NCBI GenBank assembly: GCA_049840735.1
Contig: JASGJN010000022.1
Coordinates: 832,001-896,000 of the forward strand
Reading direction: 5' to 3'
Length of the DNA: 64,000 nt
From: Anaeromyxobacter sp.
Lineage (GTDB): Bacteria > Myxococcota > Myxococcia > Myxococcales > Anaeromyxobacteraceae
A program made the translations under genes and the position numbers. Positions 1 to 64,000 of this stretch are shown piece after piece (position 1 is the first letter of the stretch; each line of letters begins with the position of its first letter). Under the pieces are notes generated by a model, which was not told the origin of the DNA, searched no databases, and worked only from the letters and a program-made list of their open reading frames with translations.

Positions 1-279
1 TGCGACACGACGACGGACAAAAGCCGGTGCTGGGGCGCCAGCCGGTGCTGGCGTTGGACAAGGACGGGGCTCGCCAAATGGTACAAACGCTGGGGCACGA
101 CCGGGAGCGCTGGAGCTCGTGAGCGTGCAGGCGGGGTCGGTGCGGTCTTTCGGTCGAGTCTGTGAGCGATTCGAGCTCTCGCTGATTTCACCGATTGAAT
201 CCGGTGCGAAACATTCCGGAAACCTATCTCCCGTTACCCAAGGAGCGTCGGTCGATGAGACCGTCCCCGGTGCTTCTGA

Positions 280-688
<409 letters not shown>

Positions 689-718
689 AATCATCGGCTC
701 CGCTCAGCCGAGGGGAGC

Positions 719-2140
719 ATGTCCAGAATGAACGCGAAGGAAGCTATCGAGTTCGGCAAAAAAAACGGGTCGGTCATGGTCGACCTGAAGTTTTGCGATC
801 TCATCGGCAAATGGCAGCACCAGACCGTTCCGTTCGAACGATTGAGTGAGGCCTCCTTCGAGAATGGGTTTGGATTCGACGGTTCGCAAGTCCGCGGATT
901 CCAGCCCATCAATCAAAGTGACATGCTCCTCATTCCGGATCCTTCGACGGCGGTGATGGATCCGTTCTTGGGGCACCCCACGTTGTCCCTCGAGTGCACG
1001 GTGCGCGATCCGATTACGCGCCAAAGCTACTCGCGCGATCCGCGGTACATCGCGACGAAGGCAGAAGCGTATCTGCGGAGCACGGGCATCGCCGATCAGT
1101 GTCTCGTGGGGCCCGAAGCAGAGTTCTTCATCTTCGACGACGTGCGCTTCGATACCGGCGTGGAAGGTGCCTATTACTACATCGATTCCGTCGAAGCCGA
1201 CTGGAACACTGGTCGTGCGGAGAAGCCCAATCTCGGTCACAAGGTGCGATTGGGAGAGGGATACTTCCCGGTTCCTCCCCAAGATACCCTGCACGATCTT
1301 CGCACCAAAATGATGCTTTTGCTCGGAAGCGTGGGCATCGAAGTCGAGTCGGCGCATCACGAAGTCGCGACGGCAGGACAGAGCGAGATCGACATGCGGC
1401 AGGACCGACTGCTTCGCATGGCGGACAAGCTGATGTGGTTCAAGTACGTCGTCAAGAATGCGGCTCGGGCTGCGGGTAAGACCGCGACGTTCATGCCGAA
1501 GCCCATCTACGGCGACAACGGCAGCGGTATGCACGTCCACTTGTCGCTCATCAAGGATGGTGCGTCTCTGTTCACGGGTGAGGGATACGGCGGCCTTTCC
1601 GAGATGGGTCTGTACTACATGGGGGGCGTGCTCAAGCACGCTCGCGCACTTGCTGCTCTCACCAATCCGACCGTCAATAGCTACAAGCGACTCGTGCCGG
1701 GGTTCGAGGCGCCCGTGAATCTGGCGTACTCTTGCCGCAACCCATCTGCGGCAATTCGCGTCATGAGCCAACTCACGGCGTCGCGTCCTGCCAAGCTCGA
1801 ACTTGCGTTCCCGGATGCGACTTGCAACCCATACCTTGCCTTCGCAGCGATCCTCATGGCAGGTCTCGATGGGATCATCAATCGAATCAATCCCGGAGAT
1901 CCCTTCGACAAGGACGTGTACTCGCTGAGTCCAGAGGAACTCGACGACGTGCCTCACGTTCCCATGTCGCTTCCCGAAGCCATTCGGGCTCTCCAGGCGG
2001 ACCACGAATTTTTGCTTCGCGGTGACGTCTTTACGGAAGACGTCGTGTCCGTGTGGGTCGAATACAAAATGGAACGCGACGTGCGCCCCAGCCGCATGCA
2101 CCCGACGCCGATGGATTTCTATTTGTATTACGACGTCTGA
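719..2140 (+). CDS. glnA: Type I glutamine synthetase (divergent active site)
   Basis: 473 aa; [45 protein letters not shown], adenylylation-site Tyr (DKDVYSL). Confidence 0.93.
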
Positions 2141-2180
2141 AGTCCGACGTTCGCATCGTTGCCACCGAATGCGCGGGACG

Positions 2181-2370
2181 CGAGAACGCGCCGTGGATCG
2201 CGAGAGCGCGTCGTAGGTCGCGAGAACGCGTCGTAGGTCGCGAGAACGCGCCGTGGATCGCGAGAGCGCGTCGTAGGTCGCGAGAACGCGTCGTGGGGCG
2301 CGAGAACGCGTCGTAGGGCGCGAGAACGCGTCGTAGGTCGCGAGAACGCGTCGTGGATCGCGAGAACGCG
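2181..2370. repeat. Intergenic tandem repeat, 20-bp unit (CGAGAACGCGTCGTAGGTCG consensus), about 9.5 imperfect copies
   Basis: 20-bp periodicity is directly visible; lies between the convergent glnA and metK 3' ends. Confidence 0.95.
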
Positions 2371-2429
2371 CTTTTGCGAGGCCAAGCCGTACCCACGGCA
2401 AGAGACGTGGATCGCGACGTACCGACATC

Positions 2430-2464
2430 AAAAAGAAGGACCTGAAGGCGGTGCCTTCAGGTCC
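2430..2464 (-). terminator. Rho-independent terminator of metK
   Basis: 12-bp stem GGACCTGAAGGC/GCCTTCAGGTCC with 3-nt loop, followed by TTCTTTTT on the minus strand. Confidence 0.85.
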
Positions 2465-2509
2465 CAATGGTGGCTATGCCCGCGATGCTGCTCGACGCCA
2501 GGGGGCGCG

Positions 2510-3895
2510 TTAGCGTCGCTTCGCTTTCTTCGCCGCCTTCTTTACCGCTTTTCCTGCGCTCTTCTCAGCAGGCTTCGCCGCTGGCGCCTTGCTTTCCGTC
2601 TTGCTCGCGGCTTTCTTGCCGGACACGGCGCGGGGCGCCTTTTCCGCGACGTCGTTGTCGCTCTTGCTGTTGCCCTTGGCCGCCGCCTTGGTCGTTGAAG
2701 ACTTCTTGGTGGCCTTCTGTCCGTACAGTGCAGACTTGCCAAGGAGCGCTTGTGCCAGCGCTTCCGCGTGGGTCGTGGCTTCCCATGGGAACTGCGCGCG
2801 CCCGAAGTGGCCGTAGGCTGCCGTCTCGCGGTAGATGGGACGCAGCAGATTCGAGTTCGTCGATGAGTGCCTTCGGACGGAAGTCGAAGTTCTTCATCAC
2901 GTACGCCGCAATCTTCTCGTCGTCCACGACGCCGGTTCCGAAGGTGCTCACGTAGACGCCAACGGGTTGTGCGACACCGATGGCATACGCCACCTGGACT
3001 TCGCAGCGACGAGCCAAGCCTGCGGCGACGATGTTCTTCGCGACGTAGCGCGCGAAGTAGCAAGCCGAGCGATCGACCTTCGATGGATCTTGCCCGAGAA
3101 AGCACCGCCACCGTGGCGACCCATGCCGCCGTAGGTGTCGACGATGATCTTACGACCCGTGAGGCCAGCGTCGCCGAAGGGGCCACCGATGACGAATCGT
3201 CCCGTGGGATTGACGAAGTACTTGGTCTTGGCGTCGAGCAGATTGGCGGGAAGCGTCTTCTTGATGCAGAGCTCGATGACGGCTTCCTTGAGATCCTTGT
3301 GCTTGACGTCGGGGCTGTGTTGCGTGGAAACGACCACCGCGTCGATGCGCTTTGGCTGATCGTTTTCGTACTCGATCGTCACCTGGCTCTTGCTGTCCGG
3401 GCGCAGGAAATCGAGCTTGTTCGACTTCCTGAGCTTTGCCAGGTTCTGCACCAACTCGTGCGAGTACATGATCGGTGCGGGCATGAGCTCGGGCGTTTCG
3501 TCGCACGCATAACCGAACATGAGCCCTTGATCGCCGGCGCCTTGCTCCTTGTGCAGGCCTTCACCTTCCGTCACGCCTTGGGAGATGTCGGGAGACTGCG
3601 GTTCGACCGCGATGAGGACACCGCACGTGTCGGCGTCGAAGCCCATCGACGAATCCGTGTAGCCGATGTCCTTGACGACGTTGCGAGCAATCTTCCCGAA
3701 GTCGAGATTCTTGGCTTTGGTCGTGATTTCGCCGGCAATGGCGACGAACCCGGTCTTACAAAGACACTCGCACGCTACGCGGCTGCGTGGATCTTCCGTA
3801 AGCGCGGCATCGAGCACCGCGTCGGAGATCTGATCACACATCTTGTCGGGATGTCCTTCACTGACGGATTCGGAAGTAAACAGGTATCGGCTCAT
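2510..3895 (-). CDS. metK: S-adenosylmethionine synthetase with Lys/Ala-rich C-terminal extension (two compensating apparent frameshifts near 3087 and 2851)
   Basis: [41 protein letters not shown](D)[16 protein letters not shown]; stop TAA at 2510-2512 after ...[10 protein letters not shown]. Confidence 0.95.
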
Positions 3896-4225
3896 CGCTT
3901 GTGCTCGCTCTAGAATCTAGTGCCACCACGCCCGGACAACTCCGGGAGAAGAACACGGGTTGGATAGCGACCGTCCAAGTCTGCTCGTCCGGCGCGCCCG
4001 GACGCTAGCACCTTTGGCCATGCATGCAGAAGCGGCTCGTGACAGTCCCGACCCACAGGCGAGCTGCACGGGGGAGATGGCAAGGGTTTTCGCGTCTTTC
4101 CACGTAATGTCCGAGGAACGAGAGGCTGCGGGATGCCTGCGTGGGGTGGAGCCCGGTGTTCCAGACCCGCTTCGTCGCGGACGAATTCGCGCAGAATTTG
4201 CTTGTCAGGAGACCGGTGTCCCTTA

Positions 4226-4241
4226 ACACTGACGTCAGTGT
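4226..4241. promoter_or_regulatory. Perfect 16-bp palindrome ACACTGACGTCAGTGT, candidate transcription-factor operator
   Basis: Palindrome about 42 bp upstream of the CoA-activase start, in the divergent metK/activase intergenic region. Confidence 0.55.
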
Positions 4242-4283
4242 CAGTTAGCGACGCGAACCTCTTACTCGATGCGGGGACACGCA

Positions 4284-7200
4284 ATGGCCGATCGTAGTGA
4301 CAATCTCGTCATTGGTATGGATGTAGGGTCGACGACGGTCAAAGCCGTCGTCGTCGAGCCGCACAGCAAACGCGTGCTCTGGAACGACTACCAGCGCCAC
4401 CACACCAAACAACCCGAGAAGGTCCTCGAGCTTCTCGAGCAGATTCACGCGTCCTTTCCAGACCGGCGCGCGGAGGACTTTCGCCTGTTCCTCACCGGCT
4501 CTGGGAGCGGCCCGCTCGAGGGACCCACGGGCGGCAAGTTCGTGCAAGAGGTGAACGCCGTCACCCTCGCCGTCGAAGACCGCCACCCGGACGTGATGAG
4601 CGTCATCGAGCTCGGCGGGCAGGACGCCAAGATCATCATGTTCAAGGTCGACCCCACGACGGGAACGCGGACCGCCTCGACGTCGATGAACGACAAGTGC
4701 GCGTCCGGAACCGGCGCAACCATCGACAAGTGTTTCATCAAGGTCGGCGCCGATCCGAAGCTTGCCACCACCCTTCGATTCGACGATTCACGGCTCCACC
4801 ACGTCGCTGCCAAGTGCGGGGTGTTCGCGGAAACCGACATCGTGAATCTGATCAAGTCGGGGATCCCGCAGGACCAAGTGCTCTGCTCTTTGGCAGACGC
4901 AATCGTCATGCAAAACCTGAGCGTGCTCACGCGAGGTAGCACCCTCAAGGCACGTGTGATGCTGCTTGGCGGACCCAATACGTATCTGCCGTTCCTTCAG
5001 GACTGCTGGCGATTGCGCATTCCTCAGACGTGGAAGGATCGCGGATACGAGCCCCCCGAAGGAATGAGCGTCGAGGATCTCATTTTCATTCCGTCCGGTG
5101 CAGAGCTCTATGCGGCCCTAGGTGCCGTCCTCTTCGGTCTGTCTCTCGACGAAAGCGAAGGCCGGTTCAAGGGCATCGATGGGCTTCGCGATTTCATCCA
5201 GAATGGCCGCCGCGCGCGGCTCGGCGAGCAAGCGGGACCGCCCTTGGTGGCGCATGCGGACGAAGCGGCGCTCTTTGCATCCAGTTATTCCGTTCCTCGC
5301 TTCGTTCCCGCTAGTTTCGAACCGGGCCAGGAGGTGCGCGCCGTCATTGGCTTGGACGGTGGCTCCACGTCGTCGAAAGCCGTGCTCGTCGACGAATCCG
5401 GCGAGCTCATTGCGAAGGCGTACCAGCTCTCCAAGGGTAACCCCATCGAGGACTCCAAGGAGCTGCTCCTCAAGCTACGCGAGCAGGTGGAAAGCCAGGG
5501 CGCCAAGTTGACGTGTCTCGGCTTCGGTGCGACGGGTTATGCCGCAGACGTGCTCGAGCAGACCCTGCTAGCGGACGTCAACATCGTCGAAACGGTCGCG
5601 CACATGGTCAGCGCCGTACATTATTTCGGCGACATCGACGTCGTGTGTGACATCGGTGGTCAAGACATCAAGGTTCTATTTCTGAAGAACGGTGACATTC
5701 AGAACTTCAAGTTGTCGAACTCTTGCAGTGCCGGCAACGGGATGCTCCTTCAGGCCATGGCGGACCAATTCGGTCTGCCCGTGACGGACTACGCGAAGGT
5801 CGCGTTCCAAGCGGAATTGGCCCCGAAGTTCAGCTACGGATGTGCCGTCTTTCTCGACACCGATCGAGTCAATTTCCAAAAAGAAGGCTTTCAGCGCGAA
5901 GAGCTACTCGCGGGGCTGGCTCAAGTGCTTCCGAAGAACGTCTGGCAGTACGTCGTTCAAGTGCCGCGCATGGCGTCGCTTGGAAGAAAATTCGTGCTTC
6001 AAGGCGGCACTCAATACAACCTTGCAGCAGTAAAGGCCCAGGTCGATTACATCAAACAACGTGTCCCCGACGCGGAGGTATACGTTCACCCGCACACCGG
6101 TGAGGCAGGGGCGATCGGCGCAGCGATGGAAACACTCCGTCGATACAAGCGTACCGGCAAGACGCGGTTCGTGGGGATCGAAGCCGCGTTGAATCTCAAG
6201 TACGAGGCGCGCAACGACGAATCGACCGTCTGCCATTTCTGTCCCAACGAGTGTCACCGTACGTTCATCGACGCCGAGCGACCCGACGGAACACGGGCGC
6301 GCTACATCTCTGGGTTTTCTTGCGAGAAGGGCACCGTCGAGAGCGAAGCTGCCATGCTTTCCATCGTTGCCGAGCGGAAAAAGACTGCGGCGCAATTCCC
6401 AAATCTGATCGAATACGAGGCACGAAAGGCATTCCAGCATTTCTACTCGCCAGAACCCATGCCGGAGGCCGGCTCACTCATCGAAGACATGCGCGTGAAG
6501 AAAGGCTTGTTTCGTATCAAGCGAGAACGGTACTCGCGACCGTTTCAGCGTTCGAGTGAAGACGCAGCCAAGGCGCGTCGATCGATCCGCATCGGCATTC
6601 CACGCGTCCTCAACGTCTACAGTGTGGCGCCGTTCATTCGGACCTACTTCGAGGCCTTGGGGATCCCGAAGAATCAAGTGGTCTTCAGCGACGAGACGAG
6701 TGAGGAGATGTGGATTGCCGGGGGTAAATACGGCTCCATCGATCCGTGCTTCCCGAGCAAGGTCGTTCAAGCGCATGTCCACCACTTGCTCTTCGAAGCG
6801 CATCAACCCGCCAAAAAACGCCCGCTGAACTACATCTTCTTTCCCATCCTCACGCACGTGCAGAACTTCGTCGAGGATACGATGGACAATGCGTCTTGCC
6901 CCATCGTGGCGGGAACGCCAGACGTGATTCGGGCCGCATTCACCAAAGAGACGGACTTCTTCAAGACGCGTAACATCGAGTACCTTGCGCCTGCGCTCAG
7001 CTTCTCGGAGCCCACGCTTTTGGCTCGGCGGATGTTCGAAACCTGGGGCGAACGTCTCCAGATCACGGAAGACGAGAGCGATTTCGCTTGTAAGCAGGCG
7101 TGGAAAGCTCTTTCGGCATTCAATGCCGACGTCGAGGAGAAGGGGCGGGCGATTCTCGAGACGGTGGAAGCGGAAAATCGTATCGCCATCTTGGTGATCG

Positions 7201-7922
7201 GACGACCCTATCATTCCGATCCAGGGCTCAATCACGGGATCCCGGAGGAGTTCCAGGTGCTCGGCTATCCGATCCTCAGTATTCGTTCCATCCCGAAGTC
7301 GCGCGAGTATCTCGACCGCTTTTACGCAGACGAACTCGCCGCGGGAACGATTCGCTCGCCACTCCAGCTGTCGCAGGTTTGGCCCGAGAATTATTCGGCC
7401 AACAGTGCGCAGAAGGTGTGGGCGGCGAATTTCGCCGCTCACCATCCGAACGTCGCGGTGCTCAATCTCTCGAGTTTCAAGTGTGGCCACGACGCACCGA
7501 CCTATGGCCTCATCGATTCCATTCTTCAAGCCACTCGAACGCCCACGGCTGCGCTCCACGATCTGGACGCCAACAAGCCTGGCGGTTCGAATCGAGAATC
7601 CGCGTCAAGACCTACGCGCACTCGCTGACATTGGAGCGCGAGCGTCTCGAAGAAATGGCCGAGAAACGTCGTGAGTTCGAGTGGACACTCGACAAGAAGC
7701 GGCTCGAATCTCCTCGAGATGCGTCGCGGCGGAGCCACAGTCGCGTTTCGTGACGAAGCCAAGCTCGACGGCGAGATTGAGCGACTGCGGTTGAAGGTGA
7801 GCCAATACCAACCACGACCGAGCGTATTGACGGAAGACGGCCCGAAGCTCGTTCAGCTTCGAGCCAAACCGAAGCCCTCGCGGATCACGAGCGAGGCGTC
7901 CGTGCCCCTAGCTGCGGAGTGA
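4284..7922 (+). CDS. CoA-substrate-specific enzyme activase: two BadF/BcrA-BcrD ATPase domains plus DUF2229/dehydratase-like domain; PlsA-like (apparent frameshifts near 7590-7598 and 7707)
   Basis: Two ASKHA motif sets (GMDVGSTTVK...ELGGQDAK...MNDKCASGTG; GLDGGSTSSK...DIGGQDIK...SNSCSAGNG), CxxCxNxC, PCFPSK, GRPYH, SFKCGHDA; C-terminus continues across frames to TGA at 7922. Confidence 0.85.
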
Positions 7923-8010
7923 TGTCGCAGCGGACTTCGAAACGAGTTCAAGAACACGACTTCAGGAACACACGAGCTGACCCAACAGGCACACGTAGGA
8001 GGAGAGGAAC

Positions 8011-9700
8011 ATGCAAACGAACCCCGAAATTTCTGCCAAGAAACGGCTGCCAATCGCTTCGCCTGGCCGCGAGGATCGTTCGATCGAGGACGAGCTGGCC
8101 AACTTCGCCGCGGTGGAACGGAAACGTCTCGGGCTGTCGTCCCGCCCGAATCCTTGGCGGGAAACCATGGCGAACCTCAAGTTCGTCAAGGCCGAGCGGG
8201 GCTCAGTAACGATTCTTCTCGGGGGCCTCACCGTAGCTCACGATCGTCTCGTCGAAGGCGCCTTCCGCGGGTTGGGATACAACATCAAGGCTTTGGCGTG
8301 TCCGGACCAAGACGCTCTCCGAGTCGGCAAGGAATTCGGCAATCGTGGTCAATGCAATCCGACCTACTTCACCGTCGGTAACTTGGTGAAGTACCTGCAA
8401 GAGCTCGAGGCATCCGGGCTGACCAAGCAGCAAATCGTGTCAAATTACGTGTTTCTCACTGCTGGAGCGTGCGGGCCGTGTCGTTTTGGTATGTACGTGA
8501 CCGAGTACCGCAAGGCACTCCGTGATGCCGGCTTCGACGGATTTCGGGTCGTAGCCTTTCAGCAGCAAGGCGGCTTGAGTCAGGTCAATGGCGACGACGT
8601 TGGGCTCGAAATGACGCCGAAGTTCTTCGGCGCAATGCTTCAGGCGCTCGCTGCTGGCGATGTCATCAACGCGCTCGGATATCGAATTCGTCCGTATGAA
8701 GTGGTCCCTGGGGCAACCAATCGAGCAGTGGAGAAGGCGACCGCACGTTGCTATGACGCGCTGTTTCGACGAAAGAGCGTCCTATTGGCGCTCCTTGCCT
8801 CGCGACGTGACTTCGCGAAAATCGAGGTCGACCGTACTCGCATCAAGCCGAAGGTCTCCATCATCGGGGAATTCTGGGCGATGACGACCGAAGGGGACGG
8901 AAACTACCACCTGCAAAAGTTCATCGAGGAGGAAGGGGGTGAAGTCGACATTCAGCTCGTTACCGCTTGGTTGCTCTACAACATTTGGGAAGTGCGCTTC
9001 GATACGGCCAATCGCGCCGAGTTGCGCGGGGCGGATCAGGCGTCCAACGGCCTTGCGGGCATGGGCGAATTCGGCGTTGCGAAGCGTAGACTGATGTTGA
9101 CGCTGGCGGAACGCGCGTTGCGGAGCGGATTCTTCGCCTACAGTCGGGCGCTGGGGTTGGTCGACTATCACCTGCCGAACATGGAGCAAGTCGCCGAGGT
9201 GGCGCGTCAGTATTACAATAACGATCTCCGTGGTGGCGAAGGTCACATGGAAGTCGGTAAGGTGATCTTGAATGCGATCGGGAAGAAGTCCACGATGACC
9301 CTGAGTGTCAAGCCGTTTGGCTGCATGCCGAGTTCTGGCGTCAGCGACGGTGTACAGTCCCTCGTTCAGGAGAAGTTTCCCTCGAGCATGTTCTGCGCCG
9401 TAGAGACGAGCGGGGATGGAGCGGTGAACTTCCAGAGCCGAGTCCAGATGTTCCTGCACAAGGCAAAGCGCGCAGCAGCTGAAGAAGTGGATCGCGCTTT
9501 GAGCGAGACCGGCTTGACTGCGGAGCAGGTAAGCGATGCTGCCCGCAAGTCCCCACGCTGGCGGAGCGCAATTACCCGAGCGAAGCATCGCAGGGACGAC
9601 CACGGCCGTGGACTTCGTCTATGCCGTTGCTGAGCGTATGGGGGCTGGTCGCAGGCTCCAACCCGCCGTTACGGGGCACGCCGAGTTTGCCCATCCGTAG
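8011..9700 (+). CDS. 2-hydroxyacyl-CoA dehydratase D-like partner protein; PlsR-like (apparent frameshift near 9592)
   Basis: GKEFGNRGQCNP, GACGPCRFGMY, IIGEFW, GGEGH, VKPFGCMP motifs; follows the activase gene; the 3' end (9633 versus 9700) depends on the frameshift. Confidence 0.8.
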
Positions 9701-9846
9701 CGTTGTGCTGCCGCTCGGGGGGCGCTCGGGGGGCGCCTCGTCGTGGTGCGCAGCCATTCCGTGTGCTGCCGCGAGGGGGCTCTCGGGCGTCTCTCGCGGC
9801 ACGCAGTTACGGTGCGCATGGGCGTCTCTCGCGGCGCTGTGAACCT

Positions 9847-11373
<1,527 letters not shown>

Positions 11374-11377
<4 letters not shown>

Positions 11378-11772
11378 GGCGCGCCTTCCTCCTTTGGATC
11401 TTTGGACAGGCTCCGAATGACGGCACGGATTTGTTCGGGGCGGAAAGGCTTCCTCAGAATGGCGCGGACGCCAAGGGATTGCAGTTGTTCCTGGTACTTC
11501 GCTCCAGCATCCGACGACACGACCACGACGGGCAGATGCTTCAGTTTTGGATCCTGCGTCATGCGCTCGATGAGTTCGAGTCCGGTCATTCGAGGCATGT
11601 GCAGGTCCGCGAAGACGATTGACGTGTCCGTCCGCTCGAGCCACTCGAGGGCTTCTAGACCATCGGACGCTTCGAATACTTGCTCTGCGGGTTGGCCACT
11701 CAAATCTAGAGCTTTGCGCATCATTGCACGCATGATTGGAGAGTCATCGACAATAAGGACGGGAACGGTCAT
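11374..11772 (-). CDS. cheY: CheY-like response regulator
   Basis: [24 protein letters not shown]; single REC domain. Confidence 0.85.
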
Positions 11773-12629
11773 GACTGTGGCTCCTCGGCTGTTGCAGTGC
11801 GGCAAAGATCGACGAGTGAGTCCAGGCACTCGCTCACGATGTGTTCGATGACGGCGGGGCGGATGGCGAGGCGTTTGAAAGTCTCTGGATCCGGCGAACG
11901 AGCGAGTCCGGCTGCGTCGCGCCCGTAGCCGAGCGCGTGAGCCGTCATGTTCGCCACGTGTACGACGTCGACCAGGTACGAGTAAGGAGAGTCGATGAAG
12001 TGGCTCGGGAAGTGGTGCCCGGTTGCGGCTGCAGTCACCTCTTTGGGCAATTGCCAGGCATTGCCGACCAGCGCAGCAACTTCCGTGTGATCCGTGCCGA
12101 GTACTTCTCGTTCGGCGCAGACCATGGTGAGCGAACGAGACATCTCGTCCATCTCGTGTTGTTTCTCAATCAAGTGTCTCGCCAGTATGAGCTTGCCGAT
12201 GTCGTGAAGTAACCCAGCGACGAAGTACGGCCCCGATCGCTGCGGCATGACGGCCTTCGCAATTCGTTCAGCGAGGAATCCGACTGCGATGCTATGCGCC
12301 ATGAAATCGGGCTGGCTGAGTCCGTAGCCCGGAAGTGACTTCGGGAGACTTGCCTGTAGGCTCATGGTCATTGCAAGCTGGTTTACTCGAGACAATCCGA
12401 CGAGGGTGACGGCGTGAGCCAGGCTCGTTACTTGCCGTCGCAGGCCAAACCAGGGGCTATTGGCAATCCGGAGGAGATTTGCCGCAAGCGACGCATCGCG
12501 GAGAACCGCTTTTTCCAGCTGTTCTGCGGAGACTCTCGGCGTGCGCAAAAGACGCAACAATTCGCTCAGTGCGGGCGAGAGCGGTGGCAGCGCGCGAGCA
12601 TCCGCTACGAGAGTCTTGGGCTCGATCAT
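11769..12629 (-). CDS. HDOD domain protein
   Basis: LPPLSP, LLRIANSP, HSIAV, GLLHDIGK, DHTEV, W.LP. Confidence 0.9.
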   Translation of the reverse strand: MIEPKTLVADARALPPLSPALSELLRLLRTPRVSAEQLEKAVLRDASLAANLLRIANSPWFGLRRQVTSLAHAVTLVGLSRVNQLAMTMSLQASLPKSLPGYGLSQPDFMAHSIAVGFLAERIAKAVMPQRSGPYFVAGLLHDIGKLILARHLIEKQHEMDEMSRSLTMVCAEREVLGTDHTEVAALVGNAWQLPKEVTAAATGHHFPSHFIDSPYSYLVDVVHVANMTAHALGYGRDAAGLARSPDPETFKRLAIRPAVIEHIVSECLDSLVDLCRTATAEEPQS

Positions 12630-13105
12630 AGAGCGTACTCCTCGTTCTTGCTCTTGACGATGCAACGGCCCGTACCGACGTCCAGCGAGACAGTCCTCGA
12701 CTTTGCCCCACCGACGTCTTCGGTCGAAATGAGGACGTTGGTCTTCCACAGCATTCGGCGCAGCACCGTGAGGTTGCGTTTTCCGATCTCGAATGTGCCA
12801 TGGTCGTCGTAGAGTTGCCCGCCACCGGCGACCTTGACGACCAGATCGGACTTTTGGCATCCAAGGTCGTACATGGAATGAAAGAGCAATGGCACCCCGG
12901 TGTCCGCGAACATGGCCGGTTTGGTCTTTGCTTTTTCCGGGTTCGTGGACGACATGGGAAGCATGTAGTGAATCATTCCGCCTGCACGACGAACCGGATC
13001 GTGGAGAATGACGGCAATGCACGAGCCGAGTGCGTAGGTAATGAGTTGGACTTCAGCGTCCTGCGAGACGACGTGTTGTGCGATGTCGACGACGACGCGA
13101 ATCAT
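12626..13105 (-). CDS. cheD: Chemoreceptor glutamine deamidase CheD
   Basis: TYALGSCIAV, GGMIHYMLP, FADTG, VKVAGG, IGKRN, EDVGG. Confidence 0.93.
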   Translation of the reverse strand: MIRVVVDIAQHVVSQDAEVQLITYALGSCIAVILHDPVRRAGGMIHYMLPMSSTNPEKAKTKPAMFADTGVPLLFHSMYDLGCQKSDLVVKVAGGGQLYDDHGTFEIGKRNLTVLRRMLWKTNVLISTEDVGGAKSRTVSLDVGTGRCIVKSKNEEYAL

Positions 13106-14002
13106 CGCTGGTGACCTTTCGCGTGGGAGGAGTGCTTTTCGATAGAGTGATGCGGTGCATCTGGCAAAACGTATACCGATGGTCGGAGGGCCCGAAATCG
13201 AGTGGAGAGGCCGTTGAGCGTTTCGGCGTGTCCCACGAAGAAGATGCCGTCGGGGGCCATGAGCGCTTCGATTGCGGAGACCAGCCCTTGGCGGACTCTC
13301 TGGTCGAAATAGATCATCACGTTACGGCAAAACACCGCGTCGAGTGGGCCTCGCATCGGGAAGGGAGGGGTCGATAGATTGAGCCGCTTGAAGGTGACGT
13401 GCTTTCGCAGAGCGTCCCGTACCTGGTAGAGGGGGTCTTCGGCGGCCTTGGACCCGAGCGGATGGAAGTACTTGCTACGGAGTTGCTTCGGGACGTCGCG
13501 TAGCGCGGACAACGGATAGGTAGCGGCTTCTGCTGCAACGAGGATGCGGGTGGAGATGTCCGTTCCGAGAATGCGCCAATCGACGTGGGCATCTGCAAGT
13601 GTATCGGCAATGGTGATTGCCATCGTGTAGGCTTCTTCACCGCTGGAACTCGCCGCAGACCAAAAGCGCAATCTTCCACGCCCCTCTTCGTGCCTCGATT
13701 TGACCAGCGCGGCCAAGAGCTGGAAAATGCTCCGGCTCACGGAAGAAGCTCGTGAAATTCGTCGAGATGACATCCAGGAAATTGACGAGCTCGTCGCCCT
13801 CGTCGGCGAGGAGGTACTCGAGATAGGCACTCGGATCGCGCAAGCCAAGGATCCGGATCCGCTTGCCGATTCTAGAAGAGACGAGTGCCTCTTTGCCGGC
13901 ACTCAGCCGAATGCCGGAGCGCCGATAAGCGATCTCCGCGAATTGTTGAAAGAGTGCAGTGTCCAAGCGTCGACTCGACTGAAGTGGAACGGGCGGAGTC
14001 AA
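13102..14002 (-). CDS. cheR: Chemotaxis methyltransferase CheR (apparent frameshift near 13725)
   Basis: ISTNFTSFFREPEHF joined to WSAASSSGEEAYT, GTDIS, VFCRNVMIYF. Confidence 0.92.
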
Positions 14003-14026
14003 TGAATGGCTCCGCCCGTTTCTGGA

Positions 14027-17000
14027 TTAGAAGTCGCGGAACTCCGGATCTTCGAACGGAATGGCTTCCTCTGGGGTGACCTTTCGATTCGTCGACGTCA
14101 CCACTTGGCGCGGTCGGCTCTGCTGAGGCGTCGTAGCCCGGCGCGGCAGAATGCTAGGTCCAGTCGCCTTTCTACGTTGATCTGCGGCCAGGAGTTCTCG
14201 TTTCTGGTTGCGTTTGGACGAGTCTCGATCGAGCACGAAGCGTCCCACCAAGCCGGTGAGCTCCTCGGATTGACTCGAGAGTTCTTCCGCTGCGCTCGAG
14301 GACTCTTCGGCGTTTGCGGCCGCAACTTGAACCACCTTGTCCATCTCGCTGACTGCGGTGTTGACCTGCTCGATACCGCGTGATTGCTCCTGACTGGCCA
14401 CGGCGATCTCGCTAACGATATCGTTGACCTTGCCCGCCGCAGACACGATCTCGTTCAAACTGCCCGCAACTTCTCCCGAAATGACCCTGCCGTTCTCGGC
14501 GTGGCCAACGGACATCTTGATCAGGTCCTCGGTCTTCTTGGCGGCTTCCTTGGAGCGAAGGGCTAGATTTCGAACTTCCTCGGCGACCACAGCGAACCCT
14601 CGTCCAGCGTCGCCAGCCCGCGCCGCCTCGACGGCGGCATTGAGCGCAAGTAGATTGGTTTGGAATGCGATTTCGTTGATGTCCTTGATGATCTGCGCTG
14701 TGCCTTCGGCGGCGGCGCGGATCTTTTCCATCGCATCGATCATGCGTGACATGGCCTGACCGCCCTTTTCCGCGGCCTCCTTGGTCGATTGCGCCAATGA
14801 CCTGGCCTGGACGGTATTGTCGGCGTTCTGCTTCGTCATGCTCGCCATTTCTTCGAGGCTGCTCGACGTTTCCTCCAAGCTACTTGCTTGTTCGGAGGCC
14901 CCCTGGGCGACGGATTGACTAGACGAAGCGATCTGGCGTGAAGCTTCCGACACCTGTTCCACGGCGTCAGCGACCTGGGTGAGGGCATCGTGCAATGCCT
15001 TGCCCGTACCGTTCAGTGCCGTCTTGATGCGGGCGTGGTCACCGCTGTAATTGCCGACCACTCGTGCTCGCAGGTCGTACTGCGCCAGTGTCTCGAGGAC
15101 TTGCGTTGCCTCCATGATTGGGTTCACGACGGCGTCGAGCGTTTTGTTGACGCCTTCCACGATCCTGCGGAAGTCACCCGCGTGTTTCGTTGCGTCTGCC
15201 CGAGTTGCGAGGCGTCCTTCGATGGCTGCCTCTGCAAGGGACTGCGCGTCCGCAACTAGGCTAGTTACCGCGTCGATGCACTGGTTCAGATTCAGCTTGA
15301 TGGCGTTGAAGTCACCGCTGTAGTTCTCGTTGATCTTTGGAGGGATGTTGCCCTTCGAGATCTTGTCGACGTAATCGGCTGCAACGTTGAGCGGTCCAAT
15401 GACGGCATCGAGGGTGTCGTTGACGCCTTGGACGATTCTGCGGAAGTCTCCGTCGTGCCGCGACGCGTCGGCTCGCGTAGCAAGTTTACCTTCGACGGCG
15501 GCCTTCGAGAGCATGGCCGAGTCCGCGACGAGCTTCTGGATGGCGTCGATGCACTGGTTGAGATTGTTCTTGATAGCGTTGAAATCGCCGTTGTAGTTAT
15601 CGGTAATCTTCGAAGGAATGTTACCCTTCGAGATCTTGTCGACGTAATCGGCGGCCACGGACAGCGGCCCTATGACGGCGTTGAGCGTATCGTTGACGCC
15701 CTGCACGATCTTGCGATAATCCCCTTGATGTCTCTGCGCGTCGGCGCGAGTCGAGAGCTTGCCTTCGACTGCTGCGCGACTGAGCATGATGGCGTCGTCG
15801 ATCAGTGCCTTGCTGTTCTTGCGCAACACCTCGACGTTGTCGTTGATGAATGCCTTCTTGCCGGGGAAGCGTTCGAGTTCGGCGTCGAAGTTACCGTTGG
15901 CAAATTGTGCGATACACGCCATTGCCTTCTTCTTGACCGAAATGTGGCCCTTCACCATGTCGTTGACGCCCTTGGCCATGACCTTGAAGCTGCCAACGAA
16001 TTGGTCCTCGGGGACCATCACGTCGATGTCGCCAGCATCGTGCTGCTGGGCCATGTGTCCCATTTCGGCGATGAAGCGGTTCAACGTGTCGACGAGGGTG
16101 TTGAGATTGTTCTTGATCGTATTGAAGTCACCGTTGTAGCGATCGGTGATTTTCGCAGGAATATTGCCCTTGGAGATGTTGTCTACGTAGTCGGCCGCCA
16201 CGTTGAGGGGTTGGATGACGGCATCCAAGGTGTCGTTGACACCCTGCACGATCGGACGGAATTCTTGTGGCACCGCCATGACGTCGCCCCGGGTGGCGAG
16301 CTGACCGTTGATTGCGGCTTCTGCCAGTCGGGCCGCTTCGGAACGGAGGGAATGAATGGCCGTATTCGTTCCACGGATGACGACGGTAGCCGCCGCGATG
16401 ACGAGCCCGAGGCCAAGCAAGAGCACGAGGAGGATGGCCGTCGAACTCCGAGATGCGGACGCATCTGCAGCCGCTGCCGCTCGTTTTCCTAAATCATTGT
16501 TCAGGGCGATCAGTTCATCGAGCAGCTTACTGGCCTCGTTTCGCGCGTCGCGTGTTCGGAGCAGAACCTGCATCGTGCGGTCGTCGAGCTGCAGCACTGC
16601 TGGATCGTCGATCTTCTGCCCTTGAGCGAGAACGGTGTCCTTCTCGCGTTGCAGATCGCCGATGCTTTGGGTCGAGCGCTGCCAGTTATCGAGCACTTGG
16701 ACGAGCTGCTGCCAAATGCGCGCCTCTTCCGGCTCCATCGGCAGACTCTCGTAGAGTCTTCGTCCTTCGGCGAGCTGTTTGAGCCCGCGTTCGATCTCGG
16801 CGTAGTTGCCCTGTCGGCTCTGGGCGTCCATCATGCGTCGCATCGCGAGACCGCGTTGACCCGCCGCGACGTGGAGCTGGCCGACGGCCATCTCCTGCAA
16901 GCCGTACATGCTTGGCATGCGATTGCCAGCGATCTCGTGCGTGATGTCGACGGACGCTACGAGCGATTGTCGTCCTACGAAACCGATGACCGCAGCTACG

Positions 17001-17059
17001 AGCAACGCGAGGCCAAATCCGATGATGACTTTCGTTGATATCTTGGCGTCTTTGAGCAT
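14027..17059 (-). CDS. Methyl-accepting chemotaxis protein with 4HB sensor, multiple HAMP repeats and C-terminal pentapeptide
   Basis: Two TM helices; repeated [28 protein letters not shown] units; [20 protein letters not shown]; ends EFRDF. Confidence 0.95.
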
Positions 17060-17097
17060 GAGTTGGGTGCCTGGGGGTGAGGGGGAAAGGCGATGCG

Positions 17098-17655
17098 TTA
17101 AACCCCTGCTGGGGCGTGCTCCAGGGAGTTCACTTGAGCTGCTTCGTCGCGGGAGAGGACCTTTTCGATATCGAGGAGGCAGATGACTCGCTTCTCCGCT
17201 TTCCCGATGCCGAGGATGAAGTCGTTGTCCCCGTTGCTGCTGCGCAAATCAGGCGGCGGTTCGATCTGATCGGCTTCGATGTTCATGACTTCGAGGACTT
17301 CGTCGACGAGTATTCCCATCGTGGTCGACGTGTTTCCGTGATTCCATTGCACCACGATGATGACCGTCTGATCCGTGCTTTCTGTTCGATTCATGCCGAA
17401 TATCAAACGGAGATCGACGACCGGAATGACCTTCCCTCTGAGGTTGATCACGCCTCGGATGAAGTCTTTCGTCTTCGGCACCCGCGTAATATCCATGAGA
17501 CCGATGATTTCTCGAACTCGCAGTATGGCAAGACCATACTCTTCGCTGGCGAGCTTGAATGTCATGTACTTGCCGGCGAGCTGTCGGGTAAGACCCTTCT
17601 TTTGCTCCGATTCGGCGTTTGCCGCAGCGATGGGTTGATTGCTGGAAGCTGTCAT
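17098..17655 (-). CDS. cheW: CheW
   Basis: [34 protein letters not shown]. Confidence 0.95.
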
Positions 17656-17684
17656 GATGGACCTTCTTTGCGTTCGAGGATGCC

Positions 17685-20376
17685 CTAAGCGACTGCGTGT
17701 AGCGCGGTTTGGTGCGCAGCAAGGGATGTCTCGACGAGGGAATCAATGTTGAGGATGAGACCCACTCTGCCGTTGGAGAGAATTGCCGCACCGGCAAAGA
17801 GGTGATTTACCTCGAGCTCGGTTCCGAGGGTTTTGATGACGACTTGGTGTTTCATGATCACCTCGTCGACGAGGAACGCGACCTGGTCGTGCATCGACTC
17901 GACAATCAGGATGAGTGCCTTGGTCGGATTCGAGTTCGGTATCGGGAATATCGAGAATCTGTCCCAAGCGAATGAGCGGTAACGTTTGACCCCGTACGAG
18001 GATGTGTTCGTGTCTGCCTGCAAGGTTGAAGAGCATGTCCTCGGTGGGTTGCAGCGACTCGATGATGTTGAGTGTGGGGACGATGAAGCGTTCGCTGCCA
18101 CAGCGGATCACCATGCCGTCGATGATGGCGAGCGTGAGGGGAAGGACCAATCGAAACGTCGTGCCTTTGCCAGGGGCGGAGGTCGTGATGATTCGCCCTC
18201 GGACTGCCTCGATGTTGCGTTTGACGACGTCCATACCGACGCCTCTTCCCGAGATTTCCGTGACCTGAGCTGCCGTGGAGAAGCCCGGCATGAAGAGGAG
18301 ATCGTAGACTTGACTGTCGGTGAGGTTCGCGCCCTCTGCTATGAGACCTTGTGAAATCGCCTTCTTGACCACGCGATCCCGATCGATGCCTTTGCCGTCG
18401 TCGGAGATCTTCACCACGATGCTTCCGGCTTCGTGGGTTGCCGACAAGACGATGAGTCCAGTCTCCTGCTTTCCGGCGGCGGCGCGATCTGCTGGGGATT
18501 CGATGCCGTGATCGACGGCATTGCGGATCAGGTGGACGAGCGGATCGGCTATTTGTTCCACCATGCTTCGATCCATTTCGGTGTTTTCACCGCGCAGTTC
18601 GACGCGGACCTGCTTGTTGCTGCGGCGGGTCAGGTCACGGACCATCCGAGCCATTTTTTGGAACTCGGACCGCAAGGGAACCATGCGCATGCGCATGCCT
18701 AGCTCTTGGAGCTCGCGGGTGATTTTGGCGAATTGGCCCAGGTAGTTGCGAAGGTGGCCTGGAAGTGCACGGATCTCCTGTGCGTTGCTGACCATCGACT
18801 CGACGATGACGAGTTCGCCAATCGTCTCGACGAGTTGATCGACCCGTTCGAGGTCGACCTTGACGATCTCTCTGGCTTTCGTGCTTTGATGCGTCGAATT
18901 GCTTTGTCCGCGCAGCGCCTGAGCCACCACCTTCGCGGGCACGGTACCGGAAGAAATGAGTTCTTCGCCGAGCCGTCGCCCCGTCTCCCGTTGTTGCACG
19001 AGGGCTTCGCTCAGCTGTTGCTCGGAGATCGCTCCGTTGTCGAGCAGGATTTCTCCGAGCTTGTTACCGGGTTTTGCTGGAAGCGCCGAGCCGGGCGGGA
19101 TTTCTCCGTTCGTCGTCGCCTTGATCTTGGCGACCAGGGCGCCGATCCCAGCGACTTTCTCTAGGGGGGCGTGCCTATCGAGTGCAGTCTGAACGGCAGA
19201 AAGCAGAGTTCGAAGCAGTGTCGTGGAGTCGAAGACGAGATCGATGACGCCCGTTTCCGCGACCAATTTGCCGCTCCGGACGCTATCGAGCATCGTCTCC
19301 GTGGTGTGGGACAGTTCGACGATCTGCGATAGATGGAGGAAGGATGCCACGCCTTTGAGCGTGTGAAACGCTCGAAAGAGCTTGTTGATTCGCTCGGCGT
19401 CGGGACCTTCGCGCTCGATCTCGAGTAGGGTTTGGTCGACCGCGCTGACCGACTCCTGACTTTCGTGGAGAAACTCGACGACGAGTTCGAGTTCTTGGTC
19501 GTCCCAGATCGTCGGAACGGATGGCGGCGGAGGCGCGCTTTCGAGCAGGCTGGGGAGGGGCGGTTGTTTCGCCGTGCCACCCCGCTTTTTGGACGTCGAG
19601 GTTTTCAGGGATGGAGTGCTGGGCGGAGTCGACGGCGCGATGGCATGTAGAGTGTTTTCTCGGACGTGGCGCTGGGAGGCTTCTGCGAGAGCCCCAAGAA
19701 CCTGGTCCACTGGCGCGCTTGAAAGCCATCCCGCCTCGTAGTCGACGAGCGCGTCCATCATCCAGTCGCGGACGCGAAGGAGCTCCTCTCCTCGTTCCCA
19801 GACCGGGCTCGGTACCTCGAGGTAGGTTTCCGTGGCGTGAAGAACGGTGGCAAGCTCGTTGATACCGAGCATGCCGGCTTCACCCTTCAAGGTGTGGATG
19901 ATCCTTCGGATGGGCTCGATGGCGTCGAGCGCGCCCGTTTTGAGCGATTGGATGTGCGTCTCGAGGTCATCGCCGGTGAGCCGTGTATTGGCAATGAACT
20001 CGGCGAGCAACGCCGGATCGGCGGCGTCCGATAGGACGAGTGGTCGCCGATTCTGGGCGACTCCAGCAGGCGGAATTGGTCGTTCCCAGTCTTTGGCGTG
20101 GTCGTACCAGTACTGCGTCAGGGCTTCGAGCTCTTGGCGTATGGCATCGACTTGCTTGTTGCTCGGTTTGCGCGAGGCGATGACGGTTCTTAGGGCCGAC
20201 AAGGTCTCGGTGCTCGTTCCGCCCAGGGAGATGTCCCGCTGCTGGTCCCGCAAGAACGCGTCGATGTCTTCGAGATTGGCAAGGGCACGTTCGAGTGAGG
20301 GAAGCGAACCGAAATCTACCGTGAGCAATGCGGCAGACAGACGATCGACGAGTTCTTCAAATTGCCCCCGAGACAT
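17685..20376 (-). CDS. cheA: CheA histidine kinase with two Hpt domains and an MshEN motif (apparent frameshift near 17929)
   Basis: HTLKG twice, HLIRNAVDHG, DDGKG, SGRGVGMDVV, LPLTLAI, C-terminal CheW-like domain in the shifted frame (GAAILSNGRV). Confidence 0.93.
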
Positions 20377-20911
20377 CCCTTTTCTCGTTCTCCCGGCGCT
20401 TTTCGGCAGAGCTTTGCTATGCGTGAGAACCAAGTCTCCCGACTCGGCTTCGGCGCGTTTGTCTGGAGAGCATTCCGAGTCACGAATCTCACTGAATGCC
20501 GCAGACTTGAAACGGCTGATGCCAAAGAGGGAATAGGGGGCCGCCCAAAAAGTTGACTTTGGGCTCGAATTGTCGCGGCATCGTGAGACCACGCGTTGCC
20601 TTCGTGGATGGTGGCGCCGACTCGATCGGTGGCTTGGGCGTCCTATGCCGTGCCGGGTTGCATCGGGCAATTGCTCGGGATCTTGACGAAAGTCACGTTG
20701 CCTCGTCGGCGCGAGTCGGAGCCACTGCCGAAATGGCGCTGACTTTCGCAGTGGGTGCGGTTCACGCGTTCCCCGGTTCCCTTATTCCTCTGTGCCTCCA
20801 GAATGTGAACCGACGTCTGGTGGGGAGTGAATTGAGCGATCTTCAGTCCCTAGCCCTGAGGCTGCAGGTCCCCTAGCGCTGCAGATTGACGAGGCTTTTT
20901 CAAGTTGGCGC

Positions 20912-22114
20912 GTGACAACGATGGCGAGGTGGCTAGGCTCCGGCTTCGAGCCGATGGCCGCGACACCCGCTACACTGGACTTCTACGAGCGCAAGTACTT
21001 TCCTGCTTTGGATGGTCTACGGGCCCTCAGCATCGTACCTGTCGTTTGGCATCACTCGACACCCTACACGTACGAGGGGGTATTGGGGCGGGGCTCGACT
21101 GGAGTGGACCTTTTCTTTGCGATAAGCGGCTTTCTCATCACGACGCTTCTGATTCGAGAGCGTGAGCGCGAGGGCTCGATCGCGCTAGGCGCGTTCTTTC
21201 TGCGTCGTGCGCTTAGGATTTTCCCACTCTACTTTCTCGTACTCGTGCTCAATTGGTCCTATGCGGTCTGGGTTCGACCGGAATTGGGACCAAGTCAACG
21301 CTTCCTCGAGCGGTTGCCATACTACGCGACGTATACAGCCAATTGGTTGAGTCCGGAGACCCTCGCGGCACCGTCGCTCTTCGTCTTCGCTTGGTCGCTC
21401 TGCACCGAGGAGCAGTTTTATGCGTTCTGGGCGCCGATGCTTCGGTGGGTCAAGCGACTCCGTTGGGCTGGTTTCGCGATGCTCGTGGTGGTTCTTTCGG
21501 ATCTCGGCATCGAACGTGCGCCAAAGTCCCTGATTCGAGTGATTCCCGAACAGCTGAGGATCGTCATTTCTAGTTTTGCGACTCCGATTGGATTGGGAGC
21601 ACTAGCTGCAATGGCAGCGCACCATCCGCGTTTCGGGCGCACGTTGACGAAGCTCGCGAGTCTTCCGTTGGTCGCACCGGTTTCGTTGGTTTTGGTGCTA
21701 GCCATGATCGTCGTTCCGTTCGCACCCCTACCGCTTTTTCATGCAGCGCTGGCGCTACTCGTGTTCACGTACGCGTCGCGTTCGACGGCGGGCGCTCGGT
21801 CGGTGTTCGAACATCCCGTTACCGCCTACATTGGCCGAATCAGTTACGGGATTTACCTGTGGCACGTCGCTGTCATTGGGGGCCTGAAGTGGGCGATTCC
21901 AACGCTCCAAGCTCGCCCCTTTTTCCTCTTTGCGTGCGGGTTTCCGCTGTCGGTGATGGTAGCGAGTGTATCCTATTGGGGATTCGAAGGCCGTTTCCTA
22001 AGGTACGCTCGTCGATTTCGAAGGGGAGTTTCGGTGCCCGAGGCATCAAGGCATCGCTCGTCGGAGCACGTCGAGGATCTGCCGCGGGCCGAATACTCTG
22101 CCGAGGTGCTCTGA
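20912..22114 (+). CDS. Acyltransferase family 3 (OafA-like) membrane O-acyltransferase
   Basis: LDGLRA, GVDLFFAISGFLIT, RRALRIFP, WSL..EEQFY, GRISYGIYLWH; exact start uncertain. Confidence 0.9.
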   Translation: MTTMARWLGSGFEPMAATPATLDFYERKYFPALDGLRALSIVPVVWHHSTPYTYEGVLGRGSTGVDLFFAISGFLITTLLIREREREGSIALGAFFLRRALRIFPLYFLVLVLNWSYAVWVRPELGPSQRFLERLPYYATYTANWLSPETLAAPSLFVFAWSLCTEEQFYAFWAPMLRWVKRLRWAGFAMLVVVLSDLGIERAPKSLIRVIPEQLRIVISSFATPIGLGALAAMAAHHPRFGRTLTKLASLPLVAPVSLVLVLAMIVVPFAPLPLFHAALALLVFTYASRSTAGARSVFEHPVTAYIGRISYGIYLWHVAVIGGLKWAIPTLQARPFFLFACGFPLSVMVASVSYWGFEGRFLRYARRFRRGVSVPEASRHRSSEHVEDLPRAEYSAEVL

Positions 22115-23777
22115 GTAGACGACGAGCCCTTCGAGCTCGATGCGTCCGCCATCGATGACGAGGTGGTTCTTCGAAAACGGCATCTCGGCCGTGTGCTTGC
22201 CTCGGTGGACGATGAGACGTCCTCCTTTTGGACCTTTCGGATCCAACGCAATTGCGTACCCCGAGTCCTCGAGCGCTGCGGTCAAATCCGTGAACAGCCG
22301 TGGCTGCATTTCGTCCAGCGACAAATCGAGGAATGTCGCAATCGCTTTGCCTACGTCGGTGTTCTCGACGAGCCCCTGCGGACGCTCCGGGCCATAGGCG
22401 AACAGATACACGTCGGCGCCGGTGTGATTGTCCGTCGTCCAACCGATTCGCGCGCGCGTCGAGATGATGCGGCTGAGCTGCGTGTTCAATCCCTGGCGAC
22501 TGCGGAGTGCTTGCTCCAATTGCTGTCGCTCGTCGCCCGAAAGATCGTCGATTCCCCATTCTCGTTCGAGGATCTTCGTCGGCGAGTCTTCGCCGCCTTC
22601 GAGCAGGAGCTGCGCAAGCCGCGAAGCCGTGACTTTGGCTTTTCGTAGGGGCACTACGACGGAATCATCGTCCGTGCGCGAGTAATTTCGATCGGCGTTC
22701 GTTCCTACGGACAACCCGCCCGTTCCGTGATCGGCGACGACGATGACCTGAGTGTGATCGTTGCTCCGGGCATACGCTAGGCTTCGTTCCACGGCCGCGT
22801 CGAATGCGAGGAGCTCGGAGACGACGCCAACGGGATCGTTGGCGTGTGCGGCGAAGTCGACCTTCGAGCCTTCGACGAATAGGAAGAAGCCGTGGTGCCG
22901 TGACTGCTCTTTTCCCGCGAGTCGCTCGATCGCGTAGGCCGTCATTTGGGCCAGTGAAGGTTGCCCTGGAGCAAAGCGCTCTCGATCGAGTTCGTAGGCG
23001 AGATCCTGAGCTGCGAAAAGACCCCACACACGGTCGGCATTCGCGCTGGATAGATCGTCTTTCGTCCTAGCGAGCGCGTACCCACTGGCACCGAGTTCGG
23101 CAACGAGGTCCTCATCGTCTGCTCGTTTTCCGCCGCTAATTGGGGGAAGGAGGTAGTCGGACCCACCAGACAGAGACGACGTCCATTCCTTGGTAAACCT
23201 GCTGCTTGGCGATATCATCGTAGGAATTTCGATCCGGTACGTGCGCCGAGAATGCTGCAGGTGTTGCGTGTTGGACGTTGGACGTTGCAATGAGCCCGGT
23301 CGCGAATCCTTTGACTCGTGCCGCTTCGAGGACCGTGACGAGTGGAACGTACGCGAGGGACGGAACCGTCTTTGCTGCGTCGATCGTGGTACGATAAGGA
23401 CCGATGGCGATGGCCTTGTCCGTTCCCTTGTAGCCAGTCGAATACGCCGAAGCTCCTGGAGCGGAATCCGTGATGATCGAGTCGGCGCCGTAGGTTCGAA
23501 TTGCGCCAGTCAGGATGGCATCGACGGCGAGTGGCGCCCCCTTCACCCAGCGCGCGAGAGTCCAGGCTTCTGGTGACGTACCGTCGGAGAGCAACAAGAT
23601 GACGTTCTTCGGCTTTGCCGCGACTCGATCTCGGGCCTCGGGCGCCGATCGCGATTGATTCGGGCTGGCGACGGGTGCTGGCGTCGGCGAGACGCATTGG
23701 CTGGACGTGGCGCCGCAGGACGAGCAAAGACCTACGACAACGAGAAGCGGCGCAACGTGCGAGAGTCGCGAAGACAT
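22046..23777 (-). CDS. phoA: Alkaline phosphatase (PhoA family), probable lipoprotein (apparent frameshift near 23175)
   Basis: KNVILLLSDG, ITDSAPGA, HATPA, VEGSKVDFAAH.ND, VVADHGTGG, HTG.DV. Confidence 0.9.
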
Positions 23778-23840
23778 CGGGGCGGAGTGTACGGTCTTCG
23801 CGAAGCCTTGGGTCCGAGAAAAACGCCCACTCGCTTCGCA

Positions 23841-25043
23841 TCAGGGCGCCCCCTGTGTTCCTCGGCCCCGTCCGTAGATGTCCCCCCGTCCGGAACAGCT
23901 CACCGCGAACGTGACGCGGGCAGCGGGGCGGGGGGGATAATGACCTGAAGTCGCGATTATCGAGGCAGCCACGCCGACATCAATGCGTCGACGCTGTTCG
24001 AACTGATCCGCGTAGAACACGTCGTAGAGCAGCCGAGCGGCTGCCTGCGCGAGCTCTTCCGGACAATCCTGAAGCTCGCGCCGCGCGAGGGCCTTGGGTG
24101 GCGGATTGGCTCTCGACCAAAAGTCTGGAAAGGTCTGAAGATCCGTGGTGAGGGCGACGAGCGAGGACGCGTCCGAGGCATCGATCCCAAAGAACGACAG
24201 CGCGGAAACGAGTCGCTTCCGATAGGAAACCATCGCATCGGTTTGCGAGGGCGGTGGCATCGAATCGCGATGATCCTCGAACAATCGCTCTGCCGCTTCG
24301 ACGGCATCGGAAGAAATCACCGCACGTCCACCGGTGGGACCGACAGCAATGACGTAACAGTCCGCTCCGCGCTCGGAGAGCGCAAACGCTGCGGAGATGA
24401 CGCTGTGTCTCGGCAATGTCAGGAGCCACTCGATGAGTGCTGGATCGACACCCGCTGAAGCCCCCGAGGCGGCGTCGGCACCGGGCAACACGCTGTGTCG
24501 CTGCGGCCGCATGCTGTCGAAGGTCGGGGACATTCCAGGTGGGATCGAGGGACGTTGACTCGGTGGTGCCTCACCGGGGAGTTGGGATGGCCTGCCACCC
24601 GCGTGCAAGGCCGTGGTTTCCTCGATCTTCACGAATCGTTCGTAGCGCCCTGACAAGAGGACCTTGGGAATGGGTAGCTCACCATCGTTGTACGTTGCAA
24701 CGGAAAGCAAAGCGAGTAGCAGTCGGGCATCCCCGACGGAGATTTCGTCGATTTCTTCCGTGACTCGGAAGGTGATGAGCCTCCCATCGGGTTGGTGACG
24801 AATCCAGTCGCAGTCACGCAGTAGCTCGAGGGTCATGATGTCGCTGACCCAATCGACCGCGATATAAAAGGCTCCGTCGATACCGACGCAAGCGCCGTCT
24901 TCCTCGACTTGGCAGAAGGGAAGTTCTTGGCTGACCCAATCGACGAGTTCGGTTTTGGTGAGTGACTCACCGAGCGCGAGAAGTGATCCAAGTTGCTTGA
25001 GCCTCGAAGGCTCCACCCTCTCAAGCAGTGTCTGTAGATCCAT
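23841..25043 (-). CDS. Hypothetical protein with Pro/Ser-rich linker (PPSQRPSIPP)
   Basis: Long ORF with coding-like composition; MDLQTLLE taken as the start; no recognised motif. Confidence 0.55.
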   Translation of the reverse strand: MDLQTLLERVEPSRLKQLGSLLALGESLTKTELVDWVSQELPFCQVEEDGACVGIDGAFYIAVDWVSDIMTLELLRDCDWIRHQPDGRLITFRVTEEIDEISVGDARLLLALLSVATYNDGELPIPKVLLSGRYERFVKIEETTALHAGGRPSQLPGEAPPSQRPSIPPGMSPTFDSMRPQRHSVLPGADAASGASAGVDPALIEWLLTLPRHSVISAAFALSERGADCYVIAVGPTGGRAVISSDAVEAAERLFEDHRDSMPPPSQTDAMVSYRKRLVSALSFFGIDASDASSLVALTTDLQTFPDFWSRANPPPKALARRELQDCPEELAQAAARLLYDVFYADQFEQRRRIDVGVAASIIATSGHYPPRPAARVTFAVSCSGRGDIYGRGRGTQGAP

Positions 25044-25375
25044 CGTGGACAATAGAATTTCCGGTGTCCCGAAAAATGCAAGCGAACGCGTGAAGAAAAA
25101 CATGCATTTAGGGGGAATCTCCGTGGCTTCGTTGCTCATTTCACGCCCGGTCCGGTGTCAGCCGGGGCGTGAAGCGTGATGTGTGCCGCAGGCTTGACTT
25201 TCTCGAATTTCAGCGCTCGACGTTCTTCTCCACGGACGTCGAAAATGTTCGTCGAGCACGCGCCGGAGGTGTGTCGTGGATGGTGTTCGGCGCGCTCGGC
25301 CCCGAGCCCGACGTCGCGTCACGCTGCGCCGAGGGGCTGCGAGAACACTGGCGAATCGTTCGTCGATCGTGGATA

Positions 25376-26482
25376 GTGCGCGCTGTGGTCGACCTTCGCT
25401 TCCCCGCAGTGTTGGGGCTTCTGCTCGGAGCCGGGGTGGCGCATGCGGCCGCGCCCGCTCGACCGGACGCTCGCGGTGGAGCGCCGAGTGCGCCGCCCAT
25501 CGTGGTGTCGCTGGATTTCAACGCTGACGAGGGTTGCGCCGATCGCGCGCGTTTCGAGTCGGGGCTCAAGGCGAGGTTCGATCGCATTTCCTTCGCGGGT
25601 CCCGGGGCGTCTCGTTGGATCCTGCAGGTGCGGCTCACGACCGTTCCAGGCGGCGCACACGGCGAATTGCGCTTCATCGACGAGCATGGTGAGGCGTCAC
25701 CGCGCGTCGTCGACGGAGCCGATTGCGCGTCCGTCGTCGAGGCGCTTTCTCTCACCGCTGCACTCGCTATCGAACAGACCGTTGCGTTGGCGGAGCTGAC
25801 CGGTTCGAGCATCGAGCCGAGTGGTGGTTCCGACGGTTCCGGCGCCGGTATCGGAGCCAATGGGGCACCGCCGAAGAACCCCGATGGGTCGGCGCCGTCC
25901 GACGTTCCTACGACGCCACAAAACCCATCTGCTCCCGATCCGGAGACGGACCCGTTTCGGATCCGCAGTCATCGCTTCGGCGTGAGTTTCTTTGCCGCCA
26001 AGCTGGTTTCCCCGCAGACGAGCATCGGGATGCGCGGCGAGTATGCCTTTGCTCCACGCGTTTCGGCAGCGATACGGCCAGAGCTCGGCATTGGACTGAG
26101 CTACGTGCCTGCGGAGTCGCTGCAACCAAAGTCTCCCATCTCGGTGTCCGAGACGGGGGCCTTCGTTCTACTCTGTCCGACGCGGTGGTTTCTCGGTGAG
26201 CAGGTCTCCTTGCTCCCCTGTGCGAGTACGACCGTCGGGCACCTACGCGTGAGTTCTCGTGAAGTGTGGTTGTCAACGCCGTCCGAGCGTTGGCAGGCAA
26301 CCTCCGGCATCGATGCGCGGCTCGAGACGCGCCTGGGACGGCACATTTCCCTCGATGTGCTCGCGGGCTTGTTCGTTCCTTGGGCGCGGCGTTCGTACCG
26401 AACGATCGAGCCAAACGCTTCGGTTGGCGAGACCCCGCACGTCAGCTGGATCTTGGGTGTCGGTTGGAATTGGAATTCCTGA
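25376..26482 (+). CDS. Exported, probably outer-membrane beta-barrel-like protein associated with the ECF sigma factor
   Basis: Signal peptide ending AHA-A, Cys pairs, Pro/Gly linker, amphipathic beta C-terminus ending LGVGWNWNS; start uncertain. Confidence 0.6.
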   Translation: MRAVVDLRFPAVLGLLLGAGVAHAAAPARPDARGGAPSAPPIVVSLDFNADEGCADRARFESGLKARFDRISFAGPGASRWILQVRLTTVPGGAHGELRFIDEHGEASPRVVDGADCASVVEALSLTAALAIEQTVALAELTGSSIEPSGGSDGSGAGIGANGAPPKNPDGSAPSDVPTTPQNPSAPDPETDPFRIRSHRFGVSFFAAKLVSPQTSIGMRGEYAFAPRVSAAIRPELGIGLSYVPAESLQPKSPISVSETGAFVLLCPTRWFLGEQVSLLPCASTTVGHLRVSSREVWLSTPSERWQATSGIDARLETRLGRHISLDVLAGLFVPWARRSYRTIEPNASVGETPHVSWILGVGWNWNS

Positions 26483-26708
26483 GCGCGAGACATCCGCGCC
26501 CTGAAGTTGAGCCTGGTCTGTTGGCCGATATGGGATTTTGCCGCCGCGAGGTCCTCGCGGGGGCACCTGCGGTGATCAGCGTGCCAATTGGCGGGAATCA
26601 ATAGGCAGCTGACCCGAAATTTCCACCGTGCTCATCGATCTTCTCGCCTCAGACAATGACCTTCGCTCGCCGCGGACGCAGGCGTGTGGCAATACGATCC
26701 AGGCAAGG

Positions 26709-27287
26709 ATGAGGTCTCGGCAGCAAGACGAGCGACTGCGTAACATCGTCGGGGAGCATCTCGACACGGTTGCGCGCGTCCTGCGTAACGCTGGAGTCTC
26801 GGAGTCCCAGCTCGATGACGAACTGCAACGCACGCTGATTACCGTGGCGCGACGTCTGGACGACATTCGTCCGGGTGCGGAAAAGAGCTTCCTCATCCAG
26901 ATTGCGTTGCGCGTCGCCGCCCACGCACGACGCACCGTCGCGCGACGTCGAGAGGTGACCGCAGACGAGCTCGACGCCGATGGCCTGTCTGTCGTCGACG
27001 CGGTGGGCAGCACGGAGCGACGTCCTTCTCCGGAGCATCTGACCAATCAAAAGCGGATGCGCGATGCGTTGGATCGAATCCTCGAGAGCTTGGAGGACGA
27101 TCTCCGAGAAGTGTTCGTGCTGTACGAGTTCGAGGAAATGAGCATGATTGAAATCTCGGGCGTGCTCGGGATCCCTCAAGGGACCGTGGCTTCCAGATTG
27201 AGGCGAGCGCGCGCGACTTTTCGCGAACGCGTCGTCGAGCTGGGGCTCGTCGAGGGCGCTCCCGTTCCAAAGTTGGTGGGGTCATGA
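26709..27287 (+). CDS. ECF RNA polymerase sigma factor
   Basis: Region 2 (DDELQRT...FLIQIA.R) and region 4 (REVFVLYEFEEMS..EIS.VLGIPQGTVASRLRRAR). Confidence 0.92.
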   Translation: MRSRQQDERLRNIVGEHLDTVARVLRNAGVSESQLDDELQRTLITVARRLDDIRPGAEKSFLIQIALRVAAHARRTVARRREVTADELDADGLSVVDAVGSTERRPSPEHLTNQKRMRDALDRILESLEDDLREVFVLYEFEEMSMIEISGVLGIPQGTVASRLRRARATFRERVVELGLVEGAPVPKLVGS

Positions 27288-28057
27288 TGGAGCCTAGGCG
27301 ACTCATCGAAGAATGTTCCGAGCCCTTCGAGCGCGCGGTCTTGCGCGCAGGGTTCGACGTGCAAGCGTCCCCGGAGTCGCGCGTACGGGCTTACGAGCTC
27401 CTCGGCCTTTCCGCCTCGCCGAGACCTCGCATTCTTGCCTTCCTGCCGCGAAGAAGGACACGTCTGTTGCTGGCCGCAGTCGCGGTGACGACCATGGCAG
27501 CGGCTTTGCCGTTGGCGTACTACGCGTCGCGCTCATCGGGTCCGTCGGGAATCGTCCCCGCCACCCAAAAGGACTCCGCGACGTCGAACCTCGGGTCGCA
27601 GCTCGGACCGAGGCAGGCCGCGGGCAACGGGTTGGTCGATGTCTCGGAGAGAGCGGCAAAAGACGGCGAAGGTTCCTCCTCGGAGCAGTCGGCTGGCGAG
27701 GCGCCCGTCGATGTCGAAGGTTTGGCGTTGGAAGATGACCATCGCAAGCCCACCTCTGGCGCCGAGGCCAGTGCGAAGTTGGTGGAGCCCAATCGCCTGA
27801 GTCTCGAGCTCAAGGCCTTGGATTCGGCCCGACGGCGACTCCAGTCGGGCGACGCCCTTGGTGCCCTTCAGTTGCTCGACGCGTACGAACGGGAATTCCC
27901 GCAGCCCAGGTTGGCTCCCGAGGCAGAGGTCGTGCGGATTTTTGCCTACGACAAGGCCGGACAAAAGGATACGGCCCGAAGGCGTGCCGCTGTGTTCGTC
28001 GCCCGATATCCGAAGGGGGTTTTGACGGCGAGGGTACGGCGCTATCTTCAGCCGTAG
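27284..28057 (+). CDS. Putative membrane-anchored anti-sigma factor with C-terminal TPR-like helices
   Basis: Overlaps the sigma stop; one TM segment; C-terminal ELKALDSAR...ALQLLDAY...FP....E...A..F..RYP. Confidence 0.65.
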   Translation: MMEPRRLIEECSEPFERAVLRAGFDVQASPESRVRAYELLGLSASPRPRILAFLPRRRTRLLLAAVAVTTMAAALPLAYYASRSSGPSGIVPATQKDSATSNLGSQLGPRQAAGNGLVDVSERAAKDGEGSSSEQSAGEAPVDVEGLALEDDHRKPTSGAEASAKLVEPNRLSLELKALDSARRRLQSGDALGALQLLDAYEREFPQPRLAPEAEVVRIFAYDKAGQKDTARRRAAVFVARYPKGVLTARVRRYLQP

Positions 28058-28060
28058 ACG

Positions 28061-29407
28061 ATGCAAGTTGCGGCAACCCCTGGCCTCGATGTGCGCTCGG
28101 CACGAACGAGCGAGCGCGGGCCCACGCACATTTGGGCGCGTGCGTGTCGGGGGTGTGCGGCGTTGCTCGTTTCCGCAAGTGCTTGGGCTTGTACCGACAC
28201 CGTAGACGTACTCGGCTACGGCGAGGTCGTCGTGCCCGTGACCCTACAGCCCATCGACTGCTCGCGGGTTGCGCAAATGCCGAATCCATATCGCGACGTT
28301 CTCGGGCTCACGGACGCCCAGATCAGCGCGAAACTCAGCAACGCGATCAATACGGTCTTTCACGGCAACCCCGCCACGTACAGCATCTTCACCTCGGATT
28401 CGACGACGGGGACCGCGTACATTCGCGACACGCTCCACGGCGACGAGGTCCGTACCGAGGGAATGGGGCTCGGCATGTTGGCCGCCGTGCTCCTCGATCA
28501 CCAACCCGAGTTCGATCAGCTCTGGCGCTATTCGGTGGCCAATTTGGAGATAAAGACGGGGGCGGCTACGGGGTACTACCGCTCGAGATGCGACGTTACC
28601 GAGACGACGCAGCGTGATTGCATCGATCCGTACGGCTTTCAGCAGTACGTGACGGCGCTGCTCATCGCCAATCAGCGGTGGGGCAAGGTCGACGGGAGTC
28701 CAGATTACGCAGCCGACGCGCTGCAGCTACTCACGGTCATTCGTACCAAGATGCAACAGAACGGCGGGATCGTGGACGGGGTGACGAACACCTTCGATCC
28801 AGTTCAGTATCTCCCTTACGACGAACCCGTCAACGGAGGTTTACCGTACGTCGGCACCGCTCTCGCGATACCCGGATACTACGATCTCTTCGCACAGGTC
28901 ACGGGCGATTCCTTTTTCAGCGAAGCCGCTGCCGCCTCTCGCGTGTTTTTGAAACGAGCTTCGCATCCCGTGACGGGATTGTTCCCCAATGCTGCAAGCT
29001 TCGATGGCGTTCCCGTCTCGGGACGCGGCAACTTCCTGGCCGAGGCATACCGGGTCAATCTGAACCTCGTCATCGATCGGCTGTGGGGCAATCCTTCGGC
29101 GGAGGACGCCGAGTGGCAAGAGCCGATCGCCGATCGAATGCTCCAATTCTTTACGAGCAAGGGCTTCGACACGTACGCATCGGGTTACACTCTCGATGGT
29201 TCGGTCGTGCTGAAGTCGGAGCATATCGACGAGCTCGTCATGGCGAACGCCGTGCTCGCATCGGTATCGAACGTGAGCGATCGGAAGGAGTATCTGGCCG
29301 CTGCGTGGTCGAAGGCGCCTCCCGAGGGAATCGCACGTTATTATGCAGGCCTCATGTATCTCATTGGCAATTTGATCCTTTCGGGTCAGTTCGTGCCATG
29401 TCCGTGA
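28061..29407 (+). CDS. Glycoside hydrolase family 8 (xylanase/Rex-like), probable lipoprotein
   Basis: VRTEGMGLGML, FDQLW, HPVTGLFP, A.RV..N, RYYAGLMYL..LILSGQF; lipobox-like AWAC. Confidence 0.8.
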   Translation: MQVAATPGLDVRSARTSERGPTHIWARACRGCAALLVSASAWACTDTVDVLGYGEVVVPVTLQPIDCSRVAQMPNPYRDVLGLTDAQISAKLSNAINTVFHGNPATYSIFTSDSTTGTAYIRDTLHGDEVRTEGMGLGMLAAVLLDHQPEFDQLWRYSVANLEIKTGAATGYYRSRCDVTETTQRDCIDPYGFQQYVTALLIANQRWGKVDGSPDYAADALQLLTVIRTKMQQNGGIVDGVTNTFDPVQYLPYDEPVNGGLPYVGTALAIPGYYDLFAQVTGDSFFSEAAAASRVFLKRASHPVTGLFPNAASFDGVPVSGRGNFLAEAYRVNLNLVIDRLWGNPSAEDAEWQEPIADRMLQFFTSKGFDTYASGYTLDGSVVLKSEHIDELVMANAVLASVSNVSDRKEYLAAAWSKAPPEGIARYYAGLMYLIGNLILSGQFVPCP

Positions 29408-29507
29408 TCGTGCGTCGTCGCGTGCACTAGGTCGACCAAGACCCGGATGCTTTCGAACGTCGTCACCGGTGGGGTGTCGCGTTGGCTACGTCGCCAAAGC
29501 AATTCTC

Positions 29508-30701
29508 TCAACGTCTCCGTTCTCGCACGAGAGCGTGAGCGCTCGCAGGGCGAAGGGGAAGGCACAGGAAAAACGACGTGCCCTCCTCTTGACTGGTGGT
29601 GAAGCGCACTTTGCCGTGCAGGAAGCGTTCACCGAACAGGCGCATGCTGTACGTGCCGAAGCCGCGGCCCGACTCGCCCTTGGTGGAGAAGCTTCTCGTG
29701 AAAATATGTGATGCAATCTCTTCCGGGATCATTCCGGGGTTCGAGACCGAAAAAACGACGTGGTGATCTTCGCGAAAGCAGCGCAGCGTGACGGTTCCTT
29801 TGGGGGCCGTGGCTTCGAACGCGTTCTTGAGCATGTTCGTGAGCACGCGTAGGAGGAGCGTTCGGTCACTTTCGAGAAACTCGTCGCAGCATTCGATGCT
29901 GAGTTGGCGCGCTCCGAGCTGCTCGTGAACTTCGAAGCCGACCTTGAGTGCTTCGACGAGTTCGCGCGTTCCGAGCCGCTCGAGCTGAATCGCGGGCTGT
30001 TCGTGCTCTGCATCGAGGAGGGTTCGATGGACCTTCACTTCGTCGATCACTCGAGCAATGAGGTGATTGAGTTGCTGAAGATATGCCCCTTCGTCCAATA
30101 CTCGATTTTGCGCCAGGCAGCGATAGGCCGACACGGCGCTCAATGTGTTCATGAGATCGTGCAGGAAGACGCGTTCGAGCGCTTCACGGCGTTTCTTGTC
30201 GGCGATATCGTGGAGAGTGACGAGGAACAGCGGTGGCCTGGTGCCGGTGAGGGGAGATACGCGTGCCGAGTACTCCTGAGTACGCTCGAACCCATCTCGA
30301 GCAGTGCGGATCGCGCATTCGTATTCGACGATGCGATGGTTGATCTGCGAATCTACGATCGCCCGCGCCACGCCACAACTCGAACAAGCATGACCGGTTC
30401 CGCAGCCATTCGGAGCCGACTCGACGTGAAGGCAACCGAAGGATTCGCCGATGCGGAGCCCAAGGATGGACGGAAGCTCGTCGGGGGCGATTCCTGCAGC
30501 TCGGAGTGCCCCTTCGTTGGCTGCGACGACCTGTCGTTCGGCGTTGATGACGAGCAGCACGCTTCCCACGGCCTCGAGCAGCTGCGTCAGGAGCGGGTTG
30601 TCCGCGACTTGTCGGATAGCGGCACCGAGGTCCGCATCGGAAGCCAGTGCCGCGGGCGCGAAATGGGTCGCGTGGGGCTCTTTCATCGAACGTGGGCCCA
30701 T
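29508..30701 (-). CDS. Sensor histidine kinase with PAS-like domain and Cys cluster
   Basis: H-box FLHDLMN, NMLKNAFEA, FSTKG..GRGFG; GCLH...GCGTGHACSSC. Confidence 0.88.
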   Translation of the reverse strand: MGPRSMKEPHATHFAPAALASDADLGAAIRQVADNPLLTQLLEAVGSVLLVINAERQVVAANEGALRAAGIAPDELPSILGLRIGESFGCLHVESAPNGCGTGHACSSCGVARAIVDSQINHRIVEYECAIRTARDGFERTQEYSARVSPLTGTRPPLFLVTLHDIADKKRREALERVFLHDLMNTLSAVSAYRCLAQNRVLDEGAYLQQLNHLIARVIDEVKVHRTLLDAEHEQPAIQLERLGTRELVEALKVGFEVHEQLGARQLSIECCDEFLESDRTLLLRVLTNMLKNAFEATAPKGTVTLRCFREDHHVVFSVSNPGMIPEEIASHIFTRSFSTKGESGRGFGTYSMRLFGERFLHGKVRFTTSQEEGTSFFLCLPLRPASAHALVRERRR

Positions 30702-30820
30702 GATTCTCCGAGAGCGCGTCGGGCACTGATACGTCGGTTCGTTCTTTCAGATTAAGCCGATGTATCAGGCGTCGCTCTCGTGCCGGACCGCGCAATCGCA
30801 GCGTAATGCTGCGAACTTGG

Positions 30821-31087
30821 CTAGACTTCCGCGACTCGTGCGGCCACCGCGCGCGCGACTCGTCCAAGCGTCAAAAGCACTCCGTCGCCGATCTCCGTGT
30901 CGGAGAGCTCGATTCGATAGCGGCGCTCGACGGCCGCTGCCCACTGCAAGGAATCCACCGAATCGAGGGGGAGTCTCCCACCGAACAGCAGCTCGTCGGC
31001 CTCCAAGGGGGGATTGGGGGGAACGATTCGAAGCGTTTCGCAGAGCAGCGCGGACAGTTCGGCGAGCGGGGGGCCTTCGCGGTTCAC
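30821..31087 (-). CDS. Acyl carrier protein
   Basis: 88 aa, acidic; LFGG.LPLDSVDSL phosphopantetheine Ser motif. Confidence 0.85.
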   Translation of the reverse strand: MNREGPPLAELSALLCETLRIVPPNPPLEADELLFGGRLPLDSVDSLQWAAAVERRYRIELSDTEIGDGVLLTLGRVARAVAARVAEV

Positions 31088-31140
31088 GCCCCGATTATGA
31101 CGAAGGATCGGCTGTCGCCCATGCTATAGGCGGCCCCGAA

Positions 31141-32328
31141 ATGCTCGAGGTCCCCGTTGCCATTACGGCCGTTGGCGCCGTCACCGCCCTTGGGCTTGGG
31201 CCGGACTGCCTGTTCGACGGCTTATTGGCGGGAGTACGCGGTTTTGGACGCGTCGAGCGGTTCGGTGTCAACGGATGCCGCGTGCAATTGGCCGCTGAGG
31301 TGCGGGGTGACCTTCCGGTCGTCGGTTCGACTCGCACTGCGGATCTGGCCGTGACGGCCGTGCGGAATGCCATCGCGAAGCTGCCGCCCTTCGTGGATTT
31401 GTCGAGGGTGGGGGTGGTTTTGGGTTCTGCTGGCGCGGGAACGGCAGGGCTCGAGGATCGACTCCTCGGCATTGCTGACGCACCGGCATTGCTTCGCCGT
31501 TACACGAAACGCGAGCTCGTCGACGAGGTTGCTCGTTCGCTCGGCTTCGGTGGTCCGCGACACGCCATCAACACCGCGTGTTCGAGCGGTGCCATGGCGG
31601 TGGCCCTCGCTGCAGATTGGCTGCGATTCGGGGACTGTGACGTTGCCATCGCCGTGGGCGCGGACGAACTCGGTCGCTTCACGTACACGGGGTTTCACGC
31701 TTTGCGCGCGATGGATCCAGAACCGTGTCGGCCGTTCGATCGTCATCGACAAGGGCTCACCATGGGCGAAGGTGCGGGATGCGTCGTGCTCGAGCGACCT
31801 CGGGAGGCTCGTCGGCGAGGCGCCCCGATCCGCGCGTTTCTCGGTGCCGTGGGACAAGCCTGTGACGCCCATCACCTCACGGCGCCCGATCCCTCGGGGG
31901 CGGGTCCGGCCCGCGCAATCGCGCGTGCACTCGAGGGGGCTGGGGTAGAGCCTCGGGAGGTCGGGTTCATCAACGCGCATGGCACTGGAACTCCCCTGAA
32001 TGACGCGGCCGAAGTGTCCAGTATCGAAGTGGCACTCGGGGCCGCAGCAGTGGAGTGTCCGGTTCATTCGGTCAAGGCGACCGTCGGGCATTGTATGGGA
32101 GCCGCCGGCGCCATCGAAGCCGTCGTTGCCGTGTTGTCCCTGGAACGACAGTTGGTTCCGCACACCGCTGGGCTTACGGATTGTGAGTTCGATGGTCGCG
32201 TCCGCTGCGTCCGAGGCGAGCCCCTGCACGTCGAAGCGGACTTTGCCTTGAGCACGAGCTTCGGCTTCGGCGGCAACGACGCGGCGATTCTGCTCGCGCA
32301 TCCCCGCGTCTTCGAGGAAGGCACTTGA
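31141..32328 (+). CDS. Beta-ketoacyl-ACP synthase (FabF/type II KS)
   Basis: NTACSSG, CRPFD, GEGA, NAHGTGT, KATVGHCMGA, SFGFGGND (Cys-His-His triad intact). Confidence 0.93.
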   Translation: MLEVPVAITAVGAVTALGLGPDCLFDGLLAGVRGFGRVERFGVNGCRVQLAAEVRGDLPVVGSTRTADLAVTAVRNAIAKLPPFVDLSRVGVVLGSAGAGTAGLEDRLLGIADAPALLRRYTKRELVDEVARSLGFGGPRHAINTACSSGAMAVALAADWLRFGDCDVAIAVGADELGRFTYTGFHALRAMDPEPCRPFDRHRQGLTMGEGAGCVVLERPREARRRGAPIRAFLGAVGQACDAHHLTAPDPSGAGPARAIARALEGAGVEPREVGFINAHGTGTPLNDAAEVSSIEVALGAAAVECPVHSVKATVGHCMGAAGAIEAVVAVLSLERQLVPHTAGLTDCEFDGRVRCVRGEPLHVEADFALSTSFGFGGNDAAILLAHPRVFEEGT

Positions 32329-33257
32329 CGATGGGTCGAAGGGAACTGGTCGATTCGACTCGGAGCACTCCGCTGCTCCATGACGTGTGGGTGACCGGAG
32401 GCACCCTATTGCTCCCCGAAAGGGGTAAGGGATGCTTTTCGTCACTTTCTACCATCGATCCGAGTGCCCTTCTCGGTCCCGAGCGGACTCGTCGACTGGA
32501 TCCGCTCAGCCAGTTCGCCCTGCTCGCGACGGAGCGGGCGCGCCGGACGGCGTTGCTTCCTCGTCAGAGCTCGGTCGAAATTCGTGAGCGGGAGGGCGTC
32601 GTGGTCGGAACTGCCTTTGGCGCTACGGTGACCAGTGTTCGCTACGCCAAGCGTCTCGTTAAGGCCGGTCCGGCGGGCACCAACCCCATCGACTTTCCTG
32701 ATTCGATCGACGGGGCTGCTGCGGCTCACGTCGCGCTCGATCTGGGGCTCCAAGGGCCGAGCCTGACATTCGTGGATGGCCGCGACAGTGCCGCGTCGGC
32801 GTTGGTCGTCGGGGCTCGTCTGATTGCGACCGGGCGAGCCGAGCGCGTGCACGTCGTGGCTGGCGACGTGCTCGACGAGGTGTTTCAGCGTGCATTGACG
32901 TCGGATGTCGGGATTGAGTTCGGCGACGCCGTTGCCGCTTGGGTGCTCGAGCGCGCCGAATTGCGACCTGCGGTGCAAGGAACCGTCGCAATCGACGGGC
33001 TCACCTCGGCATTCGGTGTGCGAGACGACGGATCTGGCTTGGCGAAGGAACACTCGTACTTCGGAGGCCAGGCCGATCCCGCTGGGGTCCTCGACGTAGC
33101 GGGGGCATGGCTCCAGGCTCGAGGCCCGATGGGCAGCGCCGATGACCCGTGGCAACCTGATGGGATGACTGACTTCGACGGTGCTCCTGCCGAAGCGCCG
33201 ATCCCGAACGGCACCTATCGAGCTTTGCGCTTCCGTCCCGTCGTTGCGCGAAGGTGA
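32325..33257 (+). CDS. Ketosynthase N-terminal-like protein (chain-length-factor type, no catalytic Cys)
   Basis: RRLDPLSQ, GVVVGTAFG, P..FP.S, GPSLTF; translationally coupled to the KS. Confidence 0.78.
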   Translation: MTMGRRELVDSTRSTPLLHDVWVTGGTLLLPERGKGCFSSLSTIDPSALLGPERTRRLDPLSQFALLATERARRTALLPRQSSVEIREREGVVVGTAFGATVTSVRYAKRLVKAGPAGTNPIDFPDSIDGAAAAHVALDLGLQGPSLTFVDGRDSAASALVVGARLIATGRAERVHVVAGDVLDEVFQRALTSDVGIEFGDAVAAWVLERAELRPAVQGTVAIDGLTSAFGVRDDGSGLAKEHSYFGGQADPAGVLDVAGAWLQARGPMGSADDPWQPDGMTDFDGAPAEAPIPNGTYRALRFRPVVARR

Positions 33258-33265
33258 GGCGATCC

Positions 33266-34753
33266 ATGGCACGACTTCTGCTCATCGAGGCGAACGACAA
33301 TGCGCGTTGGGTTGGCGCGCGCGTCGGGCCAAAAGTGCACGTATTGCCCATTGCACTCATGGGGCTCGCCGCATTTGCAAAGCAGCTCGACCCCACACTC
33401 GAAGTCCGGCTCGTGGAGACGTCCCTCGATGCAACGGACGACGAGACACTCGCCAGGATCATTCGCGAATTCGAACCGACGTGGATCGGGATCCGCAGTA
33501 TCAGCTTGTTCGTCGACGAAGTGCGGCGCGTCGTGCGTGTGGCCAAAGCGACGTCGACAGCGGACGTGCTGCTCGGGGGGCCCATCTCGACGGCCCTCAA
33601 GGAAGGGATCTTCGAAGCCGTACCGGAGCTCGATTATGCCGCGGTGAACGAGGGCGAGCCGGTCATCGAGGCGCTGGTCCGCGGTACGCGATTGTCACTC
33701 ATTCCGGGGGTGCTCTCGCGTCACGCGCAGGGGCTCAAGGCGCACAAGTCGGCGAGCTTGCCGCGGGATCTCGACCCGTTGCCCTTGGCTGATTATTCCC
33801 TCGTCGACTTGGATCGTTACTCGCACCAGTTGAGCTACGCCTACAATCAACGTCGGCAGGGTGTTCTGGTCACGAGCCGAGGCTGCCCGTATTCCTGCAC
33901 GTACTGTTTTCAGATCTCCGAAACGCCCGTTCGGCTCCACTCCGCGGAGCGAGTGGTCAGTGATATCGAGCGCATGCACGGTGAATTCGGGATTTCCGAC
34001 TATTACGTCGTCGACGACGTGTTCAACCTCAATCGCAAGCGTGCGCTCGACGTGTTTGCTCGCCTCGAACGTGCCAAGCTCGGTGTGCGGCTCTACTTCG
34101 TCAATGGCTTGCGTGTCGACCTATGTGACGAGACCTTCGTCGAGAGCATGGTGCGCGCGGGGACCGTGTGGGTCACGTACGCGATCGAGTCTGCGTGTCC
34201 ACGGATCCAGAAGCTCATTCGCAAGCAGCTCGATTTGGACCACGCGCGACGCATCATCAACTTCAGTCAAAAACAGGGGATCGTCGTCAACGTCAACACG
34301 ATGTTTGGCTTTCCCACCGAGACGAAGGAAGAGGCGGACCAGACTCTCGACTACATCGGCAGTCTCGATCATCCGTCGCTGTTGCCCTACCATTTCAATT
34401 TGCGTGGCTACCCTGGCTGCGAAATCGTCGAACAGGCGGACGCGGCTGGATGGTCGCGCGATAGCTTCCTTGCCACGGGCTTCGGCAGCTATGGGGATTT
34501 GCCTGCCGGATCACCCACGTTCTCGCGCCGGGACATGATGGCGCACATGCTTTCATTTCATGAGCGGTTCGGTCTGGCCAATCGCAGGCACCTGGCCTAC
34601 GCCATTCGAACCCTCCAGGGAATCGGCTACTCGGAACGCGAGCTCCTCGACATGTACACCGTGCTCAACAATCGCAAGGTGCACTCGCTAAGCGACCTTA
34701 CCACGGAGCCAACGAACCAAATTCACAGGAGCGACTCCATTCGCTGGGCGTAA
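33266..34753 (+). CDS. Cobalamin-binding radical SAM enzyme
   Basis: N-terminal B12-binding domain (P..L..LAA, VLLGGP) and TSRGCPYSCTYC (CxxxCxxC), DDVF, IES, MFGFPTET. Confidence 0.92.
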   Translation: MARLLLIEANDNARWVGARVGPKVHVLPIALMGLAAFAKQLDPTLEVRLVETSLDATDDETLARIIREFEPTWIGIRSISLFVDEVRRVVRVAKATSTADVLLGGPISTALKEGIFEAVPELDYAAVNEGEPVIEALVRGTRLSLIPGVLSRHAQGLKAHKSASLPRDLDPLPLADYSLVDLDRYSHQLSYAYNQRRQGVLVTSRGCPYSCTYCFQISETPVRLHSAERVVSDIERMHGEFGISDYYVVDDVFNLNRKRALDVFARLERAKLGVRLYFVNGLRVDLCDETFVESMVRAGTVWVTYAIESACPRIQKLIRKQLDLDHARRIINFSQKQGIVVNVNTMFGFPTETKEEADQTLDYIGSLDHPSLLPYHFNLRGYPGCEIVEQADAAGWSRDSFLATGFGSYGDLPAGSPTFSRRDMMAHMLSFHERFGLANRRHLAYAIRTLQGIGYSERELLDMYTVLNNRKVHSLSDLTTEPTNQIHRSDSIRWA

Positions 34754-34759
34754 TCGGAC

Positions 34760-34896
34760 TCGGCGTCGTTCGGCGTCGTTCGGCGTCGTTCGGCGTCGTT
34801 CGGCGTCGTTCGGCGTCGTTCGGCGTCGTTCGGCGTCGTTCGGCGTCGTTCGGCGTCGTTCGGCGTCGTTCGGCGTCGTTCGGCGTCGTTCGGCGT
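34760..34896. repeat. Perfect 10-bp tandem repeat (CGGCGTCGTT), about 13.6 copies
   Basis: Directly visible; starts 7 bp after the radical SAM stop, between convergent genes. Confidence 0.97.
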
Positions 34897-34963
34897 GACC
34901 GATTGGGCCTGCGCACATGGTCGACCGTGACGGCTACTCGCGTCTCTCGACTCGATTGCCGAT

Positions 34964-35224
34964 TCAGCTGCTCTTTGCTGCGGAGCTGCGCTTCGTTTGC
35001 ACGAGTTCGACGATGAGGTTCAAGGTGTCGAGTCTGCCATCGACGATATCCATCGAATCGACGTCGATATCGAACTGCTTTTCCAGGAAAAGCACCAACT
35101 TCAGGGTCGCGACGGAATCCAGCAAGCCTGAGGAAATGAGCGGTTGCTCTGGGTCGAGAGCGTCTTTCGATTCGCCGCTGAAGAATTCGTTGAGGAGGTA
35201 GGTTCGAACGAGATCGAGGGTCAT
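34964..35224 (-). CDS. Stand-alone acyl/peptidyl carrier protein
   Basis: LISSGLLDSVATLKLVLFLE motif; immediately downstream of the adenylation enzyme. Confidence 0.88.
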   Translation of the reverse strand: MTLDLVRTYLLNEFFSGESKDALDPEQPLISSGLLDSVATLKLVLFLEKQFDIDVDSMDIVDGRLDTLNLIVELVQTKRSSAAKSS

Positions 35225-35247
35225 GGCAAGGATCGGACGGAGCGCGC

Positions 35248-36810
35248 TCAAGCGACGTTTCCGGCAGTCTGCCCCTGAAGAGCCAGCAAATCCAGTTTTC
35301 CCGTGAGTGTCCGCGGGAGTTCGGCCACGATTTCGACCGCATCCGGTACGAGATATGGCGGCAGACAGGTGCCCGAGTGGGCTTTCAGTATCAAGGGTGA
35401 CGCTTGGGCTCCGTCGCGCAGCGTTACTGCGGCGACGACACGTACCGTGTCGGAATGACGCTCCGCGTAGGCGACGACCTCTCGCACCGCGGCGTGACGT
35501 CGCAGCGCCGCTTCGATCTCACCGAGTTCCAAACGGTAGCCACGACGTTTGACCAGGCGATCACGTCGGCCCAGAAACCAATATCGACCCGATTCGTCTT
35601 GCTTCGCGAAGTCCCCGGTTCGGTAAAATCGTCGTAAATCGCCTGCGATTCTGCTCGGCGCGAAGGCTCGCTCACTCAATTCGGGTTTGCCGAAGTAACC
35701 CGTCATCAGCTGTGGCCCGGCGACGTAGATCTCGCCCGCTTCTCCTTGGCGCACCGGGTTGCCTTGCTCGTCACGCAGCTCGACGTCGAGGTGTTCGCAG
35801 GAAATCCCTATAGGAACTGCGGTTGCGTCCTCGGCGGGGAGCTCGGTCAGAGCGTGATACGTGCAAACGTTCGTTTCCGTGGGACCAAATAGATTGAAGA
35901 AGCGCGCGGAAGAAAGCGCTTGCATCGCTTCGCGCAGGGCGGGGATCGGAAATGGTTCGCCCGCATAGAGGACCCGTTCGAGTGGCGAGGTCGTACTCGT
36001 GCGCCATGCACCATCGGACACGAGTCGCTCGATCGTCGATGGAACCGCGTAGAGCGTCGTAATATCGCAACGCGACAGCCACGCGACCAGGTCCTTTGGG
36101 TGCAAGAGCCGCTCTTGCGACACGAGCACCATGGTGGCGCCCGCGCTCAGGGACGCGAATAGGTCGAAGATGGACAGGTCGAAGGACAGTGGGGCAAAAC
36201 TTGCCACCCTGTCGGTCGCGTCGAGTGCGAAACAGGAAACGGACCAATCCACGAACGCCGTTGCGGCACGGTGCGAGATCTCAACGCCTTTGGGGTGCCC
36301 CGTGGTGCCGGACGTATAAAGAATATAGGCCGCATCGTCGGGGGGAACCTCCGTGGTGAGCCTCATCGCGTCGTCGGATGGGGTCGACGTCGCCTCTCTT
36401 CGATGAGCGTCGGTGAACGCGTCGGACAACGAGATGACTTCAGGTACCGTTGCGCAAAGCTCGGGGGCACTCGAGCGAATGCGCGACAACAAGCTCGGTG
36501 ACACGAGCCAAGCCCGTGGCGCACAATCCTCGATGATCTGTGCAATCCGAAGCCGGGGAGCGCGCGGATCGATGGGTACGTATGCGGCGCCGAGCATCAG
36601 AATCGCAAGTATGGCGGAGATCGCGTCCGCGTCCTTGTGGACCAAGAGCGCGACGCGCGTGCGTGGCCGAACTCCGCTAGCCCAAAGCGTTCGCGCGACG
36701 AGCTTCGCCCGCATCAGGAGTTCACCGTAAGTGATTTGCGTCGCGCCATCGTCGATAGCAATCCGCGACGGCTGGCGTTCACATCCTTCGAGGAATCGAC
36801 GAAGTAACAT
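35248..36810 (-). CDS. Stand-alone amino-acid adenylation enzyme (probable L-prolyl-AMP ligase type)
   Basis: YILYTSGTTGHPKG, FDLSIFD, YAGE, NLFGPTETNVC, YRTGD, LPRT.TGK; start MLLRRF overlaps the upstream stop; the 752-aa fused ORF is a frameshift artefact. Confidence 0.88.
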   Translation of the reverse strand: MLLRRFLEGCERQPSRIAIDDGATQITYGELLMRAKLVARTLWASGVRPRTRVALLVHKDADAISAILAILMLGAAYVPIDPRAPRLRIAQIIEDCAPRAWLVSPSLLSRIRSSAPELCATVPEVISLSDAFTDAHRREATSTPSDDAMRLTTEVPPDDAAYILYTSGTTGHPKGVEISHRAATAFVDWSVSCFALDATDRVASFAPLSFDLSIFDLFASLSAGATMVLVSQERLLHPKDLVAWLSRCDITTLYAVPSTIERLVSDGAWRTSTTSPLERVLYAGEPFPIPALREAMQALSSARFFNLFGPTETNVCTYHALTELPAEDATAVPIGISCEHLDVELRDEQGNPVRQGEAGEIYVAGPQLMTGYFGKPELSERAFAPSRIAGDLRRFYRTGDFAKQDESGRYWFLGRRDRLVKRRGYRLELGEIEAALRRHAAVREVVAYAERHSDTVRVVAAVTLRDGAQASPLILKAHSGTCLPPYLVPDAVEIVAELPRTLTGKLDLLALQGQTAGNVA

Positions 36811-37835
36811 TAGTGCTCCCGCTGCATCAAGGTCACTCCCCAAGAGAAGCCGCTGCCGGCCGCGAGCCACGCGCTGTGGACCGTCGAGCCACCATCCTGT
36901 CGCTGCAACCAAGCTTCGGCGTTGATGAGCAGATCGCTTGCGAATGCGTGCCCCAGGTGTTTCGGTCCGGGGCCGATGAGCCGAGTCGAATCCACACCCA
37001 TGCCTCGGGCGATGCTCGCCCGATTCGAGCTCAGTCGTGTTCGGATAAACGTAGTCGAGATCGGGGATGCTCTCGAACCTGGCCGCTTTGCACGCGCGCG
37101 AGAGCAGACGATTCAACATGACGAAGTGGATCGGTAGGATGGACTGTTCGAAGGTGCGTCCATCGAGACTCATGCCACCGTCCTCGACGACGAGCACGTC
37201 TGCGAACCTGCCGTGCTGCTGAGTCGCGATTGCGAGGATCTTTGCAAGCCGGTTGGGGTTTTCCTCGGCGCGGCCGACGATCATGGCGGACGCTGCGTCC
37301 GCCATGATCGAGACGGGCAAACACAGTCTGCCGTTGTCGGGCGCTCGATCCGACGCAACCAAGAGAACGTACGAAATATCTCGTCGTGAGCTCAGGAAAG
37401 CGTCCACGAGGAGTAAAGCGAAGTGTAAACCAGCACATCCCGAGCCACGTGTGCCGAGCGCGAGCGCCTCGGAAGCGCCGAGTCGACCTTGAAGGGCGTG
37501 TGCCAACGACCAGATCCTGGGCGAATCCGCTGAGAATGTCGAAAATCGACGATGAGTCCGAGCTGATGCGGTTCGAGCTGCGCTTGCCTGAGGGCGCGCT
37601 TCGCCGCCGATTCGGCGTGTTCCAACGAACTCAGCTCGTCCATGCGAGCGACGTCGAAGATGCCCAGGTTGTCGAGGAGCCTGGTTCGAAGTCCCGGGGA
37701 AAGCGAGTTGAGTTGCGTTTCCTTGCGTTGCCGCTCTGCGTCGAAAACCCGAGCCACCGGGATGCGACCTTCCGGGACGCTGAGACCTTCTCCAAGTAAG
37801 ACGAGGTTCGAGGGGACGGCTGGCGACACGGGCAA
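36810..37835 (-). CDS. KAS III (FabH)-like protein, atypical active site (apparent frameshifts near 37543 and 37024)
   Basis: AAKRAL, LIVDF, GSGCAG, VASD, D.ASA, YPN, HLGHAFASD, AAGSGFSWG. Confidence 0.75.
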
Positions 37836-37947
37836 TGGCCTAGCACCCCCAAAAGCGCGGTGGCAATTTGGGGGTAGAAGCCGGCAAAAATCGCCGGAAA
37901 TCGGGCAGAGGCGGAAGGTTTTGCACGTGCGTCGAGGCAGGGGACTT

Positions 37948-37962
37948 GTGAATGGTATTCAC
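37948..37962. promoter_or_regulatory. Palindrome GTGAAT-N3-ATTCAC, candidate operator in the divergent KASIII/fabI promoter
   Basis: Perfect 6-3-6 inverted repeat about 21 bp upstream of the fabI start. Confidence 0.45.
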
Positions 37963-37983
37963 CGACTCTAGGCAAAGTGCCCC

Positions 37984-38925
37984 ATGAGGATCGATCTAGC
38001 AGACAAGCGCGTGATTGTCGCGGGCGTTGCCGACGACGGAGGTTTTGGGTTCGCCATCGCCAAGGCGTTTGCAGAAGCGGGGGCGAAGGTCAATGTCGCG
38101 ACCTGGCCACCCGCGATGACCGTGTTCGAGAAGTTGTGGGAGCGAGGGAAGTTCGACGAGTCACGTCAACTCGAGCGCGGTGGCTTGCTCGAGTTCGAGA
38201 ACGTGTTTCCCTTGGACGCCACTTTCGACGAATGGAGCGACGTGCCCGAAGAGGTGCGTCAGAGCCGACGTTACGCCGGTCGAGGCGATTTTACCATCGA
38301 AGGTCTCGTCGATTCGGTGGAACGCGCTTACGGCAAGAACTCGATGGATGTGGTCGTACATTGCCTGGCGAACGGTTCCGAGGTGAATCGACCGCTCATG
38401 GACACATCGCGCAAGGGGTACCTCGGTGCGATCGGCGCGAGTGCATATTCGAACGTGTCCATGGTCAGTCGCTTTGCTCCGTTGATGCGAGCTTCGAGCA
38501 GCTTCTTGTCGCTGAGCTATCTCGCCAGTGAGCGCGTGGTGCCCCTCTATGGTGGCGGAATGTCGGCGGCCAAGGCCGCTCTCGAGTGTGATACCCGTTA
38601 CTTGGCTTTCGAGGCAGGCCGTCGTTATGGCTTCCGTGTCAACGCGATCTCTGCCGGCCCCTACGCTTCGCGTGCAGCCAGCGTCGGGGGATTGGTGCAT
38701 TCCATCGTCGAGTATTACGAGGAGAACTCGCCCCTGCCGTGTCGCGTGACGCCGACTCAAGTGGCGCATGCCGCGCTGTTTCTGTGTAGCCCTCTGGCGA
38801 CCGCGATCACCGGTACGACCCTCCACGTCGATCACGGCCTGCACGTCATGGCGAAGGGTGTAAGTTCCGCAGATCTGGCCTGGCTGGGACTCGACTCTCG
38901 CGAGACCCACGCTGCCGTAGGTTAG
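37984..38925 (+). CDS. fabI: Enoyl-ACP reductase (Chlamydia/plant-type FabI)
   Basis: AGVADDGGFGFAIAK, PLDA, long insertion DVPEEVRQSRRY, HCLANGSEV, YGGGMSAAKAALE, RVNAISAGP.ASRAA. Confidence 0.9.
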   Translation: MRIDLADKRVIVAGVADDGGFGFAIAKAFAEAGAKVNVATWPPAMTVFEKLWERGKFDESRQLERGGLLEFENVFPLDATFDEWSDVPEEVRQSRRYAGRGDFTIEGLVDSVERAYGKNSMDVVVHCLANGSEVNRPLMDTSRKGYLGAIGASAYSNVSMVSRFAPLMRASSSFLSLSYLASERVVPLYGGGMSAAKAALECDTRYLAFEAGRRYGFRVNAISAGPYASRAASVGGLVHSIVEYYEENSPLPCRVTPTQVAHAALFLCSPLATAITGTTLHVDHGLHVMAKGVSSADLAWLGLDSRETHAAVG

Positions 38926-39192
38926 GTTACGTCGCTTGCCTCCGCGGTTCCAACGGTGTTGGCGTCGTCGTGAGGGAACTGTCGGACCCGAAGTTGATGA
39001 CGGCTGGGCCGTCGCTGTAGCGCGGTAGCACTTGGTCGCTCACCTCGTGAAAATCGGGCATCTGGAGAGAGTGCTTCCTTTCGTTTCGTAAACACGGTTC
39101 TGTTTGTTGCGGAATTGTGTCCGAAATATGTCGTTTTTCACGGTACAACTTTGTGCTTGCGCAATGACGGCTATCACCAAATCATTGTGCTC

Positions 39193-39957
39193 ATGCCGTC
39201 GCTGCCCGAGCGTAAATCCCAAGTAAGTGCGTCTTCCCCTGGTTTTCGCGCCACTTTGAGTGGGATGGGGGTTGCCGATCTGGTGCAGATGAATTGTCTG
39301 TCCGGGCAGACCTGCAGCGTGAAGGTGACTTCGGAGACGCGGGTTGGCTGGCTCCATTTTGCCCAAGGAAATATCGTTCACGCTTCGACCGGTGCGTGGG
39401 TTGGGGACAAAGCCGTGCTCGAGATCCTTTCGTGGCAGGAGGGCAGTTTCGAGCCCGTCGGCGGGATCTCACCGGAGCGTCGTACGGTCGAAACCGGCTG
39501 GCAGAATCTACTGCTGCTCGCGGCTCAACAGCGGGACGAGGGAAGCCGAGCGACGGTGCTGCCTTTGGAGCGTGCTCACGCGCCGGTCTCGGCGCGGGTT
39601 CCTCGGGGTCTGTCTGGGGGCTCGTCGAGTGGTGTGCGACTGCCCGAAGTGCCGCAAACGCCGCCGCCCGAATCGACGCCGCGAGACCTGGACGTGGCTT
39701 TTGCGCGCATCGACGATTCCGGCAACATCTTGTTTCAACGCGGTGACGTCGAGGACCTCATCGCGCAGGGGGCTTACGCCGCTGAACTCGCTCAAATGAT
39801 TGCCGAGCAGCTCGGACTCGAGCGAGCCACCTCGGTCGAGATGCGCGATTCCCGATTGCGCACCTGGGTCAACGTTGGCGAGCGTGGGGAGCTCGAAATC
39901 ATCCGCGGCAGCGACGAGGCTGCCATGAACGAAATCAAACGACACGTATTTCGGTAG
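39193..39957 (+). CDS. DUF4388 domain protein
   Basis: F.A.L....ADLVQM, GWLHF..G.IVHA, G..A..EILSW.EGSF, W..LLL.AA...DE. Confidence 0.78.
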   Translation: MPSLPERKSQVSASSPGFRATLSGMGVADLVQMNCLSGQTCSVKVTSETRVGWLHFAQGNIVHASTGAWVGDKAVLEILSWQEGSFEPVGGISPERRTVETGWQNLLLLAAQQRDEGSRATVLPLERAHAPVSARVPRGLSGGSSSGVRLPEVPQTPPPESTPRDLDVAFARIDDSGNILFQRGDVEDLIAQGAYAAELAQMIAEQLGLERATSVEMRDSRLRTWVNVGERGELEIIRGSDEAAMNEIKRHVFR

Positions 39958-39966
39958 GAGTCCAAG

Positions 39967-40452
39967 ATGTTCGACGCAACGGTCGCCCAGCTCCGCGCAT
40001 TGCGCGACGTCAAAGGGGTCATTGGTTCATTTCTCGTCGATGCGAAGGGGGCGCTCTGCGAGTCCGACATGCCGGCGGCCCTGGGTCAGCGAGAGCTCGC
40101 CGAGGTGAGTTCTCGGGTCACTCGGCTCGTCGAGGCGCTCTCGACCGACGGTACGCCGGATAGCTGCAGCATACGGTGTGTCGAGCACCGCCTCACCGTT
40201 CGTTCATTTGCGCCTCAAGGATACCTGTGCGTTCTTTCGGACGAACACGTCAACTGGCCCGCCTTGCGCATGGCCACCACGCTTTCGATCCGTAAATTGA
40301 GCACGCTTCCGATGTCACCTTGGGTCGACACGACGCAGCAGGATCGCAGTCGCTCGACGGAGCCCGCGATCGCGCCTTCCGAGTCCGTCAAGCCTCCGCC
40401 ACCGACAACGGTACGTCCCGGATTGGTTTATCGCGGTCAGCGCATCAGCTGA
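39967..40452 (+). CDS. Roadblock/LC7 (MglB-like) domain protein
   Basis: LRDVKGVIGSFLVD..G, LCVL, VN..ALRMA; Pro-rich tail ending VYRGQRIS. Confidence 0.7.
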   Translation: MFDATVAQLRALRDVKGVIGSFLVDAKGALCESDMPAALGQRELAEVSSRVTRLVEALSTDGTPDSCSIRCVEHRLTVRSFAPQGYLCVLSDEHVNWPALRMATTLSIRKLSTLPMSPWVDTTQQDRSRSTEPAIAPSESVKPPPPTTVRPGLVYRGQRIS

Positions 40453-40631
40453 GCCGTCGTCGCGGATGGTGTGGCGGATGCGAGCATTCAGGTCACGCCG
40501 CTCGGTCTATCGCGGTCAGCGTTGCTGCTGAGCACGGTTCGAGAGTGGCGGGGACGAAAGCTGTCCCCGCGCTGCTCTCGTTCGATGACCGATGCTTCCC
40601 CGAGCGATCGAACACGCGAACACCGCATGCT

Positions 40632-42822
40632 TTACTTGACGTTGATGTTGGGTTTGGGCGGTGCGGCCATCCCGCTGCCAATGTGGAAGCTGGTGTGGGG
40701 CGCTTGGTTGTAGGAAGCATTCTGAGCCGATACGTTGGCGCGATATTGGGGATCGTGCATCAGGGTGTAGATGCGCCGTTTGGTCATTTGCGTCGTCGAA
40801 TAGATCCGAAGGCTGCTGCCGCAGAGGAACACGACCTCTTCGCGCCAGTCACCGAAGAGATCGGCACTCAGGTTCGGCACGGACTTGGTGCCGTTGATCG
40901 AGGTGCATCCTGTCGCAGTGAATCCCTGTCCTTCACCGTCGTATTCGGACACGGTATTGCCGTTGAGCAATTCGCGGCTCTCGTCACCGTCCCACCACAG
41001 AAGGAAGTTGCAGGTGCTTGGGTTCCTCCCGACGTTGGCTCCGGTGGTTGCGCTGAATAGGCCTGCACTGTTGACCCAAGCTTCTCCACCGGGGTTGGTC
41101 GGCGAAATGTCGTCCGCCACGCCTCGTCCGGGGCCCTCTTCGGTACTCGTCGGGCCCTTCCAGACGACGGCGCAGGTCTTTGCGTCGCGCATGATGTACG
41201 CAGGGACTCCCGTGGGTTCGGTGGGTTGGAATACTTCCAGACCCGGGCGCGAGGGAATGAAGTCGCCGATATGAAGTGCGTCACCATGGGCTCCGCCCGC
41301 GGTCGTGCAGATCCCCTTGCCGTCGGGGCTGATGGTGAACGAACCTGGGATGATCTCCTGACGGTCGTCGCCGTCCACGTCCGCGACCATCATGCTGTGG
41401 GTTCCCTTGCCGCCATAGGCACCATTACCCGAGGCGGCAGAGTCAAAGGACCAAACCAGGGAGAGCTTGCCGTCGCGGTAGTCGTATGCGCCCAAGGTCG
41501 TCCGCGCGTAATAGCCGCGTTGCATCACGACGCTCGGCTTGCCCGTCGTATCGAGGAAGGCGACGGAAGCGTTATAGCGATCGGAACGATTGCCGTTGGT
41601 ATCACCCCAATTGCCGCTGTTGATAGGCGCGTGATAGTTGATCGTCGCCAGTTCTGCGCCCGTCCGTCCGCTGAATACCGTCACGTACTCCGGACCTGAC
41701 AAGATCTTGCCTGCGCCGTTGCGGTAGTCCTTGGTGTCGTCGTCGGAGGCGGCGGGTCCCGTTTTCAGGAAGCTACCCGTGCCGTCCTTGGTTCCAGGCG
41801 CCGTCTTCACCACGAGTTCGGAGCTCCCATCGCCATCGAGATCGTAGACGACGAAAGGCGTCGTGTGTTCACTTTCTCGGATGTTGCGTCCCAAGTCGAC
41901 GCGCCACATGAACTTGCCATCGAGACGGTAGGCTGCGAACTTGGGTTGTCCCGTGACGCCGTCCTCGAGATGGATCCTTGGGGGATTGCTGCTCTTTCAC
42001 GACGAGTTCGTATTGGCCGTCACCATCGAGATCCCCGGGCGACGCGTCCCCGGCGTTGTAGCCCGAGGGGGTTTTTAGCGGGATAGTGAGGTAGTTTTGC
42101 GGCAGCACACTCGCCGCGGATGGCGTCGTTCGCGATGTCGAGGAGTCGCCATACTCTTTACCCCCGATCACTGCTCGGACCGTGTAGGTTGCCGTACTGG
42201 GCGCACCCTCGTCGACGAAGTTCGTGGAATCGGAGACGGGATTCGCGTTGACCTTGGTCCCGTTGCGATAGACGTTGAAGCCGGTGTCCGGTGCTTCGTA
42301 TCCCATGAGGCGCCAGCTCAGGAAATTGTTCGAGCCGGACCGAATCGCGACCAGGCCGCGGCAGAGGTTCTCCATTTGTACCTTGCCCTGAGCCAAGCTC
42401 TGCACCACGCCGCAAGCGGCTTCGCTGTTGCTGCTGCCGCCCACGCTCGCGCTGCCTCCGCGCCCGACGTCGCTGCCACCGGAGCCGACCGCGCCTCCAA
42501 ATCCCTGCGGCGTCGAGCCGCCGTTGCCTCCCAGGGACGCGGAGCCGCCCGCGCCTCCAAGGGTTCCTTCGGTGGTCATGCTCGAAACACCACCCGAACC
42601 TGGACTTCCCCCCTTTTGCGATTGGCCACCGGAAATACTCGTTCCACCGCGAGCAACGCTTCCGCCATTCGACGGTTTGCCGCCGTTTGCCGTTTCACTC
42701 GGGGTTCCTCCGCTGCCAGGCGAACCGGAATCCGTGCCACTACAGTTTGGTAGTACGGCTGCGACGAGCAAAAGAGACAGACTCGTTTTGGCCACGGCAG
42801 CCGTGGTTACATGCGTGTTCAT
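40632..42822 (-). CDS. Rhamnogalacturonan lyase (PL11, YesW/YesX-like) lipoprotein with Gly/Ser linker (apparent frameshift near 41966)
   Basis: MENL.RGLVA, FLSWRL, GDLDGDGQYE, VYDLDGDG, RGYY, HGDALH, DLFGDWREE, TLMHDPQYR, YNQ.PH; RBS AAGGAG. Confidence 0.9.
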
Positions 42823-43208
42823 GGGGCTCCTTCGATGATCGTGATTGCGTGGAGGGGTGAGTCGAGCGTGTCGCGTCAGGCCAACGGTCGCCTGCGTGTT
42901 CCCGAGCGGAGTGACTCGAATTCGACCATCCGTGTGACGGATCTCTTCCCTTTGCACGTCGGCGACTTTGGTATCGTGCCAACTTGCTCGGGGGACACGT
43001 GGACGGCTTCGTTGCACCGCGTGCCTTGGACTTTCCCTGTCACTGTTGCGCGTCGCGACGCTCGCCAATCAAGAGATTCAGAGGAAGCGTCGTTCCTGTT
43101 CGAACGACCTCGGCCCGAGGCCGTCACGGATGCGGTGTCACGCGCCGCTCGCGGCCGTGCGTGGGTGAAGCGGCCCCATGCTGGAGAACGACCACCATTG
43201 GTGGGGCT

Positions 43209-43402
43209 CTTGCGAGCGTGAATCGACCGCGAGCGCGGCGAGCACGGACGTCCTTGCGAGCGTGAATCGACCGCGAGCGCGGCGAGCACGGACGTCCTTG
43301 CGAGCGTGAATCGACCGCGAGCGCGGCGAGCACGGACGTCCTTGCGAGCGTGAATCGACCGCGAGCGCGGCGAGCACGGACGTCCTTGCGAGCGTGAATC
43401 GA
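43209..43402. repeat. Perfect 44-bp tandem repeat (CTTGCGAGCGTGAATCGACCGCGAGCGCGGCGAGCACGGACGTC), about 4.4 copies
   Basis: Directly visible; no spacers; lies between the cheB2 stop and the PL11 start. Confidence 0.97.
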
Positions 43403-43512
43403 AATGGGCTATTGCGACGCGCAAACGAAGCGCGCCGTCACTACGACGGTGAAACGACCCCGATCATCGACGCGTGGCGCCGAGACCGACCCGAATGACG
43501 AGTGATCGCAGG

Positions 43513-44553
43513 TCACACGCATGCATCGAGAATGCCTTGCGCGACACGTCCGAGGGAGAGGACTCGGTTGACGGCGCCGAGTTGAACTGCTTCCTTCGGC
43601 ATTCCGTAGACGACGCTCGAGTCCTCGTCTTGAGCGATCGTGAAGGCCGAGTTCTGATGCATCTTGAGCAGCCCTCGTGCGCCGTCGTTGCCCATGCCAG
43701 TGAGGATCACGCCAACCGCATTGCCGCCGGCGTGAGTGGCGAAGGATTCGAAGAGGATGTCGACGGAAGGACAGTGCCGATTGACGCGCTCGCCGGCGTA
43801 GACACGAACACCATAGGTAGCGCCGCTGCGCGTGAGCGCCATGTGGAAGTCACCCGGCGCGATGAGGACGTGTCCGGCCATGAGTCGATCGCCATCGACC
43901 GCCTCCTTCACGCGAACGGCACAAAGGGAGTCGAGCCTCGCCGCGAAGCTCTTCGTGAAACCGGGGGGCATGTGTTGAACGATCGCAACCGGTGGACTGT
44001 CAGGGGGCAGCTGCATGAGGACCTCTCGCAGCGCCTCGGTACCACCCGTGGATGCTCCGATCGCGACGACCTTGAGCGTCGTCTTCAACATCGCCCGAGG
44101 GGCTTTTCGCTCGACGGGATTGGCCGCGCTTCGTTGGCGCGATCGAATCACGCGAGCTCGGGAAACTGCCATGAGCTTCTGGAGGAATTCTTCGGAGCGT
44201 TCGAACATCTGTGTGCGAATGTCGACCTTCGGCTTGCTCACGAAGTCGATTGCTCCGAGTTCGAGCGCACGAAGGGTCGTTGCGCATCCCTCCTCCGTCA
44301 AAGACGAGACCATGAGGACAGGCATCGGATGTAGGTGCATGAGACGCTCGAGGAACGACAAACCATCCATACGTGGCATCTCGACGTCCAATGTCATCAC
44401 ATCGGGCGAGTACTCCTTCACCTTCTTCCATGCGTCGTAGGGGTCTTGCGCCGTGGCGACTACCTCGAAGTCTTCGTCGCCCGAAATGAGCTGTTTTAGG
44501 AGACCGCGCATGAGCGCGGAGTCATCGACGACGAGTACGCGAATTTTCGCCAT
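43513..44553 (-). CDS. cheB: CheB methylesterase (intact), divergent from che cluster 2
   Basis: REC domain plus IGASTGG, VQHMP, HCPSVD, LTGMGNDG. Confidence 0.95.
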   Translation of the reverse strand: MAKIRVLVVDDSALMRGLLKQLISGDEDFEVVATAQDPYDAWKKVKEYSPDVMTLDVEMPRMDGLSFLERLMHLHPMPVLMVSSLTEEGCATTLRALELGAIDFVSKPKVDIRTQMFERSEEFLQKLMAVSRARVIRSRQRSAANPVERKAPRAMLKTTLKVVAIGASTGGTEALREVLMQLPPDSPPVAIVQHMPPGFTKSFAARLDSLCAVRVKEAVDGDRLMAGHVLIAPGDFHMALTRSGATYGVRVYAGERVNRHCPSVDILFESFATHAGGNAVGVILTGMGNDGARGLLKMHQNSAFTIAQDEDSSVVYGMPKEAVQLGAVNRVLSLGRVAQGILDACV

Positions 44554-44716
44554 GCGTATTCAAGAGGTAGGAGAGCGTCTTCGCTAGATGCCAGATCGTA
44601 CGGCGGCGCGACGATTGGACTTCACTCGAATACGTCTTGGACACCCGCAAATGTTTCAGGGTGCGTGGGCTCCACGTTAAGCATTTTCGCGATCTGTCGT
44701 ATCGGTCTAGAGAAAG

Positions 44717-45055
44717 ATGGCGAAGTCCAAGAAGAGAGCGGCTGAAAAACTCGAGTCCGAGAACTCGCTCGTGCTTTCTGGCGATGTAACCGTCTCGGTG
44801 CTCGGAGACCTGCAAAAACGTGCGCTTTTGGCGTTCGAAGCGGGTGGAGCGCTACACGTCGATTGCCGAACGCTCTCGTACTTGGATGCAGCTGGACATC
44901 AGTTCTTGTGTGCGCTCCGGAGGGAAGGTGCGGCCCGTGGCGCTGTGGTTCGCATTACGCCTCCCAACGACTTGGTTTTGGCTGATTCCGGTCGTCTCGG
45001 AATGGGTGGGGTCTTTCTCGAGGCCACCGCCAGGACGAATGGAGAATCCGTGTGA
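44717..45055 (+). CDS. STAS domain protein
   Basis: LVLSGDVTV, VDC..LSYLDAAG.QFL; first gene of the che operon. Confidence 0.8.
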   Translation: MAKSKKRAAEKLESENSLVLSGDVTVSVLGDLQKRALLAFEAGGALHVDCRTLSYLDAAGHQFLCALRREGAARGAVVRITPPNDLVLADSGRLGMGGVFLEATARTNGESV

Positions 45056-45417
45056 ACAAGACAGCGCTCGTCGTCGATGACTCTGACGTGATGCGACAGG
45101 TGGTCGGATACACCCTCCGGGAGGCGGGATTCGAGGTCACCGAAGCTGCAAATGGAAAGCAGGCCGTCGGCTGTCTCGAGGGAACGGCGTTCAATCTGAT
45201 CGTCACCGACCTGAACATGCCAGAGATGGATGGCGTGACCTTCATTGCTCGCGCTCGAAAACACGCCGCTCATCGATTCGTCCCCATCCTGATGCTCACC
45301 ACCGAGAGCCAAGAATCCAAGCGGCAAGAGGGCAAGGCCGCTGGCGCGACGGCATGGCTCGTAAAGCCGTTCGATCCCGACAAGTTGCTTTCGGTCGTTT
45401 CCAAGGTGGTAAGATGA
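45052..45417 (+). CDS. cheY: CheY response regulator
   Basis: LVVDDS, TDLNMPEMDG, PILMLTTES, GKAAGATAWLVKPF. Confidence 0.93.
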   Translation: MNKTALVVDDSDVMRQVVGYTLREAGFEVTEAANGKQAVGCLEGTAFNLIVTDLNMPEMDGVTFIARARKHAAHRFVPILMLTTESQESKRQEGKAAGATAWLVKPFDPDKLLSVVSKVVR

Positions 45418-47390
45418 CCATCGATTCTGCGAGCTTTCGCCTCGCCTTCCTGGAAGAGGCACGCGAGCACGTTGCTACGCTCGAACGGGGGGTGCTCACT
45501 CTCGAGTCCAATCCGACCGACATCGAGACCCTTCGCGAGATTTTCCGTGCGGCCCATTCGATCAAGGGGGCTGCAGGCACACTTGGGTTCGCCCATATTG
45601 CCGAGTTCACCCATCACCTCGAAACGGTGCTCGACGCGATGCGCAATGGTCAACTGACCGTCGACCGGAGTGCCGTGACCGTCCTTCTCAAGGCTGGAGA
45701 CGAGCTGCAGCACCTGCTCGATGGTCTCTCGAGCGGTGAAACGAGGACGGCCGATGCCGTGGCACTCCGTGAACTGGCGTCGAGGGTCGGGCGCAGTGCG
45801 GACTCGGGGGCCCATGCGGTCGTCGCTCCTAGGCCTGTGGAAGAGGTTCGCAAACGAAGACTACGGATTGCCGTCGTACCCACGCAAAAATTCTTCGCTT
45901 GCGGTCTCGATCCGATCTTGCTGTTTCGTGATTTGGAGGGCCTCGGAGAGCTCGAGACGGTCGAGTGCGACTGTTCGAAGGTGCCGCGACTGAGCGAGCT
46001 CGATCCAGTCGAGTGCCATGTCCGCTGGACGGTCGTACTCTCGACGGACGCGAGACGCGCAGACATCGAGGAAGTGTTCGTCTTCGTCGCGGATGACGTG
46101 CAGGTGAGCATCGAAGACGCTCCGTCGGGCACCACCGAACCCGCTGTCGTCGGTAAGGCCGAACCCGCGTCGCACCATCTCCCGACGCACGAATCGTCGA
46201 CGCTCCGTGTCAGTTCGGAGAAGGTGGATTCCATCATCGATCTGGTGGGTGAATTGGTCATCGCGCAATCGATGGTCATGCAGCTGCTTGGACAGAGTGC
46301 CGTTGGACGTTCTCCGCTTTTGCGTGATGCGTTCGACAGCATGGCAAGAAACATGCAGGAGCTGCAGGAGCGGGTGATGGGGATCCGGATGGTTCCGATT
46401 GCCACGTTGTTCGGTCGCTTCTCGCGCATCGTTCGCGACACGGCTGCGTCGCTCGGCAAGACCGTAAATCTCGAGTTGAGCGGCCAGGATACGGAAGTGG
46501 ACAAGGCAGTGGTGGAGCGGCTCGCCGATCCAATCACTCATTTGGTGCGTAACGCATTGGACCACGGGATCGAGACCGACGAGCAGCGTAAGGCTGCCGG
46601 AAAGATTGGTCCAGGCATCATTCGCCTCAGCGGCCAGCACGTCGCAGGTGGCGTCGTCGTCGAGGTTTCCGACAATGGGCGCGGGCTCGACGTCGCGAAA
46701 ATCCGAGAACATGCCGAACGTCGGGGACTCTTGAGCCCGAGCGATCAATTGACGGAGGAGCAGGTTCACGCACTCATCTTCGAACCGGGATTCTCGACTG
46801 CTTCAGAGGTTTCGGATCTCTCGGGTCGCGGAGTGGGCATGGACGTCGTTCGTCGTGACGTCGACGCCCTCAACGGCACCGTGACGGTCTTGACCTCACC
46901 CGGTGTGGGCACCACCGTTCGGATTCGGCTCCCGCTCACCCTCGCGATCCTCGATGGTTTGCTGCTCCGCGTGGGAAGCCAAACCTACGTCGTCCCACTC
47001 CTTGCAGTAACGGAGTCATTTCGGCCATCGCCACAGGCGGTCAAGCGCCTCACCGGGGATGCCTCCGTTGCCATCGTTCGCGAGACGGCCCTGCCGTTGG
47101 TGGACTTGGGCGTCGAGTTAGGGCTCACTCGAGAGCAACGCCGCCCCGAAGACGCGCTCGTCGTCGTCGTGGAAGCGGATGGTCGTCAGGTGGGCTTGGT
47201 CGTCGATGCCCTCGTGGGTCAGTCACAAGTAGTCGTGAAGAGCATCGAGACGCACTTCCGTCGCGTGGATGGGGTGCTTGGGGCCACCATCCTCGGTGAT
47301 GGGAAGGTGGCATTCATCGTTGACGTTTCTGGGCTTGCGAGATTGACGTGGGCCAAACGCTCGCTTTCCGGTTCACCCCGCGCTGCGTGA
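45414..47390 (+). CDS. cheA: CheA histidine kinase
   Basis: FRAAHSIKG, HLVRNALDHG, DNGRG, SGRGVGMDVV, LPLTLAI, GATILGDG. Confidence 0.95.
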   Translation: MTIDSASFRLAFLEEAREHVATLERGVLTLESNPTDIETLREIFRAAHSIKGAAGTLGFAHIAEFTHHLETVLDAMRNGQLTVDRSAVTVLLKAGDELQHLLDGLSSGETRTADAVALRELASRVGRSADSGAHAVVAPRPVEEVRKRRLRIAVVPTQKFFACGLDPILLFRDLEGLGELETVECDCSKVPRLSELDPVECHVRWTVVLSTDARRADIEEVFVFVADDVQVSIEDAPSGTTEPAVVGKAEPASHHLPTHESSTLRVSSEKVDSIIDLVGELVIAQSMVMQLLGQSAVGRSPLLRDAFDSMARNMQELQERVMGIRMVPIATLFGRFSRIVRDTAASLGKTVNLELSGQDTEVDKAVVERLADPITHLVRNALDHGIETDEQRKAAGKIGPGIIRLSGQHVAGGVVVEVSDNGRGLDVAKIREHAERRGLLSPSDQLTEEQVHALIFEPGFSTASEVSDLSGRGVGMDVVRRDVDALNGTVTVLTSPGVGTTVRIRLPLTLAILDGLLLRVGSQTYVVPLLAVTESFRPSPQAVKRLTGDASVAIVRETALPLVDLGVELGLTREQRRPEDALVVVVEADGRQVGLVVDALVGQSQVVVKSIETHFRRVDGVLGATILGDGKVAFIVDVSGLARLTWAKRSLSGSPRAA

Positions 47391-47404
47391 GGAGAAGGAC
47401 GAAC

Positions 47405-47926
47405 ATGCTTTCAGTTGAAGGTCACGGTACCGTCAGCCGACAGGATCCGTCGAGTGAACATTGCGAAACGCAGTACCTGAGTTTTCCTCTCGGAGACGAA
47501 CGTTTCGCTGTCGAAATCCTGAAGGTTCAGGAGATTCGACCTCTCACAGCGATTACCCCGATCCCGAACACACCCGCTCACATCCGAGGGGTCATCAATC
47601 TGCGGGGGATCATCGTTCCCGTGTTCGATCTCAGGTTGAGGTTCAACCTCGGACGGAGCAGCGACTCACGGTTCGCAATCATCCTGGTGGTAACGATCCG
47701 CGAGCGCATCGTGGGGCTCATCGCCGACGCTGTCCCGAAGGTGCTGACGGTGCGCACGGAGGAAATCGCTCCGGTGCCCGAGTTCGGGCAGCGAGTCGAT
47801 CTGTCCTTCGTGTCGGGTGTTCTCCATCGCAGTCAGGAGCTCGTGCTGCTCCTGGATCTCGAGCACTTGCTCGCCGTCGAGCTCGGTGAGCTCGAGTCTT
47901 CGGACGTGCCCGTGTCTGCCGCGTGA
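47405..47926 (+). CDS. cheW: CheW
   Basis: [27 protein letters not shown]. Confidence 0.93.
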   Translation: MLSVEGHGTVSRQDPSSEHCETQYLSFPLGDERFAVEILKVQEIRPLTAITPIPNTPAHIRGVINLRGIIVPVFDLRLRFNLGRSSDSRFAIILVVTIRERIVGLIADAVPKVLTVRTEEIAPVPEFGQRVDLSFVSGVLHRSQELVLLLDLEHLLAVELGELESSDVPVSAA

Positions 47927-47939
47927 GGAAAGGTAGAAT

Positions 47940-49580
47940 ATGCAGTTTTTCGAACGACTCAGCGCAAAGACGAAGGTTCTCTTGGGGTTCGCTCTGATGA
48001 CCCTATTTACCGTCGTGGTCGGCTACGTCGGACTATCGAATGCGAGCCGACTGAATGACAACCTCGACGTGTTGTTCGAACGTGACTTCCGCGGTCTAGC
48101 CGAAATTCGTGAAGCCAACGTTCACATGTTCATCATTGCTAGATCGGTCCGGCAGGCAATCCTAGACAAAGATCCGGAAGCCGTGCGCGCTACCCAGCGC
48201 AAGATCGAGAGCAGCTATCAGATCATGCGAGACGACATCGACCGTGCCATCAAGAACATGATCACGGACGAGGGGCGTCACAATACGGAGCAAGCTCGCA
48301 ATGAGGTCGAAAAATACATGATCGGTGTCCGTGCGAGCACCGAACTCAGCTTGCAAGGCAAGAAAGAGGAAGCCCTTGCCATGCTGAACAAGTACCAAGA
48401 GCATGGCTGGCGTGCCGACGAGCTATTTACCGACGTCTGCAAACGCAAAGAGGTCGTCGGGTCGCAAACCCGTGATGCGGCCGCCGTTCTCTATAAGACT
48501 TCGCGCAACATCGCGCTCACCGTGATCTCGATTGCCGCGGTCCTCGGCGTCATCATCGGACTCTATTTCGCGGGCTGGTTCGGGCGGGCGCTCACCGAAA
48601 CGGCGCAAATCGCGGATTCCGTATCACGGTCTGCCCGCGAACTCGCTGCTGCCACCGAGGAAATTGCGGCAGGTGCTCAGGAGCAGGCGGCCAGTATCGA
48701 AGAAACGGCGTCGACGCTGGAGGAACTGACGTCGACGGTCAAGCAGAACGCCGACAGCGCTCAACAGGCCGCGCAACTTGCCACGGCGAGTCGCGAGACT
48801 GCGGAAAAGGGTGGGAGGATCGTGAGCGAAGCGGTCACTGCGATGAAAGAAGTCAATCATTCGTCCCGCAAGATCGCCGACATCACGACAACGATCGACG
48901 AGATCGCGTTCCAGACGAATATTCTGGCAATCAACGCAGCTGTCGAGGCTGCTCGCGCTGGGGAACAGGGCCGTGGGTTTGCCGTGGTCGCGTCGGAGGT
49001 GCGGAGCCTCGCTGAGCGCTCCGCGTCGGCCGCCAAGGAGATCAAGAGTCTCATCGAAGATTCCGCCTCGAAGATCGAGTCGGGGTATCGTCTCGTCGAG
49101 ACATCCGGATCCGCTTTGGGCGATATCCTGAGCTCGGTCAAACGAGTCACGGACTTCGTTGGCGAAATCGCAGCAGCGTCGCGAGAGCAATCTTCCGGGA
49201 TCGATCAGGTGAACAAGGCCGTGACGCAAATGGATCAAGTGACTCAAGCCAACGCGTCCCAGACCGAAGAGCTGTCGGGGACGACCGAGAGCCTCGCTGC
49301 CCAGGCGGACCGGTTACGCGTCGTTGTCGAGCAGTTCCACCTCACCGCGGAGACCATACGCTCGGAGGTCTACGCTGCACCGGAACGTCGGGCCAGAACG
49401 TCATTCGGCGGCGCCGCAAACCGTGCCGCGACTCGCGTCCGCAGAGGTCCGCCGCCACTGCGTCGGGACGTGGCGAATTCGTCGACGTTTGCGAAGTCCG
49501 ACGCCCCACATGCTGGACGCATGGCAGCAACGGGTACCGATAGTGACGCGGAGTTGGATCGCGCGTTCGAAGAAATCTAG
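47940..49580 (+). CDS. Methyl-accepting chemotaxis protein (4HB sensor)
   Basis: Two TM helices; [30 protein letters not shown]; ends AFEEI. Confidence 0.95.
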
Positions 49581-49588
49581 GTCGAACG

Positions 49589-51001
49589 ATGAGCGAGCGC
49601 AATCGATCCAGCGTCAATCCGAACGTACGCCTGAGCGAATCCGAGTGGAGGGATCTCAGTCGTATGGTTCAGGATTCGGCTGGGATCAAGCTTTCCGAGG
49701 CGAAGCGGGTCTTCCTCGTCTCGAGGCTACTTAGGCGCTTGCGGGCGACAGGTGTACGCACCTTTCGCGAATACTTCACTCTGGTGCGCCGTTCGCAGGC
49801 ATACACGGGTGAACACCAGCAACTGGTCAATGCCGTCACCACGAACAAGACCGACTTTTTTCGTGAGCAGGAACACTTTCACGTGCTTGCTCGGTGGCTC
49901 GAGGATCCGAGCCCCGAAGTGCACCAGGCGCGAATGAGTGGAATACGCGTCTGGTGCGCCGCTGCATCGACGGGTGAGGAACCCTACACGATTGCTGCCG
50001 TTCTGAGGGAGCGCCTCAGCGACTCCGAGTACGAGCGCGCTAGCATCGTTGCGAGTGATATCGATACTCAAGTTCTCGAGACCGCTCGCCGGGGCGTGTA
50101 CGATCAATCAGCGCTCGAAACGCTCGATGCGGCGGTGCGAATGAAGATGTTCGTTCACGGCAGTCTCGAGTACCAAGGGAAGTTCCGTGTTCGTCGGGAA
50201 CTGCGTGACAAGGTTCGTTTCGTTCAGCAAAACCTAGTTGGGGCAGATTGGCGAGTCGGCAGTGCCTTCGATATCGTGTTTTGTCGAAATGTGCTCATTT
50301 ATTTCGATAGAGGAACGCAGCAGCATGTCGTCGAGCGTCTGCTCGAACGCACGGAACCCCACGGGTTGCTCTTCCTCGGACACGCGGAGAGTCTCAACGC
50401 CCTGTCGATCTCGGCCAAGCCCGTTGCCCACTCGGTGTATGCGCGAGTCGACAGGCCGAGTCTGCGACTTCGAGCGTCGCGAAAGCGACCTGCGGGCACC
50501 TCGGAGCTGCTCTCCGTCCACATGCCGTGCGTGATGACGACGGAAAAGACCCTATCGTTGAAAAAGGGGGAGGCGCGTCGAGATTCACATCTGTGGTCCT
50601 CCGTGTCATTTAGCACCTCCTTGCTTCTCGTCCTCAGTTGGGAAGGCGACGAGCAAGGGATGGTGTTTCATCTCGACGCACGAGTATCGGAGCGTGTCTC
50701 GGCCGATGTGCGCGCGGCCATTGGCGAGTTTCATCGGGCGACCACGGCGCCAAACGAGACGGCCGTGGTGCGGGTCAAGGCCTTGACCGACCGAGGTGGA
50801 TTGGAAGCGCTGGTTGCCGAGGCCCTAGAGGAGTGCGGCGCCAATGTAGTTGCGCTGCGAACGGTGGGTGCGCAATCCCAGGCCTGGGTGCCGCCGGGAT
50901 CGAACAAGGTGTTGCTTGCCAGGGCGGGCGGCGATTGTCGCACCGAGTCCAAGCTCAAGGTAGGGGTGCCAGCACGTGAGATGGAAGGGAGTTCTCGATG
51001 A
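49589..51001 (+). CDS. cheR: CheR with C-terminal degenerate CheD-like extension
   Basis: TTNKTDFFRE, WCAAASTGEEPY, SDID, VFCRNVLIYF, followed by about 170 extra aa. Confidence 0.88.
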   Translation: MSERNRSSVNPNVRLSESEWRDLSRMVQDSAGIKLSEAKRVFLVSRLLRRLRATGVRTFREYFTLVRRSQAYTGEHQQLVNAVTTNKTDFFREQEHFHVLARWLEDPSPEVHQARMSGIRVWCAAASTGEEPYTIAAVLRERLSDSEYERASIVASDIDTQVLETARRGVYDQSALETLDAAVRMKMFVHGSLEYQGKFRVRRELRDKVRFVQQNLVGADWRVGSAFDIVFCRNVLIYFDRGTQQHVVERLLERTEPHGLLFLGHAESLNALSISAKPVAHSVYARVDRPSLRLRASRKRPAGTSELLSVHMPCVMTTEKTLSLKKGEARRDSHLWSSVSFSTSLLLVLSWEGDEQGMVFHLDARVSERVSADVRAAIGEFHRATTAPNETAVVRVKALTDRGGLEALVAEALEECGANVVALRTVGAQSQAWVPPGSNKVLLARAGGDCRTESKLKVGVPAREMEGSSR

Positions 51002-51951
51002 GCACGAGTTCCGACGAGCCCACGTCGATTGCGGAGATCACATGGCATGAACTCGAGCAAGCCAACCGCGATCTCGCCCAGGTGCGCTCCATCGTGGCGG
51101 ACGCCGTAAAGCAACTCGGTTCCGGATTCAGTTCCGTCGCGCGTGAGAGCAAGCTGCAGCAGGAACTTTTGATTGGCCTTCTCTCGCAAGTCGAAGGTAG
51201 CGGGCGTTCACGCGTCAACGTCGTCAACTTCGTCTCGAACAGCGAAGAGTTGGTCGGTCGCGTCGCGTCGGGTCTCGACGGGGCAAGCCAACGCACGATC
51301 GAACTCGTTCATCAACTCTCGACCATCGACACGGCTTTTAAGAAACTCAACACATTGTCCGGATCGGTGTTGGACGTTTCGGAGCACATCCGCGTCTTGG
51401 CGCTCAATGCGAACTTGGAGGCGACACGCGCGGGCTACGCTGGGCGTGGGTTTGCGGTGGTCGCCAGCGCAGTCCGGGAACTCTCGACGAACTTTCGCTC
51501 CTTGACCGAACAGATCCGTGCGACCGTCGAAGAGGCGAGGCGATCCCTGTCGGAGACCATTATGTCGGCTCGAACTGCGGTCGAGACTGACCGGACCACC
51601 GTCGTGCAAACTCGAGAGGAGATGCGTCGGCTCCAGGAGGAGACGTCGCGGCTTCGTGAAGAAATGGGAGAGTCGTTGAGAGCGGCACAGCAGATGGGCG
51701 AAGCGGTCCATCAAGGTGTCAATCGATGCCTTCGCGGCCTTCAGTTCGACGACCTCGTAGGTCAGGTCGCAGAGGCTGCGGGCAAGCGGATGCGGGCCTG
51801 TTCGCGATTGTTCGAGGGATCGGAGCTGTGCAGCGGCGGATCGCTCGAAGCTGGTGCAGTGGGTGTAGGGGTTGTCGCCGAACTCGATACGTTGCGGCAT
51901 CGGTCCGTACAACAGACCACGCTCGACGCAGGTGAAGTGGAGTTCTTCTGA
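50998..51951 (+). CDS. Cytoplasmic MCP-like protein
   Basis: No [35 protein letters not shown]; ends GEVEFF. Confidence 0.85.
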   Translation: MSTSSDEPTSIAEITWHELEQANRDLAQVRSIVADAVKQLGSGFSSVARESKLQQELLIGLLSQVEGSGRSRVNVVNFVSNSEELVGRVASGLDGASQRTIELVHQLSTIDTAFKKLNTLSGSVLDVSEHIRVLALNANLEATRAGYAGRGFAVVASAVRELSTNFRSLTEQIRATVEEARRSLSETIMSARTAVETDRTTVVQTREEMRRLQEETSRLREEMGESLRAAQQMGEAVHQGVNRCLRGLQFDDLVGQVAEAAGKRMRACSRLFEGSELCSGGSLEAGAVGVGVVAELDTLRHRSVQQTTLDAGEVEFF

Positions 51952-52019
51952 ATCCAGAACGGTGCCGTAGTGAACGCGGTTCTGGATCGTGGTCGGTCTT
52001 AGAAGTAACGTTCGGTGAG

Positions 52020-53087
52020 GTGTCCAAGATGGGTCAAGTTCGCGTGATGGTCGTCGAAGATTCTCCGGTAATGCGCAATTTCCTCGCAGACGGCATCGGT
52101 CATGCGCCGGGTTTCGAGGTCGTGGCGACGGCACATAATGGTGCCGACGCGCTGGAGAAATTGCGCTCCGAGGCGCCGGACGTCGTGACCCTCGACGTCG
52201 AGTTGCCCGACACGGATGGAATCAGCCTGCTCGAAGAGATCATGCGCACCCGACCCATTCCGGTGGTCATGGTGTCGGCGTTGACCCAATCTGGGGCGCA
52301 AGTAACACTTCGCGCGCTCCAATGTGGAGCCGCAGATTTCGTCGGTAAGCCGAATGGCTCCAGTTCGACGGCGGGCGAGGCGTGGCTCGGTGAGCTTCTG
52401 CTCAAATTGAGACGGGCCGCCACGCTGCGACCCGTGAGCTTGGGAGTCGACCTTGGCGCAAGAGCTCCAGCGAGCAGTCCGGAGCCAATTTCGGTACGCT
52501 CGTCTCGCAAATGCCAGGAACGACTCGTCGTGATTGGAAGCGGCTCGGGCGCGACTGACTCCCTTCGGCATCTCCTGCTCGACCTTCCTCGGGATTGCCC
52601 TCCCGTCTTGGTGGCACATCAGTGCTCTCCCGTCGTCATGGAAGCATTCGTCGCCAGGCTCAGTCGTGAATCGACGGCGATTGTAAAATCCGCCACGACG
52701 GGGGAGGGATTTGCTCGTGGACACGTTTACGTCGGTCCCGGCGACGCTCACATGAGTTTGACCCGTATCAATGGGCAAATGCGCTTGCGACTCCATCGGG
52801 ACGAACCCATCCAAGGTCAGCGTCCGAGTCTCAACCTCCTGTTCGAATCGACGGCGAAGCAGCCGGCAAAAGAGGTCGTAGCAGTGCTCCTCGACGCCGC
52901 TGGCGACGATGGTCTCGCTGGACTGAAGCTCGTTGCGAGTAGCGGAAACCGTGCGCTTCGGCAGATCCGCGAGGTTGGAAGGGGCGACCGAGTCGCCCGC
53001 GTGCCCAGTGCCGCGGCTCGGTATCACAAGGAGCCCGTCGAATTGCCGTTGTCGTTGGTTTGGGACGCGGTGTTTTCTTCGGGATGA
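52020..53087 (+). CDS. CheB-like protein with degenerate methylesterase site
   Basis: REC domain intact (TLDVELP); IGSGSGA in place of IGASTGG, VAHQC in place of VQHMP, RPSLN. Confidence 0.8.
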   Translation: MSKMGQVRVMVVEDSPVMRNFLADGIGHAPGFEVVATAHNGADALEKLRSEAPDVVTLDVELPDTDGISLLEEIMRTRPIPVVMVSALTQSGAQVTLRALQCGAADFVGKPNGSSSTAGEAWLGELLLKLRRAATLRPVSLGVDLGARAPASSPEPISVRSSRKCQERLVVIGSGSGATDSLRHLLLDLPRDCPPVLVAHQCSPVVMEAFVARLSRESTAIVKSATTGEGFARGHVYVGPGDAHMSLTRINGQMRLRLHRDEPIQGQRPSLNLLFESTAKQPAKEVVAVLLDAAGDDGLAGLKLVASSGNRALRQIREVGRGDRVARVPSAAARYHKEPVELPLSLVWDAVFSSG

Positions 53088-53617
53088 GTTCGACGTGAGC
53101 CTCAGTTCTGCGGCGTTGGCTCTTCTTTCACATTGCGCCAATGCGACGTGTCGCGTTCGACTTCCGGCACGTCTCCCTTGGGCTCGTTCCGTCTGCGACG
53201 CGCCGTTTTTCGCAGCGTCGTCCAGGATTGCCGCTCGCCCTGGGTCCATCGCCCGCCGGGAGACCACTTCGCTCGTGTAGCGCGCGGCACTTTCGTTCCG
53301 TTGAGGCTTCGCGTCACCGATGACTTCGACTCACCATGCTCCCGCAGGATTCGCATTTCGTGCGAGAACCGCTGATGCGATGGTCGTGTTCGAGAGGAAT
53401 GCGCTCACGTTTCCCGTTCCGTGAAGTCGAGAATGGGCGCAATCATCCACTGAGGGTGCACGTGCGAGCGAAGATTGTTCGAGTTTTGGTGTGACGACGG
53501 GGCTGGGTCCCGTCGTCACCACGACGCGCAGGCCATCAGCGGCAGATCAAAAACCTGTTGCAGTCATGAAGGTCCTCCTATACTTCGCGCCGAAGTCGCA
53601 GACCCAAACACGGGAGA

Positions 53618-55129
53618 ATGTTCATGACGCGTATCACACGGTCTCTTGGCGGAATCGTACTTACGACATCCGCGCTGATCTCGGTCATTGGTTGCTCCGG
53701 TGACGATGGTGGTGGCGATTCCAATATCGGAGGCACGCCCGGCGCGTACGGCGGTGCCATGAGCTTCGGCGGCTCGGGAACGCAAGCGACCTTCTCCCGC
53801 GGCGGGGTTGCAGCGAAAGGTGGTTCGGCAGCGAAGGGCGGTGCAACCGCTGCGACTGGCGGTGCAACCGCTGCGACTGGTGGAAGCAGCTCGGGCACGT
53901 CGAACGTCGGCGGTGCCACCTCTGGTGGTAGCTCGGCAGAGGCAGGAAGCTCTGCTCTTGGTGGAGCTTCGAGCGCTGGCGGCGCGAGCTCGGTCGGCGG
54001 CGCGAGTGCGACCGGCGGCGCGAGCTCGGTCGGTGGCGCCACGACTGCTGGCGGCACCTCGAGCGTTGGCGGCACCTCGAGCGTCGGCGGCACTTCGAGC
54101 GTTGGCGGCACTTCGAGCGTTGGCGGCACTTCGAGCGTTGGCGGCACTTCGAGCGTTGGCGGCACTTCGAGCGTCGGCGGCACTTCGAGCGTCGGTGGCA
54201 CTTCGAGCGTCGGTGGCACTTCGAGCGTCGGCGGCACCTCGAGCGTTGGCGGCACCTCGAGTGTCGGTGGCACCTCGGGCGTTGGTGGTTCGACTTCTAC
54301 GGGCGATTGCTCAACGTATTCGGGCTCGATCACGAAGTTCTGTCGTCCGACGCAGGACGCGCTCGATCTCGAGCCGATGGACGAGAACATTGCCGGTCTT
54401 CACATCACCGCAGATGGTTCGGACATCGCCGTGACGAGTTCGGTGCCCGTCGCTGTTCCCATCGACACTGGGCTGCAGCAGCCGTTCACGAACGCCGAAT
54501 GTGTTGGTCAGGGTATCAACGCGACGTCGAACGCGACGCTTCAGCCCTACACGGGAGTGTCTCTGCACGTGCAGAACAAGGGCACCGCGGCGGTCACGAT
54601 CAGCATCTACGTCGAGTCGCTCACCTCAGGTGGGCAGGTCGTGCGGCGCACTTACAATCTTCCCTCGGTGGCTGCGAACGGTGCCGAGACGCAGAGCCTC
54701 GTCTGGGGCGACGCGGCAGATAGCTGCACGCCCGGCAGTGGGGCCTTCGATCAGACGAAGCTCCTCGGGATTGGCTTCGTCGTCACCTCGGCATCTGCTG
54801 CCAACTTGAACCTAGCCCTGTCGGACATCACCTATACCGGTGCGGGCGTCGCGACGCCATGTACTGGGATTTGTAGCAATCCGGTCGTAACGACCACCAA
54901 GGGCGGCAGCGTCGGCACCGCAGAATACTGCGTGGAGTATATGTCCACCACCGCGCTCGACAGCGGAAACTGCGGCAACTTCGCGGCTGGAAGGACATTC
55001 AGCATCAACGGCGCGGCTGCGACGTGTAACTGGGTCAACTTCAAGCTGCCAGCACCGAAGAACGGCGGATACTGCTTCTCGGCACCTGCCGGCGCAAATC
55101 CGAATAACGCATCTTACGGGTTCTGGTGA
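53618..55129 (+). CDS. Gly/Ser/Thr-rich lipoprotein with Cys-containing C-terminal domains (possible carbohydrate binding)
   Basis: Lipobox VIGC; long low-complexity linker; C-terminus NCGNF..GRTFSING...NGGYCF...GFW. Confidence 0.75.
   Translation: MFMTRITRSLGGIVLTTSALISVIGCSGDDGGGDSNIGGTPGAYGGAMSFGGSGTQATFSRGGVAAKGGSAAKGGATAATGGATAATGGSSSGTSNVGGATSGGSSAEAGSSALGGASSAGGASSVGGASATGGASSVGGATTAGGTSSVGGTSSVGGTSSVGGTSSVGGTSSVGGTSSVGGTSSVGGTSSVGGTSSVGGTSSVGGTSSVGGTSSVGGTSGVGGSTSTGDCSTYSGSITKFCRPTQDALDLEPMDENIAGLHITADGSDIAVTSSVPVAVPIDTGLQQPFTNAECVGQGINATSNATLQPYTGVSLHVQNKGTAAVTISIYVESLTSGGQVVRRTYNLPSVAANGAETQSLVWGDAADSCTPGSGAFDQTKLLGIGFVVTSASAANLNLALSDITYTGAGVATPCTGICSNPVVTTTKGGSVGTAEYCVEYMSTTALDSGNCGNFAAGRTFSINGAAATCNWVNFKLPAPKNGGYCFSAPAGANPNNASYGFW
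54050..54283 (+). repeat. Coding 18-bp tandem repeat, 13 copies (12 GGTSSV + 1 GGTSGV)
   Basis: GGYGGCACYTCGAGCGTY units in frame. Confidence 0.95.
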
Positions 55130-55151
55130 TCGAGCGCGACTCGCCCAAATG

Positions 55152-55189
55152 AAGAAGCCCCGAGGTCCGAACGACTTCGGGGCTTTTCT
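55152..55189. terminator. Bidirectional intrinsic terminator
   Basis: Stem AAGCCCCGAGGTC/GACTTCGGGGCTT flanked by A- and T-rich runs, between convergent genes. Confidence 0.8.
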
Positions 55190-55200
55190 CATGATGGAAT

Positions 55201-55800
55201 TTACTTGTTGATCTCGACCTGAATGTCGAGGGTCACCTCATCGCCGACGACCATTCCGCCCGTCTCGAGTGCCTTGTTCCAGGTCAGGCCGAAGTCGCTT
55301 CGCTTGACCTTGCCGCCAATCTTCACGCCGCGGACCATCTTTCCCCAGGGGTTCTTGATGGCCTTACTGACGTTCGCATCGAGGGTGACCGGTTTGGTGA
55401 CGCCGTGCATCGTCAGGTTGCCCTGAAGCTTGTACCTGGTGCCGCCGGCGGGAGTTACTTTCGACGATTCGAAGGTAATCGTCGGGTACTTCGCAACGTC
55501 GAAGAAGTCCGGACTCCGGAGGTGTTCGTCGCGCTTTGGCTCGTCGGTGTCGATCGAGTTTGCCTGAATCGTGATGCTGACCTGGCTCTTGGTGAGGTTG
55601 GCTTCGTCCAAAGCGACGGTTCCGCTGATCACCTTGAAGCGACCCGACACGGAGCTCACCACGAGGTGGGGGACCGAGAAGCCCACGCGCGAGTGGGTGC
55701 CGTCGAGGGTCCAGGCGGTCGTGTCTGCGACAGCGCTGAGGGAAACGGCGAGGGCGGCGGAGGTGGCGAGGGCGGAAACCAGAAGCTTGAGACTTTTCAT
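55201..55800 (-). CDS. yceI: YceI family lipid/polyisoprenoid-binding protein
   Basis: Signal peptide; W.LD..HS.VGF, RDEHLRS.DFFD..KYP.I.F, GNLT.HGVTKPV, R.DFGL.W. Confidence 0.93.
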   Translation of the reverse strand: MKSLKLLVSALATSAALAVSLSAVADTTAWTLDGTHSRVGFSVPHLVVSSVSGRFKVISGTVALDEANLTKSQVSITIQANSIDTDEPKRDEHLRSPDFFDVAKYPTITFESSKVTPAGGTRYKLQGNLTMHGVTKPVTLDANVSKAIKNPWGKMVRGVKIGGKVKRSDFGLTWNKALETGGMVVGDEVTLDIQVEINK

Positions 55801-55876
55801 GATGACCTCTTGAATCGTGTTGTCTCAAACCTAGGGCCCAGATCGGCCGTGGATAGCCCGCCCCTCTGGCACAGAC

Positions 55877-55894
55877 TGTTCCAGCGGTGGAACA
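55877..55894. promoter_or_regulatory. Palindrome TGTTCCA-N4-TGGAACA upstream of yceI, candidate operator (LysR-like)
   Basis: Perfect 7-4-7 inverted repeat about 77 bp upstream of yceI; overlaps a TGGAAC-N5-GTGC sigma-54-like element on the minus strand (55869-55883). Confidence 0.45.
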
Positions 55895-56079
55895 ATCCGG
55901 TCATGCCCAGGACTAATTCCTGAGGATTTTTGGTCGGTCAGGCGTGGTGACGTCGTGGCACGAGCCCGGCGAGCCTCCGAAGCGTGTTCGGCGGGGTTCG
56001 ACGAGAACGGGGCTGACTAAATGGTCGAAGAGCGCGATCGGCGGTCGACCGAAGCGCCAACGGATCGCCGTTCTCGACG

Positions 56080-56472
56080 TCAGTTCACCGAATCCAATCC
56101 GTCGGGGAGTGGGCAAAGTTGTCGTTCGTCATCGATGGTGACAACGATGGATTCGGCGACGAATAGCGGCTTCGATTCCGATGGTCGAAATACGTTTTGC
56201 GTAAAGGTCAGACGGTAATCCGAGCCTCGGACGAACTCCGTGCGAACCTCGAGGTCGTCGTGGAGGCAAGCGGGGCGGTTGAACTTGAGTCGCATTTCGA
56301 ACACGACGAAGTACACACCCTTGGCTTGCATGTCGGCCAAGCTGAAGCCCAATTTCCCAAGGAGCTCGGTCCGTGCACGCTCACAGTACTTCAGGTAATT
56401 GGCGTGATACACGATGCCTTGAGCGTCCGTGTCCTCGAGATAGACCTTGGCTGGGAAACGATGAACCGTCAT
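56080..56472 (-). CDS. YbgC/FadM family acyl-CoA thioesterase
   Basis: VYLEDTDAQGIVYHANYLKYCERARTE. Confidence 0.9.
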   Translation of the reverse strand: MTVHRFPAKVYLEDTDAQGIVYHANYLKYCERARTELLGKLGFSLADMQAKGVYFVVFEMRLKFNRPACLHDDLEVRTEFVRGSDYRLTFTQNVFRPSESKPLFVAESIVVTIDDERQLCPLPDGLDSVN

Positions 56473-56552
56473 GGGGCGCCGAAGGCTAGCGCTCCTTTCG
56501 CCGGTTGCCATGAGAACCCCCGAGCGACGCTCGTTCCTTCACGGGTGCGTGT

Positions 56553-57239
56553 CTAGAGCGGGTTTTTCTTGGGTTCACCCGCACGGCGTGGATACTTTTT
56601 CGGCGTGGCGTGGGTTTTGCGGAGCACGAGAACCGTGGCCGTCGGGTGGCGTTCGGAGTGCTCGAGGGTGACTCCGAGGAGACGTTGGGCGTCGGCCGAT
56701 TCAGCGAGTTCGGTCTCGGCGCGCTCACCTTTGACGGCAACGAGTCTGCCGCCCACCTTCAAAAAGGGGACCGTGAGTTCGAGCAGAACGCGCAAGGGTG
56801 CCACGGCGCGTGCCGTTACCAATTCGAAGCTCTCGCGCCGTTTCGCTCCAGCTGCGGCGGCCAGCTCGGCGCGTTCGGCGAGCACTCGAACATTGGTGAG
56901 CCCGAGGGACTTCGCCGTTTGATCGAGAAAACGGGCCTTCTTCTCGGTAGCTTCGAGCAGGGTCACGTCGAGCTGCGGACAAGCAATTGCAATGACGAGC
57001 CCGGGGATTCCTCCGCCCGAACCGACGTCGATGAGGTTTGGAGCGTCTCCGAACAATTTGACGATGCGAAGACTCTCGACGATATGGCGCTGCCACGCCT
57101 CGTCGCGGTTCGAGATCGCGGTGAGATTCATCTCCTCGTTCACGGACAACAATCGATCCAAATAGGTCGTGAGGCGTTGTCGCTGTTCGATGGAGAGCTC
57201 GTCGAGGAGCGCGTCTTCTGTCATCTCAGGGCCGGACAC
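56553..57239 (-). CDS. rsmG: 16S rRNA m7G527 methyltransferase RsmG (GidB)
   Basis: NLTAI, HIVESL, DVGSGGGIPG, KKARFL, RAE, ARAVAPL, YPRRAG.P.K.PL. Confidence 0.95.
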   Translation of the reverse strand: MSGPEMTEDALLDELSIEQRQRLTTYLDRLLSVNEEMNLTAISNRDEAWQRHIVESLRIVKLFGDAPNLIDVGSGGGIPGLVIAIACPQLDVTLLEATEKKARFLDQTAKSLGLTNVRVLAERAELAAAAGAKRRESFELVTARAVAPLRVLLELTVPFLKVGGRLVAVKGERAETELAESADAQRLLGVTLEHSERHPTATVLVLRKTHATPKKYPRRAGEPKKNPL

Positions 57240-57693
57240 GCCGGCTTATCAAGCAGTCGGCCTTCGCCTGCGCAAGGTCCAACGGACGCAGCGGCTCCCC
57301 GGAAAGCCCGTGTGGTTACGTTTCCTTTGGGATTTTCGCGATTCGTCTACGCGGCCGTCCGAACGCGGTCACCGGTCGACAACGGGAAGGCGAGTGCTTT
57401 CTCGGCGCGTGCCGCAGACGAACTCGCTGCACGAGAACTCGCGTGGCCTTGGCCGCGCACGTCAATTCTAGTTTTCATCAAGTTCTTCGTTCTGGGTTCA
57501 TCGTCCGATCATTTTTGCCCTCGACGTGACCGATTCGCATCTCGTGAGGCGACAGGTACGCGTGTCGGACGTACCGGCACGATGAAGCCCCAAAGGAGCC
57601 ATGAAGTCGGTCACTCACGGCCTTTCGACGAGAGTCCACGAGCGTCGTGAATCATTCCGTCTATCGCGGATCCTGGGTGCGAGGAGGAACCAA

Positions 57694-60114
57694 ATGCAGC
57701 GATCTCTCAATTACGTCGGCCTCGTGACCCTCGTGCTCGCCACGATGGGAGCGTGTGCTGTCGATCCCGAGCCGTCTCAGCACGACCAAGCCGAGCAATC
57801 CCTGACGACCAATGGATTCTCCGCCACCTTGTCGCTGACGTCGGATTGGGGCGGTGGCTATTGTGCCGACGTCAAAGTCGCAAACGTCGGAACCACGAAA
57901 ATTACGGCGTGGACAGTCGAAATCGAGCTCGGTGGGGCGACGTTCTCGAGCATGTGGGGAGGCACTGCGACCGTTTCGGGCTCGAAACTGACGGCGATTC
58001 CGGCGAGCTACAATGCGACCCTCGAACCTGGCGCGAGCGGCAGCTTCGGATTTTGCGCCAACGGAACTGCCAGGCCTAGCGTGACGAAGGTGACGCCCAC
58101 GGGCGGCACGTCGGGCACTGGTGGCACGACGTCCACCGGTGGAAGCTCATCCGTCGGCGGCTCGACGAGTGGGACCACGACGGCCAAGGGCGGGAGCGTC
58201 GGTACCGGTGGCACGACGGCCAAGGGTGGCAGCGTCAGCACGGGAGGGACCCCTGGAAGCGGTGGAACCACGAGTGCTGGAGGCTCCGGCGGGACGCCGC
58301 AGGTGAGCGGTCATTACCAGATGGAGAACGTCGACCGTGGCGTTGTCGCGGTCAAGCTCTCGTCCGGGGTCTACGTCGGGTGGCGCATGTTCGGATACGA
58401 ATACGACGCGGCCAATCCGGCGAACGTCGCTTACAACGTCTATCGCGACGGCGCCAAGATTGCCCAGGTCACCAACAGCACCAACTACACGGATGCTGCT
58501 GGCTCGAGTTCGTCGGTCTATACGGTGCGCGCCGTCATTGCTGGCGTCGAGCAAGCCGCTTCCCCGAGCGCCAACGTGTGGGCACAGAATTACTTGCGGG
58601 TCCCCCTCCAGGTGCCCGCTGGGGCAACGACGGATCGCACGGCTTCCGGGCAAACGGACGCCGCCTATACGTACACGGCAAGTGACGCGAGCCCCGGAGA
58701 CTTGAACGGAGACGGCAAGTACGATCTCGTGCTCAAGTGGGATCCGACCAATTCGAAGGACAATTCCCAATCGGGCTTCACTGGGAACGTCTACTTGGAC
58801 GGCTATACCCTGAGCGGCACGCGACTGTTCCGCATCGATCTGGGCAAGAACATCCGCGCCGGCGCTCACTACACCCAATTCGTCGTGTACGACTTCGATG
58901 GCGACGGCAAATCCGAGATTGCCGTCAAGACCGCACCCGGAACGAAGGACGGAACCGGGAAGTATCTGAGTCGCGGACCCGCAGCGAGCGACGATGATTC
59001 CGCAGACTATCGAAACGCGAGCGGATACGTCCTGTCCGGCCCCGAATACCTCACGGTATTCAGCGGTCAGAATGGCGCCGAACTGGCGACTGGAAATTTC
59101 GAGGTTGGTCGCGGCACCGTCTCGAGTTGGGGCGACAGTTACGGCAATCGCGTCGATCGCTTCCTTGCGTCGGCGGCATTCGTCAGCGACGCGGGGGGGC
59201 AGACTGCCAGTGGCAAGCCAGCCATTCTCATGGCCCGCGGCTATTACACCCGCGCGACGATCAGCGCGTATACCTATCGCAACGGAACCCTGAGCAAGAT
59301 CTGGACGGCAGACAGCAACGGAAGCACGGCGTACGCAGGACAGGGTGCCCACAGCATGGTCGTGGCCGACGTCGACAACGACGGTGCGCAAGAGATCATC
59401 TACGGCGCATCGACCGTCGACAGCAACGGTACGCGCAAGTGCTCGACGGGCTTCGGCCATGGCGACGCACTTCACGTGAGTGACTTCGTGCCTTCGCGCG
59501 CGGGGCTCGAGGTCTTCATGCCGCACGAAGACGGGACGCAGCCGACCTGGGATTTCCATGACGCCAACACCTGCACGGTGCTTCAGAAGGGAGCCGTCAC
59601 GGGTGCAGATACGGGCCGTGGGGTCGCTGCGGATATCAGCGCTGCCAATGCCGGCGCGGAGATGTGGACGAACGCCGAGGGACTGCTCTCGGCGGGTTCC
59701 GGTAGCAATGTGGGTAGTAAGCCCGGTTCGGCCAACTTCCTCGTCTTCTGGGACGCTGACGAGCTGCGCGAGCTCGAAAACGGCACGAGCGTCACGAAGT
59801 ACGGCGGGGGTACCCTCGTCAGCTGCAGCGAATGCGCGTCCAACAACGGCACCAAGTCGACTCCGACGCTGACCGCCGATCTCCTCGGCGATTGGCGTGA
59901 AGAGGTCGTTTGGCGCGAGTCGAACAACGCTGCGCTACGCATCTACACGACTACCGCGGCGACGACACGACGCATCTACACCCTGATGCACGATCCCCAA
60001 TACCGTATGCAGGTGAGTTCCGAGCAAACGGCGTACAACCAGCCTCCGCACACCGGATTCTTCATCGGTGGCGGCATGTCCAATCCGCCCAAGCCCGACA
60101 TTTACGTCAAGTAA
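57694..60114 (+). CDS. Rhamnogalacturonan lyase (PL11) lipoprotein with N-terminal CBM2 and Gly/Thr linker
   Basis: Lipobox MGAC; CBM2 (SDWGGGYC...W...W..FGFC); NIRAGAHYTQF, RGYY, HGDALH, DLLGDWREE, TLMHDPQYR; RBS GAGGAGG. Confidence 0.92.
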   Translation: MQRSLNYVGLVTLVLATMGACAVDPEPSQHDQAEQSLTTNGFSATLSLTSDWGGGYCADVKVANVGTTKITAWTVEIELGGATFSSMWGGTATVSGSKLTAIPASYNATLEPGASGSFGFCANGTARPSVTKVTPTGGTSGTGGTTSTGGSSSVGGSTSGTTTAKGGSVGTGGTTAKGGSVSTGGTPGSGGTTSAGGSGGTPQVSGHYQMENVDRGVVAVKLSSGVYVGWRMFGYEYDAANPANVAYNVYRDGAKIAQVTNSTNYTDAAGSSSSVYTVRAVIAGVEQAASPSANVWAQNYLRVPLQVPAGATTDRTASGQTDAAYTYTASDASPGDLNGDGKYDLVLKWDPTNSKDNSQSGFTGNVYLDGYTLSGTRLFRIDLGKNIRAGAHYTQFVVYDFDGDGKSEIAVKTAPGTKDGTGKYLSRGPAASDDDSADYRNASGYVLSGPEYLTVFSGQNGAELATGNFEVGRGTVSSWGDSYGNRVDRFLASAAFVSDAGGQTASGKPAILMARGYYTRATISAYTYRNGTLSKIWTADSNGSTAYAGQGAHSMVVADVDNDGAQEIIYGASTVDSNGTRKCSTGFGHGDALHVSDFVPSRAGLEVFMPHEDGTQPTWDFHDANTCTVLQKGAVTGADTGRGVAADISAANAGAEMWTNAEGLLSAGSGSNVGSKPGSANFLVFWDADELRELENGTSVTKYGGGTLVSCSECASNNGTKSTPTLTADLLGDWREEVVWRESNNAALRIYTTTAATTRRIYTLMHDPQYRMQVSSEQTAYNQPPHTGFFIGGGMSNPPKPDIYVK

Positions 60115-60156
60115 GACCCTGCGGCGTCACTCTGGAGACGGCGCCTCGATCCGGAG

Positions 60157-60237
60157 GCGCCGTCGGGGAGCGGGCAGCGCTCGATGACGACGTGAGAACG
60201 CGCCGTCGGGGAGCGGGCAGCGCTCGATGACGACGTG
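60157..60237. repeat. Two 38-bp direct repeats with 43-bp period, overlapping a GC hairpin (about 60138-60164)
   Basis: GCGCCGTCGGGGAGCGGGCAGCGCTCGATGACGACGTG twice, downstream of the PL11 stop. Confidence 0.85.
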
Positions 60238-60543
60238 GGCAAGCATCGCTTCCGAAGCAGTGCGGCAACTTCGTCATCGATTCTGTGATGGGTAGCGGAG
60301 TCTGAGCAATCCCCGCGGTGTGCGTTGAAGCACATCGTGGGGATTGCGTCGTTTCGTCCGGCGTAATTCCGTGGTTTGCACCCGGACGGAACACTCCGAG
60401 TCGGTGCGTGTTGAAAGAGAACCCAGTATCGCGTGGTCTCGATCCGTGGAGCCCCACGTTTCCTTGACGATTCGCGACGTCTTCAATACGTTCGCACGCT
60501 TCTTCAGGGCGATGGGGCGACCCATCCAGGATGGTGGCAAGGA

Positions 60544-61161
60544 ATGAACACGAGAACGGTCTCGATTTTCTCACTGTTTACGACGGCGTTGGCACTTGCG
60601 GGATGCAATTCGGGCAGTCACGAGGGTGCTCTCGGCAATGATGGGGATCAAGTTACTGGGATTGAGCTCGCCCTGACGTCGACGGGCCTTTCCGGTACGG
60701 AGTATCGCCTCGCGCCGGCGTCTTTCGCGATCCAGCGGGTCGGCAGTTCCGAACCAGCGCAGGTGATCGACGCCAGTGCCGACGAGCGGACCGCGCTCGT
60801 GCCGGTCAGTCCGGGAACCTATTCGGTGTCGCTTCGGTCCGGGTGGCAGCTCAACCGAGTTGCCTCAGGGAACGTCATCGAGCCCATTCCCGCGACATTG
60901 ATCGGCCCAAGCCAGATGGAGGTCTCGGTGAACACCTTCGAGACCACTCCCGTCACGTTTCAGTTTCACACGGGAGAGTCTCAAATGGCCATTGGCGTCC
61001 AGGTGGATGAGGACCCGTCGTCCGGCAGCGATGGATACATCGGCAGCACCGGTTTGGGTCTCTATCGAATCACGTTTTTCAACGGGACCTCTGCTTGCTG
61101 CTTTCCAAGCGTAGCCGAAGCGCGTGCGGCATATCCCGGACTCGAACTCGACGCGTTCTGA
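60544..61161 (+). CDS. Hypothetical lipoprotein
   Basis: MNTRTV...LALAGC lipobox; beta-rich body. Confidence 0.7.
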   Translation: MNTRTVSIFSLFTTALALAGCNSGSHEGALGNDGDQVTGIELALTSTGLSGTEYRLAPASFAIQRVGSSEPAQVIDASADERTALVPVSPGTYSVSLRSGWQLNRVASGNVIEPIPATLIGPSQMEVSVNTFETTPVTFQFHTGESQMAIGVQVDEDPSSGSDGYIGSTGLGLYRITFFNGTSACCFPSVAEARAAYPGLELDAF

Positions 61162-61351
61162 CGGTTTCTTGAATCCGTGCGGTCACGCAGGGCACTCGGC
61201 GGTGTCCTGAGTGCGGCCTGATGGGTCACTGTTCGCGGGAAGTCGCTTCTGAGGGCTTTTGGGGGGAACGACCTCGTGAGCTCGGCGCGGTCCTGCGTTT
61301 GGCGTGCCGATTTCGCGTGACGGACTCCGCGGCAGCCGGGAATATCTGTCC

Positions 61352-61885
61352 ATGGCCTGGTCATCTCGATGCGCAATCGCCTGCGGCCTCATCGCTGGCC
61401 TGCTCTTCGCCTGCAGTTCCACCGAAGACGCGAGTCCCGCCAATGTCGGAGGTGGCGGTCAGAGCTCCGCGGCGGGTGCAACGGCGTCCTTGGGCGGCGC
61501 GTCGACTAACGGTGGAGCGTCGGGTCGTGCCAAGGGCGGCGCCGTTGGCGTGGGCGGAACCCTCGTCAACGGCGGCGGAGCCTCTGGTCTGGGCGGCGGC
61601 GCCGCGGGAAAGGGCGGCGCTTCGGCAGGGAGCGGTGGCACATCGCCCGGCGCCGGGGGAACGACTGCCACAGGGAAGTCCTGTAATCCGGCGGGAGTCA
61701 TCTGCAAGATGGTTGCTCCCAGTTGTCCATCGATGCAAGCCGCCGAGATTGACGCCGCGGGCACCTGCTACACGGGGCAGTGCGTCGCCATTGGTGAGTG
61801 CAGTTGCACCGTCCAGACAGATTGCCCGAACACCGACCTCTACACTTGCCGCAACGACGTCAAGCGCTGCACACCATTCCTCTGA
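61352..61885 (+). CDS. Hypothetical lipoprotein, Gly-rich linker and Cys-rich C-terminal domain
   Basis: LLFAC lipobox; about 10 Cys in the last 70 aa. Confidence 0.7.
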   Translation: MAWSSRCAIACGLIAGLLFACSSTEDASPANVGGGGQSSAAGATASLGGASTNGGASGRAKGGAVGVGGTLVNGGGASGLGGGAAGKGGASAGSGGTSPGAGGTTATGKSCNPAGVICKMVAPSCPSMQAAEIDAAGTCYTGQCVAIGECSCTVQTDCPNTDLYTCRNDVKRCTPFL

Positions 61886-61886
61886 C

Positions 61887-62004
61887 CGCGGCGCATCTTC
61901 GCCGAACGCGCGGCGCATCTTCGCCGAACGCGCGGCGCATCTTCGCCGAACGCGCGGCGCATCTTCGCCGAACGCGCGGCGCATCTTCGCCGAACGCGCG
62001 GCGC
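61887..62004. repeat. Perfect 22-bp tandem repeat (CGCGGCGCATCTTCGCCGAACG), about 5.4 copies
   Basis: Begins 2 bp after the stop codon, between convergent genes. Confidence 0.97.
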
Positions 62005-62128
62005 GAGCCAGCGATGCATCTGGCTCGCGTCAGGTCGTTTTCTCGTATCTCGGTCACGTCGCCATACGTCACGGACGCGGAATCGCCCGAATCACACCGT
62101 TACGTGGCCCTTCGCGAGGTGCGCAGAA

Positions 62129-63034
62129 TCACTTGAAGGACACCGTGACGTCGGCACTTCCGGAGCTCTGGTAGCCCTCGATGACCAAGGAAACCTCGTA
62201 GAAGGTGCCCATGGTCAAGCCGAACTTCTTCCAAGCTTCGAAGTGGGGACCAACGGTGATGGTGCCGCTGGTTCGCTTCTCCTTGCGGACGCTCCAGTAC
62301 TGATAAAAGGTCTTGTTGCCTTCAATCGACGGCTTGTTGTCTCGGAGGCTTTGATAGATGTCGTACGTTCCACCGTCGACGGTGACCGTGCCGAGCGAGT
62401 TGGTGCCTGGTGGACGCCAGTCTCCCCAGCTATCGACGATGTAGTACTCGATGAGCGGGTTTTGCGTCCAACCGTAGATGGCCAAGTAGGAGTTGCCGTT
62501 CGGCTTATAATCCGCGCTGTAGGTCACGATGGGTGAGGTCGAGCCGGGCCGCACCCCCTTGCGCGCGAGGTAGTTGCCGTTCGCCGTGGTCCAACTGGCA
62601 CGGAACCCCTTGGCGGTGTTCGTCATGCACGAGTTGGAGGCATCGGTCCAAATCTCGTAGGTGAGGCCGCAGTGCTTGCCGACCTTGTTGCTGTTTCCGG
62701 AGGCACAGGCTTGAAGATCGGCTTCGGCACAGGTGCTTACGGAGCCGCCGGTCGCGCTGGCTCCGCCGGTACTCGGTGTTCCTCCTTGCGCTACCCCAGT
62801 GCCGGCTCCGCCCGTCGCGCGACCGCCGGTGGCAACGATGCCAGTACCGGCTCCGCCCGTCGCGCGACCGCCGGTCGCAACGACAGTGCCAGCTCCGCCG
62901 GTATTGTTACCGGTCGAGAGTGTGACGCCGCCGGTCCCGGTGGTGCCCGGTTCGAGGCTTGTGCTGGAATCGCCACTGTCGCAGGCGAGTGCGATGAGCA
63001 GGGTCATTGGGACGGTGAGGGCAAGAATGCGCAT
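62129..63034 (-). CDS. Endo-1,4-beta-xylanase GH11, lipoprotein with Gly/Thr linker
   Basis: IALAC lipobox; NSYLAIYGWT.NPLIEYYIVD, PSIEG..TF.QYWSVR, HF.AW, EGYQSSG. Confidence 0.95.
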   Translation of the reverse strand: MRILALTVPMTLLIALACDSGDSSTSLEPGTTGTGGVTLSTGNNTGGAGTVVATGGRATGGAGTGIVATGGRATGGAGTGVAQGGTPSTGGASATGGSVSTCAEADLQACASGNSNKVGKHCGLTYEIWTDASNSCMTNTAKGFRASWTTANGNYLARKGVRPGSTSPIVTYSADYKPNGNSYLAIYGWTQNPLIEYYIVDSWGDWRPPGTNSLGTVTVDGGTYDIYQSLRDNKPSIEGNKTFYQYWSVRKEKRTSGTITVGPHFEAWKKFGLTMGTFYEVSLVIEGYQSSGSADVTVSFK

Positions 63035-63346
63035 GCTGTACCTTGCGCCCTTATGCCCAGAAGTCGACCGTCTGATCACGAGTGGCGTGTCATCCGCTGC
63101 GCCGATCTTGCTCACCTTCCCACATCCGCTCGGCCTGCCCGCGGTTGACAAAGAACGTTCAGGCGCAATGCCGAAGCGTTGCGCCTGAATTCACGGCAAA
63201 TGGACTGCGAGCGGTGACCTGCGCTGGCCTGTGGGCAAAGAACGGTCACCATCGCACGCTCGGTTCCGAGCGTGGTGGGTGTGCGCCACTTGGGCTGGAA
63301 AGGCGACGAGCTCGCCGATCGTGCAGCGGGAGCGACGGCGACGGAT

Positions 63347-64000
63347 TTACTTGAAGGACACGGTCACGTCGGCGGTTCCGGAGCTCTGGTAGCCCTCGAT
63401 GACCAAGGAGACCTCGTAGAAGGTGCCCATGGTCAAGCCGAACTTCTTCCAAGCTTCGAAGTGGGGAGCCACGGTGATGGTGCCGCTGGTGCGCTTCTCC
63501 CTGCGGACGCTCCAATACTGATAGAAGGTCTTGTTGCCTTCGATGGAGGGCTTGTTGTCGCGCAGACTCTGATAAATGTCGTACGTTCCGCCGTCGACCG
63601 TCACCGTGCCGAGCGCGTTGGTGCCTGGTGGACGCCAGGTGCCCCAGCTATCGACGATGTAATACTCGATGAGCGGGTTCTGCGTCCAACCGTAGATGGC
63701 CAAGTACGAATTGCCGTTCGGTTGGTAATTCGCGCTATAGGTCACGACGGGTGAGGTCGAACCGGGGCGCACGCCCTTGCGCGCGAGGTAGTTGCCGTTC
63801 GCCGTGGTCCAGCTGGCACGGAAGCCGTAGGCGGTGTTCGTCATGCACGAGTTGGAGGCATCGGTCCAAATCTCGTAGGTGAGGCCGCAGTGCTTGCCGA
63901 CCTTGTTGCTGTTTCCAGAGGCGCAGGCTTCCAGGTTCGCCTCGGCACAGGTGCTCACGGAGCCGCCAGTGCCGGAGGATCCACCCTTCGCAGATGAACC
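63347..64000 (-). CDS. Second GH11 xylanase, near-identical paralog (5' end beyond the window)
   Basis: Same GH11 motifs with both catalytic Glu; the frame is open to the window edge. Confidence 0.93.
   Translation of the reverse strand, partial: GSSAKGGSSGTGGSVSTCAEANLEACASGNSNKVGKHCGLTYEIWTDASNSCMTNTAYGFRASWTTANGNYLARKGVRPGSTSPVVTYSANYQPNGNSYLAIYGWTQNPLIEYYIVDSWGTWRPPGTNALGTVTVDGGTYDIYQSLRDNKPSIEGNKTFYQYWSVRREKRTSGTITVAPHFEAWKKFGLTMGTFYEVSLVIEGYQSSGTADVTVSFK

What the first reader, a model, noticed from the sequence alone, without database searches (positions are those of the whole stretch)
30821..38925. Compact hybrid cluster: prolyl-type A domain, carriers, KAS III-like, KS/CLF, B12 radical SAM and FabI
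Seen: eight genes in four divergent/convergent blocks (ACP; KS-CLF-radical SAM; KASIII-like-A domain-PCP; FabI), with coupled start/stop codons. My manual reading of the A-domain pocket is D-L-F-Y-L-A-L-V-C-K. Established, recalled from memory: stand-alone L-prolyl-AMP ligases (PltF, RedM, CloN4) have nearly this code, and the clorobiocin CloN set couples such an enzyme to a PCP, a KASIII-like transferase (CloN2) and a B12 radical SAM methylase (CloN6). Inference: a (methyl)prolyl or pyrrolyl unit is handed to a type II KS/CLF/ACP system with its own enoyl reductase, giving an aminoacyl- or pyrrolidine-lipid or a polyketide. The prolyl-PCP dehydrogenase usual in pyrrole pathways is absent, as are KR and DH. 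I do not recognise this combination as a described pathway.
Basis: partly seen in the sequence, partly recalled or inferred. Interest (0 to 1): 0.8.

Follow-up and report, generated by a model that had tools for sequence, protein, structure and literature searches.

The report
Proline-capped fatty-chain gene cluster
Seven genes that recur together in uncultured myxobacteria, and inside larger gene sets in acidobacteria, likely load the amino acid proline onto a carrier, probably methylate it and extend it into a fatty chain, which would be an undescribed kind of bacterial lipid or small molecule.

Summary
The eight genes are there, but the conserved unit is seven: FabI was adjacent in 0 of 7 complete related loci. 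The KAS III-like gene carries two frameshifts, probably assembly errors. The stretch (61% GC) belongs to a Polyangiaceae-like genome joined onto a 74% GC contig. The core recurs in the same order in 7 complete loci; its KS is in 7 of 11 genomes of one genus. All seven genes also sit inside larger aryl-polyene-like cassettes in two acidobacterial genomes, with ketoreductase, lipid acyltransferase and a Tes-like enzyme. The A domain matches PltF at 9 of 10 pocket residues. No prolyl dehydrogenase was found in the clusters or in 8 carrier genomes. The radical SAM defines a clade tied to prolyl carriers, not a known family. Best reading (0.4): a methylprolyl starter is passed by a ChlB3-type transacylase to KS/CLF, giving a pyrrolidine-capped chain. 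Rivals: N-acylproline, a self-released bicyclic tetramic acid, a pyrrole. No product is shown. The scan noted related clusters on other DNA (e1-1116959, e1-3962740). New variant of a known kind.

The parts
30821..31087 (-). Acyl carrier protein (88 aa, DSVDS motif), divergent from the KS operon; likely the carrier for KS/CLF
   Evidence: PF00550; weak PRK09184-family match below cut-off; PDB hits are fatty-acid-type ACPs; homologue at the same place in 7 of 7 complete loci
31141..32328 (+). FabF-like ketosynthase, catalytic Cys147, His280, Lys312, His317
   Evidence: Pfam; these residues invariant in 16 of 16 aligned homologues; below cut-offs of fabF (282/494), PRK09185 (257/407) and cispentacin AmcF (238/325)
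32325..33257 (+). Chain-length-factor-like KS partner, 310 aa, no catalytic Cys, eroded C-terminal half
   Evidence: N-terminal KS domain only; NPIDFPDSIDGA invariant in 15 of 15; model folds as a KS half, FabF and ishigamide CLF among the matches; 36 representatives at 194 bits or more, then a gap to 139
33266..34753 (+). B12-binding radical SAM enzyme (CX3CX2C at 207-214), member of a clade tied to prolyl carriers; predicted C-methylase
   Evidence: PF02310 + PF04055; no NCBIfam family reached, best ApyD 153/750; clade of 23 rows, 99% SH-aLRT; model closest to TsrM, AprD4, TokK at 18-22% identity
34760..34896 (.). Perfect 10-bp tandem repeat, 13.7 copies, between the two convergent operons
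   Evidence: three or more copies in a row occur only here in the assembly; no role shown
34964..35251 (-). Peptidyl carrier protein of the PltL/PigG type (start at TTG 35251 or ATG 35224)
   Evidence: PF00550; best PDB matches 5jdx, PltL and PigG, E about 1e-5; homologue in 7 of 7 complete loci
35248..36810 (-). Stand-alone adenylation domain, 520 aa, pocket DLFYLALVCK; predicted L-proline:PCP ligase
   Evidence: TIGR01733 above cut-off; best single-domain PDB match 6o6e, L-proline--[L-prolyl-carrier protein] ligase; code 9 of 10 identical to it
36810..37835 (-). KAS III-fold acyltransferase (Cys ... His-x4-Asp, ChlB3/CerJ/AfcL type), broken by two frameshifts near 37543 and 37025 in this assembly
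   Evidence: three pieces match whole homologues, up to 82% identity; whole in 7 of 7 complete loci; best PDB match of a whole orthologue is ChlB3
37984..38925 (+). Enoyl-ACP reductase of the PRK06300 type; neighbour, not part of the conserved core
   Evidence: NF004957 420 bits, cut-off 356; adjacent in 0 of 7 complete loci; unlinked in 3 and not found in 4 of 7 carrier genomes

Best explanation
The seven conserved genes likely form a proline-primed starter module on a minimal type II ketosynthase system: the A domain is predicted to load L-proline on the PCP, the B12 radical SAM likely methylates the ring, the KAS III-like enzyme likely moves this unit to the ACP, and the KS with its CLF-like partner would extend it into a pyrrolidine-capped acyl chain that would end up in a lipid. 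Shown: the genes, their order, their recurrence, the catalytic motifs, and the lack of a prolyl dehydrogenase in what was searched. Inferred from close homology: proline activation and loading. Inferred from gene context: the radical SAM acts on the carrier-bound prolyl unit; the ring stays a pyrrolidine. Inferred from motif and precedent: carrier-to-carrier transfer by KAS III. Least supported: chain length, use of host FabG/FabZ/FabI, and lipid attachment in the myxobacterial form, which has no reductase, release or transfer gene of its own.
For: A domain: 9 of 10 pocket residues equal to PltF in the PDB alignment; 62 of 78 other loci of this A family carry a PltE-like dehydrogenase; PCP closest to PltL/PigG. 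Pyrrolidine kept: no dehydrogenase hit in 7 of 7 complete loci or in the 3 acidobacterial clusters; 13 of the 16 dehydrogenase matches in 8 carrier genomes were placed in a tree and all fall outside the clade of A-adjacent dehydrogenases (100% SH-aLRT), scoring at most 331 on its profile against 415 or more for 29 of 30 held-out members. Radical SAM: 13 of 14 clade members with known context lie near a Pro-type A domain, PCP-like carrier or dehydrogenase, three of them without any KS (L120, L153, L154), against 0 of 6 outgroup loci tested. It has Val252 where TsrM has the cluster-blocking Glu273 (PMC8992657). KAS III: Cys/His-x4-Asp as in ChlB3, which moves an acyl group between carriers (PMC9573744), and lacks the FabH His/Asn pair. 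KS residues intact. In G1303 and G1430 all seven genes lie in one co-directional run with FabG, an LpxL-type acyltransferase, an esterase and, in G1303, FabZ, GT2, LolA-like and MMPL genes, with no other starter ligase: the layout of aryl polyene lipid clusters with the aryl ligase replaced (PMC8253772). Cispentacin shows a KS with a truncated partner borrowing host FabI (PMC10698177).
Against: No product, substrate or activity is measured. The Polyangiaceae carriers show no orthologue of the acidobacterial accessory genes: acyltransferase hits 28-33% in 4 of 5 genomes, FabZ hits 30-42% and mostly partial, second radical SAM 25-32%, so lipid attachment there rests on host enzymes. A Cys/His/Asp KAS III can also form amides (AfcL, PMC12186527). 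The radical SAM is co-transcribed with KS/CLF rather than with A/PCP, and its invariant Arg77 aligns, across a two-residue gap, with TsrM Arg69, which hints at pyrrole-type chemistry; two clade members sit beside a dehydrogenase (L120, L154). A free secondary amine on a thioester may cyclise before a long chain forms (own knowledge). Carrier genomes are incomplete MAGs, so a dehydrogenase could be unassembled. The acidobacterial A domains read DLFYLALVVK and do not group with the myxobacterial ones. The KAS III gene is broken in this assembly.
Confidence: 0.4

Rival explanations
1. N-acylproline lipoamino acid: KS/CLF builds or lengthens an acyl chain on the ACP, and the KAS III-like enzyme transfers it to the nitrogen of (methyl)prolyl-PCP; a host esterase or acyltransferase takes it off.
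For: AfcL, with the same Cys/His/Asp triad, couples an acyl-peptidyl group to the amine of an aminoacyl thioester (PMC12186527, passages). Avoids extending a thioester with a free amine. An esterase gene sits within a few genes of the PCP in G1430, G1303, L093 and L094. KAS III is co-transcribed with A and PCP.
Against: Best PDB match is the carrier-to-carrier transferase ChlB3, though weak (E 2.5e-7). The larger cassettes hold no other starter ligase. The seven-gene core has no conserved release gene; an alpha/beta hydrolase flanks only L115.
Confidence: 0.25
2. Short self-releasing product: after one C2 extension the ring nitrogen attacks the thioester and releases a methylated pyrrolizidine-1,3-dione (a proline-derived bicyclic tetramic acid) or its reduced form.
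For: Explains why the myxobacterial core needs no KR, DH, thioesterase or transferase. The partner is truncated like AmcG, which with AmcF performs one extension and a cyclisation (PMC10698177); weak AmcF/AmcG profile matches. Ring chemistry from own knowledge.
Against: AmcF and AmcG cut-offs are not met (238/325, 20.5/80). The acidobacterial versions carry KR, DH and lipid-transfer genes. No transporter or resistance gene travels with the core.
Confidence: 0.15
3. Pyrrole product after all: the prolyl unit is oxidised either by this B12 radical SAM (replacing the flavin dehydrogenase) or by an unlinked, unrecognised oxidase, and a pyrrolyl starter is extended.
For: Nearly all characterised ligases of this type feed pyrrole pathways (own knowledge; 62 of 78 loci). 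Structural neighbours include TsrM, an sp2 methylase, and AprD4, a non-methylase. B12 radical SAMs that do not methylate cannot be told apart by sequence (PMC12931638).
Against: Clade members L120 and L154 have both the radical SAM and a dehydrogenase, so it does not simply replace it. No PltE-clade enzyme in 8 carrier genomes; none at E 1e-40 in G1303 and only a 35% match in G1430.
Confidence: 0.12
4. The A domain activates another small amino acid or a proline analogue, or this copy of the cluster is decaying (real KAS III frameshifts), so that nothing proline-derived is made here.
For: Identity to the nearest other A domains is only 35-42% outside the orthologues; two breaks in KAS III; no reads were available to test them.
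Against: Pocket code DL(F/L)YLALVCK in all 7 complete loci. Two other genes of the window are also split; the two shifts cancel and one lies in a T run; the other six genes are whole.
Confidence: 0.08

Closest known systems
Pyrrole-2-carboxyl starter cassettes (PltF/PltL/PltE, PigI/PigG/PigA; clorobiocin CloN1-7)
   Same: PltF-type A domain with 9 of 10 pocket residues, PltL/PigG-type carrier, second carrier, KAS III-type transferase and a B12 radical SAM (CloN gene roles recalled, except CloN6 as pyrrole methylase from PMC8992657).
   Different: No prolyl-carrier dehydrogenase in the cluster or found in carrier genomes; a KS/CLF pair is present; no aminocoumarin or type I PKS genes; radical SAM matches no curated family.
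Aryl polyene (APE) lipid clusters, highly reducing type II PKS
   Same: ACP, KS and CLF; the acidobacterial versions add KR, DH, acyltransferase, glycosyltransferase, LolA-like and RND/MMPL genes as listed for apeA-R (PMC8253772).
   Different: Starter module is a Pro A domain, PCP and KAS III instead of the 4-hydroxybenzoate ligase ApeH; the window's form has none of the reductive or transfer genes; several radical SAMs in the larger form.
Cispentacin/coronafacic acid KS-CYF system (AmcB, AmcF-AmcG, AmcH)
   Same: Minimal set of adenylating enzyme, carrier, KS and truncated partner; host FabI is borrowed (PMC10698177).
   Different: AmcF and AmcG profile cut-offs not met; starter is predicted to be proline, not 2-oxoglutarate; two carriers, KAS III and radical SAM added.
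ChlB3 / CerJ / AfcL KAS III-like acyltransferases
   Same: Cys with His-x4-Asp triad; no FabH His/Asn pair.
   Different: Distant (E 2.5e-7 to ChlB3); forms its own family of about 64 proteins at 42% identity or more; acceptor unknown.
TsrM, TokK and other B12 radical SAM methylases
   Same: Rossmann B12 domain plus radical SAM barrel, CX3CX2C.
   Different: 18-22% identity; no Glu at the TsrM Glu273 position; own motifs G-x-R-(S/G) and LSY(A/G)YNxRRQG.

Membership tests
L-proline:carrier ligases (PltF/PigI) | Stand-alone A domain with pocket DL(L/F)Y(L/I)A(L/W)VCK | tested here: met
   DLFYLALVCK against DLLYLALVCK for 6o6e and DLFYIAWVCK for 7thn, read from the alignments
L-proline:carrier ligases (PltF/PigI) | Activates L-proline | not testable with these tools
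   needs ATP-PPi exchange or carrier loading
Pyrrole-2-carboxyl cassette | PltL/PigG-type carrier next to the ligase | tested here: met
Pyrrole-2-carboxyl cassette | Prolyl-carrier dehydrogenase (PltE/CloN3 type) | tested here: not met
   absent from 7 of 7 complete loci; 13 of 16 genome matches placed, all outside the clade; genomes are incomplete
Clorobiocin CloN set | Radical SAM orthologous to CloN6 | not testable with these tools
   no CloN6 sequence was returned by any search; no NCBIfam family reached
ChlB3/CerJ-type KAS III acyltransferase | Cys-His-Asp triad in place of Cys-His-Asn | tested here: met
   GSGC and GHAF(A)(S/N)D in window pieces and 7 of 7 whole homologues; aligned to ChlB3 GHLGASD (PMC9573744)
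FabH (condensing KAS III) | His244/Asn274 decarboxylation pair | tested here: not met
   PHQAN and GNT motifs replaced; fabH profile 24 bits against 292
Type II KS/CLF | KS with Cys-His-His followed by a partner without the Cys | tested here: met
Type II KS/CLF | The two proteins form a heterodimer | not tested
Highly reducing type II PKS / aryl polyene cluster | Own KR and DH, acyltransferase and transport genes | tested here: not met
   not in the window or 7 complete myxobacterial loci; met in acidobacterial G1303
Cispentacin KS-CYF (AmcF/AmcG) | NCBIfam AmcF and AmcG cut-offs | tested here: not met
   238/325 and 20.5/80
TsrM-type non-radical methylase | Glu ligand on the unique iron (Glu273) | tested here: not met
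   Val252 at that column; Val, Leu, Ile or Gly across the clade
TsrM-type non-radical methylase | Arg at the lower axial cobalamin position (Arg69) | tested here: inconclusive
   invariant Arg77 aligns with it only across a two-residue gap; coordinates could not be inspected

The most novel reading that the evidence does not exclude
The cluster makes fatty acyl chains that end in a methylated pyrrolidine ring, an amine-tipped counterpart of omega-cyclohexyl and aryl polyene chains, built into membrane lipids. A new clade of B12 radical SAM enzymes does radical C-H chemistry on carrier-bound proline, and in acidobacteria a Tes-like enzyme and further B12 radical SAMs cross-link or branch these chains.
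Probability: 0.2. Interest if true: 0.85.

Novelty: new variant of a known kind. Interest (0 to 1): 0.58.

Why it matters
All parts are of known kinds, but proline ligases of this type are almost always paired with a dehydrogenase and make pyrroles; here the pairing is missing in two phyla while a dedicated radical SAM clade, a transacylase and a KS/CLF pair are kept. Seven small soluble proteins make it a tractable reconstitution. It would give the substrate of an uncharacterised B12 radical SAM clade, test whether an unprotected cyclic amino acid can prime a type II ketosynthase, and give a concrete context for some acidobacterial Tes homologues, whose function in bacteria is unconfirmed (PMC11868695, PMC8941075).

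Tried and rejected
Own genome as context: rejected, because the window lies in a 61% GC tail of a 74% GC contig and 0 of 20 relatives of the host genome hold the cluster (only short A-domain matches). The host's A domain and dehydrogenase on contig C11 belong to the high-GC part and were not counted. A KAS III-A fusion (752-aa ORF): artefact of the frameshift. FabI as a cluster gene: not conserved; the only hint for a shared neighbour is that one close KAS III homologue, P0159, matches the spacer up to 37975. Ornithine-lipid OlsH pathway: the PCP scores 70 against a cut-off of 130 and no GH3-like gene is present (PMC12493201 seen as listing only). brGDGT cluster of Solibacter: its plsAR and tes homologues are far apart by locus tag (supplement of PMC10087280), so the acidobacterial loci were not equated with it. 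Split cluster in Polyangiaceae with accessory genes elsewhere: no orthologues found in 5 genomes. Sequencing runs: none was listed, so frameshifts and expression are untested. KS-CLF complex prediction and the VIA second look were not available; no verdict. Promoter/terminator scan gave no more than chance. ESM Atlas returned only generic B12 radical SAM clusters. Literature: one search found 0 papers with 5 of 6 terms; one search listed 5 (2 read as passages, neither describes this set; 3 seen as listing only); one search listed 5 unrelated titles; some searches concerned acidobacterial lipids. MIBiG and most subscription papers were not searchable.
Full report
Observation. The eight genes are present as described. 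Two carriers, a FabF-like KS, a KS-derived partner, a B12-binding radical SAM, a stand-alone A domain, a KAS III-fold gene and a PRK06300-type FabI lie in four blocks. The KAS III gene changes frame near 37543 and near 37025; its three pieces match whole homologues at up to 82% identity. The shifts cancel, one lies in a T run, and a rhamnogalacturonan lyase and an alkaline phosphatase gene in the window are also split, so assembly error is the likelier cause. No reads were available to test this.

Whose DNA it is. The window lies at 832-896 kb of a 973-kb contig whose GC falls from about 75% to 61% near 825.5 kb and stays low to the end. The tetranucleotide distance of the low part is 0.16-0.18 to two Polyangiaceae-type loci and 0.64 to the rest of its own contig, and it carries second copies of housekeeping genes at 59-65% identity. 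None of 20 relatives of the host genome has the cluster. Five upstream neighbours are shared with L001 and L083. I read this as a misjoined piece of an uncultured Polyangiaceae genome; a very large transfer is not excluded.

Conservation. Of 80 genome loci found with the A domain, 2 (L001, L002) carry all seven core genes in the window's order. Of 14 metagenome loci found with the radical SAM, L083 is complete, 11 show the same order up to a contig end, and 2 are of another layout. In 383 genomes of the family, 9 have a radical SAM match, 8 of them at 56-73%. Of the 6 further ones fetched, L114, L115, L116 and L118 are complete, L117 is cut by a contig end, and in G139 the two operons lie apart, the KAS III orthologue on another contig. 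The KS orthologue is in 7 of 11 genomes of one genus. FabI is adjacent in 0 of the 7 complete loci, unlinked in 3 of 7 genomes searched and not found in 4.

A domain and carriers. The best single-domain PDB match is 6o6e, an L-proline:carrier ligase; its pocket, read from the alignment, differs at one of ten positions. All 7 complete loci read DL(F/L)YLALVCK. The PCP is closest to PltL and PigG; the other carrier is closest to fatty-acid ACPs. Proline activation is therefore well supported but not measured.

No dehydrogenase. A PltE-like gene lies in 62 of the 78 other A-domain loci, and in none of the cluster loci. Eight carrier genomes gave 16 dehydrogenase matches at 28-38%. Thirteen were placed in a quick tree (two too short, one not fetched) with 63 dehydrogenases from prolyl-carrier loci (61 beside an A domain, plus L120 and L154); the two sets are separated with 100% SH-aLRT, and the 13 score at most 331 on a profile where 29 of 30 held-out members score 415 or more. 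G1303 has no match at E 1e-40 and G1430 one at 35%; G824's two best scored 386, which is ambiguous. These genomes are incomplete.

Radical SAM. It has the B12 domain and CX3CX2C but reaches no NCBIfam cut-off. In a quick tree of 38 rows it falls in a clade of 23 (99%) marked by G-x-R-(S/G) and LSY(A/G)YNxRRQG. Context is known for 14 rows; 13 lie near a Pro-type A domain, a PCP-like carrier or a dehydrogenase, the exception being the 6-kb contig of G139. Three have no KS nearby: L120 (A, dehydrogenase, PCP), L153 (A, PCP) and L154 (dehydrogenase, carrier). Six outgroup loci tested have none of these genes. The common partner is thus the prolyl carrier. The model (pLDDT 91) is closest to TsrM, AprD4 and TokK at 18-22% identity. 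By my count on the alignment, TsrM Glu273, which blocks radical chemistry (PMC8992657, passages), corresponds to Val252; this favours radical C-H methylation. Against it, invariant Arg77 aligns with TsrM Arg69 across a gap, and non-methylating members of this superfamily cannot be recognised by sequence (PMC12931638, passages).

KAS III, KS and partner. Whole orthologues keep the Cys and a GH-x4-D motif, the triad of ChlB3, which moves an acyl group between two carriers (PMC9573744, passages), and of AfcL, which forms an amide (PMC12186527, passages). The FabH His/Asn pair is missing. The KS keeps Cys, His, Lys and His in 16 of 16 homologues. The partner keeps only the N-terminal half, lacks the Cys, folds as a KS half and forms a discrete family. 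Heterodimer formation was not tested.

Larger relatives. Searches of 401 Acidobacteriota and 401 Terriglobia genomes gave 1 and 2 matches. In G1430 and G1303 all seven core genes lie in one co-directional run with FabG, an LpxL-type acyltransferase, an esterase, a second B12 radical SAM and a Tes-like enzyme (368 bits against a cut-off of 450 for G1430); G1303 adds FabZ, a GT2-like gene, a LolA-like gene and MMPL. G824 has most of these, with its Pro-type A domain on another contig beside MMPL and no second carrier found. This is the gene list of aryl polyene lipid clusters (PMC8253772, passages) with the aryl ligase replaced by the proline module. Five myxobacterial carriers show no orthologues of three accessory genes tested, so their core stands alone.

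Mechanism. The best reading (0.4) is a methylprolyl starter moved to the ACP and extended, with reduction by host enzymes as in cispentacin (PMC10698177, passages), to give a pyrrolidine-capped acyl chain. N-acylproline (0.25), a self-released pyrrolizidinedione (0.15), a pyrrole (0.12) and a different substrate or a decaying copy (0.08) remain open. The proline module is the firm part; the product is not known, and the myxobacterial and acidobacterial forms may make different things.

Comparison and novelty. It works like a pyrrole starter cassette in its first step and like a type II KS/CLF system in its second, but fails the defining tests for the pyrrole cassette (no dehydrogenase), for aryl polyene clusters (no KR/DH in this form) and for the cispentacin system (cut-offs not met). 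Three searches for the combination found no description; MIBiG and most subscription journals were out of reach. Other papers seen: PMC13459092 (outline, sections 9, 18, 19), PMC11868695, PMC8941075, PMC11446937 (passages), PMC10087280 (passages and supplement search), PMC12493201 (listing). CloN gene roles other than CloN6 are recalled. Earlier scan notes describe a proline-primed KS operon read as pyrrole-forming (e1-1116959) and an acidobacterial KS/Tes-like lipid cluster (e1-3962740); I did not check their DNA. Verdict: real, conserved, undescribed as far as searched; a new variant of a known kind, interest 0.58.

Noticed in passing
G000 contig C22 near 825.5 kb; whole window: GC steps from about 75% to 61% and stays low for 147 kb; composition and duplicated housekeeping genes point to a chimeric contig. 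The tail of contig C25 is also about 61% GC.
   Followed up: yes
L196-L197 (G1303), L199 (G1430), L161-L162 (G824): Acidobacterial cassettes joining the proline module and KS/CLF to FabG, an LpxL-type acyltransferase, two to four B12 radical SAMs and a Tes-like enzyme; no dehydrogenase. Worth a study of their own.
   Followed up: partly
L093, L094: The same radical SAM clade directly upstream of a longer Tes-like gene (699 aa in L094, 323 bits against 450), with FabG, esterases and a PCP; L094 also has a second B12 radical SAM and a PlsA/PlsR-like pair.
   Followed up: partly
window 4269-9633: PlsA/PlsR(Ger)-like pair, 44% and 40% identical to the pair beside the radical SAM in L094, 21 kb from the cluster; a link is not shown.
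   Followed up: partly
window 40632-43068 and 22046-23777: A family 11 rhamnogalacturonan lyase and an alkaline phosphatase are each split over two frames, consistent with indel errors in this stretch.
   Followed up: partly
window 34760-34896: Perfect 10-bp repeat, 13.7 copies, between the convergent operons; found nowhere else in the assembly as three or more copies.
   Followed up: partly
L181-L184 (G080, G084, G077, G076): A second locus in the same genus: an ACP followed by a fused KS-CLF-like gene, after a MoxR ATPase, without KR or DH.
   Followed up: no
L120 (G330), L153 (G410), L154 (G639): Small sets of the same radical SAM clade with A domain, dehydrogenase and carrier but no KS; candidates for methylpyrrole or methylproline units.
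   Followed up: partly
L186 (G639) 3487-10536: A domain with pocket DLFYLALVVK next to a methyltransferase and two B12 radical SAMs.
   Followed up: no
window 25169-29407: ECF sigma factor, putative anti-sigma and GH8 genes upstream of the cluster, in the same order in L001 and L083.
   Followed up: no
window 39115-40452: DUF4388 protein and Roadblock/LC7 protein directly after FabI.
   Followed up: no
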